Source: Dehalococcoidia bacterium
GTDB taxonomy: Bacteria; Chloroflexota; Dehalococcoidia; Bin125
Length of the DNA: 64,000 nt
Assembly (NCBI GenBank): GCA_965215555.1
Contig: OZ244071.1
Coordinates: 267,778-331,777 of the forward strand
Direction: 5' to 3'
In this document: positions 1-64,000 of the stretch, in pieces
How positions within the stretch are numbered: position 1 is the first letter of the stretch
Layout of the letters: every line of letters begins with the position of its first letter
The notes under the pieces: generated by a model
What the model was told of the DNA's origin: nothing
Database searches by the model: none
Seen by the model: the letters and a program-made list of their open reading frames with translations, nothing else
Made by a program: the position numbers and the translations under genes

Positions 1-1
1 G

Positions 2-127
2 GCCGGACAGACGATCGTCATGGTGACCCACAATCTTGAGATCGCGAAGCGCGCCAGCCGGCTGTTCTTGATGCATGACGGCGAGATTCGCGAGGCTGAT
101 CCGGGTGACCCTCGAGCGCTCGATTAG
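2..127 (+). CDS. ABC transporter ATP-binding protein, C-terminal fragment (gene begins upstream of window)
   Basis: Frame 2 translates to AGQTIVMVTHNLEIAKRASRLFLMHDGEIREADPGDPRALD then TAG at 125-127. This is the classic C-terminal H-loop region (VTHNLE...) of an ABC ATPase. Confidence 0.6.
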   Translation, partial: AGQTIVMVTHNLEIAKRASRLFLMHDGEIREADPGDPRALD

Positions 128-174
128 CCTTACCCTGCGGAGTACACCCAGTACACCGCAAATGTCAATTTCGT

Positions 175-663
175 GTGCATTTCGGAGGCCATGTGGCGCA
201 GCATCAGGAACACGCAGATGAACGGGATACAGGCGTACCCGACTTCTGGCCCGAAGCGCTGGAGGTCATCAAGAGTGCGCCAATTGGCCTGTTAGCCACG
301 ACCCGAGGTCAGCAGCCGCATGTGCGCCCAGTGACCCCGGCCTATGTCGGTCTCAATGCCTATGTACTGACCGCCGCTGGGACTCCGAAACTCAAGCAGG
401 TCCGCAGCAACGAGTTGGTGGAGCTGCTGCATTGGACGGTCGATTTTCGGCACTTGAATCTCGCTGGCGTTGCCCGCGTGACCGAAGATCCAGAGTTGAT
501 TTCCGAGGTCGCGCCTCATTTTCCCTACGAGGTCGATGACTTCTTCGGTCCTGACATTCGAGCACCGGCTTTGATCGAGATTGTGTTGCGGCGAATCTCG
601 ATCACCACATTCAACGACATCATCGCGAACAAACGGCCGCGAATCTGGCGCGCGTCTTCATGA
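175..663 (+). CDS. Pyridoxamine 5'-phosphate oxidase-like (split-barrel FMN/F420-binding) family protein
   Basis: ORF of 162 aa with the PPOX-like motif region '...ALEVIKSAPIGLLATTRGQQPHVRPV...'. The true start is probably internal, for example GTG at 193. Confidence 0.5.
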   Translation: MHFGGHVAQHQEHADERDTGVPDFWPEALEVIKSAPIGLLATTRGQQPHVRPVTPAYVGLNAYVLTAAGTPKLKQVRSNELVELLHWTVDFRHLNLAGVARVTEDPELISEVAPHFPYEVDDFFGPDIRAPALIEIVLRRISITTFNDIIANKRPRIWRASS

Positions 664-709
664 CGCGTCATCCAGATCAGGCCCTGGAGGCAGAGGAGAG
701 GTCACTGTT

Positions 710-1654
710 ATGCGAATCGCACTAATCGGACAGGCTCCGTTTGGCGCAGCCATTTTCGAGCGGTTGGTCGCCGACGGACATGAGATCGTTGGCGTGTTCA
801 CGCCGCCCGAGCGAGAAGGCGGACGTCCCGATCCACTGGCGCAAGCCGCGCGCGAAGCGGGTATCACGCTCGTGCAGCCGCGTCGCTGGCAGCGTCGGGG
901 CGTGGTCGACGAGGAAGTGTTGGCTCAGTATGAGGCGACGAATCCGGAACTCAACGTGATGGCGTTCGTTACGCAGATCATTCCTTCGCGTGTGCTTGAG
1001 TTTCCCCCGTTGAAGACGATTCAGTATCACCCATCAATCTTGCCAAAGCATCGCGGACGGTCGGCGATCAACCATGCCATCGTGCAGGGCGACACGATGA
1101 CCGGCGTGACGATCTTCTGGGTCGACGACGGGCTCGACACCGGACCGATTCTGCTACAACGCTCCTGCCCGATCGGTCCTGACGCGACGATCAATGAGGT
1201 CTATCGCGAGCACCTCTTCCCGCTGGGCGTTGAGACGATGGCCGAAGCGGTGCAGCTCGTCGAGGCCGGACAGGCGCCGCGTCATCTCCAGAATGAAGAT
1301 GACATGACGTATGAGGGTCCCTGGGAGGGCGATGTTGCGCGGATCGACTGGTCGCAGGATGCACAGGTCGTGCACAACTTCATTCGCGGCTCAGACCGCG
1401 CGCCCGGCGCGTGGAGCGAGGTTGGCGGTCAGCGTGTGACGCTGCTGGGTTCGACGAGGTCGGATCATTCGGGCGGCGCCGCAGGCGAGGTCGCGGCGCT
1501 CAGCTCGGATGGGATGACCATCGTCTGCGGAGACGGGGAGTCGATTCAGGTCGACACGCTTGCGGTCGGCAGGGATCGTCAACCAGCACAGGACTGGGCA
1601 TCGGCGAACGGGGTGGATGTCGGTGCAGTGTTTGAGCCTGCGCCTGCGGAGTAA
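710..1654 (+). CDS. Formyltransferase family protein (methionyl-tRNA formyltransferase-like, N- and C-terminal domains)
   Basis: Starts at ATG 710 (MRIALIGQ...) with an upstream GGAGAGG Shine-Dalgarno. Contains the formyltransferase motif 'HPSILPKHRGRSAINHAIVQGDTMTGVTIFWVDDGLDTGPILLQ'. Confidence 0.65.
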   Translation: MRIALIGQAPFGAAIFERLVADGHEIVGVFTPPEREGGRPDPLAQAAREAGITLVQPRRWQRRGVVDEEVLAQYEATNPELNVMAFVTQIIPSRVLEFPPLKTIQYHPSILPKHRGRSAINHAIVQGDTMTGVTIFWVDDGLDTGPILLQRSCPIGPDATINEVYREHLFPLGVETMAEAVQLVEAGQAPRHLQNEDDMTYEGPWEGDVARIDWSQDAQVVHNFIRGSDRAPGAWSEVGGQRVTLLGSTRSDHSGGAAGEVAALSSDGMTIVCGDGESIQVDTLAVGRDRQPAQDWASANGVDVGAVFEPAPAE

Positions 1655-1688
1655 GTAGCGCCGGACAAGCGGGCAGCGGATTCGTCTA

Positions 1689-1870
1689 GGGCCTGTTCAC
1701 ATGGGGCGGCCAGTCCAGGAGTTCCCGTCATACCCGCGCTCCGCCGCGGGTATCTCGCTGCATTCAGCGCAACTGTCTGTGTAACACTCGGCGAGATTGC
1801 CCCCGCATCAAGTGCGGGGCAGGCTGCGACAAGCGCGGCAATGACGGAATTCTGACGAAACAGATGGCTA
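1689..1870 (+). repeat. Structured intergenic repeat, copy A (family also at 27641..27875, 37027..37160, 45638..45842)
   Basis: About 180 bp with nested inverted repeats: CGTCATACCCGCGC...GCGGGTATCTCGCTG, CTCGGCGAGATTGCC, CCCCGCATCAAGTGCGGGG, GCGGCAATGACGGAAT. Lies between convergent genes (formyltransferase + and FmdB -). Confidence 0.8.
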
Positions 1871-1884
1871 ATGTGAACACGCCC

Positions 1885-2181
1885 TTAGGTCATGTCCTGG
1901 ACGCGTTTGCCCGAGTCGACGAGTGGGGCGAAGCGGGTTTTGCTGAGTGGATCGTTGCGTGAGGCTTTGTCCCAGGCGGCGTCGACCATCTTGGCGTACT
2001 TGGGGTGCATCTCGCGCATTTTGGTGTTCTCGTCCTTGATGAAAGCCGAGCGGGCGATCAGACGCTCGACCTGCCCGTCGGACTCACATTGGTCGCAGGC
2101 CGGTGCTGGCGCGTCCATTTTGCGCGTGAAGTGCTCCCATTCGTTGCCACAGGCTCGGCAGGCGTATTCGTAGATCGGCAT
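1885..2181 (-). CDS. FmdB-family zinc-ribbon regulatory protein
   Basis: Begins MPIYEYACRACGNEWE... and has a second CxxC (CDQC). This is the canonical FmdB/CxxC_CxxC_SSSS N-terminus. Confidence 0.7.
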   Translation of the reverse strand: MPIYEYACRACGNEWEHFTRKMDAPAPACDQCESDGQVERLIARSAFIKDENTKMREMHPKYAKMVDAAWDKASRNDPLSKTRFAPLVDSGKRVQDMT

Positions 2182-2284
2182 GAGGAGCTCCCGGCAACGT
2201 AGGCGTGCGATTCGATCCGTCTCTCACGATGGTACGATCTCGACGTAACTACCGCACCTGATCGACAAAAGATGGAGGCGATTC

Positions 2285-3280
2285 GTGTACGGATTGCGCA
2301 CGATGTTCCTCGTGGTACTGATGGCTGGGCTGCTGATGGTCGTGGGGTTGGCGGTGGCCGGCGAGATTGGCCTGATTGTGATGGCCGTGATCGCCTTCGG
2401 AATCAACCTGTACAGCTACTACAACTCACACTCGATGGTGCCGAAGATGATGGGTGGCCAGCTCGTCACCGCTGCTGAGGCGCCTGACCTGTATCGAATT
2501 GTCGAGCGAGCGGCCTGTCAGGCCAAGATGCCGTTCCGCAAGGACTTGCTGGAGCAGTTCACGCTTGAGCATCTCGAGGCTCGCTGCATGGGGCACTGCC
2601 GCCCCGGCGACTGTCCGCGGCATATTCCCTCGGTGTATGTGATCGACACGCCGATTCCCAACGCGTTCGCGACCGGACGGCATCCCAATCACTCGGCGGT
2701 TGCCGCGACAACCGGAATCATGGGTCTGCTGACGCAGCGTGAGCTATCGGGCGTGATGGCGCATGAGTTGGCCCACGTGACGAATCGCGACACGCTGTGG
2801 TCAACGATCGTTGCATCGATGGCGATGATGATCTCGTTCATCGCGATGATCGCTCAGTTCGCGCTGTTCATGGGATTCATGTTCGGCGGCATGGGCGGAC
2901 AGAATGATGATGAAGGCGGCGGTGGAGCGGGACATCTGGCCGGAGCGTTGATCGTGGCCATCATTGCGCCGATCATCGCAGGAATGATCCAGATGGCCGT
3001 CAGCCGGCAGCGCGAGCTTAAGGCCGACGACACAGGTGCGCGTCGCTGCGGCGATCCTGAGGCGCTGGCCTACGGCTTGCTGAAACTCGAGCAAGGCGTG
3101 AGGACTCCAGAGTCCCGCTATGCGGCGGAAGAGATGAAAACCGCCGAGGCGGCGAATCACATGTTCATTGTGAATCCGCTGGCGGGTGGCGCAGGTCGGT
3201 GGTTCTCGACCCACCCGCCCACCGAGCAGCGAGTCGAGCGTCTGAGGAAGATTGGGGAGGAAATCGGCCGCCCCTTCTGA
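2285..3280 (+). CDS. htpX: Zinc metalloprotease HtpX homologue (M48) with an unusual ~33-aa Cys/His-rich insertion
   Basis: Two N-terminal TM helices, the HEXXH motif 'HELAHV', 'PNAFATGR' and the C-terminal 'STHPPTEQRVERL'. The segment FRKDLLEQFTLEHLEARCMGHCRPGDCPRHIPS is inserted before VYVIDTP. Confidence 0.8.
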   Translation: MYGLRTMFLVVLMAGLLMVVGLAVAGEIGLIVMAVIAFGINLYSYYNSHSMVPKMMGGQLVTAAEAPDLYRIVERAACQAKMPFRKDLLEQFTLEHLEARCMGHCRPGDCPRHIPSVYVIDTPIPNAFATGRHPNHSAVAATTGIMGLLTQRELSGVMAHELAHVTNRDTLWSTIVASMAMMISFIAMIAQFALFMGFMFGGMGGQNDDEGGGGAGHLAGALIVAIIAPIIAGMIQMAVSRQRELKADDTGARRCGDPEALAYGLLKLEQGVRTPESRYAAEEMKTAEAANHMFIVNPLAGGAGRWFSTHPPTEQRVERLRKIGEEIGRPF

Positions 3281-3780
3281 TGGCTGAGGAATCTCAAGAA
3301 CTGGTTGACGTTGAAGTCACGCTGTACCTGGCTGAGGCCCGGTGGCGACGAGACGATCAGGATCGACACCACGCTGCGCTGAATCAAAGACTCAGCACTC
3401 TGTTCGCTCTAAACTTCGCTGTACTCGCGATTCTCGGAGCATCCCTGAGCTTTGCCGATTTGAATCTGCCCGCTTATGTGGAAGGCTTCGCTCACGCCAC
3501 GATCTTCATGTTACTCGTGAACATCGCCCTCTTGATGTGGGCCTACCGGGTCGATCCGCTGAGTCGGCGACCGGGCTTACAGGCACTCTCCAAGATTGAA
3601 GATGACCATTCGTTGCCCATTGCTCAGCGGTGGTACGGCCGAGAAATCGAGTTGGCGCTAGAAACGAACGAGCGCAGGCTGGGTCATAAGCGTCGACTAA
3701 TCGGGTCGGCGATGTTGACTTCGTCACTAACGGTGCTGATGGTCGCCGCAGTGTCGGCGCTGACTTTGCACTTCGGCTGA
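3280..3780 (+). CDS. Hypothetical membrane protein with two adjacent TM helices (paralog of 20274..20813)
   Basis: ATG at 3280 overlaps the htpX stop (TGATG). N-terminal charged helix 'YLAEARWRRDDQDRHHAALNQRL' is followed by two hydrophobic helices and a C-terminal hydrophobic segment. Confidence 0.5.
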   Translation: MAEESQELVDVEVTLYLAEARWRRDDQDRHHAALNQRLSTLFALNFAVLAILGASLSFADLNLPAYVEGFAHATIFMLLVNIALLMWAYRVDPLSRRPGLQALSKIEDDHSLPIAQRWYGREIELALETNERRLGHKRRLIGSAMLTSSLTVLMVAAVSALTLHFG

Positions 3781-4067
3781 ATGATGCGTCATGAAACAGA
3801 CCCACTTCTGCTGCGCGGGCCGGTTCCTCACCTCTGACCGTTGGTCGAAACAGCGCGTCGGAAGTGTTTCGAAAGCCAGTTCAATAGCCTCCATTGCCTC
3901 ATGCGCTCGTCGACAGCTTCTTCCGAGTCAAAGAGTCCAGTTGGACCGAATCCCGTCTCTGAGATGACATACACCGGACCTGGAGGGGGGAGAGCATTCT
4001 CGGGGTCTTTGTGCTGGCCGGGAGATGGTCTAGCCTGGGTCATCACGATCCTCCTAGTGTCAGGGTA

Positions 4068-4847
4068 TCAGTCACCAGACTCCCTGCCGTTCGCGATTTC
4101 CTTGCGTAGCGCTGTGACCTCATTCTGTAGGACTTTGAGTTCTTCGAGGATTTGTTCTTGCTCTTTGTCCTGGTCCTGCTCGACGAACCAGGCGGCGATT
4201 GTGGCAGTGAGCATTCCGAGGAGGGCGAAGCCGAGCAGGGTGACGATTGCTCCCACGATTCGGCCGAGCACGGTTGTTGCCTCCTTGACGCCGTCTCCGG
4301 TTGCCATGGTGTGTAGCGTCCACCAGAGCGCTGAGTCCCAACTCTGTACCTGGCTCCCGGCGCCGCTTTCGACGGCCCAGATGGCGGCAGTTGCACCAAA
4401 CATGATGGTCAAGGCAAGCACCACAGTGCCGCGCACTCCTCTTCGGTCGAGAAGCGTCCAAAGCCTGGCAACAAACACAACCGCCCTGAGCAGCCGTAGT
4501 GGACGCAAGAAAGGCACTACGACAATCAGAACATCGATCCAGTTGCGTCGCAGAAACTGTCTGCGGTTCTCCGCCAACCAGAGTCGGGCGACGAGATCGA
4601 CAGCGAACACAGCCCAGATGCCCCACTCGCCGTAGGTGAACGCCCTATCAACGTCATCCGATAGATCGCTGACCAGCGGGAGCAAGAGCAGCGGCAGCAT
4701 GATCCCCGCAAGAATCAACAGGGGAAGATTTGTGCGGGCTTCCCAACGCTCCAGGTGGTCATCGGAGCGTCCCGCTCGCAGAACACTCCACCACTCCAAC
4801 AGGGGACTCACTGTCGAGATTCCCGGTCCACCAACAGAATCAGCCAT
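4068..4847 (-). CDS. Voltage-gated ion channel (6TM, Kv-like) with non-canonical pore 'TMATGDG'
   Basis: S4 helix with spaced arginines 'RPLRLLRAVVFVARLW'. Pore region 'WWTLHTMATGDGV'. C-terminal coiled coil 'LEELKVLQNEVTALRKEIA'. Confidence 0.7.
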   Translation of the reverse strand: MADSVGGPGISTVSPLLEWWSVLRAGRSDDHLERWEARTNLPLLILAGIMLPLLLLPLVSDLSDDVDRAFTYGEWGIWAVFAVDLVARLWLAENRRQFLRRNWIDVLIVVVPFLRPLRLLRAVVFVARLWTLLDRRGVRGTVVLALTIMFGATAAIWAVESGAGSQVQSWDSALWWTLHTMATGDGVKEATTVLGRIVGAIVTLLGFALLGMLTATIAAWFVEQDQDKEQEQILEELKVLQNEVTALRKEIANGRESGD

Positions 4848-4975
4848 CTAGGACAACCTCGTTTGCTTAGATGTCTCAGCAGGTTGCAGTGGGAGGACCG
4901 GCATCTGTTCAGCAGGAATACATCGGCGCACGTCGGATGGTGGTTCGTTGACTGTCTCGCATTTGACCCATCTTG

Positions 4976-5749
4976 TTACCCATCTTGACCTCGCCTACCC
5001 TGCAACTCCTCCAACTCAGCTCGTAGCCTCTCGTTTTCCTGTTCGAGTTGATCTATTCGGGAAACGTCGGGCGATTCCTGAGCCTGTTGCCCTTCGACGA
5101 ACCACGCGGCCACATTCGCGGTCAGCACACCGAAGACTCCAATCCCGGCGACCATCAACAACACTCCGATCGCTCGACCTAACGCCGTGACCGGGGTGAC
5201 ATCCCCGTATCCCACTGTGGTAATGGTCGCGAGAGCCCACCATAAGGCAGTTCCCCAGTTGTCGATTGGCCCGTCCCCGCTCCGTTCGACAAGCACGACA
5301 AACATCGTTGCCAGGGCCAGGGCAAACAGCGATGCAAACAATGAAACAGCAATTGCACGGCGGCGAAGTATCTCTGAGAACACGCCACGAACAAAACCCA
5401 GCCTGAGCAGTAGGAGGATTCGCAGAGGCCTAAAGAACGGAACAACGACGATTGGGACTTCATACCAATGGCTGATCAGAAATCGCCGTCGATGCTCAGC
5501 CATCCAAACTCGAACAGCGAGATCCACGGCGAAGACAGACCAAATCACAGTGTCGCCGACGAAGAGCCATTGTTGCGCCGATGCTGACAACCTTGGATCG
5601 AAGTGACCGACGAGCAGCGGGATCATCGCGACAGCGAGAATCAGGAGCGCCGGTTCGGTGCGCCGCTCCCACTTCTCGCGCAGGTCGTCGTTCCTGGCTG
5701 TGTTCAATAGCCGACGAACCTGCTTACCCATCGCTCGGATTACCTGCAT
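4976..5749 (-). CDS. Voltage-gated potassium channel (6TM, canonical TTVGYGD filter)
   Basis: S4 helix 'RPLRILLLLRLGFVRG'. Selectivity filter 'ATITTVGYGDV'. C-terminal coiled coil. Confidence 0.75.
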   Translation of the reverse strand: MQVIRAMGKQVRRLLNTARNDDLREKWERRTEPALLILAVAMIPLLVGHFDPRLSASAQQWLFVGDTVIWSVFAVDLAVRVWMAEHRRRFLISHWYEVPIVVVPFFRPLRILLLLRLGFVRGVFSEILRRRAIAVSLFASLFALALATMFVVLVERSGDGPIDNWGTALWWALATITTVGYGDVTPVTALGRAIGVLLMVAGIGVFGVLTANVAAWFVEGQQAQESPDVSRIDQLEQENERLRAELEELQGRRGQDG

Positions 5750-7684
5750 TTAGCGAATGCTGGCTTTCATGTCTTCCCAGGCAGAGCGGGCATCTTCGAC
5801 GGAGCCTTCGTCTTCGATTGTGGAGATGTCTCCAGGATCCGTGTCGAGCGTGACGGCTTTGAGGACTCGCCGCATGATTTTGCCTGAGCGAGTCTTGGGC
5901 AGGGCGTCGACGAAGTTAAGCTCGCCGATGACGGCCACCGGGCCGAGTTCCCCACGGATGGTCTGGAGAATCTCGGTCTTGAGATCGTCGCCAGCCTCGT
6001 TACCGGCCTTGAGCACGACGAAGGCAGAGATGACTTCGCCTCGCAGTTCGTCCGGACGTCCGGTGACGCCAGCTTCTGCTGCGCCCGGATGCCTGAGAAT
6101 GGCTGACTCGACCTCGATGGTGCCGATTCGGTGAGCGGCGATTTTGATGATCTCGTCGGCTCGTCCTGAGAACCAGACGTAGCCGTCTTCGTCGACTGCG
6201 GTGGCGTCACCGGTGAAGTAGACCTGGCGACCGGGAACCTTTCCCCAGTAGTCGGTCTGATAGCGCTCGGGCTCGCCCCAGAGACGAGCAGTCAGGCCCG
6301 GGAAGGGTCTGGTGATGGCGAAGATGCCTTTCTCGTCGGCGGGGAGTTCTTCGCCGTCGGTATCGAGGACGGCGCCCTCGATGCCTGGCAACTGAATTCC
6401 GGCTGAGCCTGGTTTGATTGGCAGCATCTGGATGCCGTAGGGATTGCCGATGATCGGGCCACCCGTCTCGGTCTGCCACATGTGGTCGAGGACGGGAATC
6501 TCGTCGCCGAAGATTTCCTGCTGGAACCATTCCCAGGCGGGCGGATTGAGTACTTCGCCGGCGGAGAAGACGCGGGTCAGTGATGACATGTCGACAGCTT
6601 CGGCCGGCTCAGTCCCCGAGCGCATCAGCAGACGGATTGCCGTTGGTGAAGTGAACATGCCGGTGACGCCGTGGTCCTCGATGATCTTGTAGAAGGTGCC
6701 GACATCCGGGTGATCGAGCGCGCCTTCAAATGCGATCGTGGTTGCTCCGGCGAGCAGTGGTCCGTAGACGATGTAGGAGTGTCCCACGACCCAGCCGATG
6801 TCGGAGGTAGCCCACCAGACGTCCTCGGGCTGGAGGTCGAAGACCCAGTCAGCCATGCTGGCGATCCAGACCGGGTAGCCGCCGTGGGTGTGGACGCAGA
6901 GTTTGGGCCGCGCGGTCGTTCCTGATGTGGCGAGGATGTATGCCGGTTCGTTGGCTTCCATGGCGACCCACGACCCGTCGCCTCCACGGCCAGCTTCGAG
7001 GAAGTCCTCCCAGCTCATCTCCTTGTCGCCACCGATGTTGGGGCTGTCGGCCAGGCGACGCTCGACGACGACTGTCTCGATGATCTCGCCTGCGCCTTCG
7101 TTCTCGAGCGCGCCTCTGACGAAGTGGTTGAGCGGGACGTTGCGGCCGCGCCGGTATGTGGAGTCGGTGGCGAAAATGGCTTTGGCCTCGGCCAGCTTGA
7201 TCCGCTCGGCGATGGCGCCTGCCCCGAATCCGGCGAAGATGACCAGGTGGACTGCGCCGATGCGGGCACAGGCGAGCATCAGCGCGATCGCTTCGTAGTT
7301 GGTTGGCATGTAGATGGCGACGCGGTCGCCACGCTCGATTCCGATGGCGCGAAGTGAAGCGGCCATTCGCTCGACCTGCTTGAGGAGCTGCGCATATGTG
7401 AAGACACGTTGTTCGCCGTTTTCGTCGAGCGCGATCAGTGCGGCGCGACCACCATTTCCATTTGCGACCTGGGCGTCGAGGCAGGCGTAGGCCAGGTTGG
7501 TCTCGCCGCCGATGAACCAGCGGAAGGCAGGGATATCTTCCGGGGTCCACTCGAAGACTTCATCCCATTCTCGGAACCAGGGCAACCGAGCGGCTGCTTC
7601 CGACCAGAACGCATCGGGCTCGTCGAGCGCTCGACGTTGGATTTCGCGGACAATCGGGCCGACCAGATCGATGTCGGAAGGCAT
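5750..7684 (-). CDS. AMP-forming acetyl/propionyl-CoA synthetase (Acs/PrpE family)
   Basis: 644 aa. AMP-binding motif 'YILATSGTTARPK'. C-terminal 'LPKTRSGKIMRRVL' is typical of Acs/PrpE. Confidence 0.85.
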   Translation of the reverse strand: MPSDIDLVGPIVREIQRRALDEPDAFWSEAAARLPWFREWDEVFEWTPEDIPAFRWFIGGETNLAYACLDAQVANGNGGRAALIALDENGEQRVFTYAQLLKQVERMAASLRAIGIERGDRVAIYMPTNYEAIALMLACARIGAVHLVIFAGFGAGAIAERIKLAEAKAIFATDSTYRRGRNVPLNHFVRGALENEGAGEIIETVVVERRLADSPNIGGDKEMSWEDFLEAGRGGDGSWVAMEANEPAYILATSGTTARPKLCVHTHGGYPVWIASMADWVFDLQPEDVWWATSDIGWVVGHSYIVYGPLLAGATTIAFEGALDHPDVGTFYKIIEDHGVTGMFTSPTAIRLLMRSGTEPAEAVDMSSLTRVFSAGEVLNPPAWEWFQQEIFGDEIPVLDHMWQTETGGPIIGNPYGIQMLPIKPGSAGIQLPGIEGAVLDTDGEELPADEKGIFAITRPFPGLTARLWGEPERYQTDYWGKVPGRQVYFTGDATAVDEDGYVWFSGRADEIIKIAAHRIGTIEVESAILRHPGAAEAGVTGRPDELRGEVISAFVVLKAGNEAGDDLKTEILQTIRGELGPVAVIGELNFVDALPKTRSGKIMRRVLKAVTLDTDPGDISTIEDEGSVEDARSAWEDMKASIR

Positions 7685-7771
7685 GAAGAGACTCCAACTC
7701 AGGGTTGCGGTCTTGCTGGCGGAGTGAGCGGGTACCGTATGCGGAGGGTATCAGCGGAGGGGTCAGAACCA

Positions 7772-9295
7772 ATGGACGAAGCGATTATCGACGAGGTCAT
7801 CCAGGCTCGTGCTCAGGCGATGGATGACGCCAGGCCTGAGGCTGTGGCGAAGGTCCACGCGAAGGGTAAGTTCACGGCCCGAGAGCGGATTGACAGGGTG
7901 CTCGATAAGAGCAGCTTTGTCGAGTATGGCGTACTGGCGATTCCGGCGAACAAGTCGATGACTGGTCCAGCGGATGGACTGGTGCAGGGCTTTGGCACGG
8001 TCGAGGGGCATCCAGTAGGCATCGCGTCCTACGACTACACGGTGCAAGGCGGTACTCAGACTGCACTGAACCACGGCAAGTTCGACCGACTGCTTGACCT
8101 GGTCCACGACCGCCGTTGGCCGCTGATCACGTTCGCCGACGGCGGCGGCGCCAGGGCGCATGACCTGGCTGGATCGCAACGGGGCCTGACGGGTCGCTGG
8201 GGAACATTCGACGGGATGGCGCAACTTTCCGGCTGGGTACCCACGGTGTCTGTGGTTTCGGGCAGGTCGTTCGCCGGCAATGCATCGATTGCCGGGCTGT
8301 CCGACTTCATCGTGGCCACGCGGGACTCGGCGATTGGCATGGGTGGGCCGCCGCTGGTCGAGGGCGCGATGGGTCTGAAGCTGACACCCGATGACATCGG
8401 TCCGGCGGAGATGCACGACCGGGTCGGTGGGATTGATCTGATGGTCGAGACTGAAGCCGAGGCGATTGATGCCGCAAATCGCTATCTGCGTTACTTCCTC
8501 TACGATCTGCCAGACGGAGAGGCCGATCCGTGGGCCGAGCGGATTCGCGGGATTGTGCCGTCGAATCGACGGCGTGCTTACGACATGCGACGGGTGATTC
8601 GCGCGATCATGGATCGCGACACGACATTTGAAGTGCGACCGACGTGGGCGCCACAGTTGATTACTGCGCTCGCACGACTTGGCGGCCGATCGGTGGGGAT
8701 CATCGCCAACCAGCCACTCTCGGTGATTGCCGGTGCGATTGACTCGGACGCGTCGGATAAGATTGCCCGCTTCATCCAGCTCTGTGATGCACACGAGATC
8801 GCGATGGTGTCGCTGGTCGACAATCCCGGCTACATGGTCGGGAGACCGGCGGAGGAGCAGGGGATCGCTCGACACCATGCGCGACCGATCATTGCGCATC
8901 AGAATCGGACGGTGCCGCTGTATACGATTCAGCTTCGCAAGGCCTACGGTCTCGGTCCGGCGGCGATGGGCAATTCGTTTGCGCCTCGCGACGTCCGCCT
9001 GGCCTGGCCGACAGCGGAATCAGGAGGTATGGGGCTTGAGGGCGCTTCGCTCCTGGTTAATCGCGACGAGATCCGTGAGGTTGAGGAACGTGATCCCGCG
9101 GAAGCGAAGCGTATCCGCGACGAGTGGGCCAACGATATGCGGGAACACAACTCGGCGATCAACGCCGGTCGTCGGTATGAGTTTGACGACGTGATTCCAC
9201 CCGAGGAAACGCGGGATCGGCTGATTGCCATGCTGCGGATGACGCCGAGAGCGCCGCTGTCGCCTGTGAAGAAGCATGCGGTGGATGCCTGGTAG
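7772..9295 (+). CDS. Acyl-CoA carboxylase carboxyltransferase beta subunit (propionyl-CoA carboxylase beta-like)
   Basis: ATG at 7772 (MDEAIIDEV...) inside the longer listed ORF. Carboxyltransferase N- and C-domain motifs are present. Divergent from the acs gene. Confidence 0.8.
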   Translation: MDEAIIDEVIQARAQAMDDARPEAVAKVHAKGKFTARERIDRVLDKSSFVEYGVLAIPANKSMTGPADGLVQGFGTVEGHPVGIASYDYTVQGGTQTALNHGKFDRLLDLVHDRRWPLITFADGGGARAHDLAGSQRGLTGRWGTFDGMAQLSGWVPTVSVVSGRSFAGNASIAGLSDFIVATRDSAIGMGGPPLVEGAMGLKLTPDDIGPAEMHDRVGGIDLMVETEAEAIDAANRYLRYFLYDLPDGEADPWAERIRGIVPSNRRRAYDMRRVIRAIMDRDTTFEVRPTWAPQLITALARLGGRSVGIIANQPLSVIAGAIDSDASDKIARFIQLCDAHEIAMVSLVDNPGYMVGRPAEEQGIARHHARPIIAHQNRTVPLYTIQLRKAYGLGPAAMGNSFAPRDVRLAWPTAESGGMGLEGASLLVNRDEIREVEERDPAEAKRIRDEWANDMREHNSAINAGRRYEFDDVIPPEETRDRLIAMLRMTPRAPLSPVKKHAVDAW

Positions 9296-9346
9296 GGGCT
9301 GCGCGGCCCCTCCGCTCTTCGGGGCACCTCCCCCAACGGGGGAGGT
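9296..9346. terminator. Bidirectional hairpin terminator region between convergent genes
   Basis: Two GC-rich hairpins, GGGGCTGCGCGGCCCC and CCTCCCCCAACGGGGGAGG, between the carboxyltransferase (+) and HIBADH (-) genes. Confidence 0.5.
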
Positions 9347-9347
9347 C

Positions 9348-10268
9348 TTAGTCGCTATCGATTGCGGTCGCAGGGATTGAGATGCCGGCGGCGGACTCGA
9401 GGACCAGTTGGGCTGAGAAGTGGTGTAGATCGTCGAGTCCTGCAGCGAGTGATGCAAGGTACGTCTGATGGGTGGCATTGGCTACCGGCATGGGGACTTT
9501 CTGGTCGCGTGCCAACTCCAGGGCGAGCCCGACGTCCTTCTCCGCGATGACCATCGTGGTCGTGGGATTCTCCCATTGCTTGTCGAGGAACTGTTCGGCT
9601 AATCGCATGTACGGTCGGGCTGTGCCTTGCCTGAGTTTGTCGACCAGGTCGAGCGGGTCGAGTCCGGCTTTGGCTCCGAGCACCAACGCCTCTTGGACAA
9701 TCATGTGTCCGCAGAGAACGATGGTGTTGTTGATCAGCTTGTAGAGGCAACCCATGCCGGCTTCGCCGAGATGGAACACGTGATCGCCGATGTGGTCGAG
9801 GAGCGGACGGATGCGTTCGAAGGTCTCAGCGTCTCCGCTGCCGAGGATGGTCAGCGTGCCCTGTCCGGCGCGCACGACTCCGCCGGTGACTGGGGCGTCG
9901 ATGTGAATCACTCCGGCGTTGGTCTCGAGCTGAAGAATCCGTTCGACGCCCTTGACCGAGTTGGTGCTGAGGTCGATGTGGATGTCTCCAGGCGAGGCTC
10001 CGGCCAGGATGCCGTCGGGACCGACGGTCGCAGCCTCAATCTGAGTTGGTCCAGGCAGCGAGGTGAAGACGATGGAACAGAGCGATGCGACCTCGGCGGC
10101 GCTGCCGGCGGATTCTGCGCCGAGTTCGAGCAGATTCTCCATGACTTCGGGTCGCAGGTCGTATACGACGAGCTGTTGCCCGCCTCTGATCAGTTGCCGA
10201 GCCATCGGGTTGCCGATGTTTCCGGTGCCGATGAAGCCAATTTGCTGGTCGCGTGTGGAGTCTGGCAT
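9348..10268 (-). CDS. NAD(P)-dependent 3-hydroxyisobutyrate dehydrogenase family oxidoreductase (HIBADH/MmsB-like), copy 1
   Basis: Start at ATG 10268 (MPDSTRDQQIGFIGTGNIGNPMA...). Rossmann GxGxxG motif. Confidence 0.8.
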   Translation of the reverse strand: MPDSTRDQQIGFIGTGNIGNPMARQLIRGGQQLVVYDLRPEVMENLLELGAESAGSAAEVASLCSIVFTSLPGPTQIEAATVGPDGILAGASPGDIHIDLSTNSVKGVERILQLETNAGVIHIDAPVTGGVVRAGQGTLTILGSGDAETFERIRPLLDHIGDHVFHLGEAGMGCLYKLINNTIVLCGHMIVQEALVLGAKAGLDPLDLVDKLRQGTARPYMRLAEQFLDKQWENPTTTMVIAEKDVGLALELARDQKVPMPVANATHQTYLASLAAGLDDLHHFSAQLVLESAAGISIPATAIDSD

Positions 10269-10284
10269 GGTGTTGAGCGATCTC

Positions 10285-11217
10285 TTAGAGGGCAGCGCCG
10301 CCGCCTTCAATCTGGATGGTGGGGATCTCGAAGCCGGCGGCGGTCTCGATGGCCTGGAGGGTTGCGAGGAAGGACTGTTCACCGAGCCCGGCGCTTAGGG
10401 CTCGGAGGTACGTCTGGTGAGCTGCGTTGGCGACTGGCATCGGGACCTGGTTGACGCGTGCCGCTTCCATGGCGAGCGACACGTCCTTCTCAGCGAGGCG
10501 CAGGGTGAACGAGGGGTCATCGAAGCGCTTACCGAGCAGGTAGGGAGCCAGTCCCATGTATGGGCGTGCCGTGCCCAGCCGCAGTTTCTCGACCAGGTCC
10601 TCAGGATCGAGGCCGGCCTTGGTTCCGAGGACGAGTGCTTCTTGGACGATCTGGTTGCCGCAGAGAATGATCACGTTGTTGAGTAGCTTGAAGAGGCAGC
10701 CAGCGCCAGCCTCGCCAAGGTGGAAGATGCTTGCGCCGATCGGCTCGAGCAACGGACGGACGCGCTCGAAGGCTTCGGCCTCGCCGCTGCCCAACACCGT
10801 GAGGGTGCCGGCTACAGCGCCAGGAACACCGCCGGTGACCGGGGCGTCGATGTAGCTGACGCCGGCGTCCGCTTCGATTTGGGCGAGTCGCCGCACGGTT
10901 GTGATCGAGTTGCTGCTGAGATCGATGTGAATGTCACCTGCGGCCGCGCCAGCAAGAATGCCATCTGCTCCGGTGATCGCGGCCTCGACCTCGGGCGGAC
11001 CCGGGAGCGACGTGAAGACGACGGAGCATCGTGACGCGACCTCGGCGCAGCTTTCTGCAGGCTCCGCCCCGAGCTCGAGGAGATTCTCCATGACTTCCGG
11101 TCGGAGATCGTAGATCACGAGTTGATGTCCGGCGGCGATCAGGTTCTTGGCCATCGGGTTGCCGATGTTGCCGGTGCCGATGAAGCCGATTTGCTGGTCG
11201 CGGGATGAATCGGACAT
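10285..11217 (-). CDS. NAD(P)-dependent 3-hydroxyisobutyrate dehydrogenase family oxidoreductase, copy 2 (tandem paralog)
   Basis: Start at ATG 11217 (MSDSSRDQQIGFIGTGNIGNPMA...). The paralogs share the same motifs; I did not compute a percent identity. Confidence 0.8.
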   Translation of the reverse strand: MSDSSRDQQIGFIGTGNIGNPMAKNLIAAGHQLVIYDLRPEVMENLLELGAEPAESCAEVASRCSVVFTSLPGPPEVEAAITGADGILAGAAAGDIHIDLSSNSITTVRRLAQIEADAGVSYIDAPVTGGVPGAVAGTLTVLGSGEAEAFERVRPLLEPIGASIFHLGEAGAGCLFKLLNNVIILCGNQIVQEALVLGTKAGLDPEDLVEKLRLGTARPYMGLAPYLLGKRFDDPSFTLRLAEKDVSLAMEAARVNQVPMPVANAAHQTYLRALSAGLGEQSFLATLQAIETAAGFEIPTIQIEGGGAAL

Positions 11218-11228
11218 GGATGGACTCC

Positions 11229-11876
11229 TTAGAGGGATTGGTCGGGAGTGAATGTGTCGGCGGCACGCCACATATACCAACTGGCGACTGAACGATACGG
11301 GGCCCATTTCGCGCCGAGCTCGGCGGCCTCTTTCGGCTTGGGGATTTCGGCGAGGTTGTAGGCGACCTGCATGCCTTTGCACACCCCGAGGTCGCCGACG
11401 GGCAGGATGTCGGGGCGGCCGAGATGGAACATCAGGTGCATGTGAGCGGTCCACTCGCCAATGCCTCTGACTTCGGTGAGCGCTTTGATCACATGGTCGT
11501 CGGACATCCGATTAAGTCGTGTGAGCTTGAGCCGTCCGTCGGCAGTGTGGACGGCGAGGTCGCGGAAGCAGGACATCTTTTGCCGCGAGATGCCGCAGGC
11601 GCGAAAGTCTTCGTCGGGGGTCGCGAGAATCTGTTCAGGTGTTGGTGTCGTCTGCTCGTCGCCGTAGTAGGCGAACCACTTGCGTTGAATCGCTGAGGCC
11701 GCTGCTCCAGCTAGCTGCTGGAAGAGGATGGAGCGGACGAGCGCCGACCATGGGTCGCCTGAAGGTCGTGGTTCAAATGGTCCGTGCTGATCAATGAGCT
11801 GTCCGATGACAGGATCGGCTTCTCGCAGGTGTGCGTTGGCTTTGCGAATGGAGAACTTTCGACGGACAGGGGGCAT
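11229..11876 (-). CDS. DNA-3-methyladenine glycosylase II (AlkA-like, HhH-GPD superfamily)
   Basis: HhH-GPD motifs: 'LTEVRGIGEWTAHMHLMF...' and 'ILPVGDLGV'. Confidence 0.7.
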   Translation of the reverse strand: MPPVRRKFSIRKANAHLREADPVIGQLIDQHGPFEPRPSGDPWSALVRSILFQQLAGAAASAIQRKWFAYYGDEQTTPTPEQILATPDEDFRACGISRQKMSCFRDLAVHTADGRLKLTRLNRMSDDHVIKALTEVRGIGEWTAHMHLMFHLGRPDILPVGDLGVCKGMQVAYNLAEIPKPKEAAELGAKWAPYRSVASWYMWRAADTFTPDQSL

Positions 11877-11882
11877 GAGCAG

Positions 11883-12512
11883 CTAGTCGTTCCAGCCGTT
11901 CCAGTGGAGGAACGTGTCGAGCGGCCTTCTGGTCACCGGACCGAAGTTGGCGTTGGGGTGTCCCATGGGGATGATTGCGACTGGCAGGGCGTCTTCGGGA
12001 ATGTTGAGCTCTTCTCGCAGATCGTCCATGATTCCGTCTTGGGGCGTCGTGAGGACGGTGCCCAGACCCTCGGCGCGGGCGGCGAGCATGATGTTCTGGA
12101 TGCTGGGATAGATGCTGCTGCCAGCGAGCAGGCTGTCGGCCGCGCGGGCCAGATACAGATTGGAGAGAATGCAAGGGATGATCCAGACCGGCGCGGCAGC
12201 GAAGTTGTCGAAGAGGTTCTTCGCGCCTCTGTACATGCGACGCTGAGTTGGATCTTCGACCTCATCAGGATTAGGGAAGCTGCGACCGACGCGGCTCTCG
12301 AAACTTGAACGGATGGCTTCGGCGAGGCGTTGGCGTTTGCCGTCGTCGGTGACGACGAGGAAGCCCCAGGGTTGCGAGTTACTGCCGCTGGGCGCCCAGC
12401 AGCCGGCCTGGATGATCCGCTCGATCACGTCACGATCAACTGGTTCGTCGGTCCAGCGGCGGATGGCGCGTTGGGTCTGCATGACTTCGTAGATGTCATT
12501 GGTGGTGGTCAT
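11883..12512 (-). CDS. Nitroreductase family protein
   Basis: Start at ATG 12512 (MTTTNDIYEVMQTQRAIRRW...). The nitroreductase N-terminal 'R..R....P' motif is present. Confidence 0.7.
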   Translation of the reverse strand: MTTTNDIYEVMQTQRAIRRWTDEPVDRDVIERIIQAGCWAPSGSNSQPWGFLVVTDDGKRQRLAEAIRSSFESRVGRSFPNPDEVEDPTQRRMYRGAKNLFDNFAAAPVWIIPCILSNLYLARAADSLLAGSSIYPSIQNIMLAARAEGLGTVLTTPQDGIMDDLREELNIPEDALPVAIIPMGHPNANFGPVTRRPLDTFLHWNGWND

Positions 12513-13984
12513 GGGATCGATCTTTCGGTGCGTCGGGTCTGCCACGTGAGGAGCCGCTTCATGGCGCGGGCGGCGTCGCGGATGTTGTAGTAGAGCGGGA
12601 GTCCGGCGTCGGAGATCATTCGCGACAACTCCGCGTTGGACTTGCCCTGGCGCTGATCGAAGTTGATCGGCACGACGATCGAGATGGCCATGCCGTACCG
12701 TTCGCGGGCTTCGGCGATCTCGGCAATCATCTGGCGACGGTTTTCGATCTGGTCGTCGCCAAAGAAACCGACACCCCAGCTCATTCCGGTTTGGACGATG
12801 ATTGCGTCGACGCTCGGATCCTCGGCGACTGCTTGCAGGGTTGGCCGGACCCGTTCTCCGTCCCAGAGTGACATGGTGTCGACGGGATTGCGGATGCCGG
12901 TGCCGGCGACCGCTGTGACTTTGGCGAGACGTTTGAGGGTGTGGTCGCTGAACGCGGGCAGTTGGAGTCCTTCGCGTTCGACGTCGTCGGCGCCCTGCAC
13001 GGAAATGCCGCCTCCGCCGACGACCAGCCCGATCCTGGGTCCTGCCGGGATAGCGCCGAATCGCCAGCCGACGAGGAGGTCGACCATTTCCTGCATGTTG
13101 TGGACGAGGACGGCATTGGTTTGTCGTGCGGCAGCAGCCCAGACCTGACCGGAACCGGCCAGCGAAGCGGTGTGTGACTGGGTGGCTCTGCCGCCGGAGG
13201 GCAGGAGGCCTCCCTTCAGCAGGCCAACCGGCTTGCTGCGCGCGGCGCTGCGCAGCGAGCGGAAAAAGTCTCGCGCGTCTGGCATACCTTCGATGTAGGC
13301 GCCGATGATTTCGGTGTTGGGATCGTGCTCGGCATAGTCGAGGAGTTCGGCGGCGGAGACGTCGATCGCATTGCCGAAGGAGACGACTTTGGAGAAGCGC
13401 AGACCACGGAGCGCGCCGTTGTAGGCGGCGTCGCTGGCGTTGGTTCCCGATTGTGAGAAGAACGCGACGGGTCCTGAATCGGTTGGGAGCTGTTGGGTGA
13501 AGGAGACCTTGCCTTCGGGAACGTAGAGACCCAGGCAGTTGGGGCCGATCAGGCGGATGCCGAGTTCCGTGGCTCTGGTCTTGAGTTGGTGCTGCAGGTT
13601 CTGGCGGTCGGCGATACCGGTCTCGGCGAATCCGGCGGTGAAGAGGTGAATCGAGCGGACGCCTTTGGCGGAGGCGTCTTCAAGCATGTCGAGGACGTAG
13701 GCGGCAGGGATGGCGCTGATTACGTGGTCGACGGGTCCGGGGATATCCGTGAGGCGGGCGTAAGCGGGCAGGCCTTCGATCTCGTCGGCTTTTGGGTTGA
13801 CGGGGTAGATGTTCGGCTGTCCGGCGTCCTTGAGCGACTGGAGCCAGCCGCTGGGTCCGCTTGCGCCGCGGCTACCTCGTGATGCGCCGACGACGGCGAC
13901 GCCTCGCGGGTGGAAGATGGGATCGAGTGGGTGTGTGTCGGTCACGGTTGCAAGTCTAGGCGGTGATAGAGGATTGATTCCCAA
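12509..13984 (-). CDS. CoA-binding acyl-CoA synthetase (NDP-forming) alpha-domain protein
   Basis: 'FHPRGVAVVGASRG' CoA-binding Rossmann region and succinyl-CoA-synthetase-like domains 'IRLIGPNCLG'. The start codon is uncertain. Confidence 0.65.
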   Translation of the reverse strand: MGINPLSPPRLATVTDTHPLDPIFHPRGVAVVGASRGSRGASGPSGWLQSLKDAGQPNIYPVNPKADEIEGLPAYARLTDIPGPVDHVISAIPAAYVLDMLEDASAKGVRSIHLFTAGFAETGIADRQNLQHQLKTRATELGIRLIGPNCLGLYVPEGKVSFTQQLPTDSGPVAFFSQSGTNASDAAYNGALRGLRFSKVVSFGNAIDVSAAELLDYAEHDPNTEIIGAYIEGMPDARDFFRSLRSAARSKPVGLLKGGLLPSGGRATQSHTASLAGSGQVWAAAARQTNAVLVHNMQEMVDLLVGWRFGAIPAGPRIGLVVGGGGISVQGADDVEREGLQLPAFSDHTLKRLAKVTAVAGTGIRNPVDTMSLWDGERVRPTLQAVAEDPSVDAIIVQTGMSWGVGFFGDDQIENRRQMIAEIAEARERYGMAISIVVPINFDQRQGKSNAELSRMISDAGLPLYYNIRDAARAMKRLLTWQTRRTERSIP

Positions 13985-14095
13985 GCGCGTAGCAGACCCT
14001 GTGAGAGAGCCCCCTCAGCCGCTCCGCGACAGCTCCCCCAGAGGAGGAGCTCTTCCTGATTGCAAGTCATGCATTCGGTCGTTGGAGGAGGTGCT

Positions 14096-14668
14096 CTAGC
14101 CGGCGGTGGCGCATCCTCCGGCTCCGAGTGGCTCGGGGGCGTCGTCGTGGAACTCGTCGAAGAACTGGTCGATGGCCCGTTCTTCAACGCTGTCGAGCGG
14201 CAGTCGCACTCCCCAAGCGACGAGCATGAGTGGTGTTTCGAGTCCGCCGTAGGGTGCCTGGATGACGTAATCACCGTCGTTGAGGTGTTTGCTGGAGATT
14301 TCTGTAAGTGTTGTGATCTCTTCGGTGGTGAGATCGGCTGGGGAGTACCACAATGCAACCGCACCGTGTTCCATCCCGTGAACGACCATCTCGAACAGAG
14401 GGGTCGAGCTGTAGATGCCGCAGGTGAGCGCGATCGGGGAGTGCTCTTCACCGTATGGAGGGAACACGGTGTAGTCGGCCGGTTGGTTGCCGATCAGGTG
14501 AATCTGTTGATCCGTCGTGTGTTCGTTGTCGTAGATCTCGAGTTCTGGTCGGTCGCGGATGTCGGTGGAGGTCTGACCCCCACTCGAACCTCCACCGCAT
14601 GCCGACAAGGCGACAGCGAGCATGACAGCGATAGTCGCGACGGCAAGTCGGGGACTCAGGCGGATCAT
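14096..14668 (-). CDS. Lipoprotein, DUF3105-like
   Basis: Signal peptide plus lipobox 'LSACGG'. 'HGAVALWYSP' motif resembles the upstream paralog. Confidence 0.5.
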   Translation of the reverse strand: MIRLSPRLAVATIAVMLAVALSACGGGSSGGQTSTDIRDRPELEIYDNEHTTDQQIHLIGNQPADYTVFPPYGEEHSPIALTCGIYSSTPLFEMVVHGMEHGAVALWYSPADLTTEEITTLTEISSKHLNDGDYVIQAPYGGLETPLMLVAWGVRLPLDSVEERAIDQFFDEFHDDAPEPLGAGGCATAG

Positions 14669-15465
14669 TGGGATGACGTTCCCGCCGAAACCGTGCTATC
14701 GCCGCGCTCGAGCCGATAGCGGTCGTAGTAGCCATCGGGCGCGTTCTGCAGGAAAGCGGTGATCTGCTCGTTGCCGTCAACGTCCCATTGGTTGACGCGG
14801 AGCAGGGTTCGCCAGGCGGCGATCACGATTGTTGCGCCTTCATGCTCCTCGGCCAACCCTTCGAATGGCACGACCGCGAGTCGCTCCCGGAACTGGCGCA
14901 GGCTTTGCATCGCTCCGAGCAGGCCGCTGGTGTCTTCAGCATCCGTGTACGAGTTCGGGTCGTAGTAGATCACGACGCCGCCACGCTCTAGCAGCGGCAA
15001 CATTTGAGCCGGTTGAGGAATGTTCTCGTCGTCTGGCAGATACACGTCGGCATCCGGCGACTCAGACGGTTGCGGGCCTGAGGTCGGTGGAGACGAGTTG
15101 TAACTGTCGAAGGTCTCGCCCTCGCCCAGGTGTCGCCGCCCCTGGTCGGGATACGTCTGGACACCCTCGACCTGGGCCACTTCGTCAGGAGGGAAGAGGA
15201 GCTGCATCGCGAAGACGGCGATCATCGCAACCATCAGACCGCCGAGCAGGGCGACGGACATGCGTGGCATGCCGAAGATGGTGCCCCTCCGTTGCGGTTG
15301 ATCAGCGGTTGCCGCGCCGGATCGTTTGCCGCCGCCTCGACCCCGTTCGCTGGATTCGGTATTCGTTTCGCCTTCGGGCCGACGCCCGACCTCGGATTCG
15401 CCGGAGTCTCCTGAGGGTCGCGCGGGGCGTCGCCGCCGTCGCCGTCGTGCTGGCTGTTGACTCAT
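14665..15465 (-). CDS. Membrane-anchored DUF3105-like protein with Arg-rich N-terminus
   Basis: ATG at 15465 overlaps the CaiB stop (ATGA). N-terminus is MSQQPARRRRRRR, followed by a TM helix. 'SSPPTSGPQ' and 'GGVVIYYDPN' motifs. Confidence 0.55.
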   Translation of the reverse strand: MSQQPARRRRRRRPARPSGDSGESEVGRRPEGETNTESSERGRGGGKRSGAATADQPQRRGTIFGMPRMSVALLGGLMVAMIAVFAMQLLFPPDEVAQVEGVQTYPDQGRRHLGEGETFDSYNSSPPTSGPQPSESPDADVYLPDDENIPQPAQMLPLLERGGVVIYYDPNSYTDAEDTSGLLGAMQSLRQFRERLAVVPFEGLAEEHEGATIVIAAWRTLLRVNQWDVDGNEQITAFLQNAPDGYYDRYRLERGDSTVSAGTSSQ

Positions 15466-16703
15466 CGTGCGACTCCTGCGGCGATCAATGCGCCAAGTTC
15501 GTTCTTGCTCAGTCCGAGTTGGCCGCAGAGCACTTCGGCGGTGTGTTCTCCGAGCATCGGCGCGCGCCGGCCGTGCGTCCAGGGAGTCTCGCTGAGGATG
15601 TAGGGAGCTCCGGGGAAGGTCACAGTACGGTTGCGCTCCTCGTGCTCGACCTCGACGAAGAATCCGCGTGCGTGCCAGTGTTCGTCGTCGAGGCATTCGT
15701 CGGGCGTGCGGATGATGCTCCAGGCTGCGCCGGCGGCCTGTGCGCCAGCGTATATCTCCTGAGCCTCGTGGGCAGCGATGAAGTCGGCAATGTCAGCGAG
15801 CATCATCGCCACAGAGGGCTGCTGGAGTCCGAGTTGTCGTTTTCGACCGTCGAGGAGTTCGAAATCGGAGAGGTTCTCGCCCATGCCGTGTTCCTGAATG
15901 AACGCGACCAGCGCGAGCCAGCTCGCCTCGGAGCGTGGCATGCCGAAGATGTTGATCAGGCGTCCGTCGGCGGTGGGATATTGCCAGGGTTCGGTTGGCT
16001 GTGGTCCAGCGTGTCGGCCGGCCTGACGAATCAATGGATGCTGCTCGTAGAGAGCCCAGGGCGCGGATGACTCGATCGTGAAGCCCAGGCACTCGTGCAT
16101 GGCGATATCGAGGTGCTGGCCGACACCGCTCTGTTGTCGTTCGTAGAGCGCTGCGCAAGCGCCGGTGGCAGCGAAGTATCCGGCGATGTGACCGGCGTGA
16201 TGTTCGGTAGGCCTGATCGGAGGGGTCCCAGGAATGTTGTCATAACCGCAACTACCCATCGGTCCGCCCAAGGCAATACCAACGCCGTCAGACCATGCGT
16301 AGTCGCGCCACGGGCCAGTCTGTCCGAAGGGCGTGAGGCTAAGCACGACGAGTTCGGGATAGTACTCAGAGAGAGCAGCAGGGTCGAACGGTCGCTCTCG
16401 TCCTGGCTGCCATGTCTCGAGCACGATGTCTGCCTGCTCGGCGAGTTGGAGGAAGAGCTCCAGGCCGTCTGAACTGTGGAGATCGAGTGCGACGGATTGC
16501 GTTCCGCCGGCGTAGTGCCACCAGTACAGACTCCGTTCAGGGCCGGGTTGATCTTCAAGGAACGGTCCGTAGCATCGCCCGATATCACCATCCGGCGATT
16601 CGATCTTGATGACCTCGGCACCCAGACCTGCGAGCAGTTTGGCGGCGAAGTGCCCCTTTGGGTCGGAAAGGTCGAGGACGTTGATGCCGTCGAGCGGTCC
16701 CAT
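15462..16703 (-). CDS. Family III CoA-transferase (CaiB/BaiF), copy 1
   Basis: N-terminus 'LDGINVLDLSD..GHFAAKLLAGLGAEVIKIE' is characteristic of CaiB/BaiF. Confidence 0.8.
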   Translation of the reverse strand: MGPLDGINVLDLSDPKGHFAAKLLAGLGAEVIKIESPDGDIGRCYGPFLEDQPGPERSLYWWHYAGGTQSVALDLHSSDGLELFLQLAEQADIVLETWQPGRERPFDPAALSEYYPELVVLSLTPFGQTGPWRDYAWSDGVGIALGGPMGSCGYDNIPGTPPIRPTEHHAGHIAGYFAATGACAALYERQQSGVGQHLDIAMHECLGFTIESSAPWALYEQHPLIRQAGRHAGPQPTEPWQYPTADGRLINIFGMPRSEASWLALVAFIQEHGMGENLSDFELLDGRKRQLGLQQPSVAMMLADIADFIAAHEAQEIYAGAQAAGAAWSIIRTPDECLDDEHWHARGFFVEVEHEERNRTVTFPGAPYILSETPWTHGRRAPMLGEHTAEVLCGQLGLSKNELGALIAAGVAR

Positions 16704-16705
16704 AG

Positions 16706-18010
16706 CTAGCCCATCGCACCGTTCACTTGGAGTTCGGCGATGCGCTCGTCGCTGAGACCGAGGAGGTCGCTGAAGACGTACTGGTTGGCCTCGCCGAGCG
16801 GTGGACCAGGTAGGTTTCGATGCGCAGGAGTTCGAGAGAAGCGAATCTGTAGACCATCGGTTAGGTGCTCGCCGATGACCGGGTGGTCTCGTGTGACGGT
16901 CCAGTCTCGAGACTTCATCTGCGGGTCACGGACGACCAGGTCGACACCGTTCTGGACGACTCCGGCAGGGACATCGGCGGTCTGAAGACGCTGCATCAGC
17001 GCCCGGCCGTCCTGGCCGGCCGTCCAGGAACCGATCTGTTCGTCCAGTTCATCCTGGTGTCGCAATCGAGCGGGAAGCGTGGCGAAGCGGTGATCTGTCC
17101 GCCAGTGCGGATGATCGCTGGCGTTGCAGAACGCTTCCCATTCGGCGTCGGAGGTACAGGTGATCATGATCCAGTTGTCGTCGCCGGCGGTCGGGTAGGT
17201 GTTGTGCGGCGCGGCTTGTGGCCAGACTGAGCGGTTGCCTGGCGGATTGCCGGTATCGCGATAGCGTCGGCCGTTGACGGTGTAATCGAGCGTGGCTGGA
17301 GCGGTGAGGGCCATGCCGGTTTCGACCTGCGAGAGGTCGATCCACTGACCTCGGCCGGTTTCGCGCCGATGTCGCAGCGCGGCGGTGATTGCCGCGGCGG
17401 CGGTGAATCCGGCCATGTGATCGAGGTAGGAGTAGCCCCAGCCAGCCGGCTCGGGCGCCTCGGGCAGTCCCGACATGGCAGTCAGTCCACTGAGCGCCTG
17501 CGCGGTTGGTCCCCATGTTGAGTAATCGCGCTGCGGACCTGAGTGTCCGAAGCCTGACAATGAGACGTAGATGATCTCCGGATTTTCGGCGCATTGTTCC
17601 TCGTAGCTGAGGCCCCAGTTTTCGAGGATGCGTGACGAGTAGTTCTCGACGAGCACGTCGGAGATGCGGATCAGTCGCTTGATCAGGTCGAGGCCATCGG
17701 GATGTCGAGCGTTGACGGTGATCGAGCGCTTGTTGCGATCGAGCCAGTTGAACATGGCTCCGGAGTCGGGCGGGTCGAATCCGTTTGGATGCGGTCGGCC
17801 GAAGCGGATCGAGTCGAGGGTCTGCTCGTTCTCGACGCGGATCACCTCCGCGCCGAGATCGCCGAGCAATCGGGTGCATGTAGGCCCGGCGACGATCCAG
17901 GTGAAGTCAACGACACGCACGCCGTCGAGCGGCGGTCGGTTGTTGGGAGCAGCGTCGCTCGTCGGCGTGTCAGTCAAGCCGGTGCACCTATTGTTCACCT
18001 GCTTCCGCAT
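16706..18010 (-). CDS. Family III CoA-transferase (CaiB/BaiF), copy 2
   Basis: 'LDGVRVVDFTWIVAGPTCTRLLGDLGAEVIRVE'. The true start is probably an internal Met. Confidence 0.75.
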   Translation of the reverse strand: MRKQVNNRCTGLTDTPTSDAAPNNRPPLDGVRVVDFTWIVAGPTCTRLLGDLGAEVIRVENEQTLDSIRFGRPHPNGFDPPDSGAMFNWLDRNKRSITVNARHPDGLDLIKRLIRISDVLVENYSSRILENWGLSYEEQCAENPEIIYVSLSGFGHSGPQRDYSTWGPTAQALSGLTAMSGLPEAPEPAGWGYSYLDHMAGFTAAAAITAALRHRRETGRGQWIDLSQVETGMALTAPATLDYTVNGRRYRDTGNPPGNRSVWPQAAPHNTYPTAGDDNWIMITCTSDAEWEAFCNASDHPHWRTDHRFATLPARLRHQDELDEQIGSWTAGQDGRALMQRLQTADVPAGVVQNGVDLVVRDPQMKSRDWTVTRDHPVIGEHLTDGLQIRFSRTPAHRNLPGPPLGEANQYVFSDLLGLSDERIAELQVNGAMG

Positions 18011-18467
18011 TGCGGAAGTGGCGCAGCGTCATGGCAGTCAGTAACAGGGTACCGATGAATACGCCATGTTGAAGTAGGGCGTTGCGATCTCCGAGGATGA
18101 TTGTGCCAAATGAGAGCGTCACGAACATCAGCACGCTGAGGGTGAGCCCGATGCCGGCCATGTCCCATCGGTGTGCGTGTCTCTGCACGAAGAGTCCGAG
18201 GGTCAGCAGGAAGAGCACGCCCAGGCCGATCTCGGCGACGCCCACGAGGTAGGCCATGATGTCGGCGAGGGTGGAACTGGGGTCATCGGGTGAGCCGATC
18301 CCGATGTTGGGTAAGAGGTTGTTCTTGAGGTGGTTGCTGAAGGTGACGCCGAAGTTGTTGTTGGCAAACTTGTCGATCCCGTTGAAGAGCCAGAAGAGCC
18401 CCCAGTGCAGGACAAGTACCAAGGGCAGCGAAATGAGCCTACCAAGACTGACCAATCCCTCGATCAT
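17988..18467 (-). CDS. Integral membrane protein (4 TM, possibly DoxX-like)
   Basis: Hydrophobicity pattern only. Overlaps the downstream CaiB start by 23 nt. Confidence 0.45.
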   Translation of the reverse strand: MIEGLVSLGRLISLPLVLVLHWGLFWLFNGIDKFANNNFGVTFSNHLKNNLLPNIGIGSPDDPSSTLADIMAYLVGVAEIGLGVLFLLTLGLFVQRHAHRWDMAGIGLTLSVLMFVTLSFGTIILGDRNALLQHGVFIGTLLLTAMTLRHFRNAEAGEQ

Positions 18468-18567
18468 CGTGTTTCTCCTATCTCCGCGGGGTTGGGTAAC
18501 CGGTCACGGAAGGATAGGGAAATCGCAACGACCTCTGCAGGGACGGTTCAGCTTTGGCGACGTGCTC

Positions 18568-18972
18568 TTAGACAGGCTCGAACTTTGGCAAGGTGTGGTC
18601 GTCGGTGATGTCATCAAAGACCACCTTGACGCGTAGTCCGACGTGGACGTCCTCGACGGGCACATTGATGAGATTCGTGTGCATGCGCGGCCCTTCGTCG
18701 AGTTGGACCACGGCGAGCGTGTAGGGAATCTCTTCCTTCCACGACGGGTGGTAGAGCTGGTGCATGCGGACCCAGGTGTAGACCTCACCGTTACCGGCGG
18801 ACTCGCGCCATTCCCAGTCAGTCGACCAGTCCTTGTAGCAACGGTCGCTATAGGGGTACTGGAAGTGGTCGGCCGAGGGGAAATACTGCAGCAGGAGCTT
18901 GTGCTCCTTGAGTCCGTCGAAGAACGGTTTGGTGTCCTCGTCGGGATTGGGGAGTGGCTTCTCGTATGCCAT
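18568..18972 (-). CDS. Zn-ribbon/OB-fold protein (DUF35 family, thiolase partner)
   Basis: Start at MAYEKPLPNPDEDTKPFFDGLKEHKLLLQ. Typical DUF35 N-terminus and OB-fold. Confidence 0.7.
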   Translation of the reverse strand: MAYEKPLPNPDEDTKPFFDGLKEHKLLLQYFPSADHFQYPYSDRCYKDWSTDWEWRESAGNGEVYTWVRMHQLYHPSWKEEIPYTLAVVQLDEGPRMHTNLINVPVEDVHVGLRVKVVFDDITDDHTLPKFEPV

Positions 18973-19009
18973 TGGCGATGGTGTCGTTTCTGATCTGGTC
19001 TCAAATGGA

Positions 19010-20200
19010 CTAGTTGGCGTTGGGGGACAGGATGAGGGTGCCGTGAGTATCGAGCGTGCCACCGTTGCCTGAGCAGAGGACGATGTCGTTCTTCTCGATC
19101 TGGCGCTCGCCGCCGGAGCCGCGAGCCTGAATCACAGCTTCCGAGACCGGCGTCATGCCCCACATGTAGTAGGACGAAAGCTGTCCGCCGCCGGTGTTGA
19201 TCAATGGGAGGTCGGCTTCGGGATCGGACGGGTCTTCGGGATAGAGGCCAATCGCCTCGCCCGGCTTGGCCAGTCCGTAGTCCTCAATGGTGCGCAACAC
19301 GGTGTACGTGTAGCAGTCGTAGAACTCGCAGATGTCGACATCGTCGGGACCGACGCCGGCCATCTTGTAGGCGGTTTCACCGGCGATGACAGCACCGGAG
19401 GTGGTTCCAGTCTCGACCTCGGCATGAGGGAAGTTGCCTGGGTGGCCTTGTCCCATACCCCAGATGTATGCGGGATCGGACTGTAGATCGCGCGCGCGAT
19501 CGGCTGTGGTGACAATCGTGCAGACGGCGCCGTTGGAGACCAGACAGCAGTCGAGCAGGTGGAACGGGTCCACGATCCAGCGAGAGTTGTGGTAGTCCTC
19601 GAGCGTCAACGGCTGGCGCATGGTCGCGTGCGGATTGTCGACGGCGTAGCGGCGCTGAGTCACCGAGACTCTGCCCAGGTCGTTGTTGGTGATGCCATAG
19701 CGCTCCATGTATCGGCGAGCGGCGAGCGCGTAGGAGGTATTGGCTCCGTAGAAGCCGAAGGCAGGCATGAGCGAGGCCATGCCTGAGGGTCCGCGTCGGC
19801 CAGCTCCGCCGTAGGCAGCGCCGGCTGACCCACCTTGCTGCAGTGGGGCGTCAGCGAAGATGCAGGCGACGTAGTTGGCCATGCCGTGATTGACGGCCAT
19901 GGCGGCGTACTGGATCATCGCCGAGGCCGTCGCACCGTAGGAATTCATGTGGTTGAGCAGGCGCAAGTTGCGCAGTCCGAGGTAGCCCTGCAGCGGGATG
20001 CCAATGCCAGTGCCCATCATGCCAGTGATGCCAGGATTGACGAGCAGGCCGTCGATCTGGTCTTTTTCAAGGCCGGCGTCCTGGATGGCAAGCTTGATCG
20101 ACTCTCCGGCAAACCAGGAGGCGTCGTGTCCGTAGACCTTGCCCATTTCGGTGATGCCGAGGCCGCAGATGGCGGTTTGTCCTCTGATTGGATCGCTCAT
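19010..20200 (-). CDS. Thiolase-like protein (SCP-x type / nonspecific lipid-transfer thiolase)
   Basis: 396 aa with a thiolase fold, 'ICGLGITEMGK...'. Paired with the DUF35 gene as is usual for SCP-x thiolases. Confidence 0.75.
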   Translation of the reverse strand: MSDPIRGQTAICGLGITEMGKVYGHDASWFAGESIKLAIQDAGLEKDQIDGLLVNPGITGMMGTGIGIPLQGYLGLRNLRLLNHMNSYGATASAMIQYAAMAVNHGMANYVACIFADAPLQQGGSAGAAYGGAGRRGPSGMASLMPAFGFYGANTSYALAARRYMERYGITNNDLGRVSVTQRRYAVDNPHATMRQPLTLEDYHNSRWIVDPFHLLDCCLVSNGAVCTIVTTADRARDLQSDPAYIWGMGQGHPGNFPHAEVETGTTSGAVIAGETAYKMAGVGPDDVDICEFYDCYTYTVLRTIEDYGLAKPGEAIGLYPEDPSDPEADLPLINTGGGQLSSYYMWGMTPVSEAVIQARGSGGERQIEKNDIVLCSGNGGTLDTHGTLILSPNAN

Positions 20201-20273
20201 GTGAAACTCCTCGCAAGTCCAGCGACAGTTTAGCAGCGGGTCGCTTGGCTCAGTTCGGAATGGGAAGCGAACG

Positions 20274-20813
20274 GTGTACCCTCAGCAGGCTGAGGCAAGG
20301 AGTGGGCCGTTGGTGGTCAATGGTGATCGAGCAGTTGACGAGGACATCAGAAGCAGGTTCTTCTACGAGATTGCTCGCTGGCGATTAGACGAGCAATCTC
20401 AACGAGCCGACTCACTCGATAGGAAGCTTGGCGCGACGTTCACGCTGAACGGGGCACTGATAGCGGTGTTCGCAGCGGCATTCGCACTCCAAGAGGGGTC
20501 AGTGCCCGAAACCGTGTGGTGGATGTTCGCTGTCGTCGTGTCGCTGTTCATCCTGAACGGAATCTGCACGTACGCCGCGTATCAGCTGCGCAAGTGGCAA
20601 GTGAATCCAAATCTCGTCGACCTTGAACGCGTAACCAGGCGGTCGAGTCGTCGAACCGCGGAGATCTGGACAGCACGTGAAATGCGGCGAGCTTATCGCG
20701 ACAACGAAATCGAGTTGTTGCGAAAGTCGTGTTGGTGGCGTTGGGCATTCGCGATCGGAATGCTGGACATCGGGCTAGCTGCCGCGACGGCTGTCGTTGC
20801 CTTGTACCCATGA
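20274..20813 (+). CDS. Hypothetical 2TM membrane protein (paralog of 3280..3780)
   Basis: Same architecture as 3280..3780: 'YEIARWRLDEQSQRADSLDRKLGATFTLNGALIAVFAAAF', a second TM helix, then a C-terminal hydrophobic segment. Confidence 0.5.
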   Translation: MYPQQAEARSGPLVVNGDRAVDEDIRSRFFYEIARWRLDEQSQRADSLDRKLGATFTLNGALIAVFAAAFALQEGSVPETVWWMFAVVVSLFILNGICTYAAYQLRKWQVNPNLVDLERVTRRSSRRTAEIWTAREMRRAYRDNEIELLRKSCWWRWAFAIGMLDIGLAAATAVVALYP

Positions 20814-20984
20814 GACCTGAGTTTGGACTGTCACCCACGCACTACATAGTCAGGTCGACCCTTGGGCGGGATCTTTGGATGCTTCGAAGGCGGCATGGCC
20901 TTTGGAGTGTTCGCACCAGCTTTGGGGTCTTCCGCCATCGTCGTACTCCGAAGTACTGAGTCGGGAGTAGATCAATGCTATTCG

Positions 20985-21797
20985 CTACAACACCGTGATG
21001 TCTTCGCCTCCGTCGACGTTGATGGTGTTTCCGGTGACCCAGTTGGAGTTGTCTAGGCTGAGGCCGATGATGGCTCGGGCGATGTCTTCGGGCTCGGTGA
21101 CTCGGCCTGAGGGGTTGTGATTCTGGGCAAAGTCGAGCAGTTGCATCCCGGCCGGGATTTTCTCCAGTGCGGGCGTGTGGGTGATGCCTGCTTTGATCGC
21201 GTTGGCTGCGATTCCACTCGGCGCCAGCTCGACCGCGAGCTGACGCAAATGGGCAGCGAGTGCAGCCTTGGCTGCAGAGACAGCTCCGTACTGCGGGATG
21301 ACACGCATGTCCCCACCTGAAGTCATTCCGTAGATCTTGCTGCCTTCGCCGAGCAGACCACGGCTGACCATGTCCTGCGTCCAATAGACGACGGAATTGG
21401 CCATGACGTCCATGGTCATTTCCATCTGTCGCTGGGAGATGGGCCGATCTTCTTTCTCGCCGATGTAGGGACCGAGCGTACCGAAGGCCAGCGAATGCAA
21501 GAGGACACGGACAGAACTCGGGCCATCTTGACCGTCGAGCTGTTCTCGCAGACCGTCGAGCATGTCGCCACGCTTGGCGGCGTCGGCGGCGTTCATGTTG
21601 TGGAACGATGCTTGCCGGCCGTGGCTCTCGATTTGACTGACGATGTTTTCGACGTTGGCCATCGTCGAGCGCCGATCAAGGTGGACGCCGGCGATATTCA
21701 TGCCGGCCTCGGCCAGGGCAACGGCGCAGGTGCCGCCGAATCCCGATGATGCTCCGAGGATCAAGGCCCACTGTCCGTCAAGTTGAGGATGTCGCAC
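20985..21797 (-). CDS. SDR family oxidoreductase (enoyl-ACP reductase-like)
   Basis: 'ALILGASSGFGGTCAVALAEAGMNIAG' Rossmann region and a catalytic Y..K region. Confidence 0.8.
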   Translation of the reverse strand: MRHPQLDGQWALILGASSGFGGTCAVALAEAGMNIAGVHLDRRSTMANVENIVSQIESHGRQASFHNMNAADAAKRGDMLDGLREQLDGQDGPSSVRVLLHSLAFGTLGPYIGEKEDRPISQRQMEMTMDVMANSVVYWTQDMVSRGLLGEGSKIYGMTSGGDMRVIPQYGAVSAAKAALAAHLRQLAVELAPSGIAANAIKAGITHTPALEKIPAGMQLLDFAQNHNPSGRVTEPEDIARAIIGLSLDNSNWVTGNTINVDGGEDITVL

Positions 21798-21841
21798 GGA
21801 TTGGCTCCCTGCAGATTGGTCAGTGCGGATTGGGTGAGGAC

Positions 21842-23167
21842 TTAGAGTCGCTGGGCGTTGGTGAAGCGCCGCACGACCTCAAAGAGGATTTGGATGCCGG
21901 TGTTCAGACCTTCGATCGGCGTGCGTTCATTGTGGCCATGCACGCCCGCGGCGAGCGAAGCATCCATCAAGGTAGGCACGAAGCCGTAAGAGTGAACGCC
22001 GTGGCGACGCAGGACCCTGGAATCGGTGAATCCCACGCACGTGGATGGAATGACGAGCGCGCCCTCGACCTGCTCGCGCACGACATCCTCTATCACGCTG
22101 ACCATCTCGGTCTCGAAGCTGCTTGACGGACCCATGCTGCCGAAGACGACTTCGACACTGACCTTTTCGTCGTCGATCACGTCTCGCATGCTCTTGATGA
22201 AGTCGTCGTAGGACTCACCAGGTAAGAGTCGGCAATCGAGCGTGGCTTCGGCGTCGGCCGGGATCACGTTGTGCTTGATGCCGCTGGTTGCTCCAGTGTT
22301 GGAGATCGTGTCGCGGGTGACAGCCGCGAAGGCTGGATAGGTTTGGCAGAGTTTGTTCAGGCTAGGGGCCGAGCCAGCCCAGGCGTTGGCGTCGCGCATC
22401 CGCTGGATTGCTTCGGCGGTGTGCGGTTGGACGGTGACCGCTCGATCCCAGTTCTGAATGGCGAAGAGCGCGCGAATCAGACGCTCGACGGCGTTGTCGC
22501 TATGCGGCGTTGAACCGTGTCCGGGTTGACCCTCGGCTCGCAGTTTGAGCCACAATGGCGACTTCTCGGAGGGCGAGCAGGAGAAGACGGGCCGATTGGA
22601 ACCAAGCAGATTGAGAGCCCCCATCCCACCTTCATTGAGCGCGAACTCGGGCTCGGTGATCCATCCCTGCTCGTTTTGATCGAGCCACTCCATTCCGTAA
22701 GCGGAGCCAGCTTCTTCGTCGGCCACGGCGAGAAAGACGATGTCGCGATTGGGTGTGAGATTGAGGCGCTTGAAGAGCAGCATGATCAGCAGCTCAAGCG
22801 TGCCCATGCCCTTCATGTCGAGAGCGCCTCGTCCCCAGAGCATGCCATCCTGCTCGACGGCTGCAAATGGGTCAACATCCCAGAACTCTTCCTGCACCGG
22901 CACGACATCGGTGTGGTTGAGCAGCATGAGCGGCCGCTCGTCGCCGGTTCCCTTGAGTCGACTGCGCATCGAGACCCGGCCAGGACCAGCCTCCACGTAT
23001 TCACACTCGTAGCCTTCGGCCTCGAGGAGGGTGGCGAGGAACTCGGCGGCGGCCTGTTCGTTTCCAGGCGGATTGGATGTGTTGATGCGGAGGTAGTCGC
23101 GCAGGACCGACGTGATTTCGGCGGTCACATCGTCCCAGTTGACGCCTAGTTGGGGTGTCGTTGTCAT
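21842..23167 (-). CDS. M20 family metallopeptidase / amidohydrolase
   Basis: Start ATG 23167 (MTTTPQLGV...). M20 metal-binding motifs 'HTDVVP' and 'GRGALDMKG'. Confidence 0.8.
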   Translation of the reverse strand: MTTTPQLGVNWDDVTAEITSVLRDYLRINTSNPPGNEQAAAEFLATLLEAEGYECEYVEAGPGRVSMRSRLKGTGDERPLMLLNHTDVVPVQEEFWDVDPFAAVEQDGMLWGRGALDMKGMGTLELLIMLLFKRLNLTPNRDIVFLAVADEEAGSAYGMEWLDQNEQGWITEPEFALNEGGMGALNLLGSNRPVFSCSPSEKSPLWLKLRAEGQPGHGSTPHSDNAVERLIRALFAIQNWDRAVTVQPHTAEAIQRMRDANAWAGSAPSLNKLCQTYPAFAAVTRDTISNTGATSGIKHNVIPADAEATLDCRLLPGESYDDFIKSMRDVIDDEKVSVEVVFGSMGPSSSFETEMVSVIEDVVREQVEGALVIPSTCVGFTDSRVLRRHGVHSYGFVPTLMDASLAAGVHGHNERTPIEGLNTGIQILFEVVRRFTNAQRL

Positions 23168-23219
23168 GGGTCGAGTATACGCATCAACCGTGGGTCGACA
23201 GAGCGATGTCAGGGCAGCG

Positions 23220-24044
23220 TCAGGCAGAATCACCGGCGAGGACGCGCTTGACCTCTGCGGTGATTCGGGACATGAGCTCGCCGGCCTTGTCGTGTATTGC
23301 GACCGTGCAGTACTGAGAGATGATTGTGGGGTCGAGGTTGACTTCGATCATCGGGTGTCCGCGCTGTCCGATGGCGAAGGCGAAGTCGGCTGCCGGCGAG
23401 ACGACGGCAGTGGTGCCGACGAGAATGACGCAGTCGGCTTTGGAAGATTCTTCGTAGCAGCGCTGGAGGCAGTCGGGCGGAATCGGTTCGCCGAACATGA
23501 CCGTATCGGTCTTGACGATGCCGCCGCACTTGTCGCAGCGAGGCGGGAAGAGCTCGGGGATCTCATCAAACGGCGAGCGAGTGTTGCAGTTGATGCATCT
23601 GAGCAGCGTGGTGCAGCCGTGAATTTCAGTCAGGCTTTGCGCTCCGGCGACACGGTGCAAGCCGTCGACGTTTTGCGTGATGATGTGCTTGAGAATGCCG
23701 ATACGCTCGAGCTCGGCCATGGCGTAGTGGGCATCGTTGGGTTGCGCATTGGCGATGGTGGCCGTCAGTTCATCCGGGTTTCGGCGTCGTTCCGCGACAT
23801 GCTGCCACCACTCAGCCGGATCGGCGGAGAACTGCTCGTACTGGTTGAGCGGCGGTTCTCCATGCTTGGTCCAGAGGCCGTCTTTGCCCCGAAATGTGGG
23901 GATGCCCGACTCGGCCGATATACCGGCTCCGGTCAGCGCGATGCAGTAATGCGATTGGGCTAGCAGCGCAGCCGCACGTTCGACAGAGTCCTGATGCTCG
24001 TCTGCCAGATGCTCGTCTGATGACTGGTCGGCCGGGGTTGGCAT
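23220..24044 (-). CDS. cobB: NAD-dependent protein deacylase (sirtuin, Sir2/CobB family)
   Basis: 'GAGISAESGIPTFRG', 'QNVDGLH', and zinc ribbon CxxC...CxxC. Confidence 0.8.
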   Translation of the reverse strand: MPTPADQSSDEHLADEHQDSVERAAALLAQSHYCIALTGAGISAESGIPTFRGKDGLWTKHGEPPLNQYEQFSADPAEWWQHVAERRRNPDELTATIANAQPNDAHYAMAELERIGILKHIITQNVDGLHRVAGAQSLTEIHGCTTLLRCINCNTRSPFDEIPELFPPRCDKCGGIVKTDTVMFGEPIPPDCLQRCYEESSKADCVILVGTTAVVSPAADFAFAIGQRGHPMIEVNLDPTIISQYCTVAIHDKAGELMSRITAEVKRVLAGDSA

Positions 24045-24070
24045 GCGCGAATTTTCCTCAGATACGACAA

Positions 24071-24125
24071 CGCCCCCTAACGGGGGCGCATCTTCTTGTG
24101 TGCCGTTGGCTCCCTAACGGGAGCC
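24071..24125. other. Two tandem hairpins with identical UAAC loops (terminator-like)
   Basis: CGCCCCC-TAAC-GGGGGCG and GGCTCCC-TAAC-GGGAGCC, 37 nt apart. Confidence 0.4.
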
Positions 24126-24325
24126 TGACCTGTCAACTTGAAGGACTCCAAAGATGAGATGGATATTCAGCTTACGCATCGAATCCTCCTCTCGATTCCC
24201 AACCGTGTTCATCGTAGCGGATCGCAAGGGATTTGTCACTGGGACTGGAATCAGGGCAAACTGCGTTAAGCTGGTGACGTAACGAGGGTGGCTGATCACC
24301 ATCTGTTGACAGAGGAGCCGAGCGG

Positions 24326-25657
24326 ATGCTGAGATTGGCCGAGCCGCTGCTCAGTAGTCGAATCGGCGGTTGGGCGTTGGTTGAGAGTCCGCCGCAGCGG
24401 ACCGCCGTTACCGGACAACAATGGTCTCTCCTGATCGTCACCACTGCGGCGTTGGTGGCAATGCTCGCTGTCGTGTTCGATCTTCGACTTTCTTCCGATG
24501 GTGCAGTGCTCATGGAGATGCCAGCGGCGACGACCGTGGACTCCCCACGGGCCGAGGCACGCACTCCCGCGACCGTGCCACCGCCTGCTTCGTCCGAGCA
24601 GCAGCGGAGTGAGGCAGCCAGCCCCGCAGCAACAACGGACGTTCTTACATCACCCGCAGAAGCAAGCACGCAACGATCGGCGCTCACGTCGCCAGCGCGA
24701 CCGGGCGAAACAGAACGAGGCGAAGCAACGACAACGGCTGAAGCTTCGCAGACGGGAGCCGATATTCGGCAAGCAGAGGCGGCTTCAACAAGTGCGGCCG
24801 CAAGCGAAGCGTCAAGCGATGCTGCCGTGCCTGCCGATCCGGCGTCGCGGATTCGTGACTACCTGGGACTGCACGCGGCGGCGCAGTTGCCGGTGTCGTT
24901 CGCGTACGAGGTTCAGGCGGGAGATACCGCGTCGAGTATCGCGACACGGTTCGGGCTCGAAGAGGCCACGGTGCTATTCAACAACTTTGACATCTACGAC
25001 CCGAATCACCTGACGGTGGGTCAGATATTGAAGTTGCCGCCGGTCAATGGACTCGTCTACACGGTGCAACCTGGCGACCTCTTTGATGCGTTGATGGAGA
25101 ACTACCAGAGCGACCGACAGGCGACGCTGGCCTACCCGGCCAACGAGATATCGAGTCCTGACCAGATTTACGTCGAGCAGAAGCTGCTGCTGGTGCATGG
25201 GTCGGCATCGCTCCCGGCGACCGGCAGCGTCGCGACCGCCAGCTCTGGCGGCAATGGGGGCACGCAAGTCTGGACGGTGCCGACCTTCATCTGGCCGTTG
25301 GGCTACGACGAGATCAGCGACCTGTTTGGCACGCCTCGGGCAAACTCTGTAGGCTACCACACCGGGGTGGATTTTGTCGCGGCAGTCGGCACGATTGTTG
25401 GTTCGGCGGCGGCGGGGCAGGTGTCGGTTGCGACATGGGATCCGTCCTACGGGAACTGGATTGAAATCAACCACGGCGGCGGATATCGCTCGCGGTATGC
25501 GCACCTGAATGAGATTTGGGTTCGCGAAGGAGAGTGGCTTGCGTCGAACGCTTACATTGGCACGGTGGGCAACACCGGAAATTCATCCGGTGCACACCTG
25601 CACTTCGAGATCATCATTGACGGTCAAACGGTGAATCCGTTGGCCTGGTTGAACTAA
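24326..25657 (+). CDS. Membrane-anchored LysM-domain M23 family peptidase
   Basis: N-terminal TM helix, low-complexity Ala/Ser/Thr linker, two LysM-like segments and M23 motifs 'HTGVDF' and 'GNTGNSSGAHLHFE'. Confidence 0.75.
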   Translation: MLRLAEPLLSSRIGGWALVESPPQRTAVTGQQWSLLIVTTAALVAMLAVVFDLRLSSDGAVLMEMPAATTVDSPRAEARTPATVPPPASSEQQRSEAASPAATTDVLTSPAEASTQRSALTSPARPGETERGEATTTAEASQTGADIRQAEAASTSAAASEASSDAAVPADPASRIRDYLGLHAAAQLPVSFAYEVQAGDTASSIATRFGLEEATVLFNNFDIYDPNHLTVGQILKLPPVNGLVYTVQPGDLFDALMENYQSDRQATLAYPANEISSPDQIYVEQKLLLVHGSASLPATGSVATASSGGNGGTQVWTVPTFIWPLGYDEISDLFGTPRANSVGYHTGVDFVAAVGTIVGSAAAGQVSVATWDPSYGNWIEINHGGGYRSRYAHLNEIWVREGEWLASNAYIGTVGNTGNSSGAHLHFEIIIDGQTVNPLAWLN

Positions 25658-25714
25658 CGGATTTCGTTTGCATGCTCGGGCCGCATCAATGCGCCGCTCG
25701 AGGCGGAGGTTCGC

Positions 25715-26614
25715 ATGAACGCAGTAGCACCTGGATTCGATCCAGCAGGTTGGACCCACGATTACGCGACGACGAACGGAGTCCGGCTGCACTACGTGAC
25801 CCAGGGCGAAGGCCCGCTGATCCTGTTGCTGCACGGGTTTCCTGAGCACTGGTACTCATGGCGCCACCAGATTGGCCCGTTGACCGAGGCGGGTTTCCGA
25901 GTCGTCGCGCCTGACTTGCGGGGCTACAACCTGTCCGACAAGCCTCGCGGTGGATACGACATCAAGAATCTGACCAAAGACGTACGCGGATTGATTCGAG
26001 CCTTCGGCGAGCAATCGGCAACCATCGTCGGGCACGATTGGGGTGGAGTGATCTCGCTGCAGTTCCCGATCGATTACCCCAAAGCTTGCGAGCGGTTGAT
26101 CGTGATGAACGCCCCACTGGTCCGCTCGTGGTACTGGGGCAAGCGGAACTACCCGAACAACACCTATGCACTGCTGATGCAGGTGCCGGGACTTTCCGAG
26201 CGCAGGGCTTGGTCAGACATTGACCAGACAACCAGCCGGGTCTTCACCGCGGTCGGCGATAACGAAGATGCATTCACTCAGCAAGATCTCGACATCTTCG
26301 CCGAGGCGCTGAAGCAGCCGAACGCGCTGTCATCGGCAATGAAGTACTACCGCTCGATCTACTGGCCGAACTGGTTCCTGACCTGGCCTGACCGCAATGC
26401 GCGGATCACCTGTCCGACCCAGTTCATCTGGGGCCGAGAGGATCGCGCGGTGCGGTTGCCGTTCATGGAAGAAGCCGCTGAACGAGTGGACGATTTGCGG
26501 ACCGTGTTGATTGATGACGCCGGCCATTGGGTCCAACAGGAGAAACCGCAGGAAGTGACCGCTGCGATGCTGGACTTCCTGGCGCCGAACGCTGTTGGAG
26601 CGCCACAGCAATGA
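25715..26614 (+). CDS. Alpha/beta hydrolase (epoxide hydrolase-like), copy 1
   Basis: 'LLLHGFPEHWYSWRHQ' and 'GHDWGG' nucleophile elbow. Confidence 0.75.
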   Translation: MNAVAPGFDPAGWTHDYATTNGVRLHYVTQGEGPLILLLHGFPEHWYSWRHQIGPLTEAGFRVVAPDLRGYNLSDKPRGGYDIKNLTKDVRGLIRAFGEQSATIVGHDWGGVISLQFPIDYPKACERLIVMNAPLVRSWYWGKRNYPNNTYALLMQVPGLSERRAWSDIDQTTSRVFTAVGDNEDAFTQQDLDIFAEALKQPNALSSAMKYYRSIYWPNWFLTWPDRNARITCPTQFIWGREDRAVRLPFMEEAAERVDDLRTVLIDDAGHWVQQEKPQEVTAAMLDFLAPNAVGAPQQ

Positions 26615-27630
26615 GCGACCCGTCAACTGAGTCCGAACCGGTAGGTATCTGGACTCACGGATTTACGTATGGAGCCGGTGGGGTTCGGTTGCATTACGCC
26701 GAAGCTCGTCCCGAGGGCGACCTGGATTCCGCGCCGTTGGCGATTCTGCTGCATGGTTTTCCCGAGTTCTGGTGGTCCTGGCGATTACAGATTCCGGCAC
26801 TGGCGGCGGCAGGGTATTGGGTCGTGGCCCCCGACCTTCGCGGATACAACCTCTCCGACGCTCCCTCGGACGTGCAGGACTACTCGATGGATTTGCTCAC
26901 GGAAGATGTGCAGCGTCTGATCGCTCACTTCGGTCGTGAACAGGCAGTCATCGTCGGTCACGACTGGGGCGGGGCGGTGGCCTGGCAGTTTGCCATGGAT
27001 TGTCCGGGATCTGTTGAGCAGCTCGTTGTGATGAATGCGCCGCATCCGGAGCGCATGGCGGAGGCATTTGGCGGCAAGATCAACTTCCGCCAGATCGGCC
27101 GCTCCTGGTACATGTTCGTATTTCAGATTCCCAAGCTGCCCGAGCGCTGGTTGGCCACCAATGACTACGAGCGCGTGGGCTGGGTGTTGCGCGACAGCGC
27201 CGCGCATCCCGAGGCGTTTCCGCCTGAGGTATTGCAGGAGTATCGCCGTGCGGCGGCGCGAAACGGCCTGACGGGGCCGCTGCACTTCTATCGCGCGGCG
27301 GTCCGCGCCGCAGCGCGAGACTCGCGCGCTCGATTCGGTAAGCGGTTCGTTGGGCTAGCTCAGGCGCTTGACAGTGTGCTCGACAGCGTGCTGGGCTCCG
27401 CACCCGCGGAGGCCACGGTGTTCCCGGCGATCTCTGCGCCGACACTGCTGCTCTGGGGAGAACGCGACACGGCGCTGGGCAAGGAGCTGACCGAGGGCAT
27501 GGACCACCTGTTCAGCGGCCCATTCGAGATTACGTATCTGCCGGACTGCGGACATTGGGTGCAGCAGGAAGGCGCGGAAGACGTCAACCGGCTGATGTTG
27601 GAGTTCCTGGAGCGTTATCGCGAGAACTAG
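26611..27630 (+). CDS. Alpha/beta hydrolase (epoxide hydrolase-like), copy 2 (tandem paralog)
   Basis: ATG 26611 overlaps the previous stop (ATGA). 'ILLHGFPEFWWSWRLQ' and 'GHDWGG'. Confidence 0.75.
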   Translation: MSDPSTESEPVGIWTHGFTYGAGGVRLHYAEARPEGDLDSAPLAILLHGFPEFWWSWRLQIPALAAAGYWVVAPDLRGYNLSDAPSDVQDYSMDLLTEDVQRLIAHFGREQAVIVGHDWGGAVAWQFAMDCPGSVEQLVVMNAPHPERMAEAFGGKINFRQIGRSWYMFVFQIPKLPERWLATNDYERVGWVLRDSAAHPEAFPPEVLQEYRRAAARNGLTGPLHFYRAAVRAAARDSRARFGKRFVGLAQALDSVLDSVLGSAPAEATVFPAISAPTLLLWGERDTALGKELTEGMDHLFSGPFEITYLPDCGHWVQQEGAEDVNRLMLEFLERYREN

Positions 27631-27640
27631 GGCGGGTTCC

Positions 27641-27875
27641 CATCAGCCATCTGCTTAGTCAGAGTTCGGCTATTGCCTCCCTTGATGCGGGTGCAATCTC
27701 GCCGAGTTGTGCATAGACAGTGGTGCTGAATGCAGCGAGATACCCGCGGCGAGCGCGGGAATGACGATATTTTGTTGGCGCGGGTATGACGGGAACCCCT
27801 GGGCGGGTGTGACGCGAACTCCTAGGCGGATATGAAGGGAACTTCTGGACTGAACGACGCCATGTGTACACGCCC
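27641..27875 (-). repeat. Structured intergenic repeat, copy B (inverted orientation, four internal ~24-bp sub-repeats)
   Basis: Reverse complement of copy A. Contains GCGGGAATGACGATATTTTGTTGGC / GCGGGTATGACGGGAACCCCTGGGC / GGGTGTGACGCGAACTCCTAGGC / GGATATGAAGGGAACTTCTGGACTG in tandem. Lies between convergent genes. Confidence 0.8.
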
Positions 27876-27906
27876 TGGAGCGGCCCAGGCTGGAACTGCG
27901 GCCCCT

Positions 27907-28968
27907 TTAGGTCAGTGGCGAGTCGGGGTCGACATCGGTGGTTGCGGCGATCCAATAGCGATGCCTGATGCCCATCGATAGTTCCTCGAGGTCGCGTGCC
28001 ACCTGACGTTCGGTCGTGGCATCGAGTCCGGCGCCACCGCAGACTCCGGTCAGCATCGAGCGTTTGAAGATGAGGCCGACTGAAGCGTCAACGAACGACA
28101 GGTCTCGCGCCTTGTGGGCGAGGAAGTACTGCATGTCCTTTGAGTCGAACGGCATCGGACCGCGGCCATCGGTGGGCCACAGACCCCAACCGAGATAGCC
28201 GCCGCGCGCGACGTGTTCGCGGACTGCACGGTGATGTTCGATCACATCGTCGACATGTCCTTCACGAGCATCGAAGTGGATCAGGTTGGGTCGGGAGTCA
28301 AGAATCCGAGTCCAGTTCGGTGAAGCGCAGCAGTGGATACCAGCGAGCGCGCCGACGCGCTGGACGGGCTCGATTGCGGCGCGCAGCACTGGAATGACTT
28401 CACGCCAGGGAAGTGGGATGGCTGGTTCTCCAACAGAAGCCAGTTCGGGTTCGTCAAAGAGAATGATTACCTGCTGGCCGAGCCGCTGAAAGACTCGCGC
28501 TTGCTCCGCCGCTGCGGCGCCGAGCCATGCCGCGAGTTGTTCAAGGGTTTGCAGATTCTCGTGCGGGGCCTTGCCAGAGGTGTCGCGAGTCCAACGGGAC
28601 AGCGTGAGCGGGCCGACGATATGTCCCTTGACGACATTCGACTTGCGTTCCTCGGACACTGTCGGCAGCCGGTCGAGGAGCTCGTACAGGCCTGCAGCGC
28701 GATCACGAGGCGGCAGGCCGGCGTTGGCCAGGTCGGACTCGGAGAGCGAGCCCGACCAGGTGATGTACTCGCCGTCCCACGACGCTCCCGGTAGGGAGAG
28801 CGCGGTCTGCGGGATCATCTGTTCCTCGGGCGTGCGGTTCGGCAATTGCGGCCAGAACGGGAGGCGCCAGTAATCTTCGAGGATTTCGGCAGTCGCTTCG
28901 CTGGCATCGGTGTGTCGAGTGGATCCGATGCCGCAGGGCAGGAGTGGGAGATGTATTGGTGCGTCCAC
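27907..28968 (-). CDS. MetE-like / UroD-like TIM-barrel protein (cobalamin-independent methionine synthase C-terminal domain-like)
   Basis: 'IILFDEPELA' and 'GIHCCASPNW' resemble MetE C-domain motifs. Weak assignment. Confidence 0.4.
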   Translation of the reverse strand: MDAPIHLPLLPCGIGSTRHTDASEATAEILEDYWRLPFWPQLPNRTPEEQMIPQTALSLPGASWDGEYITWSGSLSESDLANAGLPPRDRAAGLYELLDRLPTVSEERKSNVVKGHIVGPLTLSRWTRDTSGKAPHENLQTLEQLAAWLGAAAAEQARVFQRLGQQVIILFDEPELASVGEPAIPLPWREVIPVLRAAIEPVQRVGALAGIHCCASPNWTRILDSRPNLIHFDAREGHVDDVIEHHRAVREHVARGGYLGWGLWPTDGRGPMPFDSKDMQYFLAHKARDLSFVDASVGLIFKRSMLTGVCGGAGLDATTERQVARDLEELSMGIRHRYWIAATTDVDPDSPLT

Positions 28969-29297
28969 GTTCTCAACGCTTTCTGTGGAGATGTGGCAGG
29001 CGGACTCGCGGAGGGCGGGGCGGCGAGTCTAGTGTACCTGTGCGTTGGACGAAGCTGGGTTTGTCGCTTCGGGCGTCGCGGGGCAGGAATTGGGCCTCGA
29101 AACGTCTAGACAGGGCCGCTGAGATTCCTTACCCTAACTGCCCAGGTGATCAGACAAGTGATCCTTTTCGAAGCCGCTAACGCTGCCTCCATCGCGTCTA
29201 GTCGCCTGTGGAAGATACATAAGCTCAGCCGAAAGCCGTTTTGTTTCCTTCATTGAGGAACACACGTGCTACTATTGACCCTACAGGAGTCAGCGAC

Positions 29298-32189
29298 ATG
29301 ACCCGCGACGACGACCACACTGATGCTGCCGATGAAGCAACCGCTGCATTTGCGGGAGAAGCGGCTGTAGAGGAGACCACTTCCGCCCAGCCTGCCTCGC
29401 GTGTCGTCCGCGAGCCGCTGATTGGCCGCCACTTCACCCAGCCTGGTGAGGACGTGTACGCACAGATTGAATGGACGTATCGCACGGCGGCGATCACGTC
29501 TGATTCCGGCGAGGTGATCTTCGAGCAGACCGACATCGAGACGCCATCGTTCTGGTCGCAGACAGCGACGAACATTGTGGCCTCCAAGTATTTCTGGGGA
29601 GAAACCGGCACGCCTCAGCGCGAGACGTCGATGAAGACCCTGGTTGATCGCGTGGTCGAGACGATCACGCGATGGGGACGCGAGGGTGGCTACTTCAGCG
29701 ACGGCGCGGCGGCCTCGGCGTTCTCGCAGGAGCTGCGCTATCTGCTGATCAATCAGTACGCGGCGTTCAACTCGCCGGTCTGGTTCAACGTGGGCATTGA
29801 GGAGACGCCGCAATGCTCGGCCTGTTTCATCAACTCTGTCGAGGACTCGATGGAGTCGATCATGGATCTGGCCAAGCGTGAAGCGCTGCTGTTCAAGTGG
29901 GGTAGCGGCACGGGATCGAACCTGTCGACGCTGCGATCGAGCCGTGAGTCGCTGACCGGCGGCGGTAAGGCATCGGGACCGGTCTCGTTCATGCGTGGCT
30001 ATGACGCGTTCGCCAACGTGATCAAGTCGGGTGGTAAGACGCGCCGCGCGGCGAAGATGATCATCCTCGACTCGGACCACCCGGATGTGATGGAGTTCAT
30101 TGGCTGCAAGGCCGAGGAGGAACGTAAGGCGTGGGCACTGATCGATGCCGGGTATGACGGATCGCTCAACGGCGACGCCTACTCTTCGGTGTCGTTCCAG
30201 AACGCGAACCACTCAGTCCGCGTCGCCGATGAGTTCATGCAGGCGGTCGAAGCGAACGGGATGTGGGCGACCCGCGAGGTGGTCAGCAAGGATGTGGTGG
30301 AGCAGATGCCGGCGCGAGAAATCCTGCGCGCGATCTCGGCTGCGACGCATCAGTGCGGCGATCCGGGGATGCAGTTCGACTCGGTGATCAATGACTGGCA
30401 CACGTGCTCGAACACCGACCGAATCTATGCGTCAAACCCGTGCTCCGAGTACATGTTCCTGGACGACACGGCGTGCAACCTGGCGTCTCTGAATCTGCTG
30501 AAGTTCTATGACCTTGAGACGCACGAGTTCAACGTCGATGCGTATCGGCATGCTTGCCGCGTGATCATCACGGCGCAAGAGATTCTGGTCTCCAACGCCT
30601 CGTATCCCTCGCCTCTGATCGGCGAGAACTCGGAGAAGTACCGGCCACTGGGGCTTGGCTACACGAATCTCGGCGCGCTGCTGATGGCTCGCGGACTGCC
30701 CTATGACTCGGTCGAGGGTCGGGCGCTGGCTGCAACGGTGACCGCGTTGATGACCGGTGAGGGATATCTGCAGTCTGCCCGGATCGCGGAACGAATCGGT
30801 TCATTTGCCGGATTCGCCGACAACCGCGAACCGTTCCTGCGCGTAATGCGTAAGCACCAGGCGTCGGTCGGGCGGATCGATGGGCTGGCGAGCGTGCCCG
30901 CGGTCGTTCGCGCTGCCGCGGACGATGCCTGGCGTCAGGCGGTTGAGCTGGGCGAGGCGCATGGCTATCGCAACGCACAGGCGACGGTGTTGGCTCCGAC
31001 CGGCACGATCGCCTTCATGATGGACTGCGACACGACCGGCGTGGAGCCCGATATCTCGCTGGTCAAGTACAAGAATCTGTCCGGTGGCGGCTACTTCAAG
31101 ATCGTCAACCGCACGGTGCCTGCTGCGCTGCGGCGCCTGGGCTATGCCGAGGACGCGATCGAGCGCATCGGTGAGCACATCGACGAGACGGGGACGATTG
31201 AAGGCGCGGCGGACCTGAACTCGCAGCATCTGGCGATCTTCGACTGTGCGTTCAAAGCTCAGGCGGGGCAGCGCAGTATTGCTCCTTCCGGTCATATCCG
31301 GATGCTGGGCGCGGTGCAGCCGTTCCTCTCCGGCGCGGTCTCGAAGACGGTCAACGTGCCCGAGCACACCACCGTCGACGAGATCATGCAGACCTACATC
31401 GACGCATGGAAGCTGGGCGTCAAGGCCGTCGCGATCTATCGGGACAACTCGAAGCGGATTCAGCCGCTGGAGACCGGCGAGCGCAGCGGTCCCGCGGTGG
31501 CGCAGGCGGCGCAGGTCGCGGTTGACCCCGGACCGTCGTCGCCGATGGATGAACCTGTCGTCATCGAGAGTGCGAAGTCGCCGCCGGCGTATCGCCGCCA
31601 TCGATTGCCCGACGAGCGCAGTGCGATGACACACAAGTTCACGATCGGCGAACACGAAGGCTATATCACGATCGGCGAATTCGAGGACGGCAAGCCAGGT
31701 GAGGTGTTCGTACACATCTCCAAGGAAGGCTCCGCCGTTTCGGGACTGATGGATGCGGTCGGCACGCTGACATCGGTTGCGCTGCAGTCAGGCGTCCCGC
31801 TGTCGACATTGGTGAAGAAGTTCGCGCATATGCGCTTCGAGCCAAGCGGCTGGACGCGGTCGAAGGAGATTCCGCATGCGGATTCGATCCTCGACTACGT
31901 GTTCCGCTGGATGGGCACGAAGTATCTGAACGAGGACTCCTCGGACACGGTGGCCCAGCAAGCGCGGATGGCGATGTCGGCGGACGAGGTCAAGCTCGCC
32001 GATGAGTCGGCTGGACCGTCACCGGTGACTCCGACGCCGGTCGCGGTTCCTTTGGTGGACTCCTCGTCGACGGTCGGATTCCAGAATCAGCTCGACGCTC
32101 CACCATGTGCGGAATGCGGATCGATCATGGTCCGTTCCGGATCGTGCTTCCGCTGCATGAACTGCGGCGCAACGTCAGGCTGTTCATAG
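29298..32189 (+). CDS. nrdJ: Adenosylcobalamin-dependent ribonucleotide reductase (class II, NrdJ) with C-terminal zinc ribbon
   Basis: ATG 29298 preceded by AGGAG. About 960 aa. Ends 'CAECGSIMVRSGSCFRCMNCG'. Confidence 0.85.
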   Translation: MTRDDDHTDAADEATAAFAGEAAVEETTSAQPASRVVREPLIGRHFTQPGEDVYAQIEWTYRTAAITSDSGEVIFEQTDIETPSFWSQTATNIVASKYFWGETGTPQRETSMKTLVDRVVETITRWGREGGYFSDGAAASAFSQELRYLLINQYAAFNSPVWFNVGIEETPQCSACFINSVEDSMESIMDLAKREALLFKWGSGTGSNLSTLRSSRESLTGGGKASGPVSFMRGYDAFANVIKSGGKTRRAAKMIILDSDHPDVMEFIGCKAEEERKAWALIDAGYDGSLNGDAYSSVSFQNANHSVRVADEFMQAVEANGMWATREVVSKDVVEQMPAREILRAISAATHQCGDPGMQFDSVINDWHTCSNTDRIYASNPCSEYMFLDDTACNLASLNLLKFYDLETHEFNVDAYRHACRVIITAQEILVSNASYPSPLIGENSEKYRPLGLGYTNLGALLMARGLPYDSVEGRALAATVTALMTGEGYLQSARIAERIGSFAGFADNREPFLRVMRKHQASVGRIDGLASVPAVVRAAADDAWRQAVELGEAHGYRNAQATVLAPTGTIAFMMDCDTTGVEPDISLVKYKNLSGGGYFKIVNRTVPAALRRLGYAEDAIERIGEHIDETGTIEGAADLNSQHLAIFDCAFKAQAGQRSIAPSGHIRMLGAVQPFLSGAVSKTVNVPEHTTVDEIMQTYIDAWKLGVKAVAIYRDNSKRIQPLETGERSGPAVAQAAQVAVDPGPSSPMDEPVVIESAKSPPAYRRHRLPDERSAMTHKFTIGEHEGYITIGEFEDGKPGEVFVHISKEGSAVSGLMDAVGTLTSVALQSGVPLSTLVKKFAHMRFEPSGWTRSKEIPHADSILDYVFRWMGTKYLNEDSSDTVAQQARMAMSADEVKLADESAGPSPVTPTPVAVPLVDSSSTVGFQNQLDAPPCAECGSIMVRSGSCFRCMNCGATSGCS

Positions 32190-32194
32190 CGAGC

Positions 32195-32959
32195 TCAGGC
32201 TGAATCCTCGAGTTCCTTGAGCAGCGACTGGCGCCGGCGCTCGTACTCGGCCTGCGAGAGTGTCGTTCGCTCACGATCGAGCGCTTCGAGCTCAGGTGAT
32301 GTCGGAACGTTCCTGGCAGGTGTTGGGCTGCCGGAGTGCTCGGTCGCCGACGCTGATTGGTCTGGTCTCGCGCTCGGTGTTGGGGGCAATGTCGGGGCAA
32401 CTCGTGGCCCAGGAGGCGCCGGCGGTGGCATTCGCACTTCGCTTCGAGCAAATGTGGATCGCTGGGTCGCCAGTTTGGGCGCATCTCGGCGCACGACGAC
32501 GAGCGTTCCCACGAAGCGATCATGCACGCACTGGCGATCGGGATTCATCAGGATCCAGCCGGCGTTGATGATCGGTCCGAGCAAGCTGAACGCGTAACCG
32601 ACGAGACCGAGTAGCAGGCGTTTGATCACCAGTTCTCGCACCCACATACGTTGTGGGGTGATCGGCTGACCGGACTCGGAAATCACATACAGGTTGAGTA
32701 GCGACTTGGCCGGCGACTGACAGTCCCGCGAGGAACTCCACATCCAGACCAGCCAGACTGGCAGGAGCAGGAAGATCACGAGATCCAGAAGCTCTGCCCC
32801 GAGGCGAAGCTGGTAGGGCGCTGCGTAATCGCCTGAGGTGGGATGAGATGTGAGCACGCCGCATTCGCTGCAGAATGCTCCAACGCCGGGATACTCAGTG
32901 CAAACAGGGCAATGCTGGGTGCGCAGCGCGCTGGTACTGCCTGGGTTGGGCGTAGACAT
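32195..32959 (-). CDS. Zinc-ribbon + RDD family membrane protein, copy 1
   Basis: N-terminal 'CPVCTE..FCSECG', TM helices, 'NPDRQCVHDRFVGTLVV' (RDD), and a Pro-rich C-terminal tail. Confidence 0.65.
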   Translation of the reverse strand: MSTPNPGSTSALRTQHCPVCTEYPGVGAFCSECGVLTSHPTSGDYAAPYQLRLGAELLDLVIFLLLPVWLVWMWSSSRDCQSPAKSLLNLYVISESGQPITPQRMWVRELVIKRLLLGLVGYAFSLLGPIINAGWILMNPDRQCVHDRFVGTLVVVRRDAPKLATQRSTFARSEVRMPPPAPPGPRVAPTLPPTPSARPDQSASATEHSGSPTPARNVPTSPELEALDRERTTLSQAEYERRRQSLLKELEDSA

Positions 32960-33036
32960 GGTTCGCCCTCCGCCTGGAGGCTAGGACAGATGGTTGATCG
33001 GGCGTCATCGCCGGCGTGCGATGCGCTGATTGGGCG

Positions 33037-33615
33037 TCAACGGGGATCTTTGACGCGTTCAACGACGAGAGTTCCCATGACCTTGTCGTGCAACGTCTGG
33101 CGATCGTGGTCCCAGAGCAACCAGGCGGCGTCGAAGAAGGAGACTGCCCAGAACAGCACAGTCAGCCAGAACCAGAGGATGAGGAAATCACCGACGGAGC
33201 TGGCGACCGCTCCCAGCACGACGAGCAAGGCCACGGCGACTAAGCCGACTGCTGCGTCCCAACCAAACTCGCGGACCCAAACGTAGCGAGTCGTTGGTTG
33301 TTGGCCATCGGTTCTCAGAATGTACAGGCCCAGGAGCGACTTGCCCGGCGATTGACCTCGACGGGCGACGATTGCCAACCAGACCAGCCAGCCGATGCCG
33401 ATCGTCAGCCAGATAATCAGGTAGTCCAGCAGAAAGGCTCCGAGTCGTGACCAGCGTGACGCTGCAAACGAGCGTCCCTGAGGGTCGCGGCTGAGAAGAT
33501 CGCAACTGGCGCAGAAGTAGGCGCCTAGTCCAGTCGGCTGATGGCAAGCATCACATTCAAGGACGAACGTCCTGTCCGTGGGTGAGGACGAGGACGAGGA
33601 CGAGGACGAGGTCAT
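33037..33615 (-). CDS. Zinc-ribbon + RDD family membrane protein, copy 2 (poly-Ser N-terminus)
   Basis: 'MTSSSSSSSSSPTD', 'CDACHQ..FCASCD', and 'DHDRQTLHDKVMGTLVV'. Confidence 0.65.
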   Translation of the reverse strand: MTSSSSSSSSSPTDRTFVLECDACHQPTGLGAYFCASCDLLSRDPQGRSFAASRWSRLGAFLLDYLIIWLTIGIGWLVWLAIVARRGQSPGKSLLGLYILRTDGQQPTTRYVWVREFGWDAAVGLVAVALLVVLGAVASSVGDFLILWFWLTVLFWAVSFFDAAWLLWDHDRQTLHDKVMGTLVVERVKDPR

Positions 33616-34259
33616 AGTGCACGAAGCTCCGCGCTGGGTTGCTTGACTGGCCGAATGCTGATGACCAGCGTGCCAAAGACGCGATCGTGGAGCGTCTGTC
33701 TGTCGGGGCTGAAGAAAATGGCGACACCGTCGGCGACGACCACCATCGCGATCAGCACGACCACGATGCTGGCAATCGCGGAGTCGGGGTACAGGGAGCC
33801 GATCAGGAGCAAGGGCACATTGACCGCGACGCGATACCCAACTTCACGCGCCCACATCAGCTTGCGTGACGCGGGTGCGCCGTCTGTGCGAACGACCTGC
33901 GTCGAGACGAGCTGTTTGCCAGGCGTCTGACCTCGCTTCGCGATAGTGGCGAACCAGATCAGCCAAATCACGGAACCGAGCCAAAGCTCGAGCGATAACA
34001 GGCCTCCGACGCTGGCCAACGTGATGATCAGGCCGATCACGCTTGGAATCAGTCCGTCGGCAAGGGAGCCCATGAAGCGTGACATGCGGGTCGCGGCGTA
34101 GCGCGGCGAGTGGCCATGCTCAGCGTCCGAGCGAAGCACCTGGCAGGACGTGCAGAATTTGACACCCAGTCTGGTGTTCTTGCCGCAGGCGGCACAAATC
34201 GCTCCGAACAAACCTCGGGGCGGCGGCGCTGATTCTTCTAGAGGCTCGAATCGGCCCAT
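33612..34259 (-). CDS. Zinc-ribbon + RDD family membrane protein, copy 3
   Basis: 'CAACGKNTRLGVKFCTSCQ' and 'SPDRQTLHDRVFGTLVI'. Overlaps copy 2 by 4 nt. Confidence 0.65.
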   Translation of the reverse strand: MGRFEPLEESAPPPRGLFGAICAACGKNTRLGVKFCTSCQVLRSDAEHGHSPRYAATRMSRFMGSLADGLIPSVIGLIITLASVGGLLSLELWLGSVIWLIWFATIAKRGQTPGKQLVSTQVVRTDGAPASRKLMWAREVGYRVAVNVPLLLIGSLYPDSAIASIVVVLIAMVVVADGVAIFFSPDRQTLHDRVFGTLVISIRPVKQPSAELRAL

Positions 34260-34281
34260 GTATGGCGCTCCTGGCCCTGAG

Positions 34282-34321
34282 CTTAGTAGGGCAACCTAGT
34301 AGGACACTTAGTAGGACAAGG
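34282..34321. promoter_or_regulatory. Three tandem ~13-bp direct repeats TAGTAGG(G/A)CA upstream of the RDD gene cluster
   Basis: CTTAGTAGGGCAAC / CTAGTAGGACACT / TAGTAGGACAAGG, located 23-62 nt upstream of the RDD copy-3 start (34259) on the minus strand. Confidence 0.35.
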
Positions 34322-34901
34322 CTGAAGGTCGGTAGTCTCCGCTGCGCAGCGCCTTCATGAGATCGTCGACGCTGCGGATATCTGCCTCGAACTCGGTCGC
34401 GGCCGTCCCGACCTCATGCAAGGCATGGGAATCGCTGCCTCCGATCGGTGGAAGTGGCCTGGTCCGTCCCCGGGACGACGCGCTTTGATTTTGCAGCGGG
34501 CCATCGCAGCCGTTCAGGCCTTCGACGCCGTCGAACAACTCCATGGCAGCTCGTGGGACGCGCAAGCCGGGATCTCGGGCGGGATGGGCCAGATACATCA
34601 GGGCCTTGTGCTCGTCGCATAGCGCTCGCAGGCGTTTGGCATCCGTGATCCGGGGCACCAGCGACGCCAGACCATAGACCAGCACATGCCCCAGTTCGGT
34701 CGTCACTTCCACTCCAGGTAGCACGACGATGCCGACTTGCTCGGCAAGCCGGGCGGCTCGGTCGGCCGCCCAGACGACATCGTGCTCGGTCAGGATGACG
34801 CCGTCGATGCCTCGCTCGGCTGCTCGCGCGAGCGCCTCGTGGGGCAGCAGGTTGCTATCGGTCGAGAAGACCGAGGTGTGGGTGTGCATATCGATGAGCA
34901 T
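34308..34901 (-). CDS. PHP-domain metal-dependent phosphoesterase
   Basis: Start probably at 'MLIDMHTHTSVFS' (ATG 34901), the canonical PHP N-terminus. The listed ORF extends to 35051. Confidence 0.6.
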   Translation of the reverse strand: MLIDMHTHTSVFSTDSNLLPHEALARAAERGIDGVILTEHDVVWAADRAARLAEQVGIVVLPGVEVTTELGHVLVYGLASLVPRITDAKRLRALCDEHKALMYLAHPARDPGLRVPRAAMELFDGVEGLNGCDGPLQNQSASSRGRTRPLPPIGGSDSHALHEVGTAATEFEADIRSVDDLMKALRSGDYRPSALSY

Positions 34902-34997
34902 GTTGGCAAGCGTCACGGGTGCTGGAGTGTGGGTCAACCCCATGCCTGGACCGGCAAACGCGGAACTCGGTTGTACGATTCGCACGTGAGACTGATT

Positions 34998-35333
34998 GAG
35001 ATGACCGCCGCATTCGTCGAAGATGAACGGCAACTCGACGGCAGCCGACACGTTGAGATCGTGGGCGATACTGATGTCGCCGACGCGGCGTTGAGGTTGG
35101 TTGTCGACCGCGACGGCCAGGTTGAGGAGGCAGAGTTGAGCCTAGAGATTCACGAGGGATCGGACGGCACCTTCGCTGTGATTGAATTTGATCGAGACGC
35201 TCAGGGCGCGTCGCCAGACAACCTGGATCTGCAGTTGAACGGTATCGGAGGGCAATTGGTGCTGCGTCAACGGGATGACGGCGATATCGATCTGTCCCTG
35301 ACACTATTCGACGCATCGGGAGACCCGACATGA
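34998..35333 (+). CDS. Hypothetical small acidic protein, translationally coupled to cofD
   Basis: ATG 34998 (MTAAFVEDERQLDG...). 111 aa with GC-rich third codon positions. Its stop overlaps the cofD ATG (ATGA). Confidence 0.35.
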   Translation, partial: EMTAAFVEDERQLDGSRHVEIVGDTDVADAALRLVVDRDGQVEEAELSLEIHEGSDGTFAVIEFDRDAQGASPDNLDLQLNGIGGQLVLRQRDDGDIDLSLTLFDASGDPT

Positions 35334-36271
35334 GCCGGGTCGCGGTACTGGCTGGTGGCGTGGGAGCTGCGAGGTTTCTTGACGGTCTGGTCAGAGTCGT
35401 TCCGCCAACAGACGTCACGGCCATCGTGAATGTTGGCGATGACATGGAGTGGTCTGGTTTACACATCTCCCCAGACCTCGACACGGTCACCTACACATTG
35501 GCCGATCTCGTCAATCCGGAGACCGGCTGGGGCCTGCGTGGCGAATCTCGCCGGACGCTGGACCGGCTGTCGGAACTGGGTGGTCCAGACTGGTTCATGA
35601 TTGGTGACCTCGATCTGGCCACGCATCTGTATCGGACACATCGGCTGTCGCAGGGCGACCGGCTCTCAGCGATTACCCAGGACTTGACTCGCCGACTCGG
35701 TCTGGAACTGGCGATCACTCCGGTCACCGATGATCGGTTGCGGACTGTTGTACAGACCGATTCGGGCGAGCTGGCGTTTCAGGACTACTTCGTCAGACGC
35801 CGTGCGGCTGATCCGGTTCACGCCCTGCGATTCGATGGCGCAACAAGCTCCAGTCCCGCGCCGGGCGTGATTGATTCTCTGCAGGAGGCCGACGTTATCG
35901 TCATCGCTCCGTCGAATCCGTTCCTTAGCATCGACCCGCTGCTCAGCGTTCCAGGCGTACGCGACGCGGTGACGTCGAGTGCGGCGCCTGTGGTTGCGAT
36001 TAGTCCGATCATCGGGGGTCAGGCTGTCAAGGGTCCGGCGGCCGACATCTTGCAGTCCCTTGGCCACGATGTGTCAGCCCTGGGCGTAGCACGAATCTAT
36101 GGCTCGCTGGCCGATGTATTCATTCTGGACGAGGAAGACGCATCGCTGGCGTCCGAGATTGAAGCGGAAACGGGGATGCGCGTTGTCGTGATGGCGACAC
36201 TGATGAGTGACTTGGAGGCGAAGAAGGCGTTGGCAACGGGCACACTACAGGCGGCGCTCGATGCCGCCTAG
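35330..36271 (+). CDS. cofD: 2-phospho-L-lactate transferase (F420 biosynthesis)
   Basis: 'MSRVAVLAGGVGAARFL' and the CofD/UPF0052 fold. Confidence 0.8.
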   Translation: MSRVAVLAGGVGAARFLDGLVRVVPPTDVTAIVNVGDDMEWSGLHISPDLDTVTYTLADLVNPETGWGLRGESRRTLDRLSELGGPDWFMIGDLDLATHLYRTHRLSQGDRLSAITQDLTRRLGLELAITPVTDDRLRTVVQTDSGELAFQDYFVRRRAADPVHALRFDGATSSSPAPGVIDSLQEADVIVIAPSNPFLSIDPLLSVPGVRDAVTSSAAPVVAISPIIGGQAVKGPAADILQSLGHDVSALGVARIYGSLADVFILDEEDASLASEIEAETGMRVVVMATLMSDLEAKKALATGTLQAALDAA

Positions 36272-36968
36272 CAACATGCTGGCCAACAAGCTGGACGTGG
36301 TTGCGGTTGTTCCGGTTCGCGGCCTTCCTGCCGGCAAGCGTCGGTTGGCGGCGCTGTTGGATGTCGATGATCGCAACGCGCTGGTGCTGGCGATGCTGGA
36401 TGACGTCGTCGCGGCGCTCGTAGCGGCTGAGTCGATTGATCGGGTGGTGATTGCCTCGCGGGACTCGGAAGCTCGGGACGAAGCGGCGCGGCTGAACGTG
36501 GGTTTCCTCGATCAAACCGAACTGCGCCTGGGCTACAACCGCGCGGTCTCGTTTGCGCAGGAAGCACTGTCGGACGCTGGCGCGCTGCTGATCGTGCCGG
36601 CTGATGTGCCGCTGATTACGCCGGATGCAGTGGACCTGGCGGTGTCATCTGCGCCTGACGGCCCGGCGGTCGTCGTGGCGCCAGCACATAACGGCGGGAC
36701 GAATGGTCTGTTTCTGCGACCGCCGGATGTCATCGCGCCGCAGTTTGGTCCATCGTCTGCTCGTGCGCATGCGCAGTCGGCGGCAGCGGCAGGTGAAGCC
36801 GGGGTTCCGTTCAGGGAGGCGCGGATCGACGTGTGGGCATTCGATCTTGACACCCCGACCGATCTGCAGTGGCTCCAGGAGGTGCTGCCGGAGTTGCCTC
36901 AGGAGATTGCGCCGAACACCCGACGCTGGCTGGCGGCACATGTCGAGGGGACAGGCACTGCGACGTAG
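36261..36968 (+). CDS. cofC: 2-phospho-L-lactate guanylyltransferase (F420 biosynthesis)
   Basis: 'VAVVPVRGLPAGKRRLA' nucleotidyltransferase motif. Overlaps the cofD end. Confidence 0.7.
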   Translation: MPPSNMLANKLDVVAVVPVRGLPAGKRRLAALLDVDDRNALVLAMLDDVVAALVAAESIDRVVIASRDSEARDEAARLNVGFLDQTELRLGYNRAVSFAQEALSDAGALLIVPADVPLITPDAVDLAVSSAPDGPAVVVAPAHNGGTNGLFLRPPDVIAPQFGPSSARAHAQSAAAAGEAGVPFREARIDVWAFDLDTPTDLQWLQEVLPELPQEIAPNTRRWLAAHVEGTGTAT

Positions 36969-37026
36969 GCTGGGCGACTTCACACACACCCTGGAAGGCG
37001 AAAGGCTACAAGCAATCGATGCTCTT

Positions 37027-37160
37027 TGGCCTGTTGGATTCGGTGGAACCACTCCGTCATACCCGCGCTTGGCGTGGGTATCTCGCTGAATTACTCACGG
37101 ACGATTGTGCTGGACGCGGCGAGATTGCCGCGACGGAGCGCGGCAATGACGGAATAGAGG
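37027..37160 (+). repeat. Structured intergenic repeat, copy C
   Basis: GGCCTGTT...CCGTCATACCCGCGCTTGGCGTGGGTATCTCGCTG...CGGCGAGATTGCC...GCGGCAATGACGGAAT. Lies between convergent genes (cofC + and acyl-CoA dehydrogenase -). Confidence 0.75.
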
Positions 37161-37181
37161 ACAGGGTTTACATCAATCTCC

Positions 37182-38348
37182 CTATGCGCGGGGCAGGCCG
37201 AAGCCTCGCTGGGCAATGATGTTTCTTTGCAGTTCGTTTCCTCCGGCTCCGAAGGTTGGCATGACTGCGGCGAGGTAGCCGTTTTCGGATGAGCCGCCGA
37301 TTGGCGCTCTCGAGTCGTTGCCGTTGAGCTGTCCGTAGAGTCCCATGGCGTGCAGTGAGAAGTTCTGCAGGCGCTGCATCATCTCGGTGGAGAAGATCTT
37401 GACCTGGCTGGCCTCGTAGTTGGGCGACTCTTCGCGCTTGAGCATGTCGAGGATGCGGAAGCTCAGGTGTTGCAGGACTTCGAGCTGCACCTTGAACTCG
37501 GCCATCGTCCCCTTGATGCCGGCATCGTCGATTGGGCGGCCCATCGGTGTGTCGGACTTGGCCCATTCGATCAGGTTGTCGTACACGGCCCGCACGGATG
37601 AGACGGTGAAGATCGAAATCCGTTCGCGGTCGAGCGCGTGCGCAGCGTAGTACCAACCGCGGTTCTCTTCTCCGACGAGGACGTTCGTCGGGACGCGCAC
37701 GTCTTCGAAGTACACCTCGTTGGTTCGGTAGCCGGCCATCGTCCAGAGCGGCTTGACCGTGATGCCGGGCGACTTCATGTCAACCAACATCATCGAGACG
37801 CCACGGTGCTTGGGCGCGTCCGGGTCAGTCCGAGTGGCGAGCCAGACATATTCGCTGCGATGGGCTCCAGAGGTGAAGCGCTTGATTCCGTTGAGGATGT
37901 AGTCATCGCCATCTTTGATGGCGCGAAGCTGCAGAGAGGCGAGGTCGGAACCGGCGTCGGGCTCTGTGTAGCCGAGGGCGAATTCGACTTCTCCGCGCGC
38001 GATCGGCGGGAGGAAGCGTTCCTGCTGCTCGTCGGTGCCGAATCGCATCAGCGTCGGGCCGACCTGCTGCGTGGCGACCGTCGCCTGCGGCGCTCCGGCG
38101 TAGTTCATCGCCTCCCAGAAGAGGTACTGCTCTTCTAGAGAGCGTTCTTGTCCGCCATACTCGGCCGGCCAGGACATCGTCAGCCATCCACGCTCAGCCA
38201 GCAGCCTTCGGAAGCCGCGTTCTTCGTCCATCGTATCCGTGGTCGGATCGCCGATGGTCGCCCTGAGTTCGGCGGTCCATGACTGGTCGAGAAACTCGTT
38301 GACTTCGGTTTCGAAGGCGAGTGCCTTGTCGCTGAATCGATATTCCAT
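37182..38348 (-). CDS. Acyl-CoA dehydrogenase family protein
   Basis: 388 aa with the ACAD fold, for example 'GYTEPDAGSDLASL'. Confidence 0.8.
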   Translation of the reverse strand: MEYRFSDKALAFETEVNEFLDQSWTAELRATIGDPTTDTMDEERGFRRLLAERGWLTMSWPAEYGGQERSLEEQYLFWEAMNYAGAPQATVATQQVGPTLMRFGTDEQQERFLPPIARGEVEFALGYTEPDAGSDLASLQLRAIKDGDDYILNGIKRFTSGAHRSEYVWLATRTDPDAPKHRGVSMMLVDMKSPGITVKPLWTMAGYRTNEVYFEDVRVPTNVLVGEENRGWYYAAHALDRERISIFTVSSVRAVYDNLIEWAKSDTPMGRPIDDAGIKGTMAEFKVQLEVLQHLSFRILDMLKREESPNYEASQVKIFSTEMMQRLQNFSLHAMGLYGQLNGNDSRAPIGGSSENGYLAAVMPTFGAGGNELQRNIIAQRGFGLPRA

Positions 38349-38406
38349 GGTGGAGACTCCCTCGGCTGGGATGCTTGGTTCTGAGTGGATTCGAGTTGGT
38401 TGAATG

Positions 38407-39804
38407 TTATCGCAGGCTCGAGAGGGCTTTGTTCGGCGCGGTACGAACGATGAACGTCGCCGCGCCGTTAAGCACTTTGCGCGCAGTGGCGGGCGCGGTG
38501 GTCACAAAGGACTCCGGCGGGTGTTGCGGGACTCGGGCGCGGAGGATGACCGGGCGGAGCAGGATGATCGCAGCGAGCAACACGATCACGGCGTAGGACA
38601 TTGGCGGGAACAGGGTTTCCATTGTCAGGGTCTGGGCGACGGCGCCGAGCGGCAGGCCGACAGCCTGGGCGATGCCCATGCCGAGGAAGACCAGTCCCAT
38701 AATCCGGCCACGCATCTCGTTGGGGGTCTCGTAGGCGAGGGTCGCATTGGCCGAGACCATGGCGATTGACATTCCGACACCGAGCAGCAGGTTGCCCATC
38801 ATGGCGTTGACGACGGTCGGCGGGTTTGTGAAGACCACGAATCCGAGTGCCATGACCATGACGCCGAGCGCAGTCAGGAGGCCCTTGCGCTCGATCCAGG
38901 AGAAGCGGACGAGGAAGAGTGAGGCGATCATGGCTCCGCCGCCCCAGAAGACGGCGATGTAGCTGAACTCCGACCAGGTGGCGCCGACGACGGTGGTGAC
39001 CCACTGCGGCCCGAGCGTGCCGGTGGGCGGCATGATCAGCGACATCATCATGACGACGATGAACACGGTCCAGAGAATGACGGGTTTGGAGCGCGCGTAG
39101 CGCAGGCCGGCACCGATGTCGCGGAGGGCCTGTCCAGGTCCTTGACCGCGTCTGGCTGCCATGTGCGCAGCGGAGAATACGGTGCGGTAGGACATCATCG
39201 CCAGGACGAGGACCTCGCCGAAATGTCCGAATGAGGAGATGGCGAATACCGCTCCGTGGCCCAGGTGATCGATCATCAGGCCGGAGGCGAAGATCGCTAT
39301 CGGCATGGCGAATTGCATCGCGGCCGAGTTCAGAGCGATGCCCGCCGGGGTCAGTCGTGGCCCCAGGATTTCTGGGGTGATTGCGTTTCTGGTGGGTCCG
39401 TCGATGGCATGGGCCGATGAGGCGATGATGGTCAGCGCGAAGAAGAGGATGATGTCCGTAGACGTGCCTGAACCAGTCCACATGACGACCGCAATGAGAA
39501 TGTTGGAGACAAATGCAATCGCCTGAGTGACCATCAGCAGTCGGCGGCGGTCGAAGCGATCGGCGAGCGCCCCGCCGAAGAGACCGAAGCCGATCATCCC
39601 GATGCCGCGAATTGTGCCGATTGCGCCGACCATGATGATCTCGACGCTGTCGTCGGCGACAAACTGTATCCAGGCGATTGAGGCGACGAACTGCAACGGC
39701 ATCATCGATTGGCCGACGATGAAACCGGTCAAGAGCAGTCGGAACTCTCGTATTCTGAGCGGTTCCGTCATGCCGGGTCGCGTAGGTGGCGACTGTGCGC
39801 TCAT
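38407..39804 (-). CDS. MFS transporter
   Basis: 12-14 TM helices and MFS signature 'GALADRFDRRRLL'. Confidence 0.75.
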   Translation of the reverse strand: MSAQSPPTRPGMTEPLRIREFRLLLTGFIVGQSMMPLQFVASIAWIQFVADDSVEIIMVGAIGTIRGIGMIGFGLFGGALADRFDRRRLLMVTQAIAFVSNILIAVVMWTGSGTSTDIILFFALTIIASSAHAIDGPTRNAITPEILGPRLTPAGIALNSAAMQFAMPIAIFASGLMIDHLGHGAVFAISSFGHFGEVLVLAMMSYRTVFSAAHMAARRGQGPGQALRDIGAGLRYARSKPVILWTVFIVVMMMSLIMPPTGTLGPQWVTTVVGATWSEFSYIAVFWGGGAMIASLFLVRFSWIERKGLLTALGVMVMALGFVVFTNPPTVVNAMMGNLLLGVGMSIAMVSANATLAYETPNEMRGRIMGLVFLGMGIAQAVGLPLGAVAQTLTMETLFPPMSYAVIVLLAAIILLRPVILRARVPQHPPESFVTTAPATARKVLNGAATFIVRTAPNKALSSLR

Positions 39805-40436
39805 GTCGATAGTTTCGCCGCTTCGAGGACCGTGTGTCGCGGCCCTTGATGAACTTTCGCGACCTGATCGGCTCCGAAGATCATGGCCAGACGTCGCTGT
39901 AGATAACGGCGCAATCCATTGACTGCCACCACGACGAGCGAGCCACCGTCGGCCAATGCATCGTGTGCCTCGAGCAATAGCTGATCGAGGGCGTCATTGC
40001 CGGCCTGTGCGGGCAGGTTGGACACCACGAGTTCGTAGGTTCCGATGGATTGACTGGGCAGGTCGCGAATGCCGTCGCTGAGCGTCGCTGTGGTGTTACT
40101 CAAGTGATTTCGTGCCGCGTTGTCGTTCGCGGCTTCAACGGCGCGGATGTCTGTGTCGACCATATCGATCTTCGAATCAGGCCAGCGGGCGGCCAACGTC
40201 AGTCCGATTGCACCGTAACCGCATCCAAGGTCGAGGATTCGCGGCATCGGCGAAAGTTGATTGAGTTCTCGGAGCAGTAAAGCGGTGCCTTCATCGAGCG
40301 CTCGGGCGGAAAACAGTCCGTGCCGGGTCACGAGTTCGAGCTGCTGGTCGCCGATCTCGATGGTCACGCGAGGCTGCGTTGCGAGATGTTCCCGCAAGTG
40401 GTCGAGCCGGGCGGGTTCGACACGGGGCAAGGTCAC
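39801..40436 (-). CDS. Class I SAM-dependent methyltransferase (RsmC/RlmG-like small MTase domain)
   Basis: 'ILDLGCGYGAIGL' motif I and the 'NLP' (NPPY-like) motif. Confidence 0.7.
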   Translation of the reverse strand: MTLPRVEPARLDHLREHLATQPRVTIEIGDQQLELVTRHGLFSARALDEGTALLLRELNQLSPMPRILDLGCGYGAIGLTLAARWPDSKIDMVDTDIRAVEAANDNAARNHLSNTTATLSDGIRDLPSQSIGTYELVVSNLPAQAGNDALDQLLLEAHDALADGGSLVVVAVNGLRRYLQRRLAMIFGADQVAKVHQGPRHTVLEAAKLST

Positions 40437-41524
40437 AACGGATCGATTCGTGCGGACACTGGAGTGAAGTCGTCCATGTGCTCAGGGTCCATCCTGCGGA
40501 CGATCCCCGGGTAGATGCCGGTGCGCTTTCCGGCGGTCGATCCGGCGACGGCGATTTGGATGTGCGAGGGATGGGCAACCTTCGACATTGGACGATTGAG
40601 GTCTGCTTCGGTGATTCCCTCTCGCTTGAGAGTGGGCTGGGTGATGCCTCCACCGACTCGGTCGGTGGCGAGACGATCGCGGATCGGTCGTGCCGTGAGT
40701 TCCATGATCGCTTCTCGGACATTGGCTTTGGACCAACCGTCCTGACGAAAGACACCAGCATGCTCGGGACTGATCACCAGCATGGACGGGCCGATCTGTC
40801 CGTTGGGGCTGAAGATGCCGTCAAATCCCATCGCCAGGGAGCCGACGAGCGCTCTTGCTGTGCGGCTGTACTCGTCGACGCAGACTCGAGGTCCGCCGAT
40901 CACGGGCAGGAGCGTGACGACGCTGTCGTCGGGCTGGTAGCCGTACTCGACGTGCAGCGGTTGCCAGGGCGAGGCATCCTCGTGCTCTGCAAAGGTCAGC
41001 GTGAACTTGTGCGCGCCGCCCTGGACGGTCTGGTCGATTTCGCCCTCTCGAGCGCCGCCGATGTTGCGCAAGACCAGCCGCAAGGCTCGGCCGATGGTCA
41101 TGTTGGCGCGATTGCCCTGTCCCAGTGCGTTGAGCCCCCAGTTCATCCTGATCTGCTCGCGAACCGGGCCATTGACAATGACCATGGGCGAAATGCCGTC
41201 TGTACTGGCGACCGTCCCGTGTAAGGGAAACTGGCCACCGGCGGCAGCAGCAACGGCGGCGATGATGGCCGGAAAGAATGTTGGCGATGCTCCGGCCATG
41301 ACTGCGTTGATCGCGATTTTCTCGACCGTGGCCGGCGCGTAGTTTGGCGGGATCTTGCCAATCACTTGTTCAGGAGAGCGATTTGTGTTGGCCAACATGC
41401 GCTCGACCCGTTCGCGAGTTGGAGGGACAACTGGTAGGCCGTCGGTCACACGCTGGTCGAAGAGGAACTCGTAGATGTCGTCGTGGTCGGCGACGTCAAT
41501 GGTGCGCGAGCCAAGGTTGATCAT
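40433..41524 (-). CDS. Uncharacterised conserved protein, family X copy 1 (selenoprotein-locus paralog)
   Basis: Start ATG 41524 (MINLGSRTIDVADHDDIYEFLFDQRVTDGLPVVPPTRERV...). Shared motifs 'INAVMAG', 'LHGT', 'GQGNRAN..GRALRL..RNIGG', 'QGG.HK'. Confidence 0.55.
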   Translation of the reverse strand: MINLGSRTIDVADHDDIYEFLFDQRVTDGLPVVPPTRERVERMLANTNRSPEQVIGKIPPNYAPATVEKIAINAVMAGASPTFFPAIIAAVAAAAGGQFPLHGTVASTDGISPMVIVNGPVREQIRMNWGLNALGQGNRANMTIGRALRLVLRNIGGAREGEIDQTVQGGAHKFTLTFAEHEDASPWQPLHVEYGYQPDDSVVTLLPVIGGPRVCVDEYSRTARALVGSLAMGFDGIFSPNGQIGPSMLVISPEHAGVFRQDGWSKANVREAIMELTARPIRDRLATDRVGGGITQPTLKREGITEADLNRPMSKVAHPSHIQIAVAGSTAGKRTGIYPGIVRRMDPEHMDDFTPVSARIDPL

Positions 41525-42630
41525 GAACGAACAAGGGCGGACGGGGGCACGAACGTGGGCGCAGGCGCTAGGGGATTGCCGTCGCCGAAGATGCCCTGGT
41601 AGATGCTGGTCCACTTGCCGGCGTGGCTGCCGGCAACGGTGATCTGAATGAACGAGGGATCGGCCACTTTCGACATGAGCATATCGAGTTGATCTTCGGT
41701 CAGACCGTGCTGTTCGGGCAGGTATTCATTGATGCCGCCACCCATGCTTGGTGTGGCCAGACGCTCGCGGAGCGGGAGCGCGGTGAACTCCATGATCGCT
41801 TCGCGGATGTTGTCTTTTGACCAGCCGTCGGCGCGATAGACATCAGCGTGTTCGGGACTGATCACGAACATCGTGGGTGAGACCTGACCTCGCGGCTTGA
41901 CCACCTGCTGGAAGGCCATGGCGATCGATCCGGTCAGCGCTCTCCCGTTGCGACTGGTCTGATCAATACAGACTCGGGGACCGCCGGTGATTGGGATCAG
42001 CGAGACGACACTGTCGTCGGGTTCGTAGCCATGCTCCACGTGGAATGGTTCCCAGGGCGAGTAGTCTTCGTCCTCCGCATAACTGAGCGTCCACTTGTGG
42101 CCGCCACCCTGGATGGCCTGTTCGATCTCGCCGGGCACGGCTCCGCCGATGTTGCGCAGCATCAGGCGGAGTGCGCGTCCGAGAGTTGAGTTGGCTCGGT
42201 TGCCCTGGCCGAGGGCGTTGAGACCCCAGTTCATGCCGATCTGCTCGCGGACTGGTCCGTTGACCAACATCATCGGGGCGAGTCCGGCCGTCGTGGCGAT
42301 TGACCCGTGTAGGGGAAACTGCCCCCCGGCGGCGGCTTCGACGGAAGCCAGGACTGTCGGGAAGAACTGGGGACTGCAGCCAGCCATGACGGCGTTGATG
42401 GCTGCCTTCTCGACGCTCATCGGCGCCGTGTTGGGCGGCAGCGTCGCAACGATCTTCTGAGGATCACTCCAGTGCTCTGGAGCGCAGGCGAGCATACGGT
42501 CGACACGCTCACGAGTGGGCGGGATGACGGGCAGGCCGTCGGTGATTCCCTGGGCGAACATGAACTCGTAGACATCGTCATGCTCGGCGATTTCGATGAT
42601 CCGAGAGTAGAAGTCGGTTTCGCCGGGCAC
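41521..42630 (-). CDS. Uncharacterised conserved protein, family X copy 2
   Basis: 'DDVYEFMFAQGITDGLPVIPPTRERVDRML...' Its stop overlaps the copy-1 start (ATGA). Confidence 0.55.
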   Translation of the reverse strand: MPGETDFYSRIIEIAEHDDVYEFMFAQGITDGLPVIPPTRERVDRMLACAPEHWSDPQKIVATLPPNTAPMSVEKAAINAVMAGCSPQFFPTVLASVEAAAGGQFPLHGSIATTAGLAPMMLVNGPVREQIGMNWGLNALGQGNRANSTLGRALRLMLRNIGGAVPGEIEQAIQGGGHKWTLSYAEDEDYSPWEPFHVEHGYEPDDSVVSLIPITGGPRVCIDQTSRNGRALTGSIAMAFQQVVKPRGQVSPTMFVISPEHADVYRADGWSKDNIREAIMEFTALPLRERLATPSMGGGINEYLPEQHGLTEDQLDMLMSKVADPSFIQITVAGSHAGKWTSIYQGIFGDGNPLAPAPTFVPPSALVRS

Positions 42631-42752
42631 GGCATTGCCTTGTCGATTGGGTGCGGCCCCTCGGTCCAGGGGAACGCCCTCACCCTTACCCTCTCCCAGC
42701 GGGAGAGGGGATTGAATAGATTCGGGGGCTCTCAGCAGAGGCGGTCTGAGAG

Positions 42753-43283
42753 CTATTCGACGGGCGCCATCAAGGTGTCGAGGATTTCGTCGACGAAGCG
42801 TTCGGCGTGTTCGTGCATCTCGGCGTCGGTGCGGTCCTGCATCGGATGCGGGATGAAGACGCGACGCACTTCTTCAAGTCCGAGACGCTCAGCCTGATGG
42901 CTGGCGGCTTTGATGAACTCGGAAGTCGCAATGAAGACGCTGGGCTTGCCCTGCAGTTCGAAGAAAACGGTGTCGTGCACACTGCACGTCGTGCAGGATC
43001 CTCAATCAGCGAGCGCTTCGATGACGAAGTCGCACTCCTCCAGGATGGCATCTTTGATCGGTTGCGGGGCCGGCTTGGCGACGGTCGGCTTCATGAAGCG
43101 TCGGGTCTCGACGCCGGGCGCACGCTCGTGGAGGAGCTGCTCGAGTCGGTCGAGGAAGACGTTGCCACGCGGCTTGGAGATGTCGAGCAGGGCGATCGTC
43201 CCATGCAGCGCTTCCGGGCGCGGCGTGAGAGAGCGCTTGATCGGCACTCGTTCGTCGGTTGGATCAAGGATCTGGGTAACCAT
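42753..43283 (-). CDS. Putative selenoprotein with in-frame UGA (Sec) followed by G-S-C, a UGSC-type motif
   Basis: Two listed ORFs (43002..43283 and 42753..42980) are in the same frame, separated by a single TGA at 43002..43004. The product reads ...DFVIEALAD-U-GSCTTCSVHDTVFFELQGKP.... The run CUGCACGACGUGCAG just 3' of the UGA can fold into a stem-loop. Confidence 0.6.
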
Positions 43284-43364
43284 TGGACCTCTCCATCAAC
43301 GCGCTCGGTGCAGGGTCTGGCGCGTTGTGTGTTTGTTGACAGTCTACTCGTTGCAACTGATGAC

Positions 43365-45041
43365 TTAGGGTTTGCGGACGCTCGGTTCGAACGCGCCGAG
43401 TCTGGGTCCGCCAGCGGGACTCTTGCTGTTGCCGGTGCGTCGCGGCCTGATTTCGGTCGCGCCGTTGGGACCGATATTGGCGCTGGTTGCGGTGGAATAC
43501 ACGCCGGTTGCCCAGCCGCCAAGGATGGTGGAGAACTTCGCCGCGGACGATCCGGCGACGACGAGGATGATGTTCGACTTGTCCTGGAATTTGGCGACGG
43601 GGTGGTCGAGCGCTGCTTCGCCCCCGAATCGCTCGACGACGCTGGGCGGCAGGCCGCAACCGGCATCGTCAGAGCGGAGACGGTACTTGAGCGGGATGGA
43701 TGTCTCTTCCATGATGCACTCGCGCACGTCGTCTTTGGACCAGCCTGAGCGTCCGAAGATGCCTGCGTGGTCGGGGGAGAGGACGACGAGGGTGTCGACC
43801 ATCGGCGACTTTGGGTCTTGCATGCAGCTCATCGAAGCGGCGAGCGTGCCGGCCATGCCTCGCCCGTCTCGGGAGCGTTCGTCGGCGATGGTGGCTGGGC
43901 CACCGGACATCGCCGTCAGCGTGGCGACATCGTCGGTGGGATCGAAACCGAGCTCAACGGCGAGCGATTCCCAGGGGCTGGCGTCCTCGTTCTCGGCGAA
44001 GTTCATCGTCAGACGGTGCGGGCCGCCCTGTGTGGCTCGATCGGTACCGCCAGGGATGCTGCCACCGACATTTCGCACGCACAGTCGCAGAGCCCTGCCG
44101 ATGGCTGCGTTGGCTCGGTTGCCGGATCCCAACGCTCCGTGGAGGTAGTTCATCCCGATTCGGTCTCGAATCGGTCCGTTGAAGATGCCGACGGGCGTGG
44201 CGCCCATCGTGGTCGCGAGCACGCCGTGGACGTTGAAGCTGTCGGTGCAGGCGATCTCGATCAGCGCGATGATCGAGGGCATGTACACGGGCTTGGCTCC
44301 GGCCATGACTGCGTTGATCGCAATCTTCTCGACTGTGATCGGCGCGAGATTGGGCGGGACGACCGCGACCTCCTCCTGAGGGTCGCGCGGAGTGCCTTGC
44401 AGCATTTTCCAAACGCGCTCGCGCGTCGGCGGCACGACGGGGAAGCCGTCGGTGTAGCCCTGCTCGTACATGAAGTCGTGAATGTCGTCGCTGGACGCCA
44501 AGTCAACGAGGCGCGAGAGCAGGTCGCCGCTCTTGATCGCTTGCAGCCGTTCGTAAACGCCCGGCTCGTAGTTGCGTGCGCCGCATCCGGGTCGCTGGAC
44601 GGGGAGCGCATCCCAATCGATGTCGGTGTCGCCATCGGGTCGGCCGGCGAGCGCCATCGACTCTTTGGCGATTTCGTGCCACTCGTGCCTGTCGAAGCCG
44701 AACGTCTGCAGGGTGCAGTTCTGTTCTTCGTCGTACAGGAACAGCGTCGGCACGGTGTCGATATCCGTCTCGTAGGACAGATCGAGCGCGTCGTCGTCCA
44801 GCAACGGCATTGTCAGGTCGTGACGGTCCTTGAGGACGGGGATGTCCTCGGTCTTCTGTACGGCGACCCAGACATCGAGTCCGTCGTCAGTGGCTCGGTG
44901 GACTGCCTCGAGCAGCGGCAGGGTGAGGTTGCAGGTATCGCAGTCTTCTTTGACCAGCGCCAGCAGGACGGGGCCCTGCGGCGGGAACTGCATTTCCTGA
45001 CCGTTGGCGTTTTGGAGGGAGAATTTAGTAGGTGGATGCAT
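43365..45041 (-). CDS. Thioredoxin-like (CxxC) domain fused to family X copy 3
   Basis: N-terminal ~150 aa has a thioredoxin-like fold with 'CDTC'. The remainder aligns to copies 1 and 2 ('YTDGFPVVPPTRERV', 'INAVMAG', 'GSGNRANAAIGRALRL'). Confidence 0.6.
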   Translation of the reverse strand: MHPPTKFSLQNANGQEMQFPPQGPVLLALVKEDCDTCNLTLPLLEAVHRATDDGLDVWVAVQKTEDIPVLKDRHDLTMPLLDDDALDLSYETDIDTVPTLFLYDEEQNCTLQTFGFDRHEWHEIAKESMALAGRPDGDTDIDWDALPVQRPGCGARNYEPGVYERLQAIKSGDLLSRLVDLASSDDIHDFMYEQGYTDGFPVVPPTRERVWKMLQGTPRDPQEEVAVVPPNLAPITVEKIAINAVMAGAKPVYMPSIIALIEIACTDSFNVHGVLATTMGATPVGIFNGPIRDRIGMNYLHGALGSGNRANAAIGRALRLCVRNVGGSIPGGTDRATQGGPHRLTMNFAENEDASPWESLAVELGFDPTDDVATLTAMSGGPATIADERSRDGRGMAGTLAASMSCMQDPKSPMVDTLVVLSPDHAGIFGRSGWSKDDVRECIMEETSIPLKYRLRSDDAGCGLPPSVVERFGGEAALDHPVAKFQDKSNIILVVAGSSAAKFSTILGGWATGVYSTATSANIGPNGATEIRPRRTGNSKSPAGGPRLGAFEPSVRKP

Positions 45042-45143
45042 GGCAGTAGTTTAGCGTTGACGTTCGTCAGATTGACCCTGTCGCGCGTTAGCGCGACACT
45101 ATGCCAAGACACGATAGCCGTAACGGTTGAGGGGTGTGATCCA

Positions 45144-45473
45144 ATGTCCCAGCTTCGACGCTTGCTGCTGGCGCTTGTGGTGATTGGTGGACTGAGTGCG
45201 TTGACACTCGGGGTCGCAGCAGCAGGCGAGTACGCCATCGAAGAGCCGGCGCAAGTAGTTGAGGCGGGCGGCGACGAAGAGGACAGCGTTCACGTTTCGG
45301 ATGAGTCGCTGGCGACTTCGCTGTTCATCCCATTCTGCTTTGTCGGTGCGACGTTGGCGGTGTTCGTCTGGGCAATCCGCGCCCGGGCGAGACGCGAGGA
45401 CGACGAAATCCCGATGCCATGGTGGCGGACACGTCAGTGGTACACACGCGGCACCGAAGAGGACGAGGCGTAA
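45144..45473 (+). CDS. Hypothetical small secreted/membrane protein
   Basis: ATG 45144 with upstream GAGGGG. Signal-like N-terminus 'MSQLRRLLLALVVIGGLSALTLGVAAAG', acidic middle, TM helix, and basic tail. Confidence 0.4.
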   Translation: MSQLRRLLLALVVIGGLSALTLGVAAAGEYAIEEPAQVVEAGGDEEDSVHVSDESLATSLFIPFCFVGATLAVFVWAIRARARREDDEIPMPWWRTRQWYTRGTEEDEA

Positions 45474-45637
45474 CTGGCCTGCTTCTGCCGTTGCGAGGCA
45501 GATGCCGATAGCGGGCAGAGTTCCCCTTAGACACTGGGAATTCGATAGTCACCTCCCATCCTCTGTCACTCCGTGGCATCTCCCCCGCAGGGGGGAGGTG
45601 AGGCACGAACGTGCGGGCTCTAGGGCGTGTTCGCGCT

Positions 45638-45842
45638 AGCCATCTGCTTAACCAGAATTCCGTCGTTGCCGCGCTTGTCGCAGCCTGCCCCTCACTTGAT
45701 GGGGGGGCAATCTCGTCGAGTGTTGCACGGACAGTTGCGGCGAATACAGCGAGATACCCGCGGCAAGCGCGGGTATGACAATCTCTTGTTGGCCCGGGTA
45801 GGACGGGAACTCCTGGACGAACCGCTACGTGTGAACAGGTCC
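45638..45842 (-). repeat. Structured intergenic repeat, copy D (inverted, two internal sub-repeats)
   Basis: Near-identical to the reverse complement of copy A (AGCCATCTGCTTAACCAGAATTCCGTCGTTGCCGCGCTTGTCGCAGCCTGCCCC...). Lies between convergent genes. Confidence 0.8.
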
Positions 45843-45857
45843 TAGCTGCGACCTGCC

Positions 45858-46964
45858 CTAGAACAGCAACTGGCCTAAGCGACGGCGATAATCCGCGACG
45901 ACTGGCTGGTTTTCGCCGAGCATTGCGAAGATTCCCAGGAGGGTCTTGCGCGCGGCTTCGTCGCCGGCGGATTTGTCGATCTTCACCGACTCGAGCAACT
46001 CGTCGAGCGCTTCCATCCACTGACCCTCGATCGCCAGCAGGCAACCGTGCCTGAAGTGGGCGAGCGGATCGCCGGGATTGCTGGAGACGGTTTGCCTGAT
46101 CTCGTCCGGCTCGAACCCTTCGAGGGCCGCCATCAGCTCCATCGATGTGAGGACACTCTTACTCAATGGGTGATTGGGCCAGCGACGAGCGAGCTCGGCT
46201 GCTCGGTCAGTCTCTCCGACCCTCGAGAGGATGGCAGCGAGTCCGACTCCTGCCGGCTCGTGGTTGGGATCTTCTTCCAACGCCGACTCGAAGTGCAATC
46301 GGGCAATCGGAATCTGATTTTCCTGCATCATCCGATAGCCCTCGGCCGCTTTCATGTCTGCTTCGGAGGGAATCAGAGAATCGAAGAAGGTTCGGACCTG
46401 ATCCTCGGGCAATGCGCCGACGAACTTGTTGACCAATTGACCTCCGACGAACGCGAATACTGCCGGAATGCCCTCGACCTGTAGCGCCTGGGCGACCTGC
46501 GGGTTTTCGTCGGTGTTGACCTTGACCAGTTGCACCTGGCCGTCGCGCTCGTATGCGAGCTTCTCCAGGATCGGACCCAGGACTCGGCAGGGCCCACACC
46601 AGGGGGCCCAGCAATCGACGATCACGGGCAGCTCATGGGAGCGCTGCAGCACATCCTGCTGGAATGTCGCATCGGTGGAATCGATGACGGCCGCGACGTG
46701 GCCATGCAACCCCTGTGGCTCGGTGCCGTCAGGCGCTTGCCCTGGCTCAGATCTCTGTGAGGGTGGTGGCGTCTCACGAATCGGGACGGGCGGTGGCGGC
46801 GGTGCGGCTGGCTGCTGCTGAACGCTACGTATTGGTTGTCCCGAGGCCGAGTAGATGACCGGCCCGGAAGGCTGAGGCGGCTGCTGTTGAGGAGGAGGCT
46901 GTGGCGCGCCGCGTTGCACTCGGTCACGGGGGAACGGGATCGGGTCGGGCGGTCGCTGCGTCAT
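45858..46964 (-). CDS. Thioredoxin domain + TPR-like co-chaperone (YbbN/CnoX-like) with Pro/Gln-rich N-terminus
   Basis: 'WAPWCGPCR' thioredoxin motif followed by TPR-like helical repeats. Confidence 0.75.
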   Translation of the reverse strand: MTQRPPDPIPFPRDRVQRGAPQPPPQQQPPQPSGPVIYSASGQPIRSVQQQPAAPPPPPVPIRETPPPSQRSEPGQAPDGTEPQGLHGHVAAVIDSTDATFQQDVLQRSHELPVIVDCWAPWCGPCRVLGPILEKLAYERDGQVQLVKVNTDENPQVAQALQVEGIPAVFAFVGGQLVNKFVGALPEDQVRTFFDSLIPSEADMKAAEGYRMMQENQIPIARLHFESALEEDPNHEPAGVGLAAILSRVGETDRAAELARRWPNHPLSKSVLTSMELMAALEGFEPDEIRQTVSSNPGDPLAHFRHGCLLAIEGQWMEALDELLESVKIDKSAGDEAARKTLLGIFAMLGENQPVVADYRRRLGQLLF

Positions 46965-47025
46965 GCGAGTCTCCGGTGAGCTGACAACTGAGTCTGATCA
47001 GCTGAGTCTGATCAAGTGGGTTGAT

Positions 47026-47226
47026 CTACCAGTTGGTGTAGCGCTTGCGCTTGGGGAAGTTGGCGGATCGATTCTTGGTCGAGTTGTTCTCGAAGATAGC
47101 GGCCATCACGCGATCGGAATCGGCCTCGCACGTCGGGCAGGGTTGCGCTTCCGAGGCTCGAGACATTGGTTGAATTCGCTCGAAATTCTCGCTGCATTGT
47201 TCGCAGCGATAGGTGTAGACGGGCAT
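47026..47226 (-). CDS. FmdB-family zinc-ribbon protein (second copy)
   Basis: 'MPVYTYRCEQCSENFE...CPTCE'. Confidence 0.6.
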   Translation of the reverse strand: MPVYTYRCEQCSENFERIQPMSRASEAQPCPTCEADSDRVMAAIFENNSTKNRSANFPKRKRYTNW

Positions 47227-47294
47227 ATCGTCACTCTCCGGCACGCACAGTGTTGTTGGTCTGTTGGCGCTTGCCTGTTGCAGCGAGTTTATCG

Positions 47295-48167
47295 CTAAGC
47301 GGACATCTCGGAGCGAGCACGCTGAATTGATCGAGCGACGGTCGAGACACTCAACGCCCAGGCGACCTCCTGGACATCGTGGACTCGGACCACGTGTGCT
47401 CCCAGCCAGGCGGCTAACACGTTGAATGCCACCGTCGCCTCCAACATGCCCGGCTTGCCCTGAGCGTCATGCGAGCGGAGCTCGCCGTGTCCTAGCAGCT
47501 CGGCCAGGAAGCCTTTTCGCGACGCCGAAATCAGCACCGGGTGACCGAGCTGGGAGAGATTGGGTAGATCGAGCAGGAGACGAAGATTGTCGTCCAGTCC
47601 GCGGCCAAACTGGAATCCGGGATCGATCCACACGTCGGGCGCGCCCGCTTGCTTGATTTCTTGCGCTCTTCGGTCGAGGAAGACCCGGACTTCTGCGGCG
47701 ACATCGTCGTATTCGTGCTCGACTTCGCGGTGCCGTTGCGGTCGGCCCCGCATGTGCATCACGGCGATTGGCGTCTTTGTCTCGACGGCCACGGCGACGG
47801 TCTCCGGGTCGGCTCCGGTGATGTCGTTGATCAGATGAGCGCCGGCGGCAACGGCCGCTCGGGCCACATCCGCCGTCCAGGTGTCAACCGAAATCAGGTG
47901 ACCCTCACTGACCAGCGATTCGACGACCGGCGTAACACGGGCGATCTCTTCGTCGACGGAGATCTCTGCTGCGCCCGTTCTTGTCGACTGAGCACCGACG
48001 TCGATGATCGAGGCGCCTGCGGTTCTGAGCGCCTCGGCGCGGCGCGGCGCATCTCCGACATCGACGATCGAATCAGCAACGGGGGAGTCGGTGGCGACGT
48101 TGAGGATGGCCATCACGTGGCAGCGGTCGGTGGCGTCGAGCGTTTGGCCGCCCAATTCGATCAGCAT
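47295..48167 (-). CDS. folP: Dihydropteroate synthase
   Basis: 'MAILNVATDSPVADSIVDVG...IIDVGAQSTRTG' and pterin-binding motifs. Confidence 0.8.
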   Translation of the reverse strand: MLIELGGQTLDATDRCHVMAILNVATDSPVADSIVDVGDAPRRAEALRTAGASIIDVGAQSTRTGAAEISVDEEIARVTPVVESLVSEGHLISVDTWTADVARAAVAAGAHLINDITGADPETVAVAVETKTPIAVMHMRGRPQRHREVEHEYDDVAAEVRVFLDRRAQEIKQAGAPDVWIDPGFQFGRGLDDNLRLLLDLPNLSQLGHPVLISASRKGFLAELLGHGELRSHDAQGKPGMLEATVAFNVLAAWLGAHVVRVHDVQEVAWALSVSTVARSIQRARSEMSA

Positions 48168-48177
48168 TGTTGTCGCC

Positions 48178-49611
48178 TTAGCGCCGACGGGTGAGGTAAT
48201 GCGGACTGCGGCCGTAGAAGACCTGTGCCGATTCCATGATCGATTCGTTTAATGTCGGGTGTGCATGAATCGACTCAGCGATATCCGCGACTCGGGCGCC
48301 TAACTCGACTGCCAGCACGCCTTCGCCGATGAGTTCTCCCGCACCGGGTCCCACTACTTGCATGCCCAGCACTCGTTCAGAGCCTTCTTCGATCACCAGC
48401 CGCGTCAGGCCATCGTTGCGGCCCGAGGCGGTTGCACGACCCAGCGCAGCCCAGGGGAAACTCACTGTGGTGGCCTCAATGTCAAGCGCGCTGGCGTCCG
48501 ACTGTGTCAGTCCGCACCAAGCGATCTCGGGGTCGGTGAAGATGACCGCCGGTACGGCGAGCGGGCGGAAGGCTGACGGCTCGCCGAGGATCGCGTCTAC
48601 GGCCACGCTGGCCTCGGCGGTCGCCTTGTGGGCGAGCATCGGATCCCCAGCGACATCGCCGATTGCGAATATGGACGGCTCGGCTGTTCGCCGCTGCTGG
48701 TCTGTGACGATGAATCCGCGATCGTCAATGCGTGCGTTTGTGCGTTCCAGTCCGAGTCCGGCGCTGTTGGGACGTCTGCCTGTAGCGATCAACACTCGCT
48801 CGAAGACCTCGGTGCGTTTGACACCGTCTTGGTCGACAATGACGGCGGCGACACCGTCCTCTACTTCTTCGAGTGAGGCAACTGAAGTGTTCACGTGCGT
48901 GGCCTTCAGTCTGGTGCGCAAGCTGCGTTCGAGGATGCGCACCAGGTCGCGCTCGACACCGCTCAGGATCTCAGGCAGTGCTTCGACCACAGTCACCGCG
49001 GTGCCGAGCTCGGCATAGACGGTTCCCAGCTCCAGACCGATGTAGCCACCGCCGATCACGAGGAGGGACTGTGGAACATCTCGCAGTTCCAGCGCGTCGG
49101 TCGAGTCCATGACGCGGTCTGACTCAACCTGCAGAGATCGAGGGATGGCTGGCGTCGAGCCTGTCGCCACAATCAGTGCGTCGAAGTCCAGCGGCAGGAC
49201 TTCGCCGTTGCGTTCGATGTTGAGTTGGCCTGCGTCACGGATTCGTCCGTAGCCCTGTTGATACTGCACGCTGTGTTGTCGACGAAGGAGTCCCAACCCA
49301 TTCGTCATCTTGCGAACGACGCTGTCCTTCCAGTCGCGGAGCGCATCGACATCGATCGTTGGGTCGCCGAATGTCACTCCCCAATCGGATGCGTGACGAG
49401 CTTCACGGATCAGCTTGGCAACGTGCAGGAAGGCCTTTGACGGGATGCAGCCTTCATAGAGGCAGGCGCCTCCGGGTTGCGCTCTTGCATCCACGAGCGT
49501 GACATCGAGGCCACGCTCGGCGGCGTGGAATGCGGCTGGGTATCCGCCAGGTCCAGCGCCCAGCACCACGAGGCGGAAGTTGTCACCCCCAGTGTTGTCT
49601 GAACTGACCAC
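48178..49611 (-). CDS. lpd: Dihydrolipoyl dehydrogenase (E3)
   Basis: FAD motif 'VVLGAGPGGY', redox-active 'GGACLYEGCIPSK', and the C-terminal dimerisation HAHPT region. Confidence 0.85.
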   Translation of the reverse strand: MVSSDNTGGDNFRLVVLGAGPGGYPAAFHAAERGLDVTLVDARAQPGGACLYEGCIPSKAFLHVAKLIREARHASDWGVTFGDPTIDVDALRDWKDSVVRKMTNGLGLLRRQHSVQYQQGYGRIRDAGQLNIERNGEVLPLDFDALIVATGSTPAIPRSLQVESDRVMDSTDALELRDVPQSLLVIGGGYIGLELGTVYAELGTAVTVVEALPEILSGVERDLVRILERSLRTRLKATHVNTSVASLEEVEDGVAAVIVDQDGVKRTEVFERVLIATGRRPNSAGLGLERTNARIDDRGFIVTDQQRRTAEPSIFAIGDVAGDPMLAHKATAEASVAVDAILGEPSAFRPLAVPAVIFTDPEIAWCGLTQSDASALDIEATTVSFPWAALGRATASGRNDGLTRLVIEEGSERVLGMQVVGPGAGELIGEGVLAVELGARVADIAESIHAHPTLNESIMESAQVFYGRSPHYLTRRR

Positions 49612-49614
49612 GCG

Positions 49615-51018
49615 TCAGCTCCCGAGCGCCAGCACGAGCGGCTGGCGGATGACGTCGGCGATCCAGGTCATGAATCGCGCGCCGTCCGCGCCGTCCATGA
49701 CTCGGTGATCGAACGTGAAGGAAAGCGGCAGGATGCTGCGCGGCTCCCAGTTGTCGATGGCCTCGGACCAGACCGGGCGGCGTTCGGCTCGGCCGATGCC
49801 GAGGATGGCGGTGTTGGGATGGTGAATGATCGGTGTGAAATGGCCCGTACCCATGCCGCCGAGATTGGTCACCGTGAAGCTGCTGCCGCGGAAGTCCTGC
49901 AAGCCGAGATCCCCGGAACGGGCGCGCTCGGAGATGTCGGTCAACTCGACTGAGATCTGGATGATGTTCTTTTCGTCGACATCGCGAATGACCGGGACGA
50001 CGAGTCCGCGTGGCGTGTCGACGGCGACGCCGAGATGTACGTAGTGCTTGAGCACGAGTTCGTCATTCTCGGCGTCGATTGAACTGTTGACGTGTGGATG
50101 CGCCTTGAGCGCTGCGGCGGTGATCTTGAGCAGAATGGCCGTGATGGTGAGACGGCCGCCTTCCTGTTCGGCGCGGTCTCGATAATCTCGTCGGACCTGC
50201 TCGAGTTCTGTGACGTCGGCGGTGTGGAACAACGTGACGTGAGGCACCTCGTGCCAGGAAACGGACATATTGCGCTTGATCGTGCGGCGCAGCCGGCTCA
50301 TTGGCACCCGCTCGACCGTCCCGAACTCGGAGAAATCAGGCAATGGACCAGGAGTGAGCGCGGTATGGCCGAGGCTCGGCGCCTGCACAGGCGTCTCGCG
50401 CGCGTGCCGCTTGATGTCCGCCTGATCGATCCGACCGCCTGGTCCACTGCCTCTCACGCCGCGAATGTCGACACCGATTTCGCGGGCAAAGCGTCTCACA
50501 GAAGGAGATGCGAACACTGGACGCGACTCGAGGTCGCCCTCAACTAGCGGGGCCGGGGCGGCGGGCGAGACGTGCAGGATTGGAGCGGGATGATTTTCCT
50601 CAGCTGACGGCGATGGAGGATCCGGCGAGAGCGGCATGACCTGATCGGAGTCGGTCGCATCGGCTGGCGTCAGTTGAGGCGGCGACGGTGGTGACTCGGT
50701 AGGCGTGGTGGGCGGTGGGCTGGCAGCGGCCTCGTTCGAAGATGCGATTGTCACGGAACCAACGGCAGCGTCGACACTGAGCACCGGGTCTCCTGGTCGG
50801 ATGGTGTCTCCGACTCGCACATGGATCTCAGTGACTGTGCCGGCAACCGAGGAGGGCAGATCCAGCGTGGCCTTCTCCGTCTCGATCTCGACGATCGGCT
50901 GTTCGAGCGCGATCAGATCACCGACGGCTACGTAAATCTGCAGGACATCGGCTTCCTCGATGTCTTCACCGAGATCGGGCAGGAGCGCCAGGCCGGGATT
51001 GGATGTGGTGGTGGTCAT
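49615..51018 (-). CDS. 2-oxo acid dehydrogenase E2 (dihydrolipoamide acyltransferase)
   Basis: Lipoyl domain 'IETEKATLDLPS', Pro/Ala linker, and catalytic 'DHRVMDG'. Confidence 0.8.
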   Translation of the reverse strand: MTTTTSNPGLALLPDLGEDIEEADVLQIYVAVGDLIALEQPIVEIETEKATLDLPSSVAGTVTEIHVRVGDTIRPGDPVLSVDAAVGSVTIASSNEAAASPPPTTPTESPPSPPQLTPADATDSDQVMPLSPDPPSPSAEENHPAPILHVSPAAPAPLVEGDLESRPVFASPSVRRFAREIGVDIRGVRGSGPGGRIDQADIKRHARETPVQAPSLGHTALTPGPLPDFSEFGTVERVPMSRLRRTIKRNMSVSWHEVPHVTLFHTADVTELEQVRRDYRDRAEQEGGRLTITAILLKITAAALKAHPHVNSSIDAENDELVLKHYVHLGVAVDTPRGLVVPVIRDVDEKNIIQISVELTDISERARSGDLGLQDFRGSSFTVTNLGGMGTGHFTPIIHHPNTAILGIGRAERRPVWSEAIDNWEPRSILPLSFTFDHRVMDGADGARFMTWIADVIRQPLVLALGS

Positions 51019-51026
51019 CTGATTTC

Positions 51027-53729
51027 CTATCGCAACATAGGATCAGTGCGGGTCGGGTCGATGCCCAGTTGGTCGCGGGCTTTGAGCACCAGGTCGCCGT
51101 CGATTTCATCTCGGCGGCTGAGAGCGCTGAGCGCCGACCAGGCAACGTGGTTTGCATCGACCTCGAAGAAGTCGCGCAGTGATTCTCTCGTGTCGGACCG
51201 ACCGAATCCATCGGTTCCGAGCGCCGTCATGGAACTTGGCAGCCAGCGTGCCACGAGGTCGGGCAGCGACGAGGTGTAATCGGTCGCCGCAACGATTGGT
51301 GCGTCGCATGATCCGAGTGATGTTTGGAGCCACGACTCACGCGGGTCTTCGAATGGATGCAGCCGATTCCAGCGATCAATCTGTAGCGCTTCGCGCCGAA
51401 GCTCGGTGTAGGAAGTCACAGACCAGACATCGGCGCGGACATCGTAGTCATCGCGGAGGATCTGTTGCGCTCGGCGAACTTCATTGAGGATGGGCCCGCT
51501 GCCGAAGAGTCGCACCTGCGGCGCCTCGCACGGAGACAGCGGGTAGATGCCGCGCAGGATTCCCTCTCGCACGATCTCCGATTCTGGCATCGGTGGCTGG
51601 ACGTAGGACTCGTTCTCGACCGTGACGTAGTAGAAGATGCTCTCGTCCTCGTCGTGCATGCGGCGGATGCCCTCTTGCACGATGACGGCGATTTCGTAGG
51701 CATATGCAGGGTCGTAGGAGACGAGGTTCGGGATCGTCGAAGCGAGGATGTGGCTGTGTCCGTCTTGGTGTTGCAGACCCTCGCCGTTGAGCGTGGTCCG
51801 GCCGGCGGTTGCGCCGATCAGGAAGCCTCTAGCCCTGGCGTCGCCCGCGGCAAAGGCGAGGTCGCCGACTCGTTGGAGTCCGAACATCGAATAGAAGATG
51901 AAGAACGGGATCATCGGCACATCGAGCGACGAATAGGCCATGCCGCTGGCGATAAACGATGACATCGCGCCGGCCTCGGTGATGCCTTCCTCGAGAATCT
52001 GGCCGTCGCGCGATTCCTTGTAGTAGAGCAAGCGATCGGAGTCGACTGGCTCGTAGAGCTGGCCGGTGGAGGCGTAGATGCCGAACTCGCGGAACATGCC
52101 TTCCATGCCGAACGTGCGCGACTCGTCGGGAACGATGGGCACGATGTGCTGGCCCAGTTCGCGGTCACGCATCAGTCGGCTGAGCATCCGCACGAAACCC
52201 ATGGTGGTCGATGCTTCGCGGTCGCCTGTGCCCTCGTGGAACTCGGAGAATGTCTCGTCGGGTGGCGACGTGAGGTGCGATTTGGGCGAACGGCGTTCAG
52301 GGACATGCCCGCCGAGCGCTGCTTTGCGTGTCGAGATGTAGTTGGCTTCGCGGCTATCTCGCGACGGGCGATAGAGCGGTGCTCCGACTACTTCGTCGTC
52401 CGACAACGGAATGGCGAACCGGTCGCGGAACTGCATCAGCTCGCGCTCATTGAGCTCTTTCTGCTGGTGCGTAATGTTGCGGCCTTCGCCAGCTTCACCG
52501 AGTCCATAGCCCTTGATCGTCCGGGCGAGGATAACGGTCGGTGCGCCGCGGTGATTGGTGGCCGCGTCGTAGGCGGCGTGCACTTTGAGCGGGTCGTGGC
52601 CGCCGAGGCGCATTCGCCACAGTTCGTCGTCGGAGATGTCGTCCACCATTCGCAGCAGTCGAGGGTCCACGCCCCAGAAGTGCTTGCGGATGTAGCTGCC
52701 GCCCGCGACGGTGTACTTCTGGTATTCGCCGTCGACCACTTCGCCCATGCGCTGAATGAGCAGTCCGTGCTCGTCGCGCGCGAGCAGTTGATCCCACTCG
52801 GAACCCCAAACGACCTTGATCACGTTCCAGCCGACGCCGCGGAATACGGCTTCCAGTTCCTGAATGATCTGTCCGTTGCCTCGCACAGGTCCGTCGAGTC
52901 GCTGCAGGTTGCAGTTGACGACGAAAATGAGATTGTCGAGCTCTTCCCGCGAAGCAAGCGCAATTGAGCCAAGGGACTCCGGCTCATCGGTCTCGCCGTC
53001 GCCGAGGAAGCACCAGACCTTGCGGTCGGTCACTGGCAGGAGATCCCGATTCTCGAGATAGCGAATGAAGCGAGCCTGGTAGATGGCCTGCAGCGGTCCG
53101 AGGCCCATCGAGACCGTGGGGAACTGCCAGTAGTCGTCCATCAACCACGGGTGCGGATATGAGGGCAAGCCACCGGAGAGTTCCTGGCGGAACTTGTGCA
53201 GTTGCTCGGGCGCCAGCCGGCCCTCGACATAACCACGGGCGTAGATGCCCGGGGCGGAATGACCCTGGAAGTAGATCAGGTCGCCACCGGAGGGATGATC
53301 CTGGCCACGGAAAAAGTGATTGAAGCCGACTTCGTACAGAGTCGCGGCCGACGCGTAGGTCGAGATATGACCGCCGATGCCGTGGTTGTTCTGATTCGCC
53401 TCGACGACCATCGCCATCGCATTCCAGCGAATGATCGACTTGATCCGCCGCTCGATGTTGAGATCACCCGGATAGGGCGGCTGTTTCTCGATCGGTATCG
53501 AGTTGACGTACGGCGTCTGCGAGGTGACCGGCAGACGTATGCCTGAGCGTTGCGCTTCGATCTGAAGTGTTTGCAACAAGCGAGACACTCGCTCGGGTCC
53601 GCGACGTCTCGCGACATCACGGAGCGAGTCGATCCAGTCGTTGGTTTCCAACCAATCGTCGGCCCCGGCGGTGTCTCGCACCCGTTCAAGCGCAGTTTGC
53701 CAGGGAGATTCGGAGGTGGTCATCGTCAT
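51027..53729 (-). CDS. aceE: Pyruvate dehydrogenase E1 component (homodimeric AceE type)
   Basis: 900 aa. Thiamine-pyrophosphate (TPP) binding motif 'GDGETDEPES'. Confidence 0.85.
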   Translation of the reverse strand: MTMTTSESPWQTALERVRDTAGADDWLETNDWIDSLRDVARRRGPERVSRLLQTLQIEAQRSGIRLPVTSQTPYVNSIPIEKQPPYPGDLNIERRIKSIIRWNAMAMVVEANQNNHGIGGHISTYASAATLYEVGFNHFFRGQDHPSGGDLIYFQGHSAPGIYARGYVEGRLAPEQLHKFRQELSGGLPSYPHPWLMDDYWQFPTVSMGLGPLQAIYQARFIRYLENRDLLPVTDRKVWCFLGDGETDEPESLGSIALASREELDNLIFVVNCNLQRLDGPVRGNGQIIQELEAVFRGVGWNVIKVVWGSEWDQLLARDEHGLLIQRMGEVVDGEYQKYTVAGGSYIRKHFWGVDPRLLRMVDDISDDELWRMRLGGHDPLKVHAAYDAATNHRGAPTVILARTIKGYGLGEAGEGRNITHQQKELNERELMQFRDRFAIPLSDDEVVGAPLYRPSRDSREANYISTRKAALGGHVPERRSPKSHLTSPPDETFSEFHEGTGDREASTTMGFVRMLSRLMRDRELGQHIVPIVPDESRTFGMEGMFREFGIYASTGQLYEPVDSDRLLYYKESRDGQILEEGITEAGAMSSFIASGMAYSSLDVPMIPFFIFYSMFGLQRVGDLAFAAGDARARGFLIGATAGRTTLNGEGLQHQDGHSHILASTIPNLVSYDPAYAYEIAVIVQEGIRRMHDEDESIFYYVTVENESYVQPPMPESEIVREGILRGIYPLSPCEAPQVRLFGSGPILNEVRRAQQILRDDYDVRADVWSVTSYTELRREALQIDRWNRLHPFEDPRESWLQTSLGSCDAPIVAATDYTSSLPDLVARWLPSSMTALGTDGFGRSDTRESLRDFFEVDANHVAWSALSALSRRDEIDGDLVLKARDQLGIDPTRTDPMLR

Positions 53730-53816
53730 CTCAGTCTACTCAACCTGACACACTGCTCCGGTCGCGCAGGTAAACGATAGATAGAGTTAAACAGGCAGGA
53801 ATGCTGGCGGAACGGC

Positions 53817-54527
53817 ATGTCGATATCGGCGGTGGATGTGACCCAGAGGGAAACAGTCCGAGGCCTGGAGCGGTCTCAGATCGTGCAGTCGTCGCACAGC
53901 GGGACAGTGCCATACGAGCAGGCTGCTGCCTGGCAGGCGAACCGCGCACAGGCCGTTGCCTCGGGATCGAAGCCGGAAATCATCGTGTTCCTGGAACACA
54001 CTCCGGTCTACACACAGGGGCGACGCGGTGGTCGAGAGCATGTGTTGCGCGCGCTGGACGCGCCGATCATCGACACCGACCGTGGCGGTGATGTTACGTT
54101 TCACGGTCCTGGACAGTTGGTGCTCTGGCCGCTCTTGCGTCTGCGTGAACGGGGGATGGGGATTGCCCGTTACATCCGCGGCCTCGAAGAATCGGTGATT
54201 CAGGCGACCCGAGCCTTCGGCATTGAGGCCGAACGCGTCAAGGGACGCCCAGGCGTATGGATCGGCAATCGCAAATTGGCGAGTGTCGGCGTTCGGGTGC
54301 AATCGGGAGTCAGCAGGCATGGCCTGGCTCTCAACTGCGATGTCGAACTGAGCTGGTTTGACGACATCCGCGCCTGCGGGATCGCTGAGAGCAGGGCTAC
54401 GTCACTTTCCAATGAAACCGGCAAGCAGATTGGCGTTGACGACGCCAGCCCGGAACTTGAGCGCTGTATCGGCGATGTGTTCGGACTGCGATTGTCGCCG
54501 GTTTCGGACCTTAGGATGCTCAGATGA
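53817..54527 (+). CDS. lipB: Lipoyl(octanoyl) transferase
   Basis: 'EHTPVYTQGRRG' and BPL/LPL catalytic domain features. Confidence 0.8.
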   Translation: MSISAVDVTQRETVRGLERSQIVQSSHSGTVPYEQAAAWQANRAQAVASGSKPEIIVFLEHTPVYTQGRRGGREHVLRALDAPIIDTDRGGDVTFHGPGQLVLWPLLRLRERGMGIARYIRGLEESVIQATRAFGIEAERVKGRPGVWIGNRKLASVGVRVQSGVSRHGLALNCDVELSWFDDIRACGIAESRATSLSNETGKQIGVDDASPELERCIGDVFGLRLSPVSDLRMLR

Positions 54528-55414
54528 GCAGCCTGCGAAAGCGAAAACCACCCTGGATCCGGGCGCAGTTTCCCGGAGGCGCACGCTATGGCGAGATCGT
54601 CCAACTGCTGCGTGAGGAGACGTTGAACACCGTTTGCCAGGAGGCGCGCTGCCCGAACATCGGCGAGTGTTTCAATCGGGGCACGGCGACGTTCATGATC
54701 CTGGGCGACACATGCACTCGCGCCTGCGGGTTCTGCGCCGTGACCTCAGGGCGTCCGTCGCCGATTGACTGGACGGAGCCGCAACGCCTGGCAGAGGCGG
54801 TGGAACGACTGAATCTGGCCTACGTCGTGATTACATCGGTGAACCGAGACGACGCTCCAGATGGCGGAGCACAGATCTTTGCTTCGTGCATCGAGCTGAT
54901 TCGGCGGCAACGGCCCGAGACCGAGGTCGAGGTGCTGATTCCAGACTTTGAAGGCAACTGGGATGCGCTGACGAGGGTGCTATCTGCTCGCCCGACAGTC
55001 TTGAATCACAATGTCGAGACCGTGCGACGGCTGTATTCGCGAGTGCGGTTCCAGGCTCGCTATGAGCGGTCGCTGGAACTATTGAAGCGCGCGTCTGAAT
55101 GGACCCCACACGTCCCAACCAAGACCGGATTCATGTTGGGGCTGGGTGAAGAGCGCGGCGAGGTTTCAGAGCTCCTGGAAGACCTGCGAGCCGCCCAAGT
55201 CGAGCTGCTGACCATTGGTCAATACCTGAGACCATCGGCGAAACACTTGCCGGTCGTCAGATATGTGCCGCCTGAGGAGTTTGCATCGATCAAAGCAGAG
55301 GCGCTCGAACTTGGCTTCCGACACGTGGAGTCAGGGCCCATGGTGCGGAGCTCGTATCACGCCGACGAGCAAGCGCGAGCCGCCCGACTGGTCGACGTGC
55401 CGCTTCACCGCTAG
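54524..55414 (+). CDS. lipA: Lipoyl synthase (radical SAM)
   Basis: 'CEEARCPNIGEC' and 'CTRACGFCAV'. Confidence 0.85.
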   Translation: MSSLRKRKPPWIRAQFPGGARYGEIVQLLREETLNTVCQEARCPNIGECFNRGTATFMILGDTCTRACGFCAVTSGRPSPIDWTEPQRLAEAVERLNLAYVVITSVNRDDAPDGGAQIFASCIELIRRQRPETEVEVLIPDFEGNWDALTRVLSARPTVLNHNVETVRRLYSRVRFQARYERSLELLKRASEWTPHVPTKTGFMLGLGEERGEVSELLEDLRAAQVELLTIGQYLRPSAKHLPVVRYVPPEEFASIKAEALELGFRHVESGPMVRSSYHADEQARAARLVDVPLHR

Positions 55415-56238
55415 GACTCTTCTCCTTCTTCTTCGGTGATTGGCACCAGCAGCACATCGCCGGGGTGTATGAAACTCTTGCTATCAAGTTTGTTGAGGTT
55501 CATGATCGCTTCAACCGTCGAGTCATAGCGAATGGCGATGTCGTACAGCGTGTCGCCCTCTGCGACGATGTACTCGAAGGTGTTGGCCGCGTCGGGTGTG
55601 AGGTCCAACTGATCGACTTCTTCGTCGGCCGGCGACGCCACAGTGGGCGCGGCGACGACGATTGGCTTCACCGGTCCGGCTGATTGTTGGGATCCGGATG
55701 CCGCCTCGGCGGTGGTGTCTGACTGTTGAGTGGCTCTCACCGAGGTCACCGTCGTGGTCGTTTGTGTCTGTTGAAGCTGACTCGCTGTCGGCGGATCGAC
55801 GTTCGGTGTGACCGGCTCGCCATCGCCGCTGCGGTCGATGGCCGTCACGCTCTGGTCGAGCGGTGTTCCTGCCTGTTCGACCGTCGTCTCAGCAGAGCCA
55901 ATGGCGCCGCCAACGAACAACAGGATCGCCAATGCAGAGATCGGGGCCAGGACTCCGGCGAGCGGGACGCCGGACGATTGCTGTTGGGTCGACACGATTT
56001 GCGAACCCGCCAATCCATAGGCGCCGACGTTCGTGAACGGAGACGACGGAGTCTGCCTGTAGGGATCGCTGTCGGGTGGGAATCGTTGTTGCCACCACAG
56101 AACGGCGGCGATCAGTCCGAGCAGCAGGCCGACGCCGAGCTGCCACAGACCATGTCCGGGCCAGGTCAGGCTGAAAACGATGAGCAGCAGAAAGACAGCG
56201 GCGGCGGATGCAGCAGCCGGTTTGAGATTGAGTCGCAT
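55411..56238 (-). CDS. Membrane protein with C-terminal LysM domain
   Basis: Start ATG 56238 (MRLNLKPAAA...). TM helices. C-terminal 'YIVAEGDTLYDIAIRYDSTVEAIMNLN' LysM. Confidence 0.55.
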   Translation of the reverse strand: MRLNLKPAAASAAAVFLLLIVFSLTWPGHGLWQLGVGLLLGLIAAVLWWQQRFPPDSDPYRQTPSSPFTNVGAYGLAGSQIVSTQQQSSGVPLAGVLAPISALAILLFVGGAIGSAETTVEQAGTPLDQSVTAIDRSGDGEPVTPNVDPPTASQLQQTQTTTTVTSVRATQQSDTTAEAASGSQQSAGPVKPIVVAAPTVASPADEEVDQLDLTPDAANTFEYIVAEGDTLYDIAIRYDSTVEAIMNLNKLDSKSFIHPGDVLLVPITEEEGEES

Positions 56239-56403
56239 GACGGTCGTGGCCTCGCCGCCGAAGCACTGACGGATCCACTCTAGCGGACGAGTGCATCGTG
56301 CGAGCATGGGGCTGACTGCTCAGGTCGCGTACACTCGCGGGAAACAAGCAGGATCACGCGCTCTCCGATGTGCGGAGGGCCAGCGTGATGGGAGTGCTAC
56401 GCG

Positions 56404-57690
56404 ATGTCGCAAACGCAGTCAGAGACGCCGTCGCTGAATGAGTTAGCGAAGGCCGCCGGCCTGCACATGGAAGAAATGGACGGGCACCAACGCGAGGTCG
56501 GTACGCCCGACATTTTTCAACGCATCTCGCATTTCCAACTCGCCGACCAGGCCCGCGCTGCGGGTCTGTACCCGTTTTTCCAGCCGATCGAGGTCAACGA
56601 CGGACCCGAGGCGATTGTCGACGGCAAACGCGTCATCATGCTGGGGTCGAACAACTACCTAGGCCTGACCCGTCATCCGAAGGTCATTGAGGCAGCGCAC
56701 GAAGCGCTCGACCGCTATGGACCGTCGATGACGGGATCGCGCCTGTTGAACGGCACGAGTCCGGTTCATCTCGAGCTTGAAGAGTCGTTGGCTGATTTCC
56801 TCGGCGCTGAAACTGCGATTGTCTTCTCGACCGGATATCTGGCCAACCTGGGAGCGGTCTCGGCAATGGTTGATCGGCACGGCGTGTCTGTTCTTGATCG
56901 GGATGTACACGCCTCGATCTACGACGCGGCCGGTCTAGCGCTGGGCAAGTACACCCGATTTCAACATAACGACCCTGCCCATCTCGACCGTGTGCTCTCC
57001 AACCTGCCAGCCGATCAGGCTCGACTGGTGCTGATTGACGGTGCGTACTCGATGGGCGGCGACCTTGCCCCGTTGCCGGAACTGCGAGAAGTCTGTCGCA
57101 AACACCAGACACGCATGTTGGTGGACGACGCTCACGCGATCGGCACGGTCGGTCCGACCGGGCGCGGCACACGATCGCACTTCGGTCTGGAAGAGCCGGA
57201 CGATCTGACCATCGGCACGTTCAGCAAGACCCTGGCCTCAGTCGGCGGCTTCTGTGCGGGGCCGCGAAATGTGCTTGAGTACATCCGCCACTTTGCACGG
57301 CCGATGCTGTTCACGGCCGCGCTGCCTCCAGCCTCCGCCGCGGCGGCGCTGGCGGCGTTGCGGTTGATCGATGAAGAAACCTGGCGTGTGCAGCGGGTCC
57401 AGGAGATTGGTGAGCGCATGCGCCAGGGACTCTCTGACCTGGGCTTTGACGTCGCCAATTCGGCAACGCCGATCATTCCGATCCGGGTTGGAGACGAAGT
57501 GCGGACGGCTGCCTTCTGGCGCGACCTGCTCGACAATGGCGTCTACACCAATGCGGTGATTGCCCCTGCGGTTCCTCGTGGCCAGGCGATTCTGCGCACG
57601 TCCTACATCGCGACCCATACCGACGAACAACTGGAGCGGGCGTTGCAGATCTTTGCCGAAGCCGGGCGTCGACACAGCGTGATCGGCTAA
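56404..57690 (+). CDS. Alpha-oxoamine synthase family PLP enzyme (BioF/Kbl/serine palmitoyltransferase-like)
   Basis: 'GSNNYLGL' and the PLP-lysine region 'GTFSKTLASVGGF'. Confidence 0.75.
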   Translation: MSQTQSETPSLNELAKAAGLHMEEMDGHQREVGTPDIFQRISHFQLADQARAAGLYPFFQPIEVNDGPEAIVDGKRVIMLGSNNYLGLTRHPKVIEAAHEALDRYGPSMTGSRLLNGTSPVHLELEESLADFLGAETAIVFSTGYLANLGAVSAMVDRHGVSVLDRDVHASIYDAAGLALGKYTRFQHNDPAHLDRVLSNLPADQARLVLIDGAYSMGGDLAPLPELREVCRKHQTRMLVDDAHAIGTVGPTGRGTRSHFGLEEPDDLTIGTFSKTLASVGGFCAGPRNVLEYIRHFARPMLFTAALPPASAAAALAALRLIDEETWRVQRVQEIGERMRQGLSDLGFDVANSATPIIPIRVGDEVRTAAFWRDLLDNGVYTNAVIAPAVPRGQAILRTSYIATHTDEQLERALQIFAEAGRRHSVIG

Positions 57691-57696
57691 CTGATC

Positions 57697-58674
57697 GTGC
57701 GGGTGCTGTTGACCGGCGGCAGCGGTTTCATTGGCGGGCATATCGCCCGGGCGTTGGCAGATGCGGGTCACGATCTTCGCCTGTTGCTGAGACCCACCAG
57801 CGATTCCGGGCTCGTCAGTGATGTTGACTTTGAGCGGGTCGTGGGAGATCTCCGCCAGCCCGACACACTTGCTACCGCCTGCGAAGGCATCGAGGCAGTC
57901 GTTCATGCTGCGGCCGTGCTGCGAGCGGTGCGTCAGGGCGATTTCATGCGCGCCAATCGGGAGGGCACAGGGAATCTGGCGTCAGCGGCAGCGAGCGCCG
58001 GCGTAGAACGATTCCTGTACATCTCCTCGATTGCTGCCCAGGGCCCGGCGCCGAGTGCCACTCCGGAGCCGCCGGAAACGAAACTACACCCGGTGTCGGC
58101 TTACGGTCGATCCAAGGCCGCCGGCGAAGACGAGTTGCTCAAGCATCTGGGTCGTATGCAGATTGCGATCGTGCGTCCGCCGATGGTCTATGGCCCGGGC
58201 GACACCGGCCTGCAGATGTTCTTCTGGCTCGCGCGACGACGTGTCTCGGCTCGATTGGGCGATGGCAAGAACCTTGTCGACGCGATCTATGGTCCGGACC
58301 TGGCACAGGCGATACGAGCGATCCTGGATGCTCCGCCACAAGAACTCTCCAAGTACCACACATCCAACGACGACGGTCCGTTTACCTGGAACGACCTGCT
58401 CTCCAACCTTGAGATCGTCTCGGGCAACAAACTGTGGATTCCAACGCTGGCGCCCAGCGTGTTTCATGGCTTCGCCCGATGCTCGGAAGCCTGGGCGATG
58501 TTGACGCGGTCGGAGCCGACGCTGGATCGGACGCGGGTGGTCGAGATGCGGCAGCCGGCGTGGATCTGTGACCCGTCGTCGCTGACTCGGGACACGGGTT
58601 GGCATGCCAGCACCACGCTGTTGGAGGGGATGCGGCAGACCATGGCCTGGTACCAGGAACACGGTTGGGCCTGA
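57697..58674 (+). CDS. NAD-dependent epimerase/dehydratase family (extended SDR)
   Basis: 'VLLTGGSGFIGGH' and 'YGRSK'. Confidence 0.7.
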   Translation: MRVLLTGGSGFIGGHIARALADAGHDLRLLLRPTSDSGLVSDVDFERVVGDLRQPDTLATACEGIEAVVHAAAVLRAVRQGDFMRANREGTGNLASAAASAGVERFLYISSIAAQGPAPSATPEPPETKLHPVSAYGRSKAAGEDELLKHLGRMQIAIVRPPMVYGPGDTGLQMFFWLARRRVSARLGDGKNLVDAIYGPDLAQAIRAILDAPPQELSKYHTSNDDGPFTWNDLLSNLEIVSGNKLWIPTLAPSVFHGFARCSEAWAMLTRSEPTLDRTRVVEMRQPAWICDPSSLTRDTGWHASTTLLEGMRQTMAWYQEHGWA

Positions 58675-58681
58675 GCACTGG

Positions 58682-59266
58682 ATGTTGATGTCGAGGTTGT
58701 GGTCATTCGATCTGGACGGCGTGTTGGCGGAGCCGCCGTTCGGATGGAATCCGGCGATCAATCAGGACGTGAATCTCGCACCCGCGTTGGACCCGGTGCT
58801 GCCGGAGGCGAGCCCCAATCCCGCCCTCGATGTTCTCCTCGGCCTCACTTGGTATCGATTCCGCTACGTCCTGCGACCGCCTCGCCCGAATTCACTTGAG
58901 GCCGTGCGACTTGCTGCCGGAAACGGCAACGTGATTGTCCTCACCGGCCGTCATGAGCGTGGTCGGCGGCAAACGTGGGCGTGGCTGGAGTCTCATGGAT
59001 TCTCGGATTTCATTGACGAGTTGGTCATGAACAGCTCCAACCTCAAGTCGGCTCGCTACAAGGAGGCATTTCTCCGGGATCGCGATGTCGCCCTGCACGT
59101 CGATGACGACGCGGCGACGGCTGCGCTGTTGGCTCGCAACGAGATCACATCCGCTCTGGTGACATGGCCGCGCAATCGCGACCTGGCCTATCCGCCGGGC
59201 GTTGAGCGTTGTGCAGACATGCATGAAGTCTGCAAACTGATCGGTGAGCTGGTGTCCAATGACTGA
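58682..59266 (+). CDS. HAD-like hydrolase
   Basis: ATG 58682 (MLMSRLWSFDLDGVL...). 'DxDGVL' motif I and 'HVDDD' motif IV-like. Confidence 0.45.
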   Translation: MLMSRLWSFDLDGVLAEPPFGWNPAINQDVNLAPALDPVLPEASPNPALDVLLGLTWYRFRYVLRPPRPNSLEAVRLAAGNGNVIVLTGRHERGRRQTWAWLESHGFSDFIDELVMNSSNLKSARYKEAFLRDRDVALHVDDDAATAALLARNEITSALVTWPRNRDLAYPPGVERCADMHEVCKLIGELVSND

Positions 59267-59615
59267 ACCGCTCGAGATATCGGCGCCTGCCGAGCGTGCG
59301 TGGAGCCTGTTGGCCTCAGAGGCGCATGCCGGCGTCGAGGCAGGACAAGCCGTGGTGCTCTCTGAAGTGCGCGGGCGCGAACTGCTGCTTGAAGTGCAGA
59401 TGGGCATCGGATTTCGGGTGCAGCATGCGTACCAGATTGAGCGACGCGGCGAGCGGTGTGCGATCAGCGACCAGATACGGCCGATCGGTTGGCGCTGGCG
59501 CCTGAGCAATGTGTTCCTCTTTGGACGGGGCAGACGCCCGCTCGAATCCGCTTCGGCTCAAGGACTACTGAACCTCAAGGCAGTTGCCGAAGGACAGGGC
59601 GACCCAGCGACGTAG
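59259..59615 (+). CDS. SRPBCC (polyketide cyclase/dehydrase-like) small protein
   Basis: MTEPLEISAPAERAWSLL... is typical of SRPBCC N-termini. Start overlaps the previous stop. Confidence 0.45.
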   Translation: MTEPLEISAPAERAWSLLASEAHAGVEAGQAVVLSEVRGRELLLEVQMGIGFRVQHAYQIERRGERCAISDQIRPIGWRWRLSNVFLFGRGRRPLESASAQGLLNLKAVAEGQGDPAT

Positions 59616-59754
59616 CGGGATGCACTGGTCGTATCGGGCACCGGCTGCGCATCGACTCACTATTTGTCGAAACTGTGGATAATGTTGTCAACCAGTTATG
59701 TGTACAATGTTGATAGCGGCTGGGGTCATCCTTGATTGAAACAAGGCACATCAG

Positions 59755-61149
59755 GTGTTTTCTCAAGATGGCTTGCGGACCTATCGCCTCCTCAGGTTGA
59801 TGCTCGTCACTTCCGTCGTGCTGGTGGCATTTGTCGCTGGTGCCGCACTGAACATTGTCGACGCCGAGGATCCTGAACTCTCAGGAGATCTCCCGGGTGC
59901 GGAGTCGACTGCCATCACCTCGGCAGCCACCTTCACGAAGAACCTGAGCGGTCGGGTCTACGTTTGGGATCAGGGACGGCTGCGACCCGCATCGCAGGCC
60001 CGTGTCTCGACAGGGAGTGCCGTTGTTCGAACGGATAGCAGCGGGCGATTTGAATTCGCAGCGGACCAACGCAGCGGTTCCATTGCGATCGTCCAGCCCG
60101 GATACGACACGGTCAGGCGTCCGATCTACTACGACGAGACGGTCGTCGTGTTGCGCAATCTCGTGGTTCGCGCCGTCTACATTCCTTTTGCCCAGGTGTT
60201 GAATGAGTCCGTCCAGGAATACGTTCATGAGCTGGTTGACGCTGATCTAATCAACGCCGTGGTGATTGATCTGAAGGATGAGTCGGGGCAGGTGTTCTCG
60301 CTGGCTGCCACGCCGACCGTCCGCCAGATCGGCGCCGCCTACAGCAGCGCAGCGGTGACACCGTTCCTGGAGTCGCTGGAGAACAAGGGCGTGTATCGGA
60401 TCGGTCGTGTCGTGACGTTCCTTGATCGCTGGTACGCGCGATGGTTCCCGGGCAACGCCCTGCACGACATCAACGGCGGATTGTTCATTGATGACATGGG
60501 CAGTGCGTGGTCGTCGGCGTACTCGCCGGAAGCGCGCAAGTACAACGTCGAAATCGGCGTGGCTGCTGCTGGCTACTTCGAGGAGATTCAATACGACTAC
60601 GTCCGTCTGCCTTATGAGCGCAATCTGCTGGAACGCGGACAATACTCCGAGGCAGGTCGCGTGGCGGCAATCAACAGCTTCGCCCGCGAGGCGAGCGAGG
60701 CGCTGCACCTGGCTGGACTGGCGGTTTCGTTCGACACCTTTGGCGTCGTCTCGACGGCCGGCAACGATCAGGGCATTGGCCAGTCGGTTGAAGGCGTGGC
60801 GCCCTATCTCGACTACGTCTCGCCAATGGTCTACCCGAGCGGCTGGTCGCCTGGTTCCTTTGGCTTCGCGTATCCGCCTGAGCATCCTGGACCAGTCGTG
60901 CGGATGAACGTCGAAGCGACCGTTGATCGCATCGGTGACCATGGATCAGCGCTGGTTCGACCGTGGCTCCAGGACTTCCATGACTACCAGGCACGCGGGC
61001 TTGGTTACTACTCCGAGGAAGTGCATGCCCAGATTGAGGCGACGGCTACAGCGGGCGGGATCGGCTTCATGCTCTGGGACCCGTCGCTGCAGTACGAGCG
61101 TGGGGCGCTCGAACTGGCGCTGAGCCTGATCTGGTCAACGTTCGGCTAG
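59755..61149 (+). CDS. Membrane-anchored putative glycoside hydrolase (DUF4015/GH-like TIM-barrel)
   Basis: N-terminal TM helix. 'VIDLKDESGQV' and 'YDYVRLPYE' resemble the putative-glycoside-hydrolase (GHL) family. Confidence 0.55.
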   Translation: MFSQDGLRTYRLLRLMLVTSVVLVAFVAGAALNIVDAEDPELSGDLPGAESTAITSAATFTKNLSGRVYVWDQGRLRPASQARVSTGSAVVRTDSSGRFEFAADQRSGSIAIVQPGYDTVRRPIYYDETVVVLRNLVVRAVYIPFAQVLNESVQEYVHELVDADLINAVVIDLKDESGQVFSLAATPTVRQIGAAYSSAAVTPFLESLENKGVYRIGRVVTFLDRWYARWFPGNALHDINGGLFIDDMGSAWSSAYSPEARKYNVEIGVAAAGYFEEIQYDYVRLPYERNLLERGQYSEAGRVAAINSFAREASEALHLAGLAVSFDTFGVVSTAGNDQGIGQSVEGVAPYLDYVSPMVYPSGWSPGSFGFAYPPEHPGPVVRMNVEATVDRIGDHGSALVRPWLQDFHDYQARGLGYYSEEVHAQIEATATAGGIGFMLWDPSLQYERGALELALSLIWSTFG

Positions 61150-61237
61150 CAACGAACGGTCGGCCGAAGCAGCCGGAATGCGGTGCAATCCGAGAGAATG
61201 CATTGCGCACGGATCGACTCAGCTCTCGGGACAAGCC

Positions 61238-62020
61238 CTAGATTCCGTTGCCCCATCCTGCGTCTGTGAGGAGTCGGCTGACTTGGCCGTTGAATTCCTC
61301 AGCCCGCTCGAAATAGACGCTGTGTCCCGTGGCGGGAATCTCGTAGTACTGCGACCCCGGCACGTGGTCGTGCGCGGCGCGCATTGCGGCTGGTGTGATC
61401 AGCGGATCATTGCCTCCGACGACCCAGAGGATTGGCATTGGCAAGTTGGCGACGGCATTGGGGTCGGGCGCCAAATCACTGAGCGCGCCCATCAGTGCGG
61501 GATCTCGCGGCGGATTCAGGGCCATGATTTCTTCATACAGGAACGCGAGCTCTGGATCTCGTTGTTTCAGGCTCTGGTCGTAGGCGAGGGTCGCGAGACC
61601 CTCCTCGCGCAGCCTGGCGCGTGTGGCCTCCCAGGGTCCCCGAATGGCATCTGTCATGAGTCCACCGATGGTGTCGGCCATGACCAACGCCGCGACTCGC
61701 TCCGGGGCTTGCAATGCTGCGCCGAGGCAGCTCCAGCCGCCCATGGATTGTGCCACGAGCGCCGCCTGGTCGATGCTCAGTTCGTCCATTAGCGCAATGA
61801 GATCATCGACGAACGCAGCCGGCCCGGGTCCCCCTGTGGGGATGCTGCGTCCCCAACCTCGGTGGTCGAAGGCAACGCATCGGTAGCTCTTGGCAAACCA
61901 TGGCACCTGTTGCCACCATGAGAGGTGATTCCCGCCCGCACCGTGGGCGAAGATGATCGCCGGGCCGCTGCCTGACTCTTCGTAGTAGATGTCGCAATTG
62001 GGTCGCTCGAGTACTGGCAT
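61238..62020 (-). CDS. Alpha/beta hydrolase
   Basis: 'IIFAHGAGGNHLSW' and 'AQSMGG' nucleophile elbow. Confidence 0.75.
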   Translation of the reverse strand: MPVLERPNCDIYYEESGSGPAIIFAHGAGGNHLSWWQQVPWFAKSYRCVAFDHRGWGRSIPTGGPGPAAFVDDLIALMDELSIDQAALVAQSMGGWSCLGAALQAPERVAALVMADTIGGLMTDAIRGPWEATRARLREEGLATLAYDQSLKQRDPELAFLYEEIMALNPPRDPALMGALSDLAPDPNAVANLPMPILWVVGGNDPLITPAAMRAAHDHVPGSQYYEIPATGHSVYFERAEEFNGQVSRLLTDAGWGNGI

Positions 62021-62099
62021 CGAACCCTCCGAATCAACAACGCGTACGCTTCTGATGCATAGGCGAGGCTACCAGTTGCCGCCGCGGGGGAGTGAGCGG

Positions 62100-63044
62100 A
62101 TGTCAACGCCGCGCATCGTACTGACAGGCGCCGACCAGCCTGTTGGTCTGGCGATCCTCAACGAACTCCAACGGCACCAGGTAGAGATCCGACTCGTGGA
62201 GTTGGAATCTACAGATGATCTCGACTCCCAGATCCGCGGCGCCACCCATGTGGTACATGCGGCGGCATTGGTTGAACTCGGTCTTCCGGCTGCCGAGTAC
62301 ACGGCGGCAAATGTACACACGACCACGGCCTTGCTGGATGCTTGCCGACGCGAGGAACTTGAGCAGGTGATCGTGGTCTCGACAACGGAGACCTATGGCC
62401 GACGCCTACCGCCCTGGCCGGTGACGGAGAGCTGGGTGCCGAGACCGCTGGGGCCAGTGCTGCAGAGTCGGGTGGCGGCGGAGCGAGTGGCCAGAACCTA
62501 TCGGCGGCGCGTTCCGCTCTCGATCCTTCGTCCTGCGCCCGTGATCGCCGATGGCGACGGGACGGTCATGAGAGTGATCCGTCACTTCATCAGTCGCCCC
62601 AAGGCCGCGCTCGTTGCTAGAGGTGAAGCGCCGCTGTCGATCCTTGCCGGCGCCGACCTGGGCCGAGCGGCGTGGGCGATGGTGAGCCAGCCGGAGGAGT
62701 CGGTTGACCAGGTGTTTCACGTGGCGTCGGCACACACGACCTGGCGAGAGCTTGCGGTCGAGGCCTGTCAACTGCGGGGAGTCGAGGAGCGCTTCTGGAA
62801 TGCGCCGTATCCTCTGGCGCGGGCGCTGGACGCGGTCAGGCTATCTGGTTGGGTATTGCCCGAACCTGAGGGCGTAGACGCATACATCTCGCTCACAGGT
62901 CGGCCGCATTTGATTGACGATTCGAGGGCGAGGGTCACCTTGGGCTATACGCCGGTGCTCGGCGTACGGGCAGCATTAGCCCAGGCTCTGGACGTCTACG
63001 GACGAGGGCCTGAGGTCAACTCTGCCAACGCCGAGAAGTCCTAG
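62100..63044 (+). CDS. NAD-dependent epimerase/dehydratase family protein
   Basis: ATG 62100 with a GGGGGAG Shine-Dalgarno. 'IVLTGADQPVG'. Confidence 0.65.
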   Translation: MSTPRIVLTGADQPVGLAILNELQRHQVEIRLVELESTDDLDSQIRGATHVVHAAALVELGLPAAEYTAANVHTTTALLDACRREELEQVIVVSTTETYGRRLPPWPVTESWVPRPLGPVLQSRVAAERVARTYRRRVPLSILRPAPVIADGDGTVMRVIRHFISRPKAALVARGEAPLSILAGADLGRAAWAMVSQPEESVDQVFHVASAHTTWRELAVEACQLRGVEERFWNAPYPLARALDAVRLSGWVLPEPEGVDAYISLTGRPHLIDDSRARVTLGYTPVLGVRAALAQALDVYGRGPEVNSANAEKS

Positions 63045-64000
63045 CCGGCTGCCTGGACAGCGTCCGCGACCTTCTGAGCCAGTCCTTCTTCGAAGATGCT
63101 CGGCACGATTCGGTCGGGGCTGGGATCGGTGACGAAGTCGGCGATCGCCTGGGCCGCCGCGATCTTGTGTGCATCCTCGATCTTGGGGATGCCGCCATCG
63201 AGCAGGCCGCGGAACATGCCGGGGAAGCCGAGTGCATTGTTGATCTGGTTGGGGAAGTCGGAACGACCAGTCGCGATGATGGCGGCGCCGGCTTCGGCGG
63301 CCTCGTCGGGCATGATCTCCGGCGTCGGATTCGCCATCGCGAAGACCATCGAGTCATCGTTCATCGAGGCGACATCAGAGACCGTGACGAGTCCCGGTCC
63401 GGCGAGACCGAGGAAGAGGTCGGCGCCTTCCATGACTTGCGACGTCTGAGGAATGCTGCCGTCGGCGTTGTTGTGGTGAACGCACCACTCGGCGGCTTCA
63501 CGCTTCCAGGGGTTCAGGTCTTCGCGATCGACCGTGAGCAGTCCCTTGGAGTCGATCAGGGAGATGTCCTCGCAGCCCATCTCTCGGAGGATGGCCGAGC
63601 AGGCGATGCCACTGGCGCCGGCTCCCAGGACGACCGTGCGGATGTCCTTGAAGTCGCGGTTGGTCAGTCGCAGCGCGTTGATCACGCCGGCGAGGGCCAC
63701 GACGGCGGTACCGTGCTGGTCGTCGTGCATGACCGGAATATCGAGCGACTCGTGTAGCTGGCGCTCGATTTCGAAGCAGCGCGGCGCGGAGATGTCCTCG
63801 AGGTTGATGCCGCCCAGCGACGGCGCGATTGCCTCAATCGCGGAGACGATGTCTTCGACCGAGCGAACCGAAAGCGCAATGGGAATTGCGTCAACGCCCG
63901 CGAACGAGCGGAAGAGCACGCACTTGCCTTCCATCACCGGCAATGCGGCCTGGGGGCCAATGTCACCGAGACCGAGGACGGCGGAACCGTCTGTGATCAC
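63041..64000 (-). CDS. NAD(P)-dependent malic enzyme (C-terminal 319 aa; N-terminus beyond window)
   Basis: '[11 protein letters not shown]' NAD-binding region. The malic enzyme family fold continues past position 64000. Confidence 0.8.

Follow-up and report, generated by a model that had tools for sequence, protein, structure and literature searches.

The window analysed here is a stretch of 64,000 nucleotides (64 kb) from a Dehalococcoidia bacterium of the phylum Chloroflexota, and it harbours four related repeats at or near the ends of genes. What kind of element these repeats are, and why they lie where they do, is the question raised by the locus. All four are mobile DNA that does not code for protein, and they represent a novel lineage of known repeat types and no new RNA gene. 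Copies 1, 2 and 4 each combine two known types, the shell of a miniature transposon (MITE) that inserts at TA within CTAG and a core that is an NTS/SRM hairpin doublet. We consider it probable that this MITE is of the IS630/Tc1-mariner type and that the doublet, which makes up all of copy 3, belongs to the NTS/SRM class and most likely provides single-stranded DNA (ssDNA) sites for Ssn. Neither the host lineage nor the arrangement, an SRM doublet in a MITE, is described by Chenal et al. 2025 (PMC11893778).

Four related copies and their limits

The four related non-coding copies have the positions and orientations given in a previous sequence-only reading of this DNA. The limits of the copies in that reading missed the outer TIRs, and the true elements are 1689-1884, 27630-27875 and 45623-45842. 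Alignment and folding confirmed the nesting of inverted repeats that it described, as well as their closure by CGTCAT/ATGACG. The parts of the four copies are listed below.

1689..1884, plus strand: copy 1, a complete type-A MITE of 196 bp
1689-1702 and 1871-1884: TIRs of copy 1
1687-1688: left flank of copy 1, cTA
1886-1887: right flank of copy 1, tTAg
1885-1887: TAA stop codon of the minus-strand zinc-ribbon gene, adjoined by the right TIR of copy 1
1725..1847, plus strand: core of copy 1, an inverted doublet of hairpin modules
1726-1757: left module of copy 1, CGTCAT-ACCCGCG-ctccgc-CGCGGGT-ATCTCG
1792-1846, read on the minus strand: right module of copy 1
about 1802-1826: extra mini-hairpin of copy 1, ~25 nt, before the right-hand hairpin
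27630..27875, minus strand: copy 2, a type-A MITE of 246 bp
27862-27875 and 27630-27643: TIRs of copy 2
27628-27629: target TA of copy 2; the hydrolase gene 26527-27630 ends on a TAG made up of this TA and the G that opens the TIR
27876-27877: second TA of copy 2, decayed to TG
27736-27766: the one intact module of copy 2
27778-27791, 27801-27814 and 27824-27837: three extra 5' half-modules of copy 2, in tandem
right-hand module of copy 2: degenerate, lost as an intact module
37054..37152, plus strand: copy 3, a bare core of 99 nt with no recognisable TIR pair
37055-37085: left module of copy 3
37120-37151, minus strand: right module of copy 3
spacer and loop subtype of copy 3: as in type-B and bare copies, unlike copies 1, 2 and 4
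45623..45842, minus strand: copy 4, a type-A MITE of 220 bp, starting 15 nt past the TAG stop codon of the thioredoxin-TPR gene
45829-45842 and 45623-45636: TIRs of copy 4
45843-45844 and 45621-45622: flanking TA of copy 4
45660-45781: core of copy 4
45792-45805: the one extra half-module of copy 4

Across the 64-kb window the 15-mer GCGGGTATCTCGCTG occurred three times exactly and once with a single mismatch, and these occurrences were confined to the four copies. By allowing up to three mismatches, 17 matches were obtained where 3.1 were expected, and none of 100 shuffles reached this number; CTCGGCGAGATTGCC displayed the same pattern. Among non-coding repeats in the window, an independent repeat search ranked highest those between copies 1 and 4 (143 nt, 89%), copies 1 and 2 (76 nt, 88%) and copies 2 and 4 (130 nt, 83%). 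Seven intact modules are present, from which a density of roughly 100 per Mb is estimated, and the search of the 64-kb window revealed no further modules outside the four copies. The ORFs 27659-27955, 36869-37219 and 45325-46044, previously suspected of being artefacts of the repeat, had no Pfam match and were left unpicked by the codon-usage gene call, which fits that suspicion, and low codon-usage scores were found for the ORFs overlapping the elements. Such elements give spurious ORFs, and probably trouble the assembly and binning of these MAGs.

Insertion of the MITE shell at TA and its position at gene ends

The 14-bp TIR GGGCSTGTTCACAT is found in inverted pairs in copies 1, 2 and 4, and a total of 21 complete pairs were detected in the window and related loci. 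About 19 of these 21 complete copies are flanked as cTA-GGGC...GCCC-TAg. The junction CTAG is present on the left side of 17 and on the right side of 16 of 24 elements, the lengths of which range from 169 to 246 bp.

Mobility and target site were observed directly at copy 2, which is an insertion because the orthologous loci in related genomes without it read AAC-TA-GAGC. The site is empty, with the sequence GAGAAC-TA-GAGCGG, in L224, L225 and L226, whose hydrolase orthologs are 94% identical on the amino acid level, and in L227 (81%), and it is filled in L228 (99% ortholog) as in the window. L224-L226 read ...GAGAAC-TA-GAGCGGCC..., and the window and L228 read ...GAGAAC-TA-[246 bp]-TG-GAGCGGCC... 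In the empty loci the next gene is located 28 nt (L224-L226) and 12 nt (L227) beyond the hydrolase ortholog. A second empty site was found in L028 (GGAC-TA-GCC), relative to the filled L019. The idea of a MITE/REP-like element, put forward from the sequence alone, was right, and for copy 2 the empty site with the TA duplication shows it directly.

The IS630 family inserts at TA, duplicates the TA and prefers CTAG (PMC2170065, citing Tenzen and Ohtsubo 1991). The combination of TA duplication and CTAG preference is a hallmark of the IS630-family/Tc1-mariner group, and the MITE presumably relies on a transposase provided in trans. TA duplication is reported for some groups of the IS5 family as well, so that the superfamily assignment of the MITE depends on the target site alone. 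In the window and 100 related loci no autonomous element with GGGCSTGTTCACAT TIRs was detected. The only widely spaced TIR pair found, in L022, encloses MFS transporter genes and was rejected as an autonomous IS. When the ORFs of the 100 loci were clustered, no transposase was found among the recurrent ORFs near the copies, which comprised metabolic paralogs and repeat-derived pseudo-ORFs only.

MITEs derived from IS630/Tc1-mariner elements are exemplified by the Correia elements of Neisseria and by Nezha of cyanobacteria. The elements described here resemble such MITEs in size (150-250 bp), in being non-coding, in their TIRs and TA duplication, in a largely palindromic body, in their intergenic location and in the presence/absence polymorphism between relatives. 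They differ in that the TIR GGGCSTGTTCACAT could not be attributed to a described IS, that no autonomous partner was found in the loci searched here and that the interior is an SRM doublet instead of IS-end remnants. The strong preference for CTAG and the rebuilding of a stop codon upon insertion also set them apart.

This target accounts for the position of the copies at gene 3' ends, since CTAG contains the stop codon TAG. The TIR begins with a G, so that insertion into a TAG-containing CTAG restores the stop codon. In 8 of the 24 elements a predicted gene ends with the flanking TAG, and several others are located at most 15 nt from a stop codon. Rebuilding of the stop codon would render CTAG insertions harmless and may in this way let MITEs gather at the 3' ends of genes, so that simple mechanics would explain their pile-up at exactly these places.

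The location of all copies in 3'-3' spaces, as claimed in the sequence-only reading, held for three of the four (copies 1, 2 and 3) but not for copy 4. The neighbours of the former three are convergent, and five of the six flanking genes are supported by Pfam; the one without such support is the minus-strand gene 27907-28968 beside copy 2. Downstream of copy 4 is the gene 43365-45041 on the minus strand, not a plus-strand ORF, and it has the same direction as the thioredoxin-TPR gene. In the comparison of 43365-45041 with its ortholog in L016, 114 of 138 substitutions were at third codon positions, which identifies the minus strand as coding and thereby places copy 4 between co-directional genes.

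Among the cores of related loci assigned to a spacer (n = 84), 32 were in convergent, 41 in tandem and 11 in divergent spacers, and the background of all spacers in these loci was 139 convergent, 398 tandem and 114 divergent. Convergent spacers are enriched, which is what selection against damage to promoters would produce, but the enrichment is not a rule. Cores inside called ORFs were few (8 of 108) and mostly at the ORF ends. The targeting of terminators, also suggested earlier, was not borne out: the target is the tetranucleotide CTAG, and copies occur beyond convergent spacers too (32/84 convergent).

The hairpin doublet and its relation to NTS/SRM motifs

The core of about 100 nt, common to all four copies, is a doublet in which a single oriented module, CGTCAT-stem-loop-stem-ATCTCG, is repeated in inverted orientation; within the module, CGTCAT is followed by a 7-bp GC stem, a loop of 5-6 nt and ATCTCG, and every intact module has the form CGTCAT-NNCCGCG-loop-CGCGGNN-ATCTCG. 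The consensus, drawn from 87 distinct copies in related genomes, is CCGTCAT-ACCCGCG-loop-CGCGGGT-ATCTCGC-(~30 nt variable)-GCGAGAT-TGCCGCG-loop-CGCGGCA-ATGACGG. The two bases after CGTCAT covary with the bases they pair with, being AC/GT in 80, TG/CA in 77 and TC/GA in 12 modules and complementary in 169 of 180 modules, so that the module subtypes are distinguished by compensatory changes; the ATCTCG flank is likewise present in 169 of 180. An extra mini-hairpin of ~25 nt is located beside the right hairpin in copies 1 and 4, and its reverse complement is found beside the left hairpin elsewhere.

As a single strand the doublet is predicted to be able to form either a four-way junction of four 7-bp arms with zero unpaired junction bases, or a long hairpin. 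The four-way junction is the minimum-energy DNA fold of copy 3 (-28.5 kcal/mol, z = -4.0), and the long-range variant is preferred in copy 1 (-36.2 kcal/mol, z = -4.3). Less distinctive folds were obtained for copy 4 (z = -2.3) and for the damaged copy 2 (z = -1.7).

Solitary modules retain the CGTCAT and ATCTCG flanks without a pairing partner, which points to a hairpin recognised by a protein and argues against an RNA helix. The site of copy 3 is also occupied in the relative L016, where the adjoining 7.5 kb of DNA are 91% identical to the window. The right module is identical in 44 of 44 positions between the two, with a spacer identity of about 63%, and this fits constraint on a protein site or gene conversion, not an RNA structure.

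Chenal et al. 2025 (PMC11893778) described the Neisseria NTS, CGTCATTCCCGCGMAVGCGGGAATCYRG, and the NTSvar of N. wadsworthii, CGTCATACTCGGGNNNNNCCCGAGTATC, as hairpins with flanks that give them orientation, present in hundreds of copies. The GIY-YIG nuclease SsnA (94 aa) binds and cuts these motifs only as single-stranded DNA, and the motif typically flanks the ssnA gene (PMC11893778). The module of the window, CGTCATAC-CCGCG-N5/6-CGCGG-GTATC, has all specified outer bases in common with NTSvar (CGTCATAC...GTATC), and by sequence it corresponds to the NTS/SRM class. The sequence-only reading had named a match to a known REP family as evidence against its own proposal, and effectively such a match was found in the similarity of the module to this published motif class.

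The likeness to the NTS/SRM-Ssn system extends from the oriented CGTCAT, the GC-rich hairpin and the ATC directly after the palindrome to the high copy number, the mostly intergenic location and the occurrence as singlets and inverted doublets. The differences are the host, here Dehalococcoidia (Chloroflexota) relative to published cases mainly in Pseudomonadati (PMC11893778), a 3' flank ATCTCG, not ATCYRG or ATCCAN, an inner stem CCGCG, and the fact that many copies here travel inside MITEs. The window copies also deviate from the published search string, in a single position of the loop. This degenerate SRM string, HGTCWYN(0-2)YYVSBRHN(0-5)WNVSBRGN(0-2)RNCYNB, is a hand-made search aid and not a definition (PMC11893778). 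It had no strict match in the window, but four matches, the left modules, when W in the loop was changed to N (shuffle mean 1.75); the right-hand TG/CA modules of the window do not fit the string. The related loci (0.80 Mb) contained 56 strict matches to the string, 25 of them CGTCATACCCGCGCTTGTCGCGGGTATCTCG, and at four places they also matched the Neisseria NTS over its first 25 nt.

Linkage of such modules to ssn genes was observed in other genomes, those of Chloroflexota included. A very large family of ~95-aa GIY-YIG proteins was retrieved with a GIY-YIG consensus, and the two members inspected (L101 and L102) were flanked by CGTCAT hairpins and inverted doublets. Metagenomes were scanned for the Ssn C-terminal codons followed after 45..75 nt by CGTCATNNCCGCG, which yielded at least 120 loci; among the 120 listed, 109 encoded a match to the Ssn HMM. 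The 3' flank of the ssn-linked metagenome modules was mostly ATCCAN. Two loci, L200 and L174, carry doublets of the same architecture as in the window (CGTCAT-stem-ATCTC...GAGAT-stem-ATGACG) beside ssn. In a Caldilineae (Chloroflexota) MAG, ssn is embedded in arrays of such doublets, and the identical ssn was found in both L229 and L230, whose neighbourhoods differ, an indication that the unit moves.

No homolog of Ssn, a single-domain GIY-YIG protein of the cd10448 type, and no other GIY-YIG gene was found by regular expression or HMM in the window and the 100 related 8-kb loci (0.92 Mb), and the genes with modules on both sides in the window and related loci were ordinary housekeeping genes only. 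Among the 120 metagenome ssn loci listed (at least 120 in total), none came from a close relative of the organism analysed here, the best identity being 55% aa, and Ssn protein searches aimed at these Dehalococcoidia reached no nearer than the Caldilineae MAG.

When each species was represented by one genome, scanning for GGGTATCTCGCTG-N25-35-GCGAGATTGC listed matches in at least 100 8-kb blocks from at least 16 assemblies, all of them Dehalococcoidia/Chloroflexota MAGs, and the 94-99% orthologs of the window proteins were labelled Chloroflexi/Chloroflexota. At least three of these assemblies, bin125, SB0665_bin_35 and IRC3_bin_11, we take by their names to be sponge-derived. Such names fit the published enrichment of SRM-rich genomes in symbionts and the remark that these genomes are often from symbionts (PMC11893778).

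Spread of the core and alternative readings

The core is not restricted to the type-A MITE. A second family, the type-B MITE with TIR GGAGACCTTTGCAAA, a length of 163 bp and a 4-5-bp duplication, has the same core in its centre, and the core also occurs bare, outside any MITE, as many doublets and singlets in related loci. The core subtypes follow the shells: 23 of 33 copies with type-A flanks have the CATTCAGCGCC-type spacer, and 15 of 17 type-B copies have the ATTCGAGCAC-type spacer and xCGGAG loops. Copy 3 was considered as a decayed type-A copy and rejected as such, because it shares its core subtype with type-B and bare copies. In the simplest reading, a doublet captured by a MITE lineage is multiplied as the cargo of that lineage, and bare doublets and singlets are kept by another route, presumably one linked to Ssn.

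The history of the elements may be depicted as follows. A non-autonomous MITE with 14-bp TIRs would insert at TA within CTAG and duplicate the TA, by cut-and-paste transposition of the IS630/Tc1-mariner type with a transposase presumably acting in trans, and it would carry the inverted SRM doublet as cargo. The modules, when single-stranded, would most likely be bound and cut by a small GIY-YIG Ssn, by analogy with Neisseria and Wolbachia, and their effect would be on recombination or DNA uptake, not on RNA. We infer that the organism of the window possesses an active Ssn and an active IS630-type transposase, and we predict for these genomes an Ssn-type nuclease with specificity for CGTCAT-hairpin-ATCTCG. 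By sequence, the recently described class of NTS/SRM hairpins is extended here to Dehalococcoidia (Chloroflexota), and the elements show a second route by which SRM-type motifs can spread, namely travel as the cargo of a TA-inserting MITE.

The hairpins might instead be descendants of SRM in a lineage without Ssn, either maintained by MITE cargo and vertical descent or put to another use by the host, for instance as a site for a nucleoid protein or gyrase or for stabilising mRNA 3' ends. We regard this as rather unlikely. It would agree with the 0.92 Mb sampled being devoid of ssn, with the published survey in which 19% of SRM-rich genomes had no Ssn homolog (PMC11893778), and with the co-segregation of core subtypes and MITE type, as expected if amplification were by MITEs only. 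The complete identity of the right module (44/44) at the copy 3 site in L016, next to a spacer of about 63% and within DNA of 91% identity over the adjoining 7.5 kb, speaks against it. So do the many bare doublets and singlets outside MITEs, which indicate that their upkeep or spread involves something beyond the MITE machinery.

It is distinctly unlikely that the SRM doublet is a self-propagating ssDNA element within a multi-layer ecosystem of repeats, copied by a divergent Ssn or by an unrelated enzyme. The doublet would then colonise other mobile elements, here two MITE families, and be a preferred landing pad for loop-targeting MITEs, and the ecosystem would be specific to these Dehalococcoidia, in a phylum without described Ssn/SRM biology.

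The resemblance to REP, REPIN and BIME sequences is apparent in the hairpin singlets, the inverted doublets with variable spacer, the arrays, the extragenic location and the high copy number, and on these grounds the doublets might be taken for REPINs spread and kept up by a RAYT, an IS200/IS605-like Y1 enzyme, with the MITE shell as incidental. REPs are, however, defined by a GTAG/GTGG tetranucleotide at the foot of the hairpin, and the conserved 5' flank here is CGTCAT (CCGTCAT), with no conserved GTAG/GTGG at that position. No RAYT was found in 0.92 Mb: a phmmer search with E. coli RayT gave a best E of 0.9, a weak negative, and HUH-Y motif matches were absent from the window and related loci. 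Moreover, the same motif class has an experimentally demonstrated GIY-YIG partner of another fold, Ssn (PMC11893778), and adjoins ssn in the 109 of 120 listed loci (at least 120 in total) noted above. Spread of the doublets by a RAYT is highly improbable.

That the copies encode structured RNA under RNA-level selection, be it a terminator of several stems, a 3' structure that stabilises the mRNA or a small RNA, is scarcely tenable: the strong single-strand folds of copies 1 and 3 and the position of copies just after stop codons would suit it, but in 69 aligned cores P1, P2, P4 and proximal P3 are near-invariant, up to 51 of the 69 copies fail to form the distal P3 pairs and the covariation score of the four-way junction is 0.065 relative to 0.059 in shuffles, both orientations occur, no copy contains a T-tract terminator, and copy 2 is an insertion that is present in some relatives and absent from others and has duplicated its target site. 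The proposal of a structured terminator or small-RNA module, made from the sequence alone, is not supported, given the lack of an internal T-tract terminator and of an Rfam match, and stems that are near-invariant, with the distal one poorly paired. The 69 cores showed no RNA-type covariation, their stems being too invariant to be informative. Rfam yielded no match at the gathering threshold in the whole window, and a sub-threshold scan over copy 1 (E up to 10) returned noise, with a best score of 18 bits relative to a threshold of 39. Scans for terminators and promoters detected no site inside the copies except one weak promoter-like match in the right arm of copy 1.

Separately, other mobile elements were seen inserted in the hairpin loops of modules, and insertion of mobile elements into hairpin loops has been reported for REPs too.

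Elements associated with SRM hairpins

Another MITE uses the SRM hairpin loops as landing sites: in type-A copies, an element approximately 190 bp long, with GGAGAC...GTCTCC at its ends and itself without an SRM core, was found exactly in the left SRM hairpin loop, which it had duplicated (GCTCCGCC, 7-8 bp). A second element, the type-B MITE, has at its centre the same SRM doublet as the copies in the window. Its insertion sites in the related loci were the loops of CCCCC-N4-GGGGG hairpins, with target duplications of 4-5 bp (GCAA, TCGC, TCTGC and GCGA). The type-B MITE was present in related loci only, and none was detected in the window.

L024, about 3905-4146 in reverse-complement coordinates, minus strand: the element of about 190 bp; also in L085 and L022
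L009, 7040-7260: type-B MITE, 163 bp, TIR GGAGACCTTTGCAAA; also in L033, L048, L053 and L041

Optional modules, tandem arrays and duplication

Two kinds of small module were variably present inside the copies.

c1 (type-A, +), 1802-1826, and c4 (type-A, -), about 45682-45706: optional mini-hairpin CCCGCATCAAGTGCGGGGCAGGCTG, about 25 nt, 5′ of the right hairpin
c2 (type-A, -), 27778-27837, and c4, 45792-45805: tandem half-modules GTTCCCGTCATACCCGC, 23-25 nt, in the left arm

The mini-hairpin was also listed for the related loci L005, L028, L050, L059 and L097, and in other copies its reverse complement was placed 3′ inside the left hairpin. The placement is symmetric, and both placements occurred in L097. 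The half-modules, which are devoid of the 3′ arm of the hairpin, are absent from c1 and occur once in c4 and three times in c2; their copy number was variable also in L019, L071, L081, L094 and L100.

Repetition on a larger scale was seen in two further loci from other assemblies.

L008 (OZ247431.1), 5973-6700: array of 7 tandem units, each about 109 bp long
L016, 7330-7700: orthologous to 36900-37260 of the window, where the bare core c3 lies

Each unit of the L008 array holds the variant module CGTCATTCCTGCGCAGGCAGGAATCACGAACC, and the array is BIME/NIME-like. At the c3 site in L016, a stretch of about 112 bp was duplicated in tandem. The duplicated unit comprised the final bases of the acyl-CoA dehydrogenase gene together with most of the core, with its junction at the microhomology CGCGGG.

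An ssn gene with hairpin arrays in Caldilineae

In two Caldilineae MAGs, a gene of the Ssn family was flanked by arrays of inverted hairpin doublets.

L229, 4800-5700, and L230, 4860-5487: 97-aa GIY-YIG gene of the Ssn family and the arrays around it

The gene was identical between the two assemblies and adjoined different upstream genes, NUDIX in one and SIR2 in the other, which suggests that the gene and its repeats form a mobile unit.

Other observations in the window

A single sigma-70-like match was found near c1. It is directed inwards, to the core, from a position within the MITE's right TIR and arm; the number of such matches was no different from that in shuffles.

1849-1877, minus strand: TTCACA-17-CAGAAT, 9/12

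Another repeat family occupies the space between c4 and the next gene, with one copy only in the window.

45480-45620: repeat containing CTCCCCCCTGCGGGGGAGATGCCACGGAGTGACAGAGG (exact match at 45560-45585, minus strand)

Related loci, for example L095, hold sequences similar to this repeat, and repeat-derived pseudo-ORFs of the PPLSLRDISPRKGGRG type were also recurrent in them. Paralogous coding segments (repeat families D2, D3, D5 and D7) are repeated within 40500-44400 as two adjacent copies at a distance of 1088 nt; in the case of D3 and D7, a third copy follows approximately 1.9 kb further on.

Follow-up and report, generated by a model that had tools for sequence, protein, structure and literature searches.

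A UGSC-family gene with an in-frame UGA in a Dehalococcoidia bacterium: comparative evidence for a selenocysteine codon and for the position of its SECIS hairpin

The locus described here poses the question of whether a single TGA (43004..43002, minus strand) ends one small gene just ahead of another or is a selenocysteine (Sec) codon within one longer gene, and, in the latter case, which RNA element would direct the recoding and in what kind of protein Sec would act. The locus lies in a window of 64 kb (the whole stretch of DNA that was analysed), with a GC content of 62%. The original prediction, made from the sequence, joined ORFs 43002..43283 and 42753..42980 into a selenoprotein frame of 176 codons with a stem-loop directly after the UGA.

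One reading frame across the in-frame UGA

The two ORFs do share one frame, which is interrupted by this TGA alone, and 93 sense codons, one TGA and 82 further sense codons give the 176 positions that had been stated. The gene is complete (43283..42753, minus strand; ATG at 43283..43281, Sec as codon 94, TAG at 42755..42753) and would encode 176 residues including Sec; a Shine-Dalgarno-like GGAGAGG, read from the sequence and presumed to function as such, stands 4 nt before the ATG (43294..43288, minus strand). The peptide translated around the TGA is ...FVIEALAD-*-GSCTTCSVHD..., and codons 43004..42984 (minus strand) read U-G-S-C-T-T-C, in agreement with the predicted motif U-G-S-C-x-x-C; this UxxCxxC motif is followed by S-V-H-D, and the peptide is invariant in all loci compared.

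When Sec was entered as Cys for HMM scoring, the protein of the window matched the NCBIfam model NF041046, "UGSC family (seleno)protein", with 153.5 bits against a curated cut-off of 125 (E = 3.8e-45), so that the family name given in the original prediction proved correct. The Pfam model PF24696 "UGSC" scored 151 bits against a cut-off of 25, and its domain covers both halves of the frame, across the UGA, with residues 4–172 aligned to profile positions 1–171 of 172. Sec/Cys followed by G-S-C is present at the conserved position of the UGSC family, in the context ...EALAD-U-G-S-C-T-T-C-S-V-H-D.

The bare pattern of a UGA next to such a motif is not rare in the window, where 71 TGA codons, including the UGSC site, are flanked on either side by 50 or more open codons and have a loose Cys/Ser/Thr-x-x-U motif. 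What raises this site above chance is the combination of family HMM scores above the cut-offs, a TGA at the same position in all homologous loci and a conserved frame downstream. Because TGA is the normal stop of 12 of the 39 other likely genes of the window, the genetic code is standard here and the recoding would be specific to the site.

For the comparison of homologous loci, a genome scan with one genome per species yielded 598 related stretches, from which 80 loci were kept; together with five metagenome contigs that contain the protein of the window itself, these make up a set of 85. The 80 species-level loci come from five lineages, namely Chloroflexota (Dehalococcoidia and others), Gamma-, Alpha- and Deltaproteobacteria, and Binatia. 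All 85 loci have TGA at the Sec position, and G-S-C-T-T-C follows it in every one. Among the 79 distinct nucleotide versions, the codons directly after the UGA show synonymous changes only (Gly as GGN, the same Ser as TCN or AGY, Cys as TGY and Thr as ACN), and farther 3′ the third positions vary with the first and second positions held, which argues that the frame is translated through the UGA. Downstream of the UGA, 15 residues are the same in all of 24 diverse sequences, and the positions without change in this set include C94(U), G95, S96, C97, T98, C100, H103 and D104.

Most of the proteins retrieved from a search of 5.8 billion have 96–100 residues and end exactly at ...EALAD; two full-length ones have Cys at the Sec position. 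With the C-terminal part as query, pieces of 56–85 residues came up, mostly 70–76. Overall, the majority of database homologs are such N-terminal pieces or C-terminal pieces of 72–85 aa, and the full-length ones have Cys. Judging by these lengths, gene callers halt at the TGA and restart downstream; in the public gene calls (ENA, JGI and NCBI records) the present locus is likewise split, into 93 aa and 75 aa. Of the best 149 representatives examined, 84 terminate at ...AD, and full-length Cys forms number at least 17; P0001, P0004, P0275 and others are full-length homologs with Cys. Apart from Cys, the only replacement at the Sec position is Ser in the distant P0276; homologs otherwise have the expected Sec or Cys at this site.

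Sequencing error and pseudogene formation are ruled out: the same TGA occurs in independent long-read and short-read assemblies and in many lineages, and the possibility of an assembly error, which had been named as a ground for abandoning the prediction, is thereby excluded.

The public gene calls could also be taken at face value, with the TGA as a true stop between two separate small proteins of 93 aa and 75 aa. The GTG at 42980 is available as a start for the second ORF (42753..42980), and no Sec machinery was seen in the 64-kb window: a tRNA scan gave no tRNA gene, tRNA-Sec included, and inspection of 30 further ORFs and of the neighbours annotated in sister contigs found no SelA, SelB or SelD domain. 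Against this stands the invariance of the protein encoded by the seven codons from the TGA to the GTG (G-S-C-T-T-C-S) in the 85 loci, in which these codons change synonymously; a Shine-Dalgarno-like sequence at the second ORF is not expected to be conserved. Moreover, one Pfam domain spans both parts, the Cys homologs are continuous, and the predicted fold requires strands that are encoded on either side of the UGA. We regard two separate proteins as extremely improbable. The comparative data, on which the case rests, indicate instead that the UGA is a genuine selenocysteine codon, and the conserved pair of UGA and SECIS suggests that the organism has the Sec-decoding trait.

Position of the SECIS hairpin

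With the U of the UGA numbered as nt 1, two hairpins can be drawn in the region just downstream. The inverted repeat named in the original prediction, CUGCAC-GAC-GUGCAG (42996..42982, minus strand), occupies nt 9–23 with C9–C14 paired to G18–G23. The second and best-supported SECIS core, CGUGCA-GUG-UGCACG (42988..42974, minus strand), occupies nt 17–31, and its loop consists of G23, U24 and G25 (42982..42980). The two hairpins overlap and are mutually exclusive.

Folding had been suggested as a check; a hairpin does form, but the 76 nt around the UGA are no more stable than shuffled sequences (z = 0.07). In the window sequence the bare hairpins have nearly the same energy, −7.5 kcal/mol for nt 9–23 and −7.4 kcal/mol for nt 17–31, and thermodynamics alone neither lends support nor separates the two hairpins.

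In the 79 sequences, the third-codon positions 6, 9, 12 and 15 vary freely, as do positions 30, 33 and 36, while the four positions between them are frozen: 18 (G in 78 of 79), 21 (C in 79 of 79), 24 (U in 79 of 79) and 27 (G in 79 of 79). Expressed as codons, the second Thr is always ACG except for one ACA; the second Cys is always UGC, whereas the first is UGC or UGU in a ratio of 45:34; the Ser at the hairpin is always AGU, the other Ser using six codons; and the V/L/M residue is always encoded by NUG.

These sites fall within a hairpin with the consensus C17-G-U-G-C-A22 / U26-G-C-A-Y-G31, a stem of 6 bp and the loop G23-U24-N25, and each of the 59 distinct sequences forms all six pairs. 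At pair 18–30, 50 of them have G-C, eight G-U and one A-U; in the last case (L076), the lone A18 is matched by U30, that is, by a compensatory change from G-C to A-U. Nearly every base of the stem is also fixed by the conserved peptide, and true covariation consists of L076 and the changes between G-C and G-U.

According to the published model of the bacterial SECIS, the loop has 3–9 nt, the stem 4–16 bp and the interval from the UGA to the loop 16–37 nt; one of the first two loop positions is G, usually followed by G or U, and the minimum free energy is at or below −7.5 kcal/mol (PMC13188914). The nt 17–31 hairpin lies within these limits as regards its 3-nt loop, its 6-bp stem and the 19 nt (positions 4–22) between the UGA and the loop. 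It also has the loop G; G23 and U24 are invariant in 79 of 79 sequences, even though U24 is a synonymous site. Its energy depends on the length of sequence folded, being −7.4 kcal/mol, just short of the limit, for the bare hairpin and −16.4 kcal/mol when the hairpin is enforced in a 60-nt context.

The possibility that Sec is inserted with the nt 9–23 hairpin as the SECIS, or that the two overlapping hairpins alternate, deserves separate consideration, given that the nt 9–23 hairpin is as stable in the window, that the frozen G18 and C21 are compatible with it too, and that its five core pairs can form in nearly all homologs. The last observation follows from the peptide, which fixes these pairs. 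The interval between the UGA and the loop of this hairpin is only 11 nt, outside the range of 16–37; no more than 41 of 79 sequences have G at loop position 15; pair 9–23 is broken in 19 of 59; the A18 of L076, which is compensated by U30 in the nt 17–31 hairpin, breaks pair 14–18; and the frozen U24 and G27 are left unexplained. Furthermore, in 79 of 79 sequences the nt 17–31 hairpin exceeds the nt 9–23 hairpin, taken as its conserved core, in stability, and the mean ensemble probability of the central pair is 0.60 for the former against 0.05 for the latter. We consider a SECIS at nt 9–23, alone or in alternation, to be unlikely. The inverted repeat is thus present where it had been reported, but the role of SECIS assigned to it does not fit the spacing, the loop G or the frozen U24 and G27; the nt 9–23 hairpin is real but probably not the SECIS. 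The nt 17–31 hairpin is favoured because of the four frozen synonymous sites, the one A-U compensation and the published SECIS rules.

Below this hairpin, the candidate lower stems 12–15/36–39 and 8–11/52–55 show more pairing than column shuffles, mostly through clade-wide changes, and are regarded as tentative. The two Cys-form homologs available as a control point one each way (n = 2): L087 has lost the hairpin codons (GCT ATC) and L086 has kept them, perhaps as a remnant of a recent change from Sec to Cys. An Rfam scan of positions 40000–46000 (E ≤ 10) gave chance matches and no SECIS-type family; no Rfam family covers bacterial SECIS elements.

An alternative that leaves the frame intact is that the UGA is read by a standard tRNA (for example, a near-cognate Trp, Cys or Arg tRNA) and that the hairpin is a stimulator of read-through or a by-product of the peptide. 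It can be argued for on the grounds that the Sec machinery of the genome is only assumed and that most of the hairpin bases are fixed by the amino acids anyway. The peptide, however, does not explain the exclusive use of AGU (never AGC or UCN) and UGC (never UGU), nor that of ACG and NUG, and the loop G-U at nt 23–24 stands in the SelB-binding register of fdhF. In addition, replacement of the Sec residue by Cys only, with the single distant Ser mentioned above, is the usual Sec/Cys pattern, and the family is catalogued as a selenoprotein (PMC2398784, PMC13188914). Decoding by a standard tRNA seems to us very improbable.

For Sec insertion through the nt 17–31 hairpin, we propose the following course of events. 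During translation, the UGA at 43004..43002 would not be read as a stop; the hairpin would act as a bacterial SECIS and bind the Sec-specific elongation factor SelB carrying Sec-tRNA(Sec), and Sec would be delivered by analogy with the established bacterial mechanism. The same nucleotides are under a dual constraint, since they also encode the invariant T-C-S-(V/L/M)-H, so that RNA and protein constraints overlap. N25 is the sole freely varying base of the hairpin block; as the first base of the V/L/M codon it sets V, L or M, which explains why that residue alone varies.

Protein fold and partner domain

The structure was predicted for the full-length Cys homolog P0001, which is 50% identical to the protein of the window, from an alignment that combined N- and C-terminal fragments. 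The AlphaFold model has high confidence (mean pLDDT 88.8, pTM 0.83) and is a single (beta-alpha)5 domain in which strands 32–37, 60–65, 87–93, 116–121 and 140–144 alternate with helices; Sec/Cys comes directly after strand 3, and the C-x-x-C part opens helix 3. On this model, the UGSC fold looks flavodoxin-like, (beta-alpha)5, and built from both "halves" of the split gene. The thioredoxin fold suggested for the family in 2008 is rejected, as the P0001 model lacks the mixed-sheet b-a-b...a-b-b-a topology. The first ~20 residues, which include the invariant L-D-P-T-(D)-E-R...R, are conserved across phyla and have low confidence in the monomer model, which suggests that they may be a docking peptide. 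When the PDB was searched by sequence, neither the UGSC protein nor a profile of 24 sequences gave a meaningful match.

Sec94 and Cys97, perhaps with Cys100, would most likely form a selenenylsulfide redox centre on the flavodoxin-like scaffold. The three Cys/Sec residues spaced by x-x and the invariant His-Asp also resemble cluster or metal-binding motifs, and in compared proteins Fe-S clusters are held via Cys and His (PMC12176620). A metal or iron-sulfur site formed by U-x-x-C-x-x-C-x-x-H, with Sec as a ligand, in place of the selenenylsulfide centre is a real alternative but, in our estimate, rather unlikely. The selenenylsulfide centre, in turn, would serve the protein encoded directly upstream as a reactive subunit, or that protein would recycle it.

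This upstream partner gene (43365..45041, minus strand) encodes 558 aa with a thioredoxin-like N-terminus, including C34-D-T-C37 (44931..44942), and an unannotated C-terminal domain of ~365 aa. In partner homologs the N-terminus matches PF00578/PF08534 (AhpC-TSA/Redoxin); the 558-aa protein of the window itself has only a weak ResA match (E = 0.0048) and no Pfam match. Its C-terminal ~365 residues are paralogous to both genes downstream of UGSC, namely a stand-alone partner-domain paralog of 369 aa (41521..42630, minus strand) and a second one of 363 aa (40433..41524, minus strand), the start of which follows the public calls, the longest ORF reaching 41614. The two downstream paralogs are 62% identical, and the second is called as 363 aa in sister contigs as well.

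More than 7285 homologs of the ~365-aa domain are detectable; about 50 of its residues, most of them polar, are invariant. No Pfam or NCBIfam model matched it, and a PDB search with the partner returned nothing meaningful; the domain has no confident relative among solved structures. The partner domain is found somewhere in the locus in 72 of 81 loci. In 67 of 81, a partner gene precedes UGSC in the same orientation, with fewer than 500 nt between its end and UGSC; 16 of 81, the closer Dehalococcoidia relatives of the window, also have a paralog downstream. Nine loci have no detected partner domain, and in the five of these that were inspected no alternative conserved neighbour was seen. In L086 the partner is paired with a Cys-form UGSC, the stop of one gene overlapping the start of the other.

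Partner domain and UGSC are also found fused, in P0409, P0353 and P0325, each of which ends at ...ALAD, and the frameshift-riddled P0274, of 651 residues, is by its sequence probably a further partner–UGSC fusion. A "UGSC/Unknown_1" fusion is reported in the paper on the Global Ocean Sampling (GOS) metagenome, and Unknown_1 is probably the same domain as the ~365-aa partner domain. From the conserved adjacency and the fusions, we argue that UGSC and its partner act together.

We further suggest, as a tentative and rather doubtful extension by analogy, that UGSC and the ~365-aa domain may constitute a widespread, uncharacterised two-component selenoenzyme, in which the large subunit would hold a substrate for attack by the small Sec subunit, and the fused thioredoxin-like domain would recycle the latter. 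If this is true, UGSC and its partner would work much as PrdB does with PrdA or GrdB with GrdE.

Comparison with known systems

Taken together, these data make it very probable that the locus encodes a 176-residue UGSC selenoprotein in which the UGA is read as Sec by way of the SECIS at nt 17–31; the product is predicted to be flavodoxin-like and most likely has a redox function together with the upstream partner. The gene is a member of an already known, catalogued selenoprotein family, and its novelty is low. The main value of the analysis lies in correcting the annotation, since public gene calls split this locus and most of its homologs into two pieces, between which the active-site peptide is lost. 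It also provides three leads: a SECIS placed from frozen synonymous sites alone, a flavodoxin-like fold, and a conserved, sometimes fused partner. The residual interest concerns the function of the UGSC family and of the large, structurally unplaced partner domain, and UGSC with its partner is a concrete protein pair for expression and assay.

As regards the RNA element, in the fdhF SECIS of E. coli the SelB-binding upper stem-loop comprises nt 15–31; its loop contains G23 and U24, and U17 is bulged (PMC8659212). Like it, the UGSC hairpin lies inside the coding sequence directly 3′ of the UGA, has G23/U24 in the apical loop in the same register, and ends its upper stem-loop at nt 31. Presumably the similarity extends to the 3′ arm, where U26-G27-C28-A29-C30 of UGSC is identical to the fdhF sequence. 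Unlike fdhF, UGSC has a paired C at position 17 in place of the bulged U17, a loop of 3 nt (GUN) instead of 4, and a stem that starts at nt 17 instead of nt 15; it also has no clearly conserved long lower stem, the candidate pairs showing covariation only at the level of lineages.

As regards the motif and the gene pair, the Sec motif U-x-x-C-x-x-C is known from GrdB/F/H, the B subunits of glycine, sarcosine and betaine reductases (PMC6778437, PMC13188914), and U94-G-S-C97-T-T-C100 of UGSC has the same spacing, although a motif match alone is no proof of homology. The small Sec subunit PrdB of D-proline reductase, like the Sec subunit GrdB, is encoded beside and works with the larger PrdA or GrdE, respectively, and a thiol or electron donor (PMC11229817); the gene of the UGSC Sec subunit similarly adjoins a larger partner gene. 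In contrast to GrdB and PrdB, UGSC has no detectable sequence similarity to these proteins (six diverse UGSC proteins gave no match to PF07355, GRDB, even at E ≤ 10), its partner has neither similarity to the pyruvoyl proproteins nor a confident solved relative, and its hosts are mostly aerobic aquatic and soil bacteria rather than Stickland fermenters. The PDB searches yielded no PrdB or GrdB structure for a comparison of folds. With the thioredoxin-fold UxxC/CxxU selenoproteins (Trx-, Prx-, Grx-, DsbA- and SelW-like), UGSC has in common the placement of Sec, two residues from a Cys where a helix starts, as well as the redox role presumed for it and, in its neighbour, a thioredoxin-like CxxC domain.

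Within its own family, finally, the "UGSC-containing protein" was first seen in Hyphomonas neptunium as a selenoprotein of unknown function (Zhang and Gladyshev 2007, PMC1976440) and was also catalogued as a selenoprotein family in 2008 by the same authors, who described its fold as "likely Trx-like" (PMC2398784); a survey of the GOS metagenome counted 255 Sec forms against 21 Cys forms, and in a 2026 review the family is still without a function (PMC13188914). The gene of the window is a plain member with no difference at the level of the family: the motif position is the same, the length is ~175 residues, Sec forms are far more numerous than Cys forms, and the hosts, aquatic and soil Chloroflexota and Proteobacteria, are shared. 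The 2008 description differs in two respects: a flavodoxin-like (beta-alpha)5 fold is now predicted rather than a Trx-like one, and in the lineage of the window the gene is flanked by three partner-domain paralogs rather than one.

Possible SECIS remnant and conserved N-terminal tail of the UGSC protein

Two of the homologous UGSC genes from other genomes carry Cys in place of Sec, and the regions compared lie at L086:1229-1288 and L087:321-380. The SECIS-like hairpin codons TGC AGT GTG CAC are retained in one of the two, L086, where they may be a SECIS "fossil" that has outlived a recent change from Sec to Cys; in L087, the corresponding place is occupied by GCT ATC.

The N-terminal tail of the window protein (residues 1-28, positions 43200-43283, minus strand) contains the sequence I-L-D-P-T-D-E-R-x-P-x-x-R, which is almost unchanged between phyla and is also retained in the fusion proteins. 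This tail has low confidence in the monomer model, the predicted structure of a Cys-form homolog 50% identical to the window protein, and it may serve as a docking peptide for the partner.

Across the whole window, 71 TGA codons, including the UGSC site, are flanked on each side by 50 or more open codons and show a loose C/S/T-x-x-U motif. The remaining 70 are found mainly in arginine-rich off-frame reading of DNA with 62% GC, and none of them looked like a second selenoprotein gene. It should be noted that 12 of the 39 likely genes in the window end in TGA.

Partner domain and structure of the UGSC cluster

The partner domain, an unannotated domain of about 365 aa, was not detected in 9 of the 81 loci (L024, L030, L037, L039, L043, L048, L057, L074, and L075) in the available sequence of up to ~6 kb on each side of the UGSC gene. 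Within this range, the UGSC gene appears to stand alone in the nine loci, with L075 not judgeable, as its ~380 nt of upstream sequence is too little to assess the presence of the partner. Several of the nine belong to Tepidiformaceae, and the motif E-G-L-A-D is present in L039, L043, L048, L057, and L074.

The 122-nt spacer between the UGSC stop codon and the next gene (42631-42752, minus strand) folds with an energy of −53.6 kcal/mol (z = −2.0 relative to shuffled sequences) and forms three strong predicted hairpins: CUCUCAG...CUGAGAG, CCCUCUCCC...GGGAGAGGG, and a third one. None of the three comes with a T-run, so the spacer is no intrinsic terminator of the classic kind.

The longest reading frame of the third paralog of the partner domain begins with GTG at 41614 (40433-41614, minus strand, 393 aa) and shares 94 nt with the end of the second paralog (41521-42630, minus strand). 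Public gene calls place the start 30 codons later, giving a protein of 363 aa and thereby removing most of this overlap.

Genomic neighborhood and lineage

Directly upstream of the UGSC cluster, on the same strand, 45858-46964 (minus) and 47295-53729 hold the genes for a thioredoxin-TPR protein, for a pterin-binding protein, and for the full set of pyruvate dehydrogenase subunits E1, E2, and E3; lipoyl synthase is encoded at 54524-55414 on the plus strand. The plus strand also carries a ribonucleotide reductase of class II (B12-dependent) that contains a TSCPD domain (29241-32189) and the F420 biosynthesis genes cofD/cofC (35330-36968), both consistent with a Dehalococcoidia/Chloroflexota origin. 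The genomes closest to the window are Dehalococcoidia metagenome-assembled genomes, with 94-99% protein identity.
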